Positions 1 through 32,000 of a stretch of DNA of 32,000 nt are shown piece by piece (position 1 is the stretch's first letter; each line of letters starts with the position of its first letter). This DNA comes from Halogeometricum borinquense DSM 11551. Its GTDB lineage: Archaea > Halobacteriota > Halobacteria > Halobacteriales > Haloferacaceae. The stretch covers positions 120,001 through 152,000 of the forward strand of contig NC_014736.1 in assembly GCF_000172995.2 (NCBI RefSeq), given 5' to 3'. The position numbers were made by a program, and so were the translations under genes. Under the pieces are notes generated by a model that ran no database searches, was not told where the DNA came from, and saw nothing but the letters and a program-made list of their open reading frames with translations.

Positions 1-342
1 CAGCCCACACAACCCGAATCAGAGGAATCAGTACCCGATACAGAACGCTCATCGAATCAATCAGCAACGGAGGAATCGACGGCTAGCTCGCCGGCGGACA
101 AATATCCGTACTTCGTCCGACGGAGTAACGTCGGAGATGAACGGGATACCCGTCTCGAGATTCACGTCCGGGACAAGGTAGCCGACCAAGAAGCCGCGTT
201 CCGGAGCGAACTCGCCGAGCAACTCGGAACAAACGAGGTCTCAAAAACGGATGCCCGTGAGTTCGCCCTCCTCATGGCGTATCAACATCCAGACCGCGTT
301 GCCGAACTGATGCAAGACGAAGGGTTCGGAACGCTCGGCTGA
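1..342 (+). CDS. hypothetical acidic protein, C-terminal part (5' end outside window)
   Basis: Frame 1 is open from base 1 to TGA at 340-342. It is absent from the ORF track because no start codon is in the window. Translation reads ...QPESEESVPDTERSS...ADKYPYFVRRSNVGDERDTRLEIHVRDKVADQEAAFRSELAEQLG...MAYQHPDRVAELMQDEGFGTLG. Third codon positions are mostly G/C, like the neighbouring genes. No family recognised by eye. Confidence 0.5.
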   Translation, partial: QPTQPESEESVPDTERSSNQSATEESTASSPADKYPYFVRRSNVGDERDTRLEIHVRDKVADQEAAFRSELAEQLGTNEVSKTDAREFALLMAYQHPDRVAELMQDEGFGTLG

Positions 343-598
343 GAGACATCTGAGAGGTATTTCAGAGTCGCTCCATCTCACGGGCGGCGCGTATTTCAGA
401 CAGTATCATAAGTTCGGCCTTATATCTGATAGTGATATACATTCGGTGAACGCGGAAACCGGGGTTCTATCACAGGTGGCGTGGGTGTGATAGTTATCCC
501 GTGCGTCCGGCACCAGACGTCGCAAGTTCCTAAGCACCAGTCCGATTGAACAGCGGTAACTGCTGTTCTGATGGTACTCTCAGCAACGCCTGAGGTAA

Positions 599-970
599 CT
601 ATCGACGCTTCATGGCCCGATAACCGAATATGCCAGACACGCTAATGAGAGCCACGAGAGCGAGGAGAATCTCATCGGTGAGTTCGCTGCCCTCGATGAG
701 AGCGGCAACGACCACGGTAACCCCAGAAAAAGCGAATACTGCCCACTCCTGCGGACGGGTCAAGTGCTGTTCAATCTCCTCACGAAACACCCAGTACACA
801 AAGAAGACCGCCATCGTGACACCGAGAATGAGGCCCCATTCACCAGGTGCCGCGCCGACTCCAATGAACAAGACTGCGGCGGCGCCCGCAAATAGCACTT
901 GGAACCCGAACCGGAGCCACGCCAAACTACTCCGTCCGGAATCGTCGTCTTCCGTCTGGTTCATCGACAT
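599..970 (-). CDS. small polytopic membrane protein, unknown function
   Basis: ORF 599..1024 (-). I prefer the internal ATG at 970 (MSMNQTEDDDSGRSS...). An acidic N-terminus is followed by about four hydrophobic helices (FGFQVLFAGAAAVLFIGV, LILGVTMAVFFVYWVF, WAVFAFSGVTVVVAALI, ILLALVALISVSGIFGY). The overlapping + ORF 630..1109 is Ser/Arg/Thr-rich and looks like an antisense shadow. Confidence 0.6.
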   Translation of the reverse strand: MSMNQTEDDDSGRSSLAWLRFGFQVLFAGAAAVLFIGVGAAPGEWGLILGVTMAVFFVYWVFREEIEQHLTRPQEWAVFAFSGVTVVVAALIEGSELTDEILLALVALISVSGIFGYRAMKRR

Positions 971-1197
971 ACGCACACCTTCACGCTGCAAGACATATGT
1001 TTGTCGTGTTCCGCAGATTTCCACCGATAGCTGTAGCTTTGGTCCTCAACTTAGCGAAGGTCGAAGGTCGGAACACCGCCTCGTCACGAGCATAGAGGAC
1101 CTACCGTGAAAACAGACGGGAAGGGAAAGTGATCAGCTCACTGTAAACCGCACAGAGGGCCAAAATCGGCAGATTGCGGTCGTGTCAATAGGTTTTT

Positions 1198-2448
1198 GTG
1201 TGGCTGGTCGTGTCTTTCTTTCACTGGATGACCGGCCTCAAGCACCGACGGACACTGTTCGTCATGGTCCTCTCGAATCTAGTGTTACTTGCGGGCGTGT
1301 TCGTGTTCGATTGGAACCCACACCTGCTTTTACTGCTGTACTGGTTTGAGGTGGGGGTCGTCGTCATTCGAGCGGCTATCCAATCGTTGTTCGCAGAGTT
1401 ACCGCCCTCCGAGGGGTACAAACCAACTGGGTCAAGAGCGCCGTTCCCGCTTAAGCTTCTAGCGGAGGTCCGCGGTGGTTTCCACCCCGTGCGCTGGCTA
1501 CCTCCGGTGTACCCGCAGAACATTCCGTACATCCTACTTACATTGATCCCACTTGCCGCCTTCTGGCCGTTTGGGGGACTCATGTTGACCGGTGTCATTT
1601 CTCCGGTCGTCGAGACGTTTGTCCCGCCAGCATCAGCCGCCGTTGCCGCGTTCACCATTCTCGTCAGCCAGTTGTTCGAGCTGGCGGACTGGCTCCGGTC
1701 TCACAAATACGAGACAGTTGCGGCGACCGGCGGTATCTCCCGAACAGCCTTGGTGCTGCTGTTCGCTCTCGCGTTCGTCGCGCCATTCATCGTCGGGATT
1801 GCCGAGGCGGCCGGTGTCGCCCGGGTTGGACTCGGCCTCGTACTCGTCGGGTCCAAAGCCGCCTACGACTTCCTCGAAATTCGAAACCCCGGCTTCGTCC
1901 ATACAACGATGTTCATCGACGAGACGGTCGGGGAGACATCGACAGTTGACGTTCCCGACGGTGAACCAATCGCAGAGTTTCACACCGACCGACGTGCGGG
2001 AGTCGCCGTCTCGGTGTTCGGCGGTGTCTTGATTTCGATCTTCGGACCGACGCTTTTACTCGTTCTCCTCGGCGGACTGGCGGGAATGTTAATTGGTGGC
2101 AGTTTATTCGGGACACCACACGGTCCCGTAATCGGTGCCGCGGTCGGGGGCGCTGCCGTCGTCGCCGGTCGCGTTCTTGCACAGCTCGTCGTCGGCTGGA
2201 TTGAGGGCGCACACCTCGTCTATCGCGTCTATCCCGACGCCGTCGTTGCACACAACGCACTAACCAACGAAGCACAGTGGTCCGTCCCTCGCGCGGATAT
2301 CTCCGGCGTGAGTATCTCAGACGGGGTTCTATCATCCATCCTCCCCGGATGGTTTGGATCAGTCAGACTCGACCGGTACAGAGGAGAGAGCCGCAAAATC
2401 GCATATCTCCCTGATGCCGATGCAGTTGTGAGGCTGCTCGATACCTGA
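1198..2448 (+). CDS. polytopic membrane protein with soluble C-terminal domain, unknown function (N-terminal part recalls DUF6498-type proteins)
   Basis: 416-codon ORF with GTG at 1198; alternative ATGs at 1228 and 1264. It has many hydrophobic segments. The motif NLVLLAGVFVFDWNPHLLLLLYWFEVGVVVIRAAIQ resembles what I remember of DUF6498 membrane proteins, which needs an HMM check. The last approx 80 aa (HLVYRVYPDAVVAHN...VRLDRYRGESRKIAYLPDADAVVRLL) are non-membrane. Confidence 0.6.
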   Translation: MWLVVSFFHWMTGLKHRRTLFVMVLSNLVLLAGVFVFDWNPHLLLLLYWFEVGVVVIRAAIQSLFAELPPSEGYKPTGSRAPFPLKLLAEVRGGFHPVRWLPPVYPQNIPYILLTLIPLAAFWPFGGLMLTGVISPVVETFVPPASAAVAAFTILVSQLFELADWLRSHKYETVAATGGISRTALVLLFALAFVAPFIVGIAEAAGVARVGLGLVLVGSKAAYDFLEIRNPGFVHTTMFIDETVGETSTVDVPDGEPIAEFHTDRRAGVAVSVFGGVLISIFGPTLLLVLLGGLAGMLIGGSLFGTPHGPVIGAAVGGAAVVAGRVLAQLVVGWIEGAHLVYRVYPDAVVAHNALTNEAQWSVPRADISGVSISDGVLSSILPGWFGSVRLDRYRGESRKIAYLPDADAVVRLLDT

Positions 2449-2753
2449 CGGCACTCCGATCATCAAGGATTGGCAGGAGTGCATCCGACGGATTTGTCGA
2501 TTAGAATAGTATTTAAGAATCATTTTCTAATCGAGAAATAGTAGACGATGCCCTCCACTCCCGATCTCGAACGCCCACCGAACGGGGTCTCGACGAGCCA
2601 CAGTGGTCAGCATCCATCGATGCGCTCCGCGATGTCGAAGTCGTTCACGACCGCCTTCCAGACCGGTCACTTGGTACTCGGACAGTCGCCGTAACGACAG
2701 GGTGGGGTGATGACGAATCAGAGCGGTACGTTGGGCCATTCACTGATCTGGAC

Positions 2754-2987
2754 ATGGCTGTGGAGAAACTGAGATTGTCACTACGAACAATAGAACTGGA
2801 ACCACCCAATCAACCCTTCATCGTCGGCACGGTCGTTTCCATCGTCGGGTTAGTCGTCGCTGCCATCGTGATGACGGTGAGCCCGTGGGCAACCTCCGGT
2901 TCGAAGATATACGCCGTAATTCTGTACCCGTTCCTAGTGCTCGTTCCAAAAGAGTGCTGGGACCGGGTATATCCAGATCCAGAATAG
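2754..2987 (+). CDS. possible small membrane protein (2 TM)
   Basis: 77-aa ORF with two hydrophobic stretches (FIVGTVVSIVGLVVAAIVMTV, IYAVILYPFLVLV). No recognisable family. The coding status is weak. Confidence 0.3.
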   Translation: MAVEKLRLSLRTIELEPPNQPFIVGTVVSIVGLVVAAIVMTVSPWATSGSKIYAVILYPFLVLVPKECWDRVYPDPE

Positions 2988-3233
2988 ACTACAGCGGCTC
3001 TACTGAAACCCGTAGAGAGTTACAGGTTCGCCCGATAGTGTGTCCGGATACAGCACCGTCCAAAATCGCAGTTACTGCGGTTCGGTACGACGACCAGAAA
3101 ATTCGGACGGTAACCCATGATTTGGATGTCCGTCCGCTTACGGTGCTGGCGGAATAGTGCTGTGAACACGTTCTCGACTGTCTCACTCACAACATCGACA
3201 AGACACTCTGAACGGTGGATGTAGGGTAGTAGT

Positions 3234-3449
3234 CTATCGGCGCTTCAGTAGCACAGAAACAAGCATAACCGCCGCAAAGAGGAGTGTTAATCCCGTTACT
3301 CCGACTCCGAAAACGTAGTACGGGTTTGTAAAATCGGGGCTGTTGAGGAACAAAAAGAGGCTAAAACTCGAACCCATCAACAGAATCACCGCAGACAGAA
3401 CACTCGGATTATACCGGTCTTCGAGCGAATCCAGAACTGTCCCATACAT
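3234..3449 (-). CDS. possible small membrane protein (2 TM)
   Basis: 71-aa ORF with two hydrophobic helices (VLSAVILLMGSSFSLFLFL, VFGVGVTGLTLLFAAVMLVSVLL) and a basic C-terminus (KRR). No family recognised. Confidence 0.4.
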   Translation of the reverse strand: MYGTVLDSLEDRYNPSVLSAVILLMGSSFSLFLFLNSPDFTNPYYVFGVGVTGLTLLFAAVMLVSVLLKRR

Positions 3450-3814
3450 ATCACTATATTGATTATTATGGCGTATAACGGTTGCGGTCGGGAAAACCCA
3501 ATACGTTCGTATACCTACCTAACAGCCGTTTTATCGGGAATGAGATCCAGCTGATAGGAATTCGACAGAACCACTACGTCAGACGATTCTCGCTTAGAGA
3601 CGCACTAGAGACGGGCATATGAGATGCGGTAGACACCGGACTCGGCGGTGGCACGTCTGTCCGCAGATTGCATCAGTATCACCTGGTATCATTTATGTTC
3701 GCTGAGATATAAGTGCTGCCAGAACAAACCAGGTATCGCAGTGATACTAGCCGAAACCACTTCGATGGCCGCATCGATTTACAACCATCCGAATACGCAG
3801 GAGGTGGGGCACTA

Positions 3815-4222
3815 ATGGCATTCGATGCTGGATTCGGTGCCATCGCGTTCCTCATCGCACGTGTCCTGTTCGGCGGACTCCTCGCATTCCAAGGACTCAA
3901 TCACTTCCTGAATGTCAGTGAGATGGCCGGATACGCTGAAGCGAAAGGGATTCCAGCAGCCAAAGCGAGTGTGCTGCTATCCGGTGGGGTACTCCTCTTC
4001 GGTGGTCTCGGCATCACGTTCGGAGTCTTTCCAGCGATTGCTGCGGGAGCAATCGCGCTGTTCCTGCTCGTCACGACACCGACGATGCACAACTTCTGGG
4101 CGGTGCCGGAAGATCAACAGCAGGCCGAGATGACGCACTTCATCAAAAACGCCGAACTCATCGGCGCAGCGTTGGTCTTTCTCGCCCTCGGAAGTGAGTC
4201 ATGGGCGTATGCGCTGCTCTAG
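3815..4222 (+). CDS. DoxX family membrane protein
   Basis: ATG at 3815 is preceded by GGAGGTGG. The sequence MAFDAGFGAIAFLIARVLFGGLLAFQGLNHF...LLFGGLGITFGVFPAIAAGAIALFLLVTTPTMHNFW...FIKNAELIGAALVFLAL shows the four-helix pattern and conserved R-x-(L/V)-x-G...G..H / H.FW features typical of DoxX proteins. The upstream part of ORF 3713..4222 looks non-coding. Confidence 0.8.
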   Translation: MAFDAGFGAIAFLIARVLFGGLLAFQGLNHFLNVSEMAGYAEAKGIPAAKASVLLSGGVLLFGGLGITFGVFPAIAAGAIALFLLVTTPTMHNFWAVPEDQQQAEMTHFIKNAELIGAALVFLALGSESWAYALL

Positions 4223-4269
4223 ACACGACCGAACCGTGCGTTAGACGTGCCGGTAGCGGTTCTAACTCA

Positions 4270-5469
4270 TCAGTACGCATCCCGTAGCACGTCTGCGATT
4301 TCTTCGCTTGTCGGATCGAGACCGGACGGTGCGTTCGCCATGAACGGATCAGCGAGTACCGACTCGGCCACGTCAGGGAACGCGGCGGGGTCGGGTCCAT
4401 CAACGTCCCTGAGGCGCGAGGGAAGAGAAAGTGCATCCCGGACCCACTCGACGGACGCAACAATGTCTTCAGCGGACGCTGAAACGTCACTACAGAGTGC
4501 TTCCGCAAGTAGCTCGCGCCGACCAGCAACGTTCTCAAAGAGGTAGCTGAGTACGTGCGGCGCGATGATTCCGTGCATAGCCCCCTGCTGAACAGCAGAG
4601 GAGCGCGTCAGTGCGTGGCCGAACGCGTGGATGATCGACAGCGTCGTCTCACCAGGTCTCGAAATCCCATACTGAACCAAGAGAAGTCCCTGAGCGACCG
4701 GTTCGAGAGCCTTCTCGGAGACAGATTGCTCGTTGAGTTGTCTGAGACCACCTTCGAGCAGTTTGAGCCCTCGAACCGCTGTTGCGTCCGTTATCGGCGT
4801 TGCGTTTCGAGCATAAATCGTTTCGATGCCTTTGTCGAACCCGTTCATCGCAGAGGCGGCGAGAATCTGTTTCGGTGTGGTGGCGAACAGTACGGGGTCG
4901 TAAAAGGTCGCCCGGGGCATCAGCCGTGGGTCCGAAATCCCCCCACTCACAGGACGTTCGACAAGTCCGGATTCGGGCGAAGCCGTCACACCAGCCACGG
5001 TAGACAGATCTGCACCGGCTAGCGTGGTCGGAACGACGACGATAGGCGTTACCGAGCCGGACGGGACAGAAATCGTTCCGGTTTCACCAAACTCCGCACC
5101 GACCGCTTGTGGGTCGCGGTCGTCCGCAGCGAGGACACTGATGACCTTAGCAACGTCGAGACTGCTGCCGCCGCCAAGGCTCACGAGAACATCCGCGTCG
5201 GCCTCTTCCATGGCTTCGAGCCCGTCGTAGGCTGTTTGGAGTCGTTTTTCGGGCGTTGTCTCGGCAAAGACGCCTGCAAGCTTTGTGCCGAGTCCATCGG
5301 TTACCGGCTCGATGACTGCCGGTGTGGTTCCGACGGTCGAGCCGCTAACGACGAGTGCGCGCTCAGATCCCAGCCGCTCTAGCTCCGCTGAAAGGCTATC
5401 GACGCAACCGGCACCGTATTGTAGGACACCGGGGTTGTACTCGAATCGGAACCGATCAGACTGGCTCAT
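4270..5469 (-). CDS. iron-containing alcohol dehydrogenase family oxidoreductase (maleylacetate-reductase-like)
   Basis: 399 aa. N-terminus is FRFEYNPGVLQYGAGCVDSLSAELERLGSERALVVSG. It has a GGGSSLDVAK nucleotide-binding motif and His-rich metal-site motifs (IIHAFGHALT, MHGIIAPHVL), which are hallmarks of the Fe-ADH family. The subfamily (maleylacetate reductase versus generic) cannot be decided by eye. Confidence 0.85.
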   Translation of the reverse strand: MSQSDRFRFEYNPGVLQYGAGCVDSLSAELERLGSERALVVSGSTVGTTPAVIEPVTDGLGTKLAGVFAETTPEKRLQTAYDGLEAMEEADADVLVSLGGGSSLDVAKVISVLAADDRDPQAVGAEFGETGTISVPSGSVTPIVVVPTTLAGADLSTVAGVTASPESGLVERPVSGGISDPRLMPRATFYDPVLFATTPKQILAASAMNGFDKGIETIYARNATPITDATAVRGLKLLEGGLRQLNEQSVSEKALEPVAQGLLLVQYGISRPGETTLSIIHAFGHALTRSSAVQQGAMHGIIAPHVLSYLFENVAGRRELLAEALCSDVSASAEDIVASVEWVRDALSLPSRLRDVDGPDPAAFPDVAESVLADPFMANAPSGLDPTSEEIADVLRDAY

Positions 5470-5484
5470 TCTCCAATCTACACG

Positions 5485-6534
5485 TTACTCCCACTCAAAC
5501 CCTCGTGGGGATGTCGGCGGGGCAAGCGGACTCGACGGAAGTTCACCGCTCGGGTCAGGGTCGTTGTAGGCCTTCGGTGCCACATCGTTCGGCGCGTCCG
5601 GATAGAACAGTGATGCGACCGCATGGATATGTTCGCGACCGACGTCGAGTTCGAATTGGCCGCCGCCGAACATCCGAATATCGTGGTCGCGGCAGTAATC
5701 AATCGTCTCGAAAAGCGACTGTACCGAGCCGAATCGGGACGGCTTGATGTTGAGCCAGTCCGGTTCCCACGGGAGGTCTTTGACTGTCTCGACACTCCGA
5801 ATCGGATAATCCCACGTCACGCGAGCTTCGTGTCCCTCGAATAGAGGTCGCGTTTCCTCGTTCAGTTCCGGATCCTCGATGAGGGCGTTCGGGAAGCCCT
5901 CGATGACCCGTTGATACAGTTCCGGGTCGGCGGGTTGATCGACCGTCGTGCCGTGATACTGTCCCTTGAGATCGAGCGTTTGGACCGCCTCGGTCTCCGC
6001 AAGCCGTTCGACGACATCGACCGTCCACTCGGAGGTCGGGTCGAGCTTGAACGCTAAATTTGGGTTGCGGTCGAGCCAGTCGATAACCCGGTCGCCGGTC
6101 GGAGGTTCAGCCAAGCGCGTACTCACGACGAATCGAACTGGGTCGTACGTGCGACCGAGGCACTCAGCGAGATTCGTGTCGGCCTGTTTCAGCGCAAGAT
6201 CGAGCGCGGCGCTCTCGAAGGCCCAGCGGCGGTAGTTCCGGAAAATAGACTGCCCGGGCGATTCACCGTCGAAGAAATCGATCTCGGCGACGTGTGCGGA
6301 GAATTCATCGACGGTGTATCGCCCTGCGAGATCAAACTCCGTCGAGGAATCCCGAAGCGAATAATGGGCGTCATTGTCGTACGTCACATCCTCCCCCTGT
6401 CCAACTTCACCATCGCCGTGGAGCGAGATGACAGTCGTCGCCCGAGTGAATCCACTCGACGTATCGCGCTCGCGCTGGGCGAGGTCGTACGTATCGATTG
6501 TCAAATCGAGATCAGCAACGTGGTCGTAGAGCAT
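5485..6534 (-). CDS. enolase-superfamily-like protein (mandelate racemase / muconate-lactonizing-enzyme-type barrel), function unknown
   Basis: I start it at ATG 6534 (MLYDHVADLDL...); the ORF-track N-terminal extension is hydrophobic junk. Motifs resemble MR/MLE barrel metal-ligand strands: LAFKLDPTSEWT (like l.vDaN..wt), ALIEDPE (like iEqP), VTWDYPIRS, WLNIKPSRFGSV. It lies 15 nt upstream of the Fe-ADH gene on the same strand, so they are a likely operon. Confidence 0.5.
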   Translation of the reverse strand: MLYDHVADLDLTIDTYDLAQRERDTSSGFTRATTVISLHGDGEVGQGEDVTYDNDAHYSLRDSSTEFDLAGRYTVDEFSAHVAEIDFFDGESPGQSIFRNYRRWAFESAALDLALKQADTNLAECLGRTYDPVRFVVSTRLAEPPTGDRVIDWLDRNPNLAFKLDPTSEWTVDVVERLAETEAVQTLDLKGQYHGTTVDQPADPELYQRVIEGFPNALIEDPELNEETRPLFEGHEARVTWDYPIRSVETVKDLPWEPDWLNIKPSRFGSVQSLFETIDYCRDHDIRMFGGGQFELDVGREHIHAVASLFYPDAPNDVAPKAYNDPDPSGELPSSPLAPPTSPRGFEWE

Positions 6535-6775
6535 ACCCTCCCATACGAACACAACTAGTATAAAACCACGAAACGGAGAAGGTGTGATTCCGGTTAAGTA
6601 TTCTTTCTCAACTGTGTAGTTTGTCACAACTAACGACCAATGCTAACAACTAACATATACTGTGCCAAATATGCGGATACTCGATATCACAGTACTCAGA
6701 ACGCTTTCGGACGAATATTCGGACAGTTAGACCGTCAGCGAACGGTGAGTACGTGAATATCGAGCGGAGAGAGCC

Positions 6776-7408
6776 ATGGTAAACGAGACTGCAAGTCCGA
6801 GCGATCAGTTGCTCACACAACAGAACTGTGCGATAACGCTCATCGATCACCAACCCGAGATGGTACTCGGGGTCAATACCATCGAAACCGGCGCCCTTCG
6901 AAACAACGTTGCTGGTCTCGCAAAGACGGCCGATGCGTACGATATCCCGGTTGTCCTTTCGAGTATCACCAAAGAGTACAACGGGCCACTTTTCGAGGAG
7001 ATACGGGAGATACTGCCGGACGAAGACGTAATCGACCGGACGACGATGAATTCGTGGGAGGATGAGGCGTACGTCGAGGCAGTCGAGGAAACCGGCCGCG
7101 ACCGACTGGTCATGGCTGGCCTCTGGACGGAAGTGTGCGTTTGTTTCGCCGCCCTCTCAGCCATGGAGGCGGGATACGATGTCTACGTCGTGGTCGATGC
7201 CTGTGGCGGGCGGACGGCCGCAGATCACGAGTATTCGATGGAGCGAATGATGAACGCGGGTGCGATACCGGTCACGTGGGCACAGGTACTCTACGAACTA
7301 CAGCGAGACTGGGCAGCAGATGGTGCCGAAGAGGCCCACCAGATCTCAATCGATCACGCTGGTGACTTCGGAGTGGCTGTCGAATTCGCGGACTTCCAAA
7401 CCAAATAG
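6776..7408 (+). CDS. isochorismatase-family cysteine hydrolase (YcaC-like)
   Basis: 210 aa. ITLIDHQPEM (catalytic Asp region), YDIPVVLSS, VIDRTTMNSWEDEAYVEAVEETGRDRLVMAGLWTEVCVCFAALSA (nucleophile Cys in the TEVC motif), VVVDACGG. Confidence 0.85.
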   Translation: MVNETASPSDQLLTQQNCAITLIDHQPEMVLGVNTIETGALRNNVAGLAKTADAYDIPVVLSSITKEYNGPLFEEIREILPDEDVIDRTTMNSWEDEAYVEAVEETGRDRLVMAGLWTEVCVCFAALSAMEAGYDVYVVVDACGGRTAADHEYSMERMMNAGAIPVTWAQVLYELQRDWAADGAEEAHQISIDHAGDFGVAVEFADFQTK

Positions 7409-7426
7409 AAACGCTGGACAGCGTCG

Positions 7427-7456
7427 GGGGACCGCGCCGTACCAGTCCCCGTTTTC
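7427..7456 (+). terminator. stem-loop plus T-tract downstream of the isochorismatase gene
   Basis: GGGGAC (7427-7432) pairs with GTCCCC (7445-7450) across a 12-nt loop and is followed by GTTTTC. It sits 19 nt after the stop at 7408, between convergent genes. Confidence 0.35.
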
Positions 7457-7532
7457 TTGGTGGTGAGTGAGGCCTCCGGCGGCCGTCGGTGCCGTCTCGA
7501 ATAATAAACTCGTGCGACGAATTTCGGACAGA

Positions 7533-8201
7533 TTACTCAGACGCCTCCCCGCTAGAGAAGCCAATCTCCTCGTGCGTTCCATCGCAAGACGGTTTATCGT
7601 TGGAGCCACCACAGCGACACAGCGTCGCACCATCGCCACAACGCTTTGCCCCACCGTCGTGGCCCTGCATCTCGAATCGACCCTCCACACGGAGTGGCCC
7701 GTCGGGTAACGGTGTCACCCGTAACGTCCCATCTCTCTCCGATGGAGAGTGGGACGTGTGACCGTCTGAGATGGTTCCAGATGCTTCGAACTCAACTGCC
7801 TCGTGGCTGTTATCACAGAGCGGCTTATTCGATGATGCCCCGCATCGACACAGGGCAACGCGTGTATCGCGGATCAGAACCGTCTCGTCTGGTGAAGTAA
7901 TCTCAACGTCACCTGCAAGATAGAGCGGGCCGTCGGGCACAACGGAGACTGTATTTTGCTCCGGGACCGGTTCCTCGTAATCAGTATCAGTTCGTTCGAA
8001 CTGTAAGGCTCCGGTCGGACACTGCATGATCACCGACATCAACTCCTCGACAGCAGCGTTGTCGGGTTCGATCCACGGACGTTTGTCGGGGTCGAACACG
8101 TCCGGAAGCCCGCGAACGCATTCTCTGGCGTGAATGCATCGGTTCACGTCGTATTCGACCACAATATCCTCACCCGTGTACTGGTGGATGTCTTCTTTCA
8201 T
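7533..8201 (-). CDS. iron-sulfur protein: divergent 4Fe-4S ferredoxin-like N-domain plus two CDGSH-type domains
   Basis: I start it at ATG 8201 (MKEDIHQYTGEDIVVEYDVNRCIHARECVRGLPDVFD...IMQCPTGAL). There are two CDGSH signatures: CRCGASSNKPLCDNSHE and CRCGGSNDKPSCDGTHE. The 61-codon upstream extension in the ORF track has no coding look. Confidence 0.8.
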   Translation of the reverse strand: MKEDIHQYTGEDIVVEYDVNRCIHARECVRGLPDVFDPDKRPWIEPDNAAVEELMSVIMQCPTGALQFERTDTDYEEPVPEQNTVSVVPDGPLYLAGDVEITSPDETVLIRDTRVALCRCGASSNKPLCDNSHEAVEFEASGTISDGHTSHSPSERDGTLRVTPLPDGPLRVEGRFEMQGHDGGAKRCGDGATLCRCGGSNDKPSCDGTHEEIGFSSGEASE

Positions 8202-8444
8202 CTCGTGATCCGGACTGCTTCGAACAAGGGTGTCACAGGATGTCAAGGTTCGGGTCAGCGTATGAATGACGAGTTGGCCGCAGACAAACTCCAAGAAATG
8301 TATGCGATAAATCATATCGTTCCGTTTCAAATCTTTCAGTTCACCGAACAGCGGCATGACTACCACCAGGTGAAGCCGATGCAACCTGATTGTATGTCTG
8401 ATACTTGATACTTTATGACCCTCGGCCGTTTACACCCATATGCA

Positions 8445-9086
8445 ATGGCACAAACCGATACCGACGACAAACCGAGTCCGTTCTTTAACGAAGACGACAC
8501 CGCACTGCTCCTGATCGACCACCAGACTGGGCTGTTGCAGGGTGTCGAGAACCAAGATACGGTCTCGCTCCGTAACAACGTCCTCGCACTTGCCGAGGTC
8601 GCAAAGCTGTACGATCTGCCGGTCGTACTCACCACCAGCCGTGCCGAGGGTCCGAACGGTCCGCTCCTCCCCAAGCTGAACGAAATGTTCCCGGAAGTCG
8701 AAGTGATCGACCGCTCGCTCGTCAACGCATGGGATGACCCGGCGTTCGTTGAGGCCGTCGAGGAGACGGGTCGGTCGAATCTGATCATGGCCGGCATCCT
8801 CACCGAAGTCTGCGTGGCGTTCCCGGCAATCAGCGCAGCCCAAGAGGGATACAACGTCCAAGCGGTGCTCGACGCGTCAGGGTCGCTCAACGACCGCGCT
8901 GAGCAGGCAGCCATGTCCCGGATGGAACAGGCCGGCGTTGACCTGACCTCGTGGTTTACCGTCTCCTCGGAGATGCTGAAAGATTGGACGAAGGATGTCG
9001 CTCCCGAACAGGCAGCACACTTCAGTGAACGGACCGGGTTCTACGAACTCGTGTTAGAGAGCTTCAACGCAAGCAGCGCAGAATAA
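8445..9086 (+). CDS. isochorismatase-family cysteine hydrolase (YcaC-like), paralog of 6776..7408
   Basis: ATG 8445 (MAQTDTDDKPSPFFNEDDTALLLIDHQTGLL...). It shares LIDHQ, LRNNV, YD(I/L)PVVL, VIDR..(V/M)N(A/S)W(D/E)D.A(F/Y)VEAVEETGR..L(I/V)MAG..TEVCV.F.A(I/L)SA and the DA.G motifs with the gene at 6776. Confidence 0.85.
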   Translation: MAQTDTDDKPSPFFNEDDTALLLIDHQTGLLQGVENQDTVSLRNNVLALAEVAKLYDLPVVLTTSRAEGPNGPLLPKLNEMFPEVEVIDRSLVNAWDDPAFVEAVEETGRSNLIMAGILTEVCVAFPAISAAQEGYNVQAVLDASGSLNDRAEQAAMSRMEQAGVDLTSWFTVSSEMLKDWTKDVAPEQAAHFSERTGFYELVLESFNASSAE

Positions 9087-9187
9087 CACCGCAGACGATG
9101 CTGTATTTCGGACGGTCAGTATGGCGTGACTGAAACGCCCTGAAAGACGGTGTGGACCACTTTTTTGGATGGCTCGGTGAGCAGCGA

Positions 9188-9559
9188 TCACTCGGGCGAG
9201 TTGACGTCGGCAGCCGAGTCCGCTTCCCATTTCTTCGACCACTTCTCTAGCTCGTCGAATACGGGACAGAGCGATGCGCCCTTCGCAGTGAGACTGTAGT
9301 ACGTTGCGACAGGAGCATCTTCTTCGAGACGGCGCTCTACGTGCCCCATCTCTTGGAGGTCGTCTAAGACGCGTGAGAGAGTCCGGCTCGACGCTCCAGT
9401 CGAGCGCTTGAGCTCGTTAAATCGCTTCTCACTGTTCTGGAGATCGTAGAGTACAAGCAATCTCCACTGCGATCCAAGGTTGCTGATCGAATCGACGACT
9501 CGACGTTCTTCCTCGCTAAGCGTTTCATCCACTCCTGAATCGTCCGTTGGTACTGACAT
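9188..9559 (-). CDS. HxlR-family winged-helix transcriptional regulator
   Basis: ATG 9559 (MSVPTDDSG...). GSQWRLLVLYDLQNSEKRFNELKRSTGASSRTLSRVLDDLQEMGHVERR...YYSLTAKG is the classical HxlR/DUF24 pattern. It is divergent from the VOC gene with a 76-nt spacer. Confidence 0.85.
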   Translation of the reverse strand: MSVPTDDSGVDETLSEEERRVVDSISNLGSQWRLLVLYDLQNSEKRFNELKRSTGASSRTLSRVLDDLQEMGHVERRLEEDAPVATYYSLTAKGASLCPVFDELEKWSKKWEADSAADVNSPE

Positions 9560-9593
9560 CGCTGTCACCTGGTGATACTGTTGTCCGCGAGCG

Positions 9594-9599
9594 TTTATA
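9594..9599. promoter_or_regulatory. TATA-box-like element in the hxlR / VOC divergent intergenic region
   Basis: TTTATA at 9594-9599 lies 37 nt upstream of the VOC ATG (9636) and 35 nt from the hxlR ATG (9559). The near-symmetric A/T hexamer could serve short-leader transcripts in either direction. This rests on position only. Confidence 0.3.
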
Positions 9600-9635
9600 G
9601 TAGTTCGGATACAAACCAAGTAACACAGGGAAACC

Positions 9636-10271
9636 ATGACCGACGACCAATCCGCAACAACAGATCCGCCCGTGACCGCCGACCCACCGGAGAGCGCATT
9701 CAACGTAACCGGGATGGACCACGTTTCCATCATCGGGAGCAACATCGAGGACACGATTGCGTTCTACCGTGACGTCCTCGGAATGTCGCTCGTCCTCAAA
9801 CAGCCCAATCTCGACGCGCCGAACGTCACTCACCTGTTCTTCGATACAGGTGACGGACGCATGCTCACGTTCTTCGTCGAAGAAGGACGCGAGTCGAACA
9901 CCGGCCGGTTACGAACACCGGTTGGCGGCGTCCACCACCTCGCGTTCCGGTACGACCCCGAGCGTCTCGAAGAGATTCGTGCCGGACTCGAAGAACACGG
10001 ACACCACTACAACGAGTTCGACCGAGGAATCTTCCACTCGCTGTACACGACCGATCACAACGGACTCGTCATCGAACTCGCAACGGACAAATTCGAGATT
10101 CCCGACGAGCGACGCGGTGAGGCGCTTGCACTCGCACAGCAGAAACGTCTCCAAGCCGGCGCAGAGTATGCCAAGGCAGAACACCTCGAAGCTGCACTCG
10201 AAGAACTCGACCTGCCCGTCAAGCGGAAAGCGCTCCCCGATGCGCAGTCCGGTGCAGGAGGACTCAACTAA
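9636..10271 (+). CDS. VOC (glyoxalase/bleomycin-resistance/dioxygenase) family protein
   Basis: 211 aa. VTGMDHVSIIGSNIEDTIAFYRDVLGMSLV...THLFFDTGDGRMLTFF...GGVHHLAFRY...FHSLYTTDHNGLVIELATD shows beta-alpha-beta-beta-beta VOC modules resembling half of the downstream two-domain dioxygenase. Confidence 0.8.
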   Translation: MTDDQSATTDPPVTADPPESAFNVTGMDHVSIIGSNIEDTIAFYRDVLGMSLVLKQPNLDAPNVTHLFFDTGDGRMLTFFVEEGRESNTGRLRTPVGGVHHLAFRYDPERLEEIRAGLEEHGHHYNEFDRGIFHSLYTTDHNGLVIELATDKFEIPDERRGEALALAQQKRLQAGAEYAKAEHLEAALEELDLPVKRKALPDAQSGAGGLN

Positions 10272-10372
10272 ATCCACCTGAAACCGGAACAGGCACCAAC
10301 CCGGAGTCGCACCGATACATCTCAGATTCGACTCGAACAGATCCACCACACGACCACCACATCACACCACAC

Positions 10373-11317
10373 GTGCTCACAGATACGCCCGGAATTCACC
10401 ATATCACAGGCATCGTCCGCAACGCCCAGGCAAACGTTGACTTCTACACAGACGTGCTTGGCCTGCGCCTCGTCAAGCAGACGGTAAACTTCAACGAGAA
10501 GTTCACGCGTCACCTCTTCTACGGTGACGAAACCGGTTCGCCCGGAACCGGATTGACGTTCTTTCCATATCCTGCAGAGGACGACGGGCGGATCGGAAAG
10601 CCCCAGATCAGCACCGCTGCGCTGGTGATCCCATCGAACTCGGTATCCTACTGGCGAGACCGACTCACCGAACACGGCGTTGCTATCGCGGAACAAACAG
10701 AACGGTTCGGCGAGACGGTGCTTCGGTTCTCCGATCCAGACGGTACGCAACTCGAACTCGTCACGGGCGAGTCGTCTGTAGACCCGTGGGTGAACGGGAC
10801 GGTCCCGTCTCAGCACGCGATTCGCGGCATCCACGGTGTGACGCTGCTCTCGACGAACGTCTTCGTCACCGCAAGCGTTCTAGACACACTGGGATTCGAA
10901 CTCATCGAACAGGAGGGAGACCGGGTTCGGTATCAGGCACCGGGAGACCGTGCAACCGTCATCGATCTCCTCGACCGAGATGTCGAGTTCGGCCGCGAAG
11001 GGGCAGGGTCGATTCATCACGTCGCTGTGCGCGTCCCGGAGAAAGAGCAACTCTACGAGTGGCACGACCTCTTTCGGGAACGTGAGTACGACGTCTCGCG
11101 GGTGAAAGATAGACACTTCTTCCACTCGCTGTACGTCCGCGAACCCGGCGGCATCCTGTTCGAACTCGCAACGGAGCAGCCGGGACTCACAGCCGACGCC
11201 GACCGCGACACGCTCGGGGAGTCGCTGTTTCTCCCGCCGTGGCTCGAAGAAGACCGCGAGATGATCGAGAGCCAACTCGAACCGCTCGAACGGCCCCCTG
11301 CGACGGAGTCGAACTAA
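10373..11317 (+). CDS. two-domain ring-cleaving dioxygenase of the VOC superfamily (Bacillus MhqA/MhqE/MhqO type)
   Basis: GTG start at 10373. GIHHITGIVRNAQANVDFYTDVLGLRLVKQTVNFNEKFTRHLFYGDETGSPGTGLTFFPYP matches the N-terminal signature I know from the approx 315-aa Bacillus putative hydroquinone ring-cleaving dioxygenases. The second module reads IRGIHGVTLL...IHHVAVRV...FHSLYVREPGGILFELATEQPG. Confidence 0.8.
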   Translation: MLTDTPGIHHITGIVRNAQANVDFYTDVLGLRLVKQTVNFNEKFTRHLFYGDETGSPGTGLTFFPYPAEDDGRIGKPQISTAALVIPSNSVSYWRDRLTEHGVAIAEQTERFGETVLRFSDPDGTQLELVTGESSVDPWVNGTVPSQHAIRGIHGVTLLSTNVFVTASVLDTLGFELIEQEGDRVRYQAPGDRATVIDLLDRDVEFGREGAGSIHHVAVRVPEKEQLYEWHDLFREREYDVSRVKDRHFFHSLYVREPGGILFELATEQPGLTADADRDTLGESLFLPPWLEEDREMIESQLEPLERPPATESN

Positions 11318-11986
11318 ATGACACAAGACGCGGATTCGACGAGATCAGAAAGAGGCAGGAACCCGCACGAAGGGCAACCCATCGAAACAGCGGGTGCCCC
11401 GCCGCAAGCGGCCGAAGCGGCCGTGGTTCTGCTTCACGGTCGCGGATCGAGTGCACAGAGCATCCTCACGCTAATCGATGAGTTCCTTCATCACGGTGTG
11501 ATGTATCTCGCCCCGCAAGCGGCCCACAGTGCGTGGTATCCCCGCTCAATCGATGCACCGGTCGAAGACAACGAACCGTGGCTCTCGTCAGCACTCGACC
11601 GCGTGTCGAATGCGCTCGACACGGCCGCGGCCGCCGGCATCCCATCGGAACGCACACTCCTGCTGGGCTTCTCGCAAGGCGGATGTCTCGCAAGCGAGTT
11701 CGTCGCGCGAAACCCCGGTCGCTACGGCGGACTCGTGGTGTTATCGGGAAGCCTGCTCGGACCAGAAACAGGACAGAACTACGATGGGTCCATCGATGGA
11801 ACGCCGGTTTTCCTCGGATGCAGTGACGACGATCCGTACGTCGCCGCAGAGCGCATTCACGACTCGGCGCGCGTATTCGAGCAACTCGACGGCGACGTAA
11901 CCAGTCGGCTCTACGACGGACTGGGACACGCGATCAACGACGACGAGATCCAGATGATCAATACGTTCATCGAACAGTTCGTCTAA
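11318..11986 (+). CDS. alpha/beta hydrolase, phospholipase/carboxylesterase family (MhqD-like)
   Basis: The ATG directly abuts the TAA of the dioxygenase (TAAATG at 11315-11320). AVVLLHGRGSS, nucleophile elbow GFSQGG, then VFLGCSDDDPYV (Asp) and GLGHAI (His) give the Ser-Asp-His order of the Abhydrolase_2 type. Confidence 0.8.
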   Translation: MTQDADSTRSERGRNPHEGQPIETAGAPPQAAEAAVVLLHGRGSSAQSILTLIDEFLHHGVMYLAPQAAHSAWYPRSIDAPVEDNEPWLSSALDRVSNALDTAAAAGIPSERTLLLGFSQGGCLASEFVARNPGRYGGLVVLSGSLLGPETGQNYDGSIDGTPVFLGCSDDDPYVAAERIHDSARVFEQLDGDVTSRLYDGLGHAINDDEIQMINTFIEQFV

Positions 11987-12052
11987 GTAGACGAGAACGC
12001 TCGACATGTACGGCAGCGGTACACTGATTTGCTGTCTCCGACTAGCACCAGT

Positions 12053-12475
12053 ATGCCAATAGAAGACGCCGACGAACTCCGTCGGGTTCTCGGATACGAC
12101 CGCGTTGCAGTCGTCGGCGCATCGACATCCTACGAGAAAGCAGCCCACATCGTGCCGGCGTATCTCGGGCGTCACGGGTACGAACTACGGCCGGTCAATC
12201 CGACCGCAGACGAGATTTTCGGGAAACGAGCGTACGACTCTCTCGCTGACGTGTCGGAGACCATCGATATCGTCGAAATCTTCCGGCCGAGCGAGGAAGT
12301 TCCGGGGATTGTCGAGCAAGCGCTCGCTCGTGAGGACGTGAAGGTGATCTGGATGCAGCCCGGCATTCAGCACGACGAGGCGGCACGAAAAGCGGAAGCC
12401 GTCGGTGTCGATGTCGTTCAAGACCGGTGTATGAAGGTCGAACACGGCCAGCTAATTCGCAATCCGATGGACTGA
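12053..12475 (+). CDS. CoA-binding domain protein (YccU/YneT-like)
   Basis: ATG 12053 (MPIEDADELRRVL..). RVAVVGASTSYEKAAHIVPAYLGRHGYELRPVNP...AYDSLADV...IDIVEIFRPSE...VKVIWMQPG is the typical small Rossmann CoA-binding protein pattern. Confidence 0.8.
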   Translation: MPIEDADELRRVLGYDRVAVVGASTSYEKAAHIVPAYLGRHGYELRPVNPTADEIFGKRAYDSLADVSETIDIVEIFRPSEEVPGIVEQALAREDVKVIWMQPGIQHDEAARKAEAVGVDVVQDRCMKVEHGQLIRNPMD

Positions 12476-12747
12476 GCTGCTAACGGGTTCAGGATCTATA
12501 CTGAGCGGTCGTCTCAGCAGTTGTCAACAGTGAGTACATGAATATATCACCAAGTTGCCAGCCCAGCGGCCGGTTAGCATCTTATACCAGAACGAAGCGG
12601 CTATCACGGATTGCTATCATGACGAACCAACGACCGCCCCGAGACGGGGGTACCGAAGCACTTTGGCGATTTGTCGAGGGGTCTCTTCGAACCACAAACA
12701 GATCGTAACCGGACACGAATTTCGACTTCTGAAGAGTCCCCCTGACC

Positions 12748-12885
12748 ATGGCGATACAAGAGGATAGCGCGATGGAACTCCGTATCGAAGGACTCGGGAA
12801 GCGATACGGAGAGACGTGGGCACTCCGAGGTATGATCGAAAATCGATTATCGTGTCGTCTTGGAAGAAGACAAACAGAATTGTGA
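12748..12885 (+). pseudogene. truncated stub of an ABC-transporter ATP-binding protein gene (N-terminal approx 20 residues only)
   Basis: A short ORF not in the track: MAIQEDSAMELRIEGLGKRYGETWALRG then MIENRLSCRLGRRQTEL-stop. (L/I)x(I/V)xGLxKRYGxxxAL is the standard start of ABC ATPases. Similarity ends near 12831, before any Walker A motif, exactly where G+C content drops. Confidence 0.6.
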
Positions 12886-13560
12886 AGTCATTCGAAGGAA
12901 CCGGAATAAGAGCACCCGTATCGGATGTAAAATGGAAACCCGACAGGTCACACAAACATATATATTATTGTAATGGAAGTGCCAGTCGGTCATAAACTAT
13001 AGAATCGAGGTGTTGCTGTCGGTTGTTCGGCGCTAGAGGAGAAATGATTAGAAGGATATGTTTGATTAAATCCATATTATTTAGTATTCATTGAGGAGAT
13101 CGCATTTCAGTTTTGACCGGGGACAGCAAACTCAGTCTGGAGTTGCAACGGTTGATAAAAGGTAAAATAATCTACCTATTACCATGGTGAGCCGGAATCG
13201 TAACAGATCCATACGACAGTGAACTGGACGTGTTACATCTGCAACGACGTACTCAGAAATGAGATCGTATAATAATGGCCACATCTTCGCTTTGGGGAGG
13301 ACGTGATCAAGAATAGCGCAGAGAAGTCCACTCATTGGTTGTATATGTATCTACAAGAACATTTGATTGTGCAAGATTTGCCTGACGTGATCCGACCACG
13401 AGCGTCAACACAGGGACTAGAAACCGACAGAGAAACGTCGTTTTGAACGCCGTCACACCAAAAGTGAACGGATCAGACGAGAACCTATATGAGATGGTCA
13501 CATATGACATAGTGGCTATCGGATCGGAGCCAACAGCCCACGCCAAGAGACAAGGAGCTA
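12832..13560. other. AT-rich segment without convincing coding capacity (decayed or foreign DNA)
   Basis: By eye it is far more A+T-rich than both flanks, with runs such as CATATATATTATTGTAATGG and GATTAAATCCATATTATTTAGTATTCATTG. Only short ORFs without third-position G/C bias are present (12617..12955, 13132..13335, 13307..13546). Confidence 0.6.
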
Positions 13561-13563
13561 CCC

Positions 13564-13872
13564 ATGACAGTAATCGCTAGATTTGAGGTCATTCCAGTCC
13601 ACGACGGGAGTTTGTCAGAAGACATCGCACAGGCAATCAACGCGCTCGATGACTTCGACATCTCGTACGAACTGACTGCAACGGATACCGTCATCGAAGC
13701 CGACGACGTTGATGAGGTGTTCGGTGCCGTCCAAGCGGCGCATAAGGCAGTTGAGGGGAATCGCGTCATCTCCTCCGTGGAGATCGACGAACAGCGCGAC
13801 CGCGAACAGCACGTAGAGGACCGTATCGAATCCGTTGCAAGCGTTCTCGGACGGGAGCCGAAGGGAGAATAA
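13564..13872 (+). CDS. MTH1187/YkoF-family (DUF77) thiamine-binding-like protein
   Basis: 102 aa. MTVIARFEVIPVHDGSLSEDIAQAINALDDFDISYELTATDTVIEADDVDEVFGAVQAAHKAV shows the ferredoxin-like fold pattern of the MTH1187 family. GGAG lies 7 nt upstream of the ATG. Confidence 0.75.
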   Translation: MTVIARFEVIPVHDGSLSEDIAQAINALDDFDISYELTATDTVIEADDVDEVFGAVQAAHKAVEGNRVISSVEIDEQRDREQHVEDRIESVASVLGREPKGE

Positions 13873-13905
13873 GAGCGGAATCCAACCCACAAGATGCACG
13901 GGGAT

Positions 13906-13921
13906 CGTTGCACTTGCAACG
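13906..13921. terminator. 16-bp perfect palindrome followed by T-rich tract between convergent genes
   Basis: CGTTGCACTTGCAACG (13906-13921) is followed by CTAATACGCCATATTTTATC. It lies between the stop of 13564..13872 (+) and the stop of the zinc-finger gene at 13975 (-). It could be a terminator or a dimeric-protein site. Confidence 0.3.
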
Positions 13922-13974
13922 CTAATACGCCATATTTTATCAGAATTAGTTACGTTCGGGAGTCACTCGGTAGA

Positions 13975-14121
13975 TTATTTGTCGGGAATGTGTGTTGCGC
14001 AGTCGGTACACAGATCAGAGTCCGAGTCGTAGTGGAAACTACACACGAGCGCTGCGCAGCGGCGACACTGATGTTGAGCGGGCGCAGATTCACAGATTTG
14101 GCAGAGGGTTTCGACGCTCAT
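13975..14121 (-). CDS. small multi-CxxC zinc-finger protein
   Basis: ATG 14121 (MSVETLCQICESAPAQHQCRRCAALVCSFHYDSDSDLCTDCATHIPDK) carries three CxxC pairs plus C..H. It starts 4 nt after the TGA (14126-14128) of the upstream Usp gene, so it is probably co-transcribed. The alternative upstream start at 14166 would overlap the Usp gene. Confidence 0.6.
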   Translation of the reverse strand: MSVETLCQICESAPAQHQCRRCAALVCSFHYDSDSDLCTDCATHIPDK

Positions 14122-14125
14122 GATC

Positions 14126-15004
14126 TCAGTTAGTTGTGAGAACGGGGATTTCGGACTGTCTGACAACGCGGGTAGTCGTACTCCCCAAGAAACCGTCCAT
14201 GTCGGCAGTCTGACCGCGAGTCCCCATCGTGATCACGTCAGCGTTGACTCCAGTGGCGTACGCGAGAATCTCCTCGTGAGGGACGCCACGAAGGATATCG
14301 GTTGTCACCGGAAGGCGCCGTTCGCGTGCGTCGGCCGCGATATCCTCGATTGCGTTCTGGCCGCCCTGCTTGAGGAGGCCGACGATACTGCCCGGAGCGT
14401 CTACGAACCCGTAGGTCGTCGTGTCGATGACGTATATCACGTGGACATCGGCTCCATAGCGCTCGGCGATGCTGAGGCCATGAGCAGCGGCACGTTCGGC
14501 GGCACCACTACCGTCGATAGGAATCACGACGTGGTCGTACATCCCGTACCCGTGTTCAGGGAGGTCTTCGTCTTCAGTAAGGTGGACTGCCATCACTGGT
14601 ACGTCGGCGTGCGTAATCACCCGTTCAGTGGTGCTTCCGAACCGAGACCGTTCAGCCCCCGTTCGGCCGTGCGTCCCCATCACGACCAAGTCGATGTCGT
14701 TCTCGTCAATGTAGTCGAGTATCTCTCGGTACGGGATTCCCTCATTGACGGCCCGAACGGTTTCGATTCCGAGGTCTGCGGCCTGCTCGTCAAGCTGTAC
14801 GGTTGCCCCTCGTCCGCGTTTTTCCGACTGGCTTCGCAGTTCGTCGCGCGCTGCGGCATCCAGTTGACTCGGTTCGAGGCTCTCGTCGATGGCGTAAAGG
14901 ACGTGGGTAGTCGCGTTAGCAGTTCGAGCGAGGTCAAGTGCACGAGCAATTGCGCTTTCGGCCCCGCGACTACCATCCGTCGGGACGAGGATGTTGTCGT
15001 ACAT
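14126..15004 (-). CDS. universal stress protein, tandem UspA domains
   Basis: 292 aa. MYDNILVPTDGSRGAESAIARALDLA...DLVVMGTHGRTGAERSRFGSTTERVI is repeated in the second half as YDHVVIPIDGSGAAERAAAHG...DVITMGTRGQTADMDGFLGSTTTRVV. The 304-aa + ORF 14120..15034 is its antisense shadow. Confidence 0.9.
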   Translation of the reverse strand: MYDNILVPTDGSRGAESAIARALDLARTANATTHVLYAIDESLEPSQLDAAARDELRSQSEKRGRGATVQLDEQAADLGIETVRAVNEGIPYREILDYIDENDIDLVVMGTHGRTGAERSRFGSTTERVITHADVPVMAVHLTEDEDLPEHGYGMYDHVVIPIDGSGAAERAAAHGLSIAERYGADVHVIYVIDTTTYGFVDAPGSIVGLLKQGGQNAIEDIAADARERRLPVTTDILRGVPHEEILAYATGVNADVITMGTRGQTADMDGFLGSTTTRVVRQSEIPVLTTN

Positions 15005-15182
15005 GTACTGCGTACATACGAACCCGAGTTGTAAGTAGGCTATCTGTGCGCAAGTCGGTCTTACAGAGTACCGACAAACAACAGTGATGGCAGACTTCCC
15101 ACGCTGTGGGAAGTGTAGACTGTCATTTTACATGTATTGGTCATACTTTCGCATAGAGGCCGACTCAGGGAGGTTCATCAGA

Positions 15183-15398
15183 ATGAGCGAACGAGCAACG
15201 GACAACGAAGCCGGACAACTGCCGACCGAAACGAACGCTGAAGATTCATCGCCGGTGTTAGCTGCAGAAATCGTCGAATCGCAGGATCGGCCCGCCGAAT
15301 GTACTATCTTCCCCCCAAACGTCTCTGAGTTCGAACTCCTGTCTACCTGGATTACAGCGAAAGAAGGCTCATTCGTCAGCCTGAGAGACATGCGATAA
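15183..15398 (+). CDS. small acidic haloarchaeal protein (C-terminal ECTIFP...TWITA.EGSFVSL.DMR motif; I recall this as a halobacterial DUF, possibly DUF7511)
   Basis: ATG 15183 (MSERATDNEAGQLPTETNAEDSSPVLAAEIVESQDRPAECTIFPPNVSEFELLSTWITAKEGSFVSLRDMR). The C-terminal motif matches small conserved haloarchaeal proteins I have seen. The family name is from memory and needs an HMM check. Confidence 0.55.
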   Translation: MSERATDNEAGQLPTETNAEDSSPVLAAEIVESQDRPAECTIFPPNVSEFELLSTWITAKEGSFVSLRDMR

Positions 15399-15520
15399 CC
15401 CCACCTCCGAACGCATCGACTTTCGCTGGCCGGCCGTCCTCCAAGATCGGATTTAGAGAGATCACAATCCCATGATAATACCCCACACGGTTTTGCCACT
15501 ACCTAGTCTATCGAACACTG

Positions 15521-17869
15521 ATGGTTGAACATACCCGGACTCTCGATTTTAAAATCGCTTTCGCCATTGGACTCGGGACGATGATCGCGGCCGGCATCTT
15601 TTCACTTTCCGGGACTGCTGTCTACCGTATCGGCTCAAGTGCGGTTATCGCGTTTGTTCTCGCCGCTGTCGTCGCCGGAATAACTGCCGCCGCTTATTCC
15701 GAATTTGCTTCGATGTACTCCGAAAACGGGGGTGGGTATCTCTTTTGTTCTCGAACGTTCGACGGTGCCGACCGACTGAAGTACGCTATCGGCGCATCGC
15801 TCTTTCTCGGCTACACCGGCACGACAGCCTTCTACCTCGCAACAATGGACGAGTGGTTCTTCCGGTTCATTCTCCCCGACTCACTCCACGTGCTCCCTCA
15901 CGGATCTGTGGGCATCCTCTCTGCCCTCACGCTTGGTGTGCTCAACGCCCGCGGAACGGAGGAATCGGGGATATTTCAACTGCTAGTCACGAGTGCGAAA
16001 GTCGGTGTCCTGTTCGTCTTCATCGCCGGAGCACTCACGTTCGCCGGGCCGGGAGACGCAACCGGGCGGTTCGTATCCAACTTTCAAGCTGAACCCGTCG
16101 GCATCGTTTCGGTTGCCGCGCTCGCCTTTATCACTTTCTTCGGATTCTCCGCTATCGCGGCCAGCGCAGGCGAAATTATCGAACCCAGGAAAACCGTCCC
16201 TAAGGCCATCGCGGCCAGCATCATCACCGTCACGGTCCTCTACACGTTCGTCATCGTTGCGATGGTGAACGCGCCGGTTCCCCGGTCGGTACTCGCGGAG
16301 GGGGAGACTGCGATGGGGACCGTTGCTGCGTCGTTTCTCGGCTCGTGGGGGCAGCTTCTCATCGTCGCCGGGGCGGTCTTCTCGATGGTGAGTGCCTCGA
16401 ATGCCTCGATTCTCGCGGCCAGCGGAATTGGGTCACTAATGGGTCAACAGGGACATGGACCCCGCCGGTTCGCGTATCTTCACCCGGAGTATCGGACGCC
16501 GTTCTGGAGTATCACGATGGCGACGGCAACTATCGTCGGCCTCATCTTCGTGTTCATCACCCTGTTCTCCGAACAGGGGCTGACGGGCATTCACGCTCTC
16601 GGCCTCGAACCGCTCACCGGGTTCGCTACGTTCAACTTGCTGGTTCCTCTGGCCGTGGTCAACGGGACTCTCATTTACTCTCGGCGGAATCATCCCGACC
16701 TAGAACGGGGGTTCCGGATGCCGCTCGTCCCCCTTCTCCCAGTTGTGGGCATTCTGGCTAATCTGGCGCTCATAACGAATCTTCCGCCGGTCGGCGTCGC
16801 TGTCGGCGTCGGATTTGTTGTCGTCCTCGGTATCGCCTACATCGCCTGGGGGGGCGCACCCCATATCGAGGAACTCATCGAAGAGGTGGTGCCACCCCAT
16901 CTCCCAACAGGGGTACCCACAGCTGTTGGACCGGTTGGATCCACCGAGGGAACCGAACCGGATTTGGGCGACCGGTTCACGATTCTCGTTTCCGTCGCTC
17001 GCCCCGACCGCGCGGTCTCATACGTACGACTCGCAACCGAACTTGCCCGAGCCCAAGACCGCAAACCGCTCGTGAAAGTCCTCAACGTGACTCATATCCC
17101 AGACCAGACGCCGAACGAGATGGTCCGCGACACGGCCGAAAAGCGGGCCGGAGATATCAAGGAGTTACTCGCGGAGGCCGATATCGGCGTCGAATACAGC
17201 GTCGAGGGACACATCTGCCGAGACATCGCGTTCGATATCGTCCAGACGGCGCGGAACGGACAGGTTGACCGAATCCTGATGGGTTACCCTGAGGAGAGCC
17301 AGAGCATCGCAGAAACAGTCGAGTACAGTGCTCCTTGCGGGGTCTTCTTCACCAGTAACGTGGACGCCATCGGAGAGCTCACAACAATCAACATCGGCGC
17401 GGGCGGCGGTCCGCATCATCTGGCGCTGTTACCGCTCGTGAACAAACTCGGTCAGCACGGAGACGAGATTCACGTTATCAGTATCGACCCACTATCAGGA
17501 GGCTTGAAGGAACCGGTCGATGAAACCATGGCGGCGCTCTCAGCCGTCGAATCCGTCCACGTTCACAACCTCACCGCAGACACGGTGGCAGAGGGTCTGG
17601 TGTCTGCTGCGGTGGGGAACGGCGGACTCCTCATCATCGGGGCAACTCGAGACCGGCGCCTCCGGCGGTGGGTCTTCGGGAGTACTCCTGACCGGGTCAT
17701 CGATCTGGCCAGAGAGGCCAACGTCCCCGTGATTATTTACGCGAGTTCGAGCGGTGTCACCCGTCATATCGAGGACTATCTCTATCCGATCTATCGCTAC
17801 CTCCACCGACATCTCGCGGAGCGACGACCGTTCCGGCGGTTCATCCGGACACCCGAGAAAACCTCGTAG
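15521..17869 (+). CDS. APC-superfamily amino acid permease fused to C-terminal tandem Usp domains
   Basis: 782 aa. The N-terminal approx 450 aa have 12 or so TM helices with the APC signature (FAIGLGTMIAAGIFSLSGTA...YSEFASMYSENGGGYLF). The C-terminal approx 300 aa have two Usp-like modules (RFTILVSVARPD...DRILMGYPE and INIGAGGGPHHLALL...LLIIGATRDRRLRRWVFGSTPDRVI). Confidence 0.9.
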   Translation: MVEHTRTLDFKIAFAIGLGTMIAAGIFSLSGTAVYRIGSSAVIAFVLAAVVAGITAAAYSEFASMYSENGGGYLFCSRTFDGADRLKYAIGASLFLGYTGTTAFYLATMDEWFFRFILPDSLHVLPHGSVGILSALTLGVLNARGTEESGIFQLLVTSAKVGVLFVFIAGALTFAGPGDATGRFVSNFQAEPVGIVSVAALAFITFFGFSAIAASAGEIIEPRKTVPKAIAASIITVTVLYTFVIVAMVNAPVPRSVLAEGETAMGTVAASFLGSWGQLLIVAGAVFSMVSASNASILAASGIGSLMGQQGHGPRRFAYLHPEYRTPFWSITMATATIVGLIFVFITLFSEQGLTGIHALGLEPLTGFATFNLLVPLAVVNGTLIYSRRNHPDLERGFRMPLVPLLPVVGILANLALITNLPPVGVAVGVGFVVVLGIAYIAWGGAPHIEELIEEVVPPHLPTGVPTAVGPVGSTEGTEPDLGDRFTILVSVARPDRAVSYVRLATELARAQDRKPLVKVLNVTHIPDQTPNEMVRDTAEKRAGDIKELLAEADIGVEYSVEGHICRDIAFDIVQTARNGQVDRILMGYPEESQSIAETVEYSAPCGVFFTSNVDAIGELTTINIGAGGGPHHLALLPLVNKLGQHGDEIHVISIDPLSGGLKEPVDETMAALSAVESVHVHNLTADTVAEGLVSAAVGNGGLLIIGATRDRRLRRWVFGSTPDRVIDLAREANVPVIIYASSSGVTRHIEDYLYPIYRYLHRHLAERRPFRRFIRTPEKTS

Positions 17870-17918
17870 GAGAGTTGAGGATTGCGACACCTTGGGGCCC
17901 CGACGACGCGTAATCCAC

Positions 17919-19136
17919 TCACGGTGCGTGTTCGTGCGCAGAAACGCCCTCAGATTCGGGACTGTACATGAGGTACGCTTGGACCGCAAACACCAACGTG
18001 AAGCCAGCGTTCAACCACGTCGTGTAGCCACGGGGGGCTGTCCCTCCGACCTGTCCTTGGGGCGGAATCAAACCCAGACCACCCCACAAATAGTGGATGA
18101 CGACACCAGAAACGACGGCAGTAGCGAAGATCGAAACGAAAAGCACGCCCGCAATCCGCAATCCGTAGTATCGTCGGTAGGCGTCGTCAATCGTCGGAAC
18201 GATGAGGTCTGCAAAGATGAACGACATGACGCCGCCGAAGGCGATGCCATTATTCCAGAGAATAACCGCGAAGGGAACGTTCCCAACGGAACAGACGAAC
18301 GTGACGATACCGACGACCACGCCGATTACCGCGCTTGCGAATATCCAGCCGAAAGTTCCCTGGGTTCCGATGCCGAACAGCGTCGTCCACCACGCCCGAG
18401 GGACGAACGCGCCGATCAGACCGGCGACGAGGAATCCCGCGACGATGTCCTTCCAGAGCATCTGCCACTCCCCGATAGCGTTTCGTGAAACTGCTTTCCA
18501 ACCGCCGACAGTCAGCAGTCGCTCCCGCCACGTGCCTTGCTGTTGTTCCTGGTACCGCCGCTTACACTCCGCAGAACAGAAGTACTCCGTCCCGCCGCTC
18601 GTCTCCAGCGTGACGGTATCCGTCTCTGTTGGGTCCACTTCCATGCCACAGACGGGGTCCCGAATACCCTCCTGATTCTGTAAGTACTCACGAGCGACAG
18701 TGAACCAGCCGTCCGGAACGATGTACTTGAAGATGAATGCGAGGAGTACGATGAGGATGACGCCAGCAACGTAATCGGCAATTACGAACTCCCAGCCGAG
18801 CAGAATCCACATCACGAGTCCGAGTTCGATCACGAGGTTCGTACTGGCGAACTGGAACGCCGCGAGACTCGCAACCGGGGAAGCACCCTTCTTGAACAGC
18901 GATTTCGTCGTAGCGACCGCACCGAACGAACAACTCGACGACGCAGCCCCGAACAGCGAACCCAGACCCAGTTCTCGCAGGCCGCTGCCACCGAGAACCT
19001 GCGTCATCTTCTCCTCGCTCACAAACGCCTCCACCGCCCCCGCTATCGTAAATCCGAGGACGAGAGCCCACCACGTCTCCCAGAACATCTCGCCGCCGAG
19101 GCGAAGCCCCTCAACGAAGGTCTCACTAACGCTCAT
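17919..19136 (-). CDS. UPF0718/ArsP-type permease with an inserted YHS (TRASH-like) metal-binding domain; probable metal transporter
   Basis: 405 aa. The N-half reads FWETWWALVLGFTIAGAVEAFVS...GLGSLFGAASSSCSFGAVATTKSLFKKGA, which is typical of the predicted permease family. The central soluble insert is DPVCGMEVDPTETDTVTLETSGGTEYFCSAECKRRY (approx 18537-18659), a YHS-domain signature. A second membrane half follows. Confidence 0.75.
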   Translation of the reverse strand: MSVSETFVEGLRLGGEMFWETWWALVLGFTIAGAVEAFVSEEKMTQVLGGSGLRELGLGSLFGAASSSCSFGAVATTKSLFKKGASPVASLAAFQFASTNLVIELGLVMWILLGWEFVIADYVAGVILIVLLAFIFKYIVPDGWFTVAREYLQNQEGIRDPVCGMEVDPTETDTVTLETSGGTEYFCSAECKRRYQEQQQGTWRERLLTVGGWKAVSRNAIGEWQMLWKDIVAGFLVAGLIGAFVPRAWWTTLFGIGTQGTFGWIFASAVIGVVVGIVTFVCSVGNVPFAVILWNNGIAFGGVMSFIFADLIVPTIDDAYRRYYGLRIAGVLFVSIFATAVVSGVVIHYLWGGLGLIPPQGQVGGTAPRGYTTWLNAGFTLVFAVQAYLMYSPESEGVSAHEHAP

Positions 19137-19284
19137 GGGTTGTCACCGGTGCTCGAATATTCACGACCGAGACGGATAACGGGCGGTGTGACGGTGTCGA
19201 GCGCAGTATGGTGAGCTGACGGAAAGATTTCAATCGGAGACACAGGTGTTGAAGCAACGCTAGTCGGTTGTATCATTTGTATGA

Positions 19285-19316
19285 TTTTTTTTTGGTTTTC
19301 GTTCGAAACGAAAACC
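19285..19316. repeat. T9 run immediately followed by a 10-bp-stem hairpin
   Basis: TTTTTTTTT (19285-19293) is followed by GGTTTTCGTT (19294-19303), a CGA loop, and AACGAAAACC (19307-19316), which is a perfect complement. It lies in the 210-nt spacer between the pncB stop (19347) and the permease start (19136), both on the minus strand. Confidence 0.7.
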
Positions 19317-19346
19317 CGAGCCGATAAAACTGTTCTATCAATTTAA

Positions 19347-20715
19347 TCAGGTGAACTGACTTTCAAGTTGTTGGCGTAGTTCCGTCGTCTGAGTATCCAA
19401 CTCCGGACTAATTCGAACCTCGTAGGTCGTCGGGTTTTCGAGTGTACGAGCCTCCACTGGGATTTTTTCGACGTTTCGAAGTGCGAACTCCTGAACCGTC
19501 TGAAGGTCGGGAAAGTCGTAGACGATGTCGCCGTCTTCGATGACAGAAACGAGCAGTTCGTCACCGTCGTGGTCCTCCTTCTGGGGGGTGAGCGTATCAT
19601 AGGCGTACGAGCCATCCCGCTCGACGCGATAAATGCTCTTTGCGCCGGGGTACGTTGCCTTCCCGGTCGAGAGCTTCATACTCGGCCGCATCTCACCGTC
19701 TCGTTCGATTGCGACGAGTTTGTAGACCCCTTCAACCTTCGGTGCATCGGTGCTGGTCACGAGCGCTGTTCCCGGCCCAAATCCAGTCCCGACTCCACCA
19801 CTCGTCAGGAAGTCTCGTATTTTGAATTCATCGACGCCGGAGGAAACGAAGATATCAGTATCTCCGAGAAGTTCGTTCACTTCCTTCGAGAGCGCCGTGA
19901 GATTTCCCGAATCGAGTCGGACACCCGCTACATCAATGTCTCGCTTGTCGGCAACATCACGCGCGGTTTCGGCACCAGCGACGGTGTCGTACGTATCGAT
20001 GAGGAGGATCGAGTCCTCCCCGTACTCATCGACGAAGGCCTCAAAGGCAGCACGCTCGGTTGCGAAGCTTTGGATCCACGAATGAGCCATCGTACCGTAG
20101 ATCGGAATCCCAAACGCTTCTCCAGCCGCGACGTTCGAGGTTCCATCGAAACCGCCGATATAGGCCGCTCGCGCCGCTTTCATCCCGGCATCGCTCCCGT
20201 GTGCACGTCGTGAGCCGAAGTCCACGAGAGACTGGTCGTCACCGTGCCGCTCAATCGTGTCTCGCATGCGCGCAGCTTTCGTCGCAATCAGACTCTGGTA
20301 GCCGATCTGATTGATGGCAATGGTCTCGAGTAGTTGCCCCTGTAAGATCGGGGCAGTCACCTCCAATAGCGGTTCGTTGGGGAAGACGGGTTCCCCCTCG
20401 GGAAGCGCCCGGACGTCACCTGTGAACTCTAGCGTTTCGAGTTTCGACAGAAACTCCTCTTCGAATCCGTGCTCTGTGAGATAGTCGATTGCCCGCTCCC
20501 CGAACGACAGCGTCTCAATGTAGTGAATCGCTTGCTCCAATCCGACTGCGAGCATGTAGCCTCGATTCGGCGGTAGATCTCTGAAGAAGAGATCGAACGT
20601 CGCCGTCGGATTATGGTTCTGGTGGAAGTACCCCCTGCATCATCGTCAACTCGTAAAGATCTGTAAAGAGCGACAGGTTTTCGGGGGTGATGTAGCCGTA
20701 GTCTGTGTCACTCAT
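19347..20715 (-). pseudogene. pncB: nicotinate phosphoribosyltransferase gene interrupted by a 1-nt frameshift in a homopolymer (pseudogene, sequencing error or recoding)
   Basis: The N-terminal piece from ATG 20715 reads MSDTDYGYITPENLSLFTDLYELTMMQG, then VLPPEP-stop at 20611. The rest (track ORF 19347..20555, frame open further upstream) reads ...MLAVGLEQAIHYIETL...SLVDFGSRRAHG...GTMAHSWIQSF.... Deleting one C from the C5 run at 20631-20635 gives a continuous ...LTMMQGYFHQNHNPTATFDLFFRDLPPNRGYMLAVGLEQ..., as expected for this enzyme family. Confidence 0.85.
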
Positions 20716-20834
20716 AGCGTGTAATTGTCTAGCAATCCGATTAAAGTCCGTGATGAGTGCTCCCATCCCGAAGGACGGCGGTGGTGGATGATACCGGCGA
20801 CTCAATACGCACCCCATCCGAGAATCATCGATAG

Positions 20835-21914
20835 TCACGGTACGAATAAGAGTACGAGCGGGCCGAGTAAGAGCGATAGAACAAATCCCACGAACAGTCG
20901 GCGATCAGTGAGGAGGCGGTCGTGGAACACGGCGATTAGACGGCTGTAGCTGTCATGGACGACGAGCGCAATCAGTGTCACAAGCGTTGCAGTTACGAGC
21001 AGTACGAGCACGACTGCGACGCCGACAGCCGATTCGAGGAGAATCGCCACGACCAGCGTGTCAAATAGCGTCCCGAGATTTGCGCCGAGTACGTACGGAA
21101 TGAGTTCATCCCGCTTGACATAGCCACGGTTGTATAGAGGAACGATAACGCCGAGTGAGAACGCAACACTCGTGGTCACACCGGTGACTAACAGGCCGAT
21201 ACCGAACGAAACCCACGTGTTTCGGAGGTGACGAAAAAACCGGTCGCGGAGTGTCGCCGTATCAACGCTCGTGAGGAGGCGATCAAACAGTCTCAGACTG
21301 CCAAACAGTATCCCAACGGCCAAAAGAAAAGATAGCAGTGGTCCGATACGAGTCGTGATAGCAACGGTGAGCGGGTGGAAAAACGAAAGCGGCTGCGATC
21401 TGAGGGTCCACCCAGAGCTGACGGAATAAAAGGGGCCACGAAAGTATGGGAGTGCGATGTATCCCAAAACGGTGACCGGGACGTACACCGAGTGAGTCAA
21501 AAGGAAGGTAAGGAGGCCCATACTGACTGATTTCTGCAGGGAGTACCGTTCCTTCTGGAAATAATCGAGAACGCCGATGAACACAACGATGGCTGCAGCA
21601 CCGAGACGTGAGCCAGCGACCATCAGAAACAGTTGCGGGACAGAAACGATACCGGCGGAGAAAAAAGAGAGGGAGAGTGCCGCGATTACTGATCCATTGG
21701 CGAGGACATATGTCCCGAACCAACTGAGGCCAAGAGTAGCGGTATCCTCCACCGAAATACGGGAGAATACAGGTTTGAGAACCGGTGCTGCGGCGTCTGT
21801 GGCCGTCCCCAATAGCTGGACGGCAAACAAGAACAGCAAGATCGTTACAAGGGCACTAATCGGAAGCAGACGAGAAAATAGCGGAGCGAGAAGATCAGAT
21901 AGACGAGAGCTCAC
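20835..21914 (-). CDS. Na+/phosphate-cotransporter-family-like membrane protein
   Basis: 359 aa, polytopic. The repeated half-motifs (SWFGTYVLANGSVIAALSLSFFSAGI...AGSRLGAAAIV and TSVAFSLGVIVPLYNRGY...VLGANLGTLFDTLVVA) resemble the duplicated Na/Pi cotransporter (NptA-type) signature GAN(I/L)GT. Confidence 0.55.
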   Translation of the reverse strand: MSSRLSDLLAPLFSRLLPISALVTILLFLFAVQLLGTATDAAAPVLKPVFSRISVEDTATLGLSWFGTYVLANGSVIAALSLSFFSAGIVSVPQLFLMVAGSRLGAAAIVVFIGVLDYFQKERYSLQKSVSMGLLTFLLTHSVYVPVTVLGYIALPYFRGPFYSVSSGWTLRSQPLSFFHPLTVAITTRIGPLLSFLLAVGILFGSLRLFDRLLTSVDTATLRDRFFRHLRNTWVSFGIGLLVTGVTTSVAFSLGVIVPLYNRGYVKRDELIPYVLGANLGTLFDTLVVAILLESAVGVAVVLVLLVTATLVTLIALVVHDSYSRLIAVFHDRLLTDRRLFVGFVLSLLLGPLVLLFVP

Positions 21915-22015
21915 GTGGGATGCATCTCTCTTGCGATTCTCAACTCATATGCTGAAGGCGGTGGTCAGCCGAGCAACCAGACCCACAAGCATGGTGAAGA
22001 CGTATATTTCCCGTT

Positions 22016-22438
22016 CTAGACTGGCTGCGCTTTAACGACGATTACGTCTCTGTCAGCTAGCTCTGCGACTTTTCCACCGACTCCCGAAAAGTGCTCTGTA
22101 TGGTCTCCGTGCTCCCCGATGACGATAGCATCAGCGTCCACTTCCGCGGCATACTCGAGGATCACTTCGTGTGGGATGCCGTGCCGGATACCGCCTTCGA
22201 CGCGGACGTTGCTCTTCTCCGCCATATCTGCGACCTTCGAGACACACATCGACGCGTGATCCTCTGCGTAGATAGTTGCAAGTTCCGCAGAGCTGAGGGC
22301 AGGGTTGTCGAAGCGCCGTTTATCAACGACACAGAGAGCATACAAAGGAACTCCCTGCTCCTCGGCAAGTTCGATAGCCTGTTTTGCCGCCTGCTGTGCG
22401 TGTTCGCTCCCGTCCGTGGCCAACAGGATCGGTTTCAT
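22016..22438 (-). CDS. universal stress protein (single UspA domain)
   Basis: 140 aa. MKPILLATDGSEHAQQAAKQAIELA...ADAIVIGEHGDHTEHFSGVGGKVAELADRDVIVV. Confidence 0.9.
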   Translation of the reverse strand: MKPILLATDGSEHAQQAAKQAIELAEEQGVPLYALCVVDKRRFDNPALSSAELATIYAEDHASMCVSKVADMAEKSNVRVEGGIRHGIPHEVILEYAAEVDADAIVIGEHGDHTEHFSGVGGKVAELADRDVIVVKAQPV

Positions 22439-22535
22439 AGTCGGATTTCGATGCCGAGCGAGTTAATGGTCTAGCATAATTCTTAATGGTCCGGAATCCG
22501 TTTGGGGGCCAGACTATCGACCTATGTGATATATT

Positions 22536-22575
22536 ATATCAACTACGGTGCTTACATATCAACCACGGTGCTCAC
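22536..22575. repeat. two tandem 20-bp direct repeats in the usp / coaD divergent intergenic region
   Basis: ATATCAACTACGGTGCTTAC (22536-22555) is immediately followed by ATATCAACCACGGTGCTCAC (22556-22575), matching 18/20. A 13-bp A/T palindrome GATATATTATATC (22528-22540) lies just upstream. The repeats sit 53-92 nt upstream of the coaD ATG. Confidence 0.85.
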
Positions 22576-22627
22576 TCAATTGTCACAGACCCGTGGACAT
22601 ACAGCGGTTGGCAACTAGTAGTGAAAT

Positions 22628-23146
22628 ATGGCTCACTCCGAATGGATTACGATAGTCGGCGGTACGTTCACACCAATCCACAACGGTCATCGCACCCTCT
22701 TGCACAAAGCGTTCCAGACCGCTAGTCACAACGGGAGTGGAGACGGACACGTTATCGTCGGTCTCACCTCGACATCCCTCGCTACGCAGACACGGAGCGA
22801 TCCATCGCACGCCAAAATGATTGGTCCGTTCGAGAAACGACGCGAGGATCTCGATGCAGAACTCGACCGCATGGCCAATGCCTATACTGCTACCTACGAA
22901 ATCATTCAGCTAGCGGACACCCACGGACCGGCCGCAACACGTGAGGACGCTAATGCGCTTGTCGTCTCGCCGGAGGCGGAAGCACAGCGCCGTGCCTATG
23001 AACTTAATCAGCAACGCATGGATGCTGGACTGCAACCGCTCGAGGTGCACACCGCACCGTTCGTCATCGCCGAAGACGGTACCCGAATCAGCAGTACTCG
23101 TATTCGAGATGGCGAGATAGATGTCCACGGACGCATACTGGAGTAG
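22628..23146 (+). CDS. coaD: phosphopantetheine adenylyltransferase, archaeal type (cytidylyltransferase-like fold)
   Basis: 172 aa. VGGTFTPIHNGHRTLL (nucleotidyltransferase HxGH motif), ALVVSPE, and C-terminal ISSTRIRDGEID. Size and motif order are as in archaeal PPAT. Confidence 0.7.
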   Translation: MAHSEWITIVGGTFTPIHNGHRTLLHKAFQTASHNGSGDGHVIVGLTSTSLATQTRSDPSHAKMIGPFEKRREDLDAELDRMANAYTATYEIIQLADTHGPAATREDANALVVSPEAEAQRRAYELNQQRMDAGLQPLEVHTAPFVIAEDGTRISSTRIRDGEIDVHGRILE

Positions 23147-23181
23147 GTACAATCGTAGAGCGCGAGTGATAACAGCGATCA

Positions 23182-23571
23182 CTAGCTCGGAGGGGTATCC
23201 TGCGCGTCGTTCACGACGTACCACCCGAACACAGCGAGAACCGCGCCGAGCAGGCTGGCAAGGACATCTGCAAGTTCAAATGCTCGTCCGGGGACGTATT
23301 TCTGGATTTGCCCAGTGACGAGACTGTGCGTTGTTGAGATAGACACTGCAAGGACGGCCGCTTCCGCATCGGTATATCGATCACGCCCGAGTGCGTCGGC
23401 AAGCGTCACTGCATAGACTGCATGGCCGAGAAGGTGCAGGAACTTGTCCGGGCCAATCCACTTCCACTCGGGATGACGCCTAAGCGGGGATGGCACGACA
23501 GACGCGACGAAAAGAACGACCGTGCCAATGATAACTGCCGTCCATCGAGAGCCAGAGGACTGGTACCGCAT
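23182..23571 (-). CDS. VanZ-like family membrane protein
   Basis: 129 aa with 4 TM. DKFLHLLGHAVYAVTLA...HSLVTGQIQKYVPGRAFELADVLASLLGAVLAV matches the VanZ-like pattern (DK..H...Y......E..Q...pgR......D...N..G). Confidence 0.7.
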   Translation of the reverse strand: MRYQSSGSRWTAVIIGTVVLFVASVVPSPLRRHPEWKWIGPDKFLHLLGHAVYAVTLADALGRDRYTDAEAAVLAVSISTTHSLVTGQIQKYVPGRAFELADVLASLLGAVLAVFGWYVVNDAQDTPPS

Positions 23572-23603
23572 AGCGTTTCCTACGTCGCGTAGCCTATTGA
23601 TGT

Positions 23604-23657
23604 TTGACAGAGGGAGGTTAGTTGACAGAGAGAGGTTAGTTGACGGAGGGGGGTTAG
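23604..23657. repeat. three tandem 18-bp repeats between orc1 stop and VanZ start
   Basis: TTGACAGAGGGAGGTTAG (23604-23621), TTGACAGAGAGAGGTTAG (23622-23639) and TTGACGGAGGGGGGTTAG (23640-23657) are followed by a partial GCGGACAG. Purine-rich on the + strand. Confidence 0.9.
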
Positions 23658-23717
23658 GCGGACAGATTGCTTCCTACTGATGGCGCTTCCTCGGTGGGTG
23701 CCAGAGACATCAAAACG

Positions 23718-24968
23718 TCAATTTGTTTGGTCCCTGAGATTCTCGAATCGAGGATCAGAAAGAAGAACTCGTTTGACGATACGTGGCTCCTCAAGCAGCC
23801 GATGGCGACCGTGAATACCTTGACCTCGCCCTCGACCTTTGACCTCTGATTGAATCACATTCAAAAAGTCGAGTTCCTTGAGAATCTCCTGAACACGGCG
23901 TTCCGATAGTTGGTCCATGTCCAGTGAATTCGCAATACTGAGGTATTGACGGTAAACGTTGCTCGTTGTGACCTTCGCGCCTTGATCACCCTCTGTCTGC
24001 AAAACGAGCGCGTAAAGAATAACCTTAGATTGAGAGGTCTGGCCGTCGAGGAGTTCACGGAACCGGTCCGTTTCTGTTTTCTCCTTGGCCGCACGGACGT
24101 GGTCTTCGGTCACTTTTTCGGCGTCTTCTTTTGTTGCTATGCGACCGGCATTGCGGAGGATGTCAATCGCTTTCCGAGCGTCCCCGTGTTCCTGTGCAGC
24201 GAGTGCGCTCGTGAGCGGGATAACGTCATCAGTCAAAGCGCCCTCTTCGAAGGCGTGCGTCCGGTTTCGCAGTATCTCCCGGAGTTCGTTCGCATCGTAC
24301 GAAGAGAACACTAACTCGTCGTGCGCGAAGCTGGATTTGACACGCTCAGTGAGTTCATCGGGGAAATCAATTTTGTTCGAGACGCCAATAATACCGAGAC
24401 GCGAATCGACGATTCGCTGATTCTCACCTGCTCGAGAGAGTTTCCGGAGAACTTCGTCGTCTTGGAGCATATCTATCTCGTCGAGGACGACGATAGTGAC
24501 ATCCGAACACGTGTCGAGGACCCGCCAGAGTCGGTTGTAGTAGTCCCCCGTAGAGAGTCCTCGTTCGGGGATGGTCATCCCGCTTTTCGACGGATCGTTT
24601 ACGGATGACGCGAGCGTTTTGATGACGGAGGCCTCTGTATTCTGCTCTCCGCAGTCTACAGTCGCAACACGGACAGTAACACCTTCATTCTGAGCCTCTT
24701 GTTGAAGGCGGCGTGAGACCATGCGTGCTGTCAGCGTCTTCCCGGAACCCGTTTTCCCGAAAATAAACAGATGAGTCGGAGACTGACCGAAAATAGCAGG
24801 ATTCAGTGCTTCCGCAACTTGTGCCATATGTTCGTCACGACCCACAATCTTGTCGGGACCAGGGAGGTGTGAGATCTCAAGAATCTCCTTGTTCGCAAAA
24901 ATTGGCTGATCGTATCTGAAGAGAGGGTCACGTTCATCGGTTGTCGATTCGCTGTTTTCCCCGTTCAT
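23718..24968 (-). CDS. orc1: Orc1/Cdc6 replication initiator (AAA+ plus winged helix)
   Basis: 416 aa. LPGPDKIVGRDEHMAQV, Walker A GKTGSGKT, Walker B VVLDEIDML, sensor region IGVSN, HGDARKAIDILRNAG, and a C-terminal winged-helix region (SERRVQEILKELDFLNVI). An origin-like repeat array lies directly upstream. Confidence 0.95.
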   Translation of the reverse strand: MNGENSESTTDERDPLFRYDQPIFANKEILEISHLPGPDKIVGRDEHMAQVAEALNPAIFGQSPTHLFIFGKTGSGKTLTARMVSRRLQQEAQNEGVTVRVATVDCGEQNTEASVIKTLASSVNDPSKSGMTIPERGLSTGDYYNRLWRVLDTCSDVTIVVLDEIDMLQDDEVLRKLSRAGENQRIVDSRLGIIGVSNKIDFPDELTERVKSSFAHDELVFSSYDANELREILRNRTHAFEEGALTDDVIPLTSALAAQEHGDARKAIDILRNAGRIATKEDAEKVTEDHVRAAKEKTETDRFRELLDGQTSQSKVILYALVLQTEGDQGAKVTTSNVYRQYLSIANSLDMDQLSERRVQEILKELDFLNVIQSEVKGRGRGQGIHGRHRLLEEPRIVKRVLLSDPRFENLRDQTN

Positions 24969-25303
24969 CCGTATCCACTTTCTGTATATGCGATTAGATA
25001 AAGATAGGGGACCAGTTCCGCGGGTGTAAAACGAGGGTTTCAGGAACTAATTATCCGAGAATACACAGATACAGTGAGTTTAGACGAGGGGACTACCGTC
25101 GCGTGTGTAAGAACCAGTATCAGAGACCACCTTCACGTCTGTAACTCAGATAGAGGGTAGCTCAAGAGACCGTCGTGTCTGTAAATGAGGGGGTACCGTC
25201 GCGTTTGTAAGTAGGGTACGGTCGTGTTTGTAACAACACGGACACCACCCTCGCGTCTGTAAACGACACAGAACCCATCAGGCCCACTCATCAGATGGTT
25301 TTG

Positions 25304-25331
25304 GGATAGTTGTCAGTGGATAGTTGTCAGT
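25304..25331. repeat. perfect tandem duplication of a 14-mer inside the origin-like region
   Basis: GGATAGTTGTCAGT (25304-25317) is repeated exactly at 25318-25331. Confidence 0.9.
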
Positions 25332-25367
25332 GTAGCAGAACTCACGAATTGAATGGTTTTCATCATC

Positions 25368-25393
25368 ACACACACCACCCTCGCGTTTGTAAC
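25368..25393 (+). promoter_or_regulatory. long ORB-like element, left arm of a 26-bp perfect inverted repeat
   Basis: ACACACACCACCCTCGCGTTTGTAAC is followed 8 nt later by the double G-string GTGGGGGGTGGGGGGTG (25401-25417). Confidence 0.7.
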
Positions 25394-25502
25394 GCAAAGA
25401 GTGGGGGGTGGGGGGTGCGGAATTGGCCTGTCAAACGGCTTCCTCTGCCAGATTTACAAACGCGAAGGTGGTGTGTTGATTTCTCCCCACTACCCAATAG
25501 TA

Positions 25503-25528
25503 GTTACAAACGCGAGGGTGGTGTGTGT
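25503..25528 (-). promoter_or_regulatory. long ORB-like element, right arm of the 26-bp perfect inverted repeat
   Basis: GTTACAAACGCGAGGGTGGTGTGTGT is the exact reverse complement of 25368-25393. A third long copy in the same orientation lies at 25453-25474 (20/22 match). Confidence 0.7.
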
Positions 25529-25564
25529 ACGCCACAGCCTTCTCCGTTTAGTACCCCTGCGAGA

Positions 25565-25680
25565 GATAGTGTTCTCACATATCTTACTTGTCACTAACAA
25601 ATCCTAGTTAACAACTACTAGTTAACTTACTAGAAATCAATTCACAAAAAGAGTAAGTGAAGACTTACAGACGCTACTAT
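25565..25680. other. AT-rich tract (candidate duplex-unwinding element or terminator zone)
   Basis: Roughly one-third G+C by eye. It contains CTAGTTAAC twice (25604-25612 and 25618-25626) and lies between the last ORB-like repeat and the stop (25706) of the giant gene. Confidence 0.4.
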
Positions 25681-25705
25681 CGATGCTACAATCCGCCTGT
25701 TTGAA

Positions 25706-28700
25706 TCAGATACTCGATACGGCCTCCAACTGACGCTGGATACGCGAGACAACCTCCTCAATACGATCCCGATTTCCAAGCCGTAGCGAGATAACTCCGT
25801 CTTTCTCTTCGACCGAGTAGATTTTCATCGCACCAGCCGTCTCAGGGAGATCAGCGAGGCTCACCATCTCAACGAGGTTCCACCCTGCAGGGTACTGCTC
25901 GATTTCGACCGTCGCCGTCTCCAGTGGTGTCGAAGTCTCTTGAACGAGCGTCATTGCTGCCGATTTCGCCAACCGGTCGCTCGTTGCCGCCGGAATCGTT
26001 TGCGTCGTTGCGAGTGCTTCATCGCCGTCCCACGAGGGAAGCGCATACTCTCCTTGACCCTGCGTCCCGTTGACGACTGCCTTCTCGGTGATAGCCTCAT
26101 CGTCGATGTTGTAATCGTAATCAACGAGGTTCACATCACCCGACGCCTCACGCTGTCCCGGCCGAGTGAACACCACAGCAAGCGATTCTGTCGATTGCTC
26201 CCAACGAACCTCCCAGATGAAGTTGCCAAATTCTGCGATATCATTGAGAATCTCACGAATTTCACCATCGAACGACTGGCTGTTGAGTAACGGCGTGTCG
26301 TTGAGGTCCGAGAAGAGGTCGAACAGGTCCACGCTCTGCCCGGCGTTCCGTTCGAGAATCCCATCCCCATCGTCGTAGCTCGACAGGGAGAAGCGTGCCC
26401 GGATCTGTCCGCTCCCACTCGCAAACTGTCCGGAAACGGTTTCGGTGTTCGAGGCGCTGACCCACGACTTGCCTTGGTCGTTTGAGATGGCGACCGCCTG
26501 CTCGTTTTGCGTGTTATCCCACGAGGACTGCAGTTCTCCTGCGATAACCTGTCGAATTGACGGTACATCCACTGTTTCAGCCGACATATCGGGATACGCA
26601 TTCAGCGTCGTGACTTTCCCACCGGGGGAAGTGAGCCGGTCCCCGTACCCGTCTGAATAACGAGTGTCGAAGACACCGATTGTGTCGATATAGATGTAAC
26701 CCGAGTCCGAGCCGGTCGTTACTTCGGCTTTGATCGTATGCGTTCCTGCGGCGAGTCCGCCTGATATATCGAGCGTGAGAAAACGAACATCCGGGAACTG
26801 GAATCCGTTTCCGAGATTTTCTGGCCCGACCGGTCGGATCTGGGTCCCATCAACACTGAACGTGACTTCTGGTCCGACCGACTCGTTACTTTCCGAGATG
26901 CGCACAGCTAGTTGCGCACTCCCTCCGGGAATGTCGTGGTCTAGGGTAATATTCCATTCGTGTATTTGTCCGGATGCCTGATACCTCGATGCCGTGCCGC
27001 CAACGAACTCATCAGATTCCAAGATGTCGGGCGCCCACAACTGATCGTCCGGATTTACCCCTTGCCGCAGTACGGCCGTCTTCGTCGTCTCAAGACGGCC
27101 GTTTTCGACGCGCAGTGGTACGTCCGATGCGAATGGGTAGTCTCGGAGGACACCCTGCCACTCCGAACCGGTGTCGGCGTCGAGCATCATCGTATCCGAG
27201 GAGACATCGGCCTGCGGATCGTCCACGTTCACCGTTAGCGACGTCTCCTCGTTCAGGAGGCCCCGAACGAAGTCGTCAGCCTCCTGTTCGCTGACGGACT
27301 TCTCCACGTGCTTGAGAAGGTCCTCGCCGCCGCGGGCGACGAGTCGCGTCGCCTCCGGCGTCTGCGACCGATTGATCAGTCGTTCGACCGGGAGTCGCTT
27401 CCCGTCTTTCCAGATACGGATGGGGGCTCGCTCGAAAGCGTCGTCGAGCCACTTTTCGTTCTTTGGGACTGGGATTTCGACCTTGGGCAGACCGTTGAGT
27501 TTCGGCCGCGGTTTCGGATCATCGATGACTGTTGGGGTGAGCGTCTGTCCTTCGGGGTGGTCAACCTCAACATGCCAACCCTGTGCGGGTCGTTGATTCG
27601 AATCGACAGTGGAAGGCTGCGTCGTCGTCTCAATTGGTTCAGAGGAGGCTTTCGTGTCCTCCGTGTACGTTTCGAGTCGAAGCCGATACCCCGTTCCCGG
27701 GAGTGCGGAGATCGACGCTGACTCCGTGTTCGGCGCAGGTTCGGCGACGAGTTGCTCGTTGGAGTACGAGCCGTTACGTTTCTCGGCACGGAAAATTCGG
27801 AACCCATTTTCATTGTCAGTCTTGTCGGTCCACGAGAGATCGATCTGCGTCTGTGTCACGCTATCGACGGTGAATCCCGATGGTGTCGGGAGATTCATCT
27901 GGATCGAGACAGGCGTCGTCCACGCGCCCGTGGCGTACTCCGTCTCCGTACGAGCGCGGATTTCGTACTCCTCGCCATCCTTACGTCCGTCGAAGACCGT
28001 CGAGAGTGTGTCATACGCGAGGATCTGCTCGTCGAACCCCGTCGCGGTTGAGTCCCACGATGACTCTCCCGTCTCGCGGATCTGCACGCGCACGTCGCCG
28101 TAATTCGTCGGCGACGTTTCGCGGTCAACAGCGACCTCGTCCTTGACGTCGTTGCTGAGGACTGGCTGGTCTTCGTCGGGGAGCACCGTGATAAATGGTT
28201 CAGACAGGCTGGTCGCCGGCTCTACGTCATTTGCGGCCACCACACGAACCTCGTACTCTTCACCATTGTTCAGGTTCGTTAGCGTTGTGGACTCTGTATC
28301 CGGTGAAACCGTCTCAACGACCGTCCATGACAATGTCCCAGTCAGCCGATACTCGACCCGTGTTTCGCCGTCGTTGTGCGTGGCCGTCCACGACACGTCT
28401 GCTGTCGTTGCCCCAACATTCGAGACCACAACGTCGGTTGGTGCCGGAATCGGCGTCGTTGTCGTCGTCGTGTCCGCCGATGATGTGTGCGTTGAGTAGT
28501 ACCGGACGCGTACGTCGTACTGCTCGCCGTCGTCGAGCTCCGTGATCGTGTGGCTCGTCGCACTCGTCGAGAGCGTCGCGTCTGTCGTCCACCCGGACGT
28601 TCCCGTCTCTCGGTAGTCCACGTCAATTCCCGACAGCGCCCCCGTCTCGCCTCCGTACGACCACGCGAGGTCGAGTTGACGCGACGACGGCGCGACGGAT

Positions 28701-29542
28701 TCGATTGTCGGCGTGTGAGATGGGATAGAGACTGTGACTTCGACCTCGTTCGAGAGGTAACCCGTGTCGGCATCCTCAACGCGGTAGTAGTACTGTTCCC
28801 CATCGAGGACGGTCGTGTCCGTGTACGACTGCGAGCCGACGTCTGATGCAATCAGCGTGTAGTCTGACGACGCCATCCCCGACGATTCTGCACGGAGGAT
28901 GTTGTACGAGTCGGCCGTCCCACTCCACAGCAGGTCGACATCGTCGGCTGACTGTGTCGCCGAGAGGTTTTCGATGAGACCGATCGTCTCGATCGAAACA
29001 TTGTCGAAGTCCTTCGTTCCAGTGGTCGAGAAATGTGCTCCCGACCACGAGAGCACAGAGCCTCCCGTGTCGAACGTCACATCCGTCGCCGTCAGTTCCA
29101 GCGTGCCGTCGACGAACACGCGGATTTCGTTGTGCTCGCGGTCTGCCTCGACAGCGAACGTCCCGCTCCCTGCCGTGAGCGATTTCGAGGCCAGCATCGA
29201 CACGCTCCCCGCCGACATCTTGAAGATTTTCAAGATGTCGTCCGCGACATTCCAAGTGACGCAGAAAGCGTTTTCTGTATTATCGCTATCACCTGTACTA
29301 TACGAGTCCGGAGCGTCTGCGTAGATGGAGAGTCGGTGAAACCCCGAGGAGTCATTCCCGGAGGTGAAGTCCCACTCCGTTCGGAGCGAGTCTGTATAGC
29401 CCGGATCGTACTCTAGATGACCTTCACTTCCCGACGATGTTCCGACGAGCCGGATCATCCCAGAATCTGATAGGTACTGTGCTGAATCGTGTAGCGTCCA
29501 CGTCTCCGAATCAAACGTCGAAAAGTCGTCAGAGTAAGCCAT
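25706..29542 (-). CDS. giant modular protein: N-terminal ConA/LamG-like domain, five FN3-like repeats, approx 640-aa unassigned beta-rich C-terminal region; no signal peptide (virus tail-fibre / receptor-binding-like)
   Basis: 1278 aa and acidic. Residues approx 1-185 (28988-29542) read ...TEWDFTSGNDSSGFHRLSIYAD...EIRVFVDGTLELT...KDFDNVSIE, a LamG-like jelly-roll pattern. Residues approx 190-640 (27623-28975) are five approx 90-aa modules with the W...Y..(V/I)R pattern (DLLWSG..DGEQYYYRV; LDLAWSY..DGEQYDVRVRY; ADVSWTA..NGEEYEVRVVA; ..DGEEYEIRAR; IDLSWTD..GTGYRLRLETY), plus a TTTTTT linker. The N-terminus MAYSDDFSTFDSETW has no hydrophobic or twin-arginine signal, and no C-terminal anchor is visible. 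Confidence 0.8.
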   Translation of the reverse strand: MAYSDDFSTFDSETWTLHDSAQYLSDSGMIRLVGTSSGSEGHLEYDPGYTDSLRTEWDFTSGNDSSGFHRLSIYADAPDSYSTGDSDNTENAFCVTWNVADDILKIFKMSAGSVSMLASKSLTAGSGTFAVEADREHNEIRVFVDGTLELTATDVTFDTGGSVLSWSGAHFSTTGTKDFDNVSIETIGLIENLSATQSADDVDLLWSGTADSYNILRAESSGMASSDYTLIASDVGSQSYTDTTVLDGEQYYYRVEDADTGYLSNEVEVTVSIPSHTPTIESVAPSSRQLDLAWSYGGETGALSGIDVDYRETGTSGWTTDATLSTSATSHTITELDDGEQYDVRVRYYSTHTSSADTTTTTTPIPAPTDVVVSNVGATTADVSWTATHNDGETRVEYRLTGTLSWTVVETVSPDTESTTLTNLNNGEEYEVRVVAANDVEPATSLSEPFITVLPDEDQPVLSNDVKDEVAVDRETSPTNYGDVRVQIRETGESSWDSTATGFDEQILAYDTLSTVFDGRKDGEEYEIRARTETEYATGAWTTPVSIQMNLPTPSGFTVDSVTQTQIDLSWTDKTDNENGFRIFRAEKRNGSYSNEQLVAEPAPNTESASISALPGTGYRLRLETYTEDTKASSEPIETTTQPSTVDSNQRPAQGWHVEVDHPEGQTLTPTVIDDPKPRPKLNGLPKVEIPVPKNEKWLDDAFERAPIRIWKDGKRLPVERLINRSQTPEATRLVARGGEDLLKHVEKSVSEQEADDFVRGLLNEETSLTVNVDDPQADVSSDTMMLDADTGSEWQGVLRDYPFASDVPLRVENGRLETTKTAVLRQGVNPDDQLWAPDILESDEFVGGTASRYQASGQIHEWNITLDHDIPGGSAQLAVRISESNESVGPEVTFSVDGTQIRPVGPENLGNGFQFPDVRFLTLDISGGLAAGTHTIKAEVTTGSDSGYIYIDTIGVFDTRYSDGYGDRLTSPGGKVTTLNAYPDMSAETVDVPSIRQVIAGELQSSWDNTQNEQAVAISNDQGKSWVSASNTETVSGQFASGSGQIRARFSLSSYDDGDGILERNAGQSVDLFDLFSDLNDTPLLNSQSFDGEIREILNDIAEFGNFIWEVRWEQSTESLAVVFTRPGQREASGDVNLVDYDYNIDDEAITEKAVVNGTQGQGEYALPSWDGDEALATTQTIPAATSDRLAKSAAMTLVQETSTPLETATVEIEQYPAGWNLVEMVSLADLPETAGAMKIYSVEEKDGVISLRLGNRDRIEEVVSRIQRQLEAVSSI

Positions 29543-30679
29543 CTATCGACGCACCTCCTGTCTCGACCGCAGGTCCAGCGACGCGTTCGTCGTTTCGACC
29601 TCGTCGGATGCGATGGGGCGTAGGTAGTCAGCTAGCCCACTCGGCGTTTGGTTGTCCTCGCCGGATGGGTTCGTGAAGAGAACTTTCGTTCGCCCCCGGT
29701 CCAGTCGCATGTTGAGCGCGTGCTGTACACCGGACGAGGAGTTCTCGAAGACGAGTTGACTACCCACCGAAGCCGGTGCAACGTTCACGAGATCGGCGTC
29801 AACGAGCGACCAGTCCGAGTCGTTGAGTTCGACGTCCTGCCACGCCGCGGAGCCGTCCACCCATTTCTCAGCTGCGATACCGTTCGCTGCGTCGAGCGTG
29901 AGTCGAATCGCACCGTTCGAGACGACCGGCGAGCCGACACAATCGTGAGCCGGTACGAAGACGCGATCCCACTGCACGACATTCTCGGCATCCGTCTTCG
30001 CAACACCACGGTCGTCCCACACTCGGACATCGGTCTTCCCGGACGCGACGTAGGGAAGGTCGTAGATGAGTGCCGACGAGTCGGTCGGTGCGTCACTCGT
30101 GGCGACAAGGGCAACGTCACCGAACTCCGTAGCTGTCGTTGCGGACGGCGTTGCTAGCTGAACCTCGTCTGCAACGGGATCGAACCAACGCATACGGGTC
30201 GCCGCCGCAGGGATACCGACCGCCGTAGACTGTGCGGGATTGTTCGTGATGTCGTTCTGCGTATCCGAGACGTTCATCTCGACTGACCGCCAGTGCGACT
30301 GGCGGGTGCCAGCTTCCTCAAGTACCGCGCCAACATGCTGGAGGCTTCCAGCCGCAGTGGCGTCAAGTGGTTCTGACTGTCCAGAGTGGGCGACGTAGTA
30401 CCCATCGTACTCGGTTGACTCACCGACGCCGAAGAACGGGATCACTCCGTAATCCGAATCGAGGAGTTCGCTAAACTGTGCAGCGAGGCGTCCCGCTCCG
30501 TCGCCCCCGAGGAGAAACTCAAATCGGAGTTCACCCGGTTTGTGAGAGAGCGGTTTCGACATGAGGGCGCAGTCATCATTCGATACCGAGGAAACAGAGG
30601 TCGTCTTGCGGTAGTCGCTATTTCCTAGCTGAACAATCCATTGATCACGCGTTGATAAGGTGTACAGTCTTCGTTTCAT
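29543..30679 (-). CDS. hypothetical 378-aa protein, translationally coupled to the giant gene (tail/baseplate-like by context only)
   Basis: I start it at ATG 30679 (MKRRLYTLSTRDQWIVQLGNSDY...), one base after the TAA of the upstream ORF. The track start at 30844 would overlap that ORF by 164 nt with an Arg/Ser-rich extension. Its TAG (29543-29545) directly abuts the ATG (29542) of the giant gene. It is acidic, looks beta-rich, and has no signal peptide and no recognised motif. Confidence 0.65.
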   Translation of the reverse strand: MKRRLYTLSTRDQWIVQLGNSDYRKTTSVSSVSNDDCALMSKPLSHKPGELRFEFLLGGDGAGRLAAQFSELLDSDYGVIPFFGVGESTEYDGYYVAHSGQSEPLDATAAGSLQHVGAVLEEAGTRQSHWRSVEMNVSDTQNDITNNPAQSTAVGIPAAATRMRWFDPVADEVQLATPSATTATEFGDVALVATSDAPTDSSALIYDLPYVASGKTDVRVWDDRGVAKTDAENVVQWDRVFVPAHDCVGSPVVSNGAIRLTLDAANGIAAEKWVDGSAAWQDVELNDSDWSLVDADLVNVAPASVGSQLVFENSSSGVQHALNMRLDRGRTKVLFTNPSGEDNQTPSGLADYLRPIASDEVETTNASLDLRSRQEVRR

Positions 30680-30680
30680 G

Positions 30681-31307
30681 TTAGAACTCCTCCTGTTCGG
30701 TGAGCGCACCTGCTGGTTCGAGTGACCCAACAGGGACGCACGTGAGTGAAATTTCGACCGAGGACGCTTCGTCGGCTGCTTCGACGACGTGGGGGCCGTT
30801 GGGGATGTAGACCGCCCGCGGTTCGCCGAACAGTCCCGGCTCACCGTCGGTTGTGTACGTGCCGTCGTGGTAGTGACCGAGATGGAGTGTCGCAGGGTTT
30901 AACGAGTCCGTCGTCGCTTGCTCGATGTACCGGGACAGAACATCTGCTTGTGTTCGTGGTCCCGCACCGGTCGCATCGAGAGCAGTGAGCGTCGTTTCGT
31001 CGCCCGTGTTCCCCATCTGGAGATACTCGCCGTTATGAGTCGTCTCTGAGAGGGTGGCACGGATCTTGTACGGGACCTTTCCGCCGCCAGCATCGATAAT
31101 ATACGGCTGTCGGATGTCGTCTGGGGATCCGTCCGAAGGGAAATTGAGCGCGCGGTTGAGAACTTCGTCCGCCGGATTGACGGCGAACGATTTGTTGATG
31201 TCGCCAGTACAGTTGTAGTTCTTTGCCAACTCGAAGATGCCAGTTCGCTGTGCACCGTCGAGTCGGGCGTCGATTTCGAGAACGCAGTTGTTCAAGCGTG
31301 TAACCAT
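30681..31307 (-). CDS. hypothetical 208-aa protein, first gene of the three-gene block
   Basis: ATG 31307 (MVTRLNNCVLEIDARLDGAQRTG...); alternative GTG at 31337. It has G/C-rich third positions, is acidic, and has no TM helix or signal peptide. No family recognised. Confidence 0.6.
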   Translation of the reverse strand: MVTRLNNCVLEIDARLDGAQRTGIFELAKNYNCTGDINKSFAVNPADEVLNRALNFPSDGSPDDIRQPYIIDAGGGKVPYKIRATLSETTHNGEYLQMGNTGDETTLTALDATGAGPRTQADVLSRYIEQATTDSLNPATLHLGHYHDGTYTTDGEPGLFGEPRAVYIPNGPHVVEAADEASSVEISLTCVPVGSLEPAGALTEQEEF

Positions 31308-31543
31308 TTGTGAGAGAATGTGGCGGTGTGACCCCACCGCCGCGGGTGTTCGTCTGCCGATTCCGTAACCTGTGATCCGTTGTATTCGTACCGCTCACGA
31401 GATTCCTATCGACGTCCCGAGATCGAACCCGAGTTTTCCGCTGCGGTCAGTGCCGTTCTTCGAATCTCGTTCCGTCCCAGTCAGACCTCGCTCGCGCGGA
31501 GAGTTGGGTCGCTTCCGCGCTCTCGGTCATCGGTCTGCATTGT

Positions 31544-31864
31544 TCAACGTTGGTCGTCGTCTCGAGACTGGACAGGTGGGTTACCACCTTGGATCATCGC
31601 CCACGCGGCGGCAAACTCGCCGTACTCGATCCCGAGTAGCGGGATGAGCAACGCGACTGTCCCGGCGAAGACGATTGTCGGGTCAGCGCCCTGTCGGGCG
31701 AGCGTGAAACCGTAGCCGAGGATTGCAGCGGCGAAGACGGCGTTCTTGACGAATTTCCATCGTTTGAGGTTCATTGGGGGACACCTCTGGCGAAGAAATT
31801 GATCGAGAGCACGATTCTGGTCGGTGAGTTCTGTGGGAACGAGTCCCTGTCGTGTTTTGGTCAT
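31544..31864 (-). CDS. small membrane protein (2 TM), unknown function
   Basis: 106 aa. MTKTRQGLVPTELTDQNRALDQFLRQR..., then two hydrophobic helices (AVFAAAILGYGFTLA, IVFAGTVALLIPLLGI), then a polar tail. It lies about 200 nt upstream of the three-gene block on the same strand. Confidence 0.45.
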   Translation of the reverse strand: MTKTRQGLVPTELTDQNRALDQFLRQRCPPMNLKRWKFVKNAVFAAAILGYGFTLARQGADPTIVFAGTVALLIPLLGIEYGEFAAAWAMIQGGNPPVQSRDDDQR

Positions 31865-32000
31865 GAGTCAAAGGTTGTGCGAACGTGATCGGGCAGCTGA
31901 ATCGAAACTCGGGGAATTGAGCGACAAAGAGGGAACACTGTCGCCAGCCGTCAGGCGGTCACCCGCTTTCGAGACGCCTCCGAAACACGCACGATGGCGT

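Follow-up and report, generated by a model that had tools for sequence, protein, structure and literature searches.

The three minus-strand genes that we call A, B, and C lie within a window of 32,000 nucleotides, the whole stretch of Halogeometricum borinquense DSM 11551 DNA that was analysed, and are most probably the tail-tip (adsorption) genes of a temperate BJ1-like haloarchaeal siphovirus, kept in a headless and constrained remnant. Each of them falls into a virus-only protein family (PHROG 20675, 18406, and 18315; E values from 9e-72 to 3e-266), and their order is syntenic with gp64-65-(66)-67 of the Halorubrum siphovirus BJ1. The features discussed are the following.

23718..24968, minus strand: orc1/cdc6 gene, 416 aa, assigned by Pfam families, adjoining the ORB cluster
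25088..25528, no strand: cluster of ORB-type direct and inverted repeats (ACACACCACCCTCGCGTTTGTAA), between the end of C and orc1
25706..29542, minus strand: gene C, 1278 aa, one lectin-like and five FN3-like modules joined to a C-terminal half of baseplate-hub type
26297..27202, minus strand: gp44-homologous part of C, residues 781-1082, delimited by hhalign
26456-27145, minus strand: strain-variable patch of C, residues 800-1029, inside the gp44-homologous region
28128..29493, minus strand: swapped N-terminal adhesin cassette of C, residues ~17-470, lectin-like module and FN3 modules 1-4
29543..30679, minus strand: gene B, 378 aa, homologue of BJ1 gp65 and HJTV-4 gp40
30681..31307, minus strand: gene A, 208 aa from the ATG, homologue of BJ1 gp64, a conserved tail-tip-region protein of BJ1-like viruses
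31544..31864, minus strand: ORF of 106 aa, co-directional, directly upstream of A and inside the end of the block at 31864

Layout and viral relatives of the cassette

The junction sequences ('...gagttcTAAcATGaaa...' for A/B and '...cgtcgaTAGATGgct...' for B/C) match their description in the initial annotation and bear out the near-zero spacing that it had claimed for three minus-strand ORFs of 208, 378, and 1278 aa. At a GC content of ~58%, an open frame as long as that of C (1278 codons) far exceeds what chance would give. A Kyte-Doolittle scan found no hydrophobic N-terminus, signal peptide, transmembrane helix, or C-terminal anchor in A, B, or C, as had been claimed (maximum 19-residue means of 1.12, 1.06, and 0.93, respectively); the N-terminus of B reads MKRRLY and is not followed by a hydrophobic stretch.

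PHROG profile searches placed A in phrog_20675 (E 9.2e-72), B in phrog_18406 (E 1.6e-111), and C in phrog_18315 (E 2.6e-266). The tblastn matches of the cassette proteins fell only in haloarchaeal tailed viruses, those of B in 8 viral records. A shares 28% identity with BJ1 gp64 (E 1e-9) and C 39% with BJ1 gp67 (E 2e-135), and C also matches an HRTV-29 protein annotated as a "baseplate hub" (E 3e-10). The gene order in HJTV-4 is tape measure, gp40, gp41, gp42, with the B homologue directly after the tape-measure gene, and in complete proviruses the A homologue lies between a gene of ~400 aa in the tape-measure position and B. Among GTDB loci with readable flanks, the homologues end the tail module or lie in it in 12 of 13, and they are likewise found in the tail module of five further proviruses (two from Haloferax, one each from Halobellus and Halorussus, and one metagenomic). 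Portal, protease, and capsid genes were seen in six of the related loci and tail-module or Phage_tube_2 genes in most others; where the upstream DNA of related proviruses was read, the cassette genes come after portal, capsid, tail-tube, and tape-measure genes. Upstream of B at three Halorubrum loci (L016, L017, and L019) there was no BJ1 head or tail match; L017 falls inside the range given for the complete provirus Humcor1 (PMC7911831). With readable context, homologues of A and B are all viral or proviral and in tail-tip position, and those of C, its FN3 modules aside, are all in viruses or proviruses. The earlier proposal of a distal-tail, baseplate, or receptor-binding module is thus supported by family membership, by synteny with BJ1 and HJTV-4, and by the hub homology of C.

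Proposed roles of the three proteins

Gene C had been described as carrying five FN3-like repeats behind a LamG-like N-terminus. The five repeats are reasonable in view of a Pfam fn3 match (E 1.1e-22, three stretches), PDB FN3 matches that cover residues 197-642, and the F-strand motif G-x-x-Y-x-[VIL]-R at residues 339, 427, 523, and 616, with a fifth variant, GEQYYYR, recognised by eye near residue 258. A LamG-like N-terminus is hinted at by its best PDB sequence match, the levanase sugar-binding module 4AZZ (E 0.028), but it has no Pfam hit. A structure search of the kind that the initial annotation had asked for returned a baseplate-hub match: a modest-quality model (pLDDT 64, pTM 0.36) of residues 640-1278 aligned over 520 columns with chain 9h4p_BD of the HFTV1 tail (Foldseek E 1.7e-16, 16% identity in the structural alignment). 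We assign this 953-residue chain to gp44 because its length fits that protein (954 aa), the record of which is annotated "baseplate hub" and "contains a carbohydrate-binding domain." By hhalign, residues 781-1082 of C align with residues 566-887 of gp44, its C-terminal third (probability 99.8%, E 5.5e-30), and residues 1-560 of gp44, its N-terminal hub core, have no detectable sequence match in C. In its C-terminal half, C is a homologue of the HFTV1 baseplate hub gp44, at the sequence level in the distal part only. CBM6/35/36-type folds are numerous among the Foldseek matches of the C model, and the carbohydrate-binding domain of gp44 is predicted at its C-terminal end (PMC12494034).

B is probably a Dit-like protein that terminates the tube as a ring or adaptor. 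Its AF2 model (pLDDT 70.9) has no significant PDB fold match; against BFVD it matched a viral homologue (4.9e-27) and a "Distal tail protein" (2.8e-3), together with tail-tube, minor-tail, and tube-cap proteins over ~80 residues (probability <=1.0, E 0.03-0.4). The family of A comprises 205 representatives at 50% clustering, all of ~200 aa, and has no Pfam match; its best PDB hint, a "putative baseplate component" of phi812, is not significant (E 0.34). Neither A nor B showed a significant sequence or fold match to the Dit or Tal families, and the profiles of neither matched the HFTV1 baseplate-tail connector gp41.

By analogy with HFTV1, for which the roles of the tail parts are taken from PMC12494034, C would be the hub of the baseplate, a trimer closing off the tail tube and docking the C-termini of the tape measure, while its distal sugar-binding region and its lectin/FN3 arm would attach to host glycans, either in the S-layer or linked to lipid. 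As a ring or adaptor, B would connect the hub to the last ring of the tube, and A may be a conserved partner.

A headless remnant conserved across strains

The locus is a headless, integrase-less provirus remnant of ~12 kb, co-directional and with the cassette last, a reading that covers the window and 9.3 kb past its edge. Apart from other ORFs, those 9.3 kb hold only a BJ1-like set for replication and regulation (homologues of BJ1 gp16 and gp41, an HJTV-4 gp8-like wHTH protein, and PCNA), with neither a tRNA nor a match to BJ1 structural or integrase genes. The remnant, read to the same point, is without terminase, portal, capsid, tail-tube, tape-measure, and integrase genes, and so cannot make particles by itself. 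The suggestion in the initial annotation that the block might be the end of a provirus therefore holds as far as the viral remnant goes, but no provirus body lies in the 9.3 kb beyond the edge. The remnant has a viral-type orc1/cdc6-like gene (phrog_7998, E 1.4e-52), PCNA (NF002222, 213.9 bits, above cut-off), and four 27-bp tandem repeats; att repeats were not found at the element.

Two orc1/ORB origins flank the remnant. The adjacent orc1 and origin claimed beforehand are both present, at 23718-24968 and 25088-25528. The ORB cluster comprises families D5, D8, and D11 and pairs I3, I5, I8, and I11 (positions 15780-16220 of locus L003, where the window position is 41308 minus the L003 position), repeats that we read as a putative origin of replication on the margin of the remnant. 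Its neighbouring orc1/cdc6 gene is cellular-type and strongly constrained (dN/dS 0.011), with only 26-27% identity to BJ1 gp16; it adjoins the cassette and is counted here as a neighbour, not as a part of the viral remnant.

The same architecture occurs at the same locus in all four sequenced H. borinquense strains, with A, B, and C intact; over most of 20 kb these strains are 99-100% identical within two clades and ~92-99% between them. Conservation at one locus across the genus, with host-like composition, had been named as a sign against a viral identity of the block. It was found in part, as a shared locus in all four strains of the species and a host-like composition, and this points to an old, vertically inherited remnant and not to a cellular origin. 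Values of dN/dS are 0.24 for A, 0.22 for B, and 0.23 for C (154 non-synonymous versus 201 synonymous substitutions), 0.05-0.15 for the replication genes of the remnant, and 0.94 for a 92/95-aa "ORF" within it. Between two strains, 354 substitutions in A-C produced no stop codon where 13.4 would be expected neutrally (P ~1.5e-6), and both indels (60 and 3 nt) are in frame. The remnant is older than the split of the sequenced strains, vertically inherited, and under purifying selection. Some of the low dN/dS could have come in with segments acquired by recombination from functional viruses; A, B, and conserved C, however, have background-level dS (0.07-0.13) and yet a dN/dS of 0.1-0.24, and so were not recently imported and are still constrained. 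We infer that the cassette genes are in use and not decaying, be it to serve the host or in some interplay with viruses of related type that infect it.

Within the cassette, mosaicism is limited to C. Its N-terminal cassette exists as two alleles with 52-63% nucleotide and 59% protein identity, distributed in discordance with the strain phylogeny; dS between alleles exceeds 3, between-clade dS inside each allele is at background (0.092 and 0.100), and dN/dS is 0.15 and 0.29. In the patch at residues 800-1029, dS is 0.61 versus ~0.08 in its flanks, with a dN/dS of 0.21. The receptor-binding modules of C have repeatedly been exchanged by recombination, and one exchange is an old two-allele polymorphism. 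The tail-tip genes of related proviruses are also modular, with a variable region between B and C and differing numbers of FN3 modules.

The 106-aa ORF upstream of A sits at the junction where complete relatives have head, tail-tube, and tape-measure genes. It has a hydrophobic segment (Kyte-Doolittle 1.85 at residue 64), no homologue in BJ1, HJTV-4, or related proviruses, and a weak match to phrog_18714 (E 0.005). A gene is called at this position in all four strains, with only 76 aa in two of them, and in the one strain pair compared it is intact with a dN/dS of 0.32.

Alternative explanations and related systems

In bacteria, the tail-fibre cassettes of cryptic prophages persist within defective prophages, where they recombine with phages that infect the cell. 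It is conceivable, as a tentative reading, that the H. borinquense cell itself keeps the tail-tip proteins for the protection that they give to it or to its kin. By joining the tails of invading viruses of related type during assembly, they could make those tails defective (tail-assembly interference); alternatively, tail tips set free on lysis could take up the surface-glycan receptors on kin cells nearby. The diversity of receptors or viruses would then be what the two alleles of the binding module follow. The fixed locus and its divergence, equal to that of flanking host genes, indicate vertical inheritance and selection at the host level, and fit this idea, as do the dN/dS of ~0.2 with no stop codons and the two N-terminal alleles, each constrained and as old as the clade split, as under balancing selection. 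No second paralogue of A, B, or C turned up in H. borinquense, which leaves the species without an obvious resident helper from that family. However, none of A, B, and C has a match among the PADLOC defence families, the proteins are without export signals, and the idea is taken over from bacterial cryptic prophages. We consider it unlikely that the remnant is a reservoir without function for the cell, in which constraint is only apparent, through repeated overwriting, by homologous recombination, with the tail-tip genes of related infecting viruses, and from which segments are given back to viruses as a host-range cassette. Mosaic segments with dS from 0.6 to >3 in an otherwise 99-100% identical background, and the similar modularity of tail-tip genes in related proviruses, would agree with it; the background dS and low dN/dS of A, B, and conserved C, and the constraint on the replication genes, would not, and the phage collection holds no H. 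borinquense virus, the nearest relatives having <=40% identity.

A provirus that decayed recently, with ORFs still free of disabling mutations by chance of time, would account for the loss of everything required for autonomy and for the dN/dS of 0.94 in the 92/95-aa "ORF." This is decidedly improbable and already disfavoured by a truncation common to strains that differ by ~1-8% in nucleotides, by the missing stop codons and in-frame indels, and by the dN/dS of 0.22-0.24. The replication module (the orc1-like initiator, PCNA, and the 27-bp repeats as iterons) and the kept, diversified host-range genes recall a satellite that is packaged by a helper and redirects the particles with its own tail tip, but this is very improbable: there is no integrase or excision gene, att repeat, or tRNA target, no similar headless element appeared in the GTDB or IMG/VR scans, and the same chromosomal position in all four strains with host-like divergence indicates vertical, not horizontal, spread. 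Extracellular binding proteins typically carry FN3 and lectin-like modules, and the composition is host-like; even so, that A-C are ordinary cellular surface adhesins or S-layer-associated glycoproteins is hardly credible and is refuted by the viral context of their homologues (FN3 modules of C aside), the homology of C to the baseplate hub of a solved virion, and the missing signal peptide, transmembrane helix, and anchor.

The tail-tip genes of the remnant may be compared with several known systems. In the Dit-Tal-RBP module of bacterial siphophages (SPP1, p2, and T5), which follows the tape-measure gene, a small and a mid-size protein likewise precede a very large modular one with sugar-binding and FN3-type decorations; B weakly matches tube-fold and Dit proteins, and membership of A and B in these families is at most putative. 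Cassettes of bacterial cryptic prophages resemble the present one in that a non-autonomous remnant keeps intact, mosaic host-range genes. The H. borinquense remnant differs in being archaeal, in keeping a whole tail tip (A, B, and hub) with a replication module and no invertase or fibre-assembly chaperone, and in its fixation among the sequenced strains of the species, where purifying selection can be measured and an old polymorphism of two alleles is present. HFTV1 (Haloferuviridae; PDB 9H4P and 9H7V) shares with C the homologous, predicted carbohydrate-binding distal region of gp44, and each of the two is the last gene of the tail module in haloarchaeal siphoviruses of the same order. HFTV1 has a separate tail-fibre protein, gp42, on the N-terminus of gp44; C instead carries its FN3 and lectin arm as a fused part, and the connector gp41 has no detectable relative in A or B.

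The closest relatives are BJ1 gp64-67, with homologues in CGphi46, Humcor1, HJTV-4, and Halorubrum lacusprofundi tailed viruses (same PHROG families, 28-39% identity). In BJ1-type viruses the genes stand in the same order, just as closely packed, at the distal end of the operon for late structural proteins, but there they come after terminase, portal, capsid, tube, and tape-measure genes that are absent from the H. borinquense remnant. BJ1 also has a separate gp66, which the cassette is without; C has a long N-terminal lectin and FN3 arm, which accounts for its 1278 aa against 916 aa in gp67. For Humcor1, baseplate or tail-fibre genes were stated as not detected (PMC7911831). BJ1 is placed in the family Graaviviridae, order Kirjokansivirales, and viral proteins of the gp64-67 type are still annotated as "hypothetical."

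Viral identity and gene order of the A-B-C block

The block consists of three minus-strand open reading frames (ORFs), A, B, and C, packed without spacers, and its coordinates and lengths agree with those of the initial annotation:

A, 30681-31307, minus strand, ORF of 208 aa
B, 29543-30679, minus strand, ORF of 378 aa
C, 25706-29542, minus strand, ORF of 1278 aa

The junctions are as tight as had been described, reading TAA-c-ATG between A and B and TAG followed directly by ATG between B and C. The end coordinate formerly given to the block also takes in a fourth ORF in the same direction, which is 106 aa long and has a hydrophobic segment. GC content of the block (0.56-0.60) is the same as that of the remaining window. 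The reported lack of a hydrophobic N terminus, transmembrane (TM) helix, or C-terminal anchor in A, B, and C was reproduced in a simple hydropathy scan, used here in place of a dedicated signal-peptide predictor (maximum 19-residue hydropathy, 0.93-1.12). A secreted haloarchaeal surface glycoprotein or adhesin was rejected on this hydropathy evidence, as none of the three has a Sec/Tat signal, TM helix, or anchor.

All three proteins matched PHROG virus protein families: A matched phrog_20675 (E = 9.2e-72), B phrog_18406 (E = 1.6e-111), and C phrog_18315 (E = 2.6e-266). These families derive from viruses of bacteria and archaea only, and all are listed as of "unknown function". In tblastn searches against 50,697 phage records, matches to A, B, and C were found only in haloarchaeal tailed viruses, namely BJ1, CGphi46, Humcor1, HJTV-4, and Halorubrum lacusprofundi tailed viruses. 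The late operon of the Halorubrum siphovirus BJ1 ends with gp64, gp65, and gp67, which are homologs of A, B, and C; in HJTV-4, gp40 (the homolog of B) lies directly 3' of the tape-measure gene and gp42 (the homolog of C) follows two genes later. The order A-B-(variable)-C is thus kept here as in BJ1-like siphoviruses, and so is the packing, in which genes abut or overlap.

Gene context was examined in 13 related loci from GTDB genomes and in five proviruses found through the closest protein homologs (Haloferax sp. Atlit-12N, Hfx. elongans, Halobellus, Halorussus, and one metagenomic contig). Six related loci had portal, protease, and capsid genes upstream of B, and most others had tail-module genes or a Phage_tube_2 gene in that position. 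In the five closest proviruses these are followed by two genes, one of ~185 aa and one of ~400 aa, the latter in the tape-measure position; a short antisense gene usually comes next, and the array closes with A and B, a variable region, and then C. No BJ1 match lay upstream of B in three Halorubrum loci, one of which is enclosed by the complete-provirus range of Humcor1 (PMC7911831), and one related locus was too short for a decision. In two of the related proviruses (L022 positions 8638-9273 and L026 positions 7939-8547), the tape-measure-position gene and A are separated by an antisense gene for a rhomboid-family protease; this gene recurs in several complete relatives and is an unusual passenger for a tail module.

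Because viral family membership, gene order, and the tail-module context of related loci all agree, A-B-C is identified as the tail-tip module of a BJ1-like (Kirjokansivirales) siphovirus. The distal-tail, baseplate, and receptor-binding character first proposed for the block is therefore supported by the PHROG families, by synteny with BJ1 and HJTV-4, and by homology to the hub of Haloferax tailed virus 1 (HFTV1). Whereas a BJ1-like tail-tip module would be expected immediately 3' of tail-tube, chaperone, and tape-measure genes of its own element, the genes upstream of A at this locus include no tube or tape-measure gene.

C as a baseplate hub homolog, and possible roles of B and A

C has a modular N-terminal half. 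Pfam fn3 was matched at E = 1.1e-22, FN3 matches from the PDB span residues 197-642, and five G-x-x-Y-x-hydrophobic-R motifs, found by motif scan and by eye, bear out the five FN3-like repeats described earlier. For the LamG-like N terminus reported with them, the comparison gave a weak resemblance of the N-terminal 190 residues to a lectin-type beta-sandwich (levanase sugar-binding module, E = 0.028).

For the remainder of the protein, an AlphaFold model of residues 640-1278 (pLDDT of 64) had as its best PDB match in Foldseek chain BD of 9H4P, the HFTV1 tail (E = 1.7e-16 over 520 columns); TM scores for the same alignment were 0.34/0.24, on a model of that pLDDT. We assign this chain to the HFTV1 protein gp44 on the basis of length (953 residues in the chain and 954 aa in gp44). 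The gp44 record is annotated as "baseplate hub, contains a carbohydrate-binding domain". Profile alignment with hhalign paired C residues 781-1082 with gp44 residues 566-887 (probability of 99.8%, E = 5.5e-30) and gave no match between C and the hub core, gp44 residues 1-560; the likeness of C to gp44 by sequence thus lies in the distal, predicted carbohydrate-binding region. C also matches a protein of HRTV-29 annotated as "baseplate hub".

C is homologous to a baseplate hub. In HFTV1, trimeric gp44 closes off the tube via the connector gp41, docks the C termini of the tape measure, and carries fibers attached at its N terminus; its C-terminal domain is predicted to bind surface glycans, and the protein is shed when the genome is ejected (PMC12494034). 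By analogy, C would act as a trimeric, tube-capping hub that binds glycans. The two systems differ in that HFTV1 has a separate fiber protein on the gp44 N terminus, whereas C has the lectin-like and five FN3-like modules fused there. A gp44-type hub with a fused adhesin arm would make C a likely host-range determinant of BJ1-like viruses.

The roles of B and A are less sharply defined by these comparisons. A model of B (pLDDT of 71) had no PDB match at E = 0.001 or better in Foldseek. Among the viral predicted structures of BFVD, B weakly matched a "Distal tail protein" (E = 2.8e-3) and, over ~80 residues, tail-tube, minor-tail, and tube-cap proteins (E = 0.03-0.4). Because of these weak matches to distal-tail and tube-type proteins, B is read with moderate confidence as a putative tube-terminating ring or adaptor. 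The family of A is large, with 205 representatives after clustering at 50% identity; when 118 members were scanned against Pfam and PHROG, phrog_20675 (function unknown) was the sole match and no Pfam domain was returned, and the hit of A in the PDB, to a phi812 baseplate component, was nonsignificant (E = 0.34). Neither A nor B had a match in Pfam or NCBIfam, and hhalign of their profiles against the family of the HFTV1 connector gp41 gave none. PDB sequence searches for A, for B, and for the variable patch in C, with single sequences and with profiles built from 17 and 118 sequences as queries, returned only FN3 for C and the E = 0.34 hit for A.

The viral homologs of A, B, and C have so far been annotated as hypothetical, and the description of Humcor1 reports that no baseplate or fiber genes were detected (PMC7911831). 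For this reason the HFTV1 hub link is useful as annotation, and the finding as a whole would give a function to three families listed as "hypothetical" in BJ1-like haloarchaeal viruses.

A headless remnant between two origin-type repeat clusters

The DNA read comprised the window and 9.3 kb past its edge (41.3 kb). The extended locus, L003, is related to the window by window position = 41308 minus L003 position; a second record of the locus is contig AOHT01000004.1 of GCA_000337855.1 (window position = record position minus 19267). Moving upstream from A, the following features were found:

Co-directional with A, first upstream: 106-aa TM ORF
Next upstream: BJ1 gp41-like protein (phrog_27334, 4.5e-41)
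Upstream of the gp41-like gene: 84-aa wHTH protein
Upstream of the wHTH gene: repeat-rich and coiled-coil ORFs
Upstream of these ORFs: PCNA (NF002222, above cut-off)
L003 5812-5919 (~35389-35496 in extended window coordinates), between the PCNA and viral orc1-like genes: four tandem 27-bp repeats
Upstream of the 27-bp repeats: short viral-type orc1/cdc6-like ATPase (phrog_7998, 1.4e-52; 31% identity to BJ1 gp16)
Upstream of the viral orc1-like gene: two small divergent ORFs
L003 2976-3644 (~37664-38332 in extended window coordinates): classical ORB repeats, with a cellular-type cdc6
L003 186-1580, next to the remnant, outermost gene listed: ATPase_2/DUF234 gene

The 27-bp repeats sit inside a called ORF of 92/95 aa with a dN/dS of 0.94; this stretch is probably not a gene but a set of iterons or an origin. 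The ATPase_2/DUF234 gene matches the PADLOC candidate defense family PDC-S27 (E = 3.6e-45).

Among BJ1 structural proteins, only gp64, gp65, and gp67 had matches in the 41.3 kb, which held no homolog of the BJ1 terminase, portal, protease, capsid, connector, tube, tape-measure, MCM, or integrase proteins. From this gene content, the element is a co-directional remnant of ~12 kb, roughly collinear with a BJ1-like genome minus gp42-gp63 (~15 kb). In the DNA read it is headless and lacks an integrase, and it is unable to build particles on its own. Scans of the window revealed no tRNA and no Rfam match, and a repeat search returned ORB clusters and short tandem repeats with no convincing att-like flanking direct repeats. 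An intact, inducible tailed provirus continuing past the edge was rejected, as the 41.3 kb contain no head, tube, tape-measure, or integrase gene and the gene lists of the four sequenced strains agree. A tailocin was also rejected, since the locus has neither a tube or sheath nor a tape measure. The initial annotation had offered the end of a provirus or a virus-derived apparatus; viral origin holds, but the body of a provirus is not present in the 9.3 kb past the edge.

The block does end near an orc1 gene and a putative origin, as had been noted: the end of C is 165-180 bp from an ORB cluster at 25088-25528, which adjoins orc1 at 23718-24968. The remnant is thus flanked by two different ORB-type clusters, ~12.5 kb apart, each adjoining a strongly constrained orc1/cdc6 gene (dN/dS of 0.011 and 0.017). 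Three tandem 18-nt repeats (CTAACCYCYCTCYGTCAA) lie at 23604-23657, between orc1 and a 129-aa ORF. In the complete genome the proteins are on a 210,350-bp record, and in strain G3I44 the locus is on the 3.99-Mb chromosome record CP048739.1, which suggests a replicon fusion or a different replicon organization between DSM 11551 and G3I44. The host-like part of the window encodes a tandem-Usp protein (14126-15004) and an amino-acid permease that carries a fused Usp domain (15521-17869), together with isochorismatase, glyoxalase, Fe-ADH, and CDGSH/4Fe-4S genes, none of them virus-related.

Constraint, allelic mosaicism, and retention of the remnant

Four H. borinquense strains have been sequenced: DSM 11551, ELS19 (GCA_004150395), GCA_040679015, and G3I44 (CP048739). 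The headless architecture and flanking genes have an identical layout in all four, and A, B, and C are full length and free of internal stops in each. Conservation at the locus across the genus, with host-like composition, had been put forward as grounds for doubting a viral source; within the species both are found (four of four strains, with GC like that of the window), which speaks for an old, vertically inherited remnant, and the identity is still viral. Over 20 kb the strains form two clades, with identity mostly 99-100% within a clade and, between clades, mostly 95-99% in coding stretches and ~92% in some intergenic or repeat-rich windows. Between-clade dN/dS of A, B, and C was 0.24, 0.22, and 0.23, respectively; flanking cellular genes had values of 0.01-0.10, and within the remnant the orc1-like, PCNA, and coiled-coil genes had values of 0.05-0.15. 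None of the 354 substitutions in A-C creates a stop codon (13.4 expected under neutrality), and the only two indels are of 60 and 3 nt. Because of the shared architecture, the dN/dS values, the absent stops, and the indel lengths, we conclude that the truncated state is old and that the genes are constrained by purifying selection. The remnant is vertically inherited.

Mosaicism among the three genes is confined to C. Residues 800-1029, within the region homologous to distal gp44, have a dS of 0.61, versus ~0.08 beside them. Two alleles of 52-63% nucleotide identity are found for the 5' 1.4 kb of C (the arm of lectin and FN3 modules, residues ~17-470), one in DSM 11551 and GCA_040679015 and the other in ELS19 and G3I44, a distribution that cuts across the clades; neighboring FN3-sized segments show two further strain partitions. 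Between alleles dS exceeds 3, and within alleles the between-clade dS (0.092 and 0.100) equals background, so that both alleles are about as old as the clade split. Both are constrained (dN/dS of 0.15 and 0.29). Such a pattern corresponds to a dimorphism maintained in the presumed receptor-binding arm of C, and recombinational diversification is limited to its binding modules. Diversification of the DGR or invertase type was rejected, as the divergence of the alleles, 40-50%, extends over all codon positions, and the genes on record or scanned gave no match to a reverse transcriptase or an invertase.

We infer that the cassette is still used, and several uses may be considered. It may protect the host by interfering with tail assembly or as a receptor decoy, such that the tails of invading viruses would be poisoned or retargeted or receptors would be occupied; however, in a PADLOC scan A, B, and C matched no defense family at E = 0.01 or better. 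It may instead be a recombination reservoir for infecting viruses. A further candidate is a helper-dependent element, comparable to P4- or PICI-like phage satellites in having its own replication module (the orc1/cdc6-like gene with phrog_7998 at E = 1.4e-52, the NF002222 PCNA, and the four 27-bp repeats), but the window and extension contain no integrase or excision function, and the same locus and flanks with host-like divergence are found in four strains. Moreover, scans of GTDB genomes and IMG/VR gave no other headless copy; they gave proviruses with upstream tail-module genes, the three loci without a BJ1 match, and short contigs without context. Word-seeded protein searches found no H. 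borinquense paralog of A, B, or C, which speaks against a helper from that family being resident in the host. If retention does not reflect host-level use, the element would be an ordinary cryptic provirus fragment. We tentatively put forward, as possible though on balance unlikely, a domesticated tail-tip cassette: a headless, immobile remnant kept under selection, with ancient balanced dimorphism and shuffling in the receptor-binding modules of the hub, that acts at the host level against or through related viruses.

The kind of module is already known, as a BJ1-like haloarchaeal tail tip within a cryptic provirus; its conserved, constrained, and polymorphic headless state is unusual. Bacterial cryptic prophage remnants that keep host-range genes are familiar, and domesticated prophage tail parts are well known in bacteria. 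Here, an archaeal virus remnant has lost its head and tube genes in the DNA read and retains an adsorption apparatus that is intact, constrained, and diversified in all sequenced strains. Should its retention reflect host-level use, the idea of domesticated prophage tail parts would extend to archaea, and domestication, if true, would represent the first case in archaea of an adsorption module exapted from a tailed virus. With host-level use, the two alleles and four natural combinations would also make the locus a tractable system in which to study arms races between viruses and receptors on haloarchaeal S-layers. A literature search found no paper describing this H. borinquense element. PLSDB megablast gave no match, a null that says little for a collection believed to be essentially bacterial.

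The strains also differ outside the remnant. Positions 20835-21914 carry a Na/Pi cotransporter gene in DSM 11551 and ELS19; in GCA_040679015 and G3I44 this gene is absent or replaced, with an alignment of ~52% identity.
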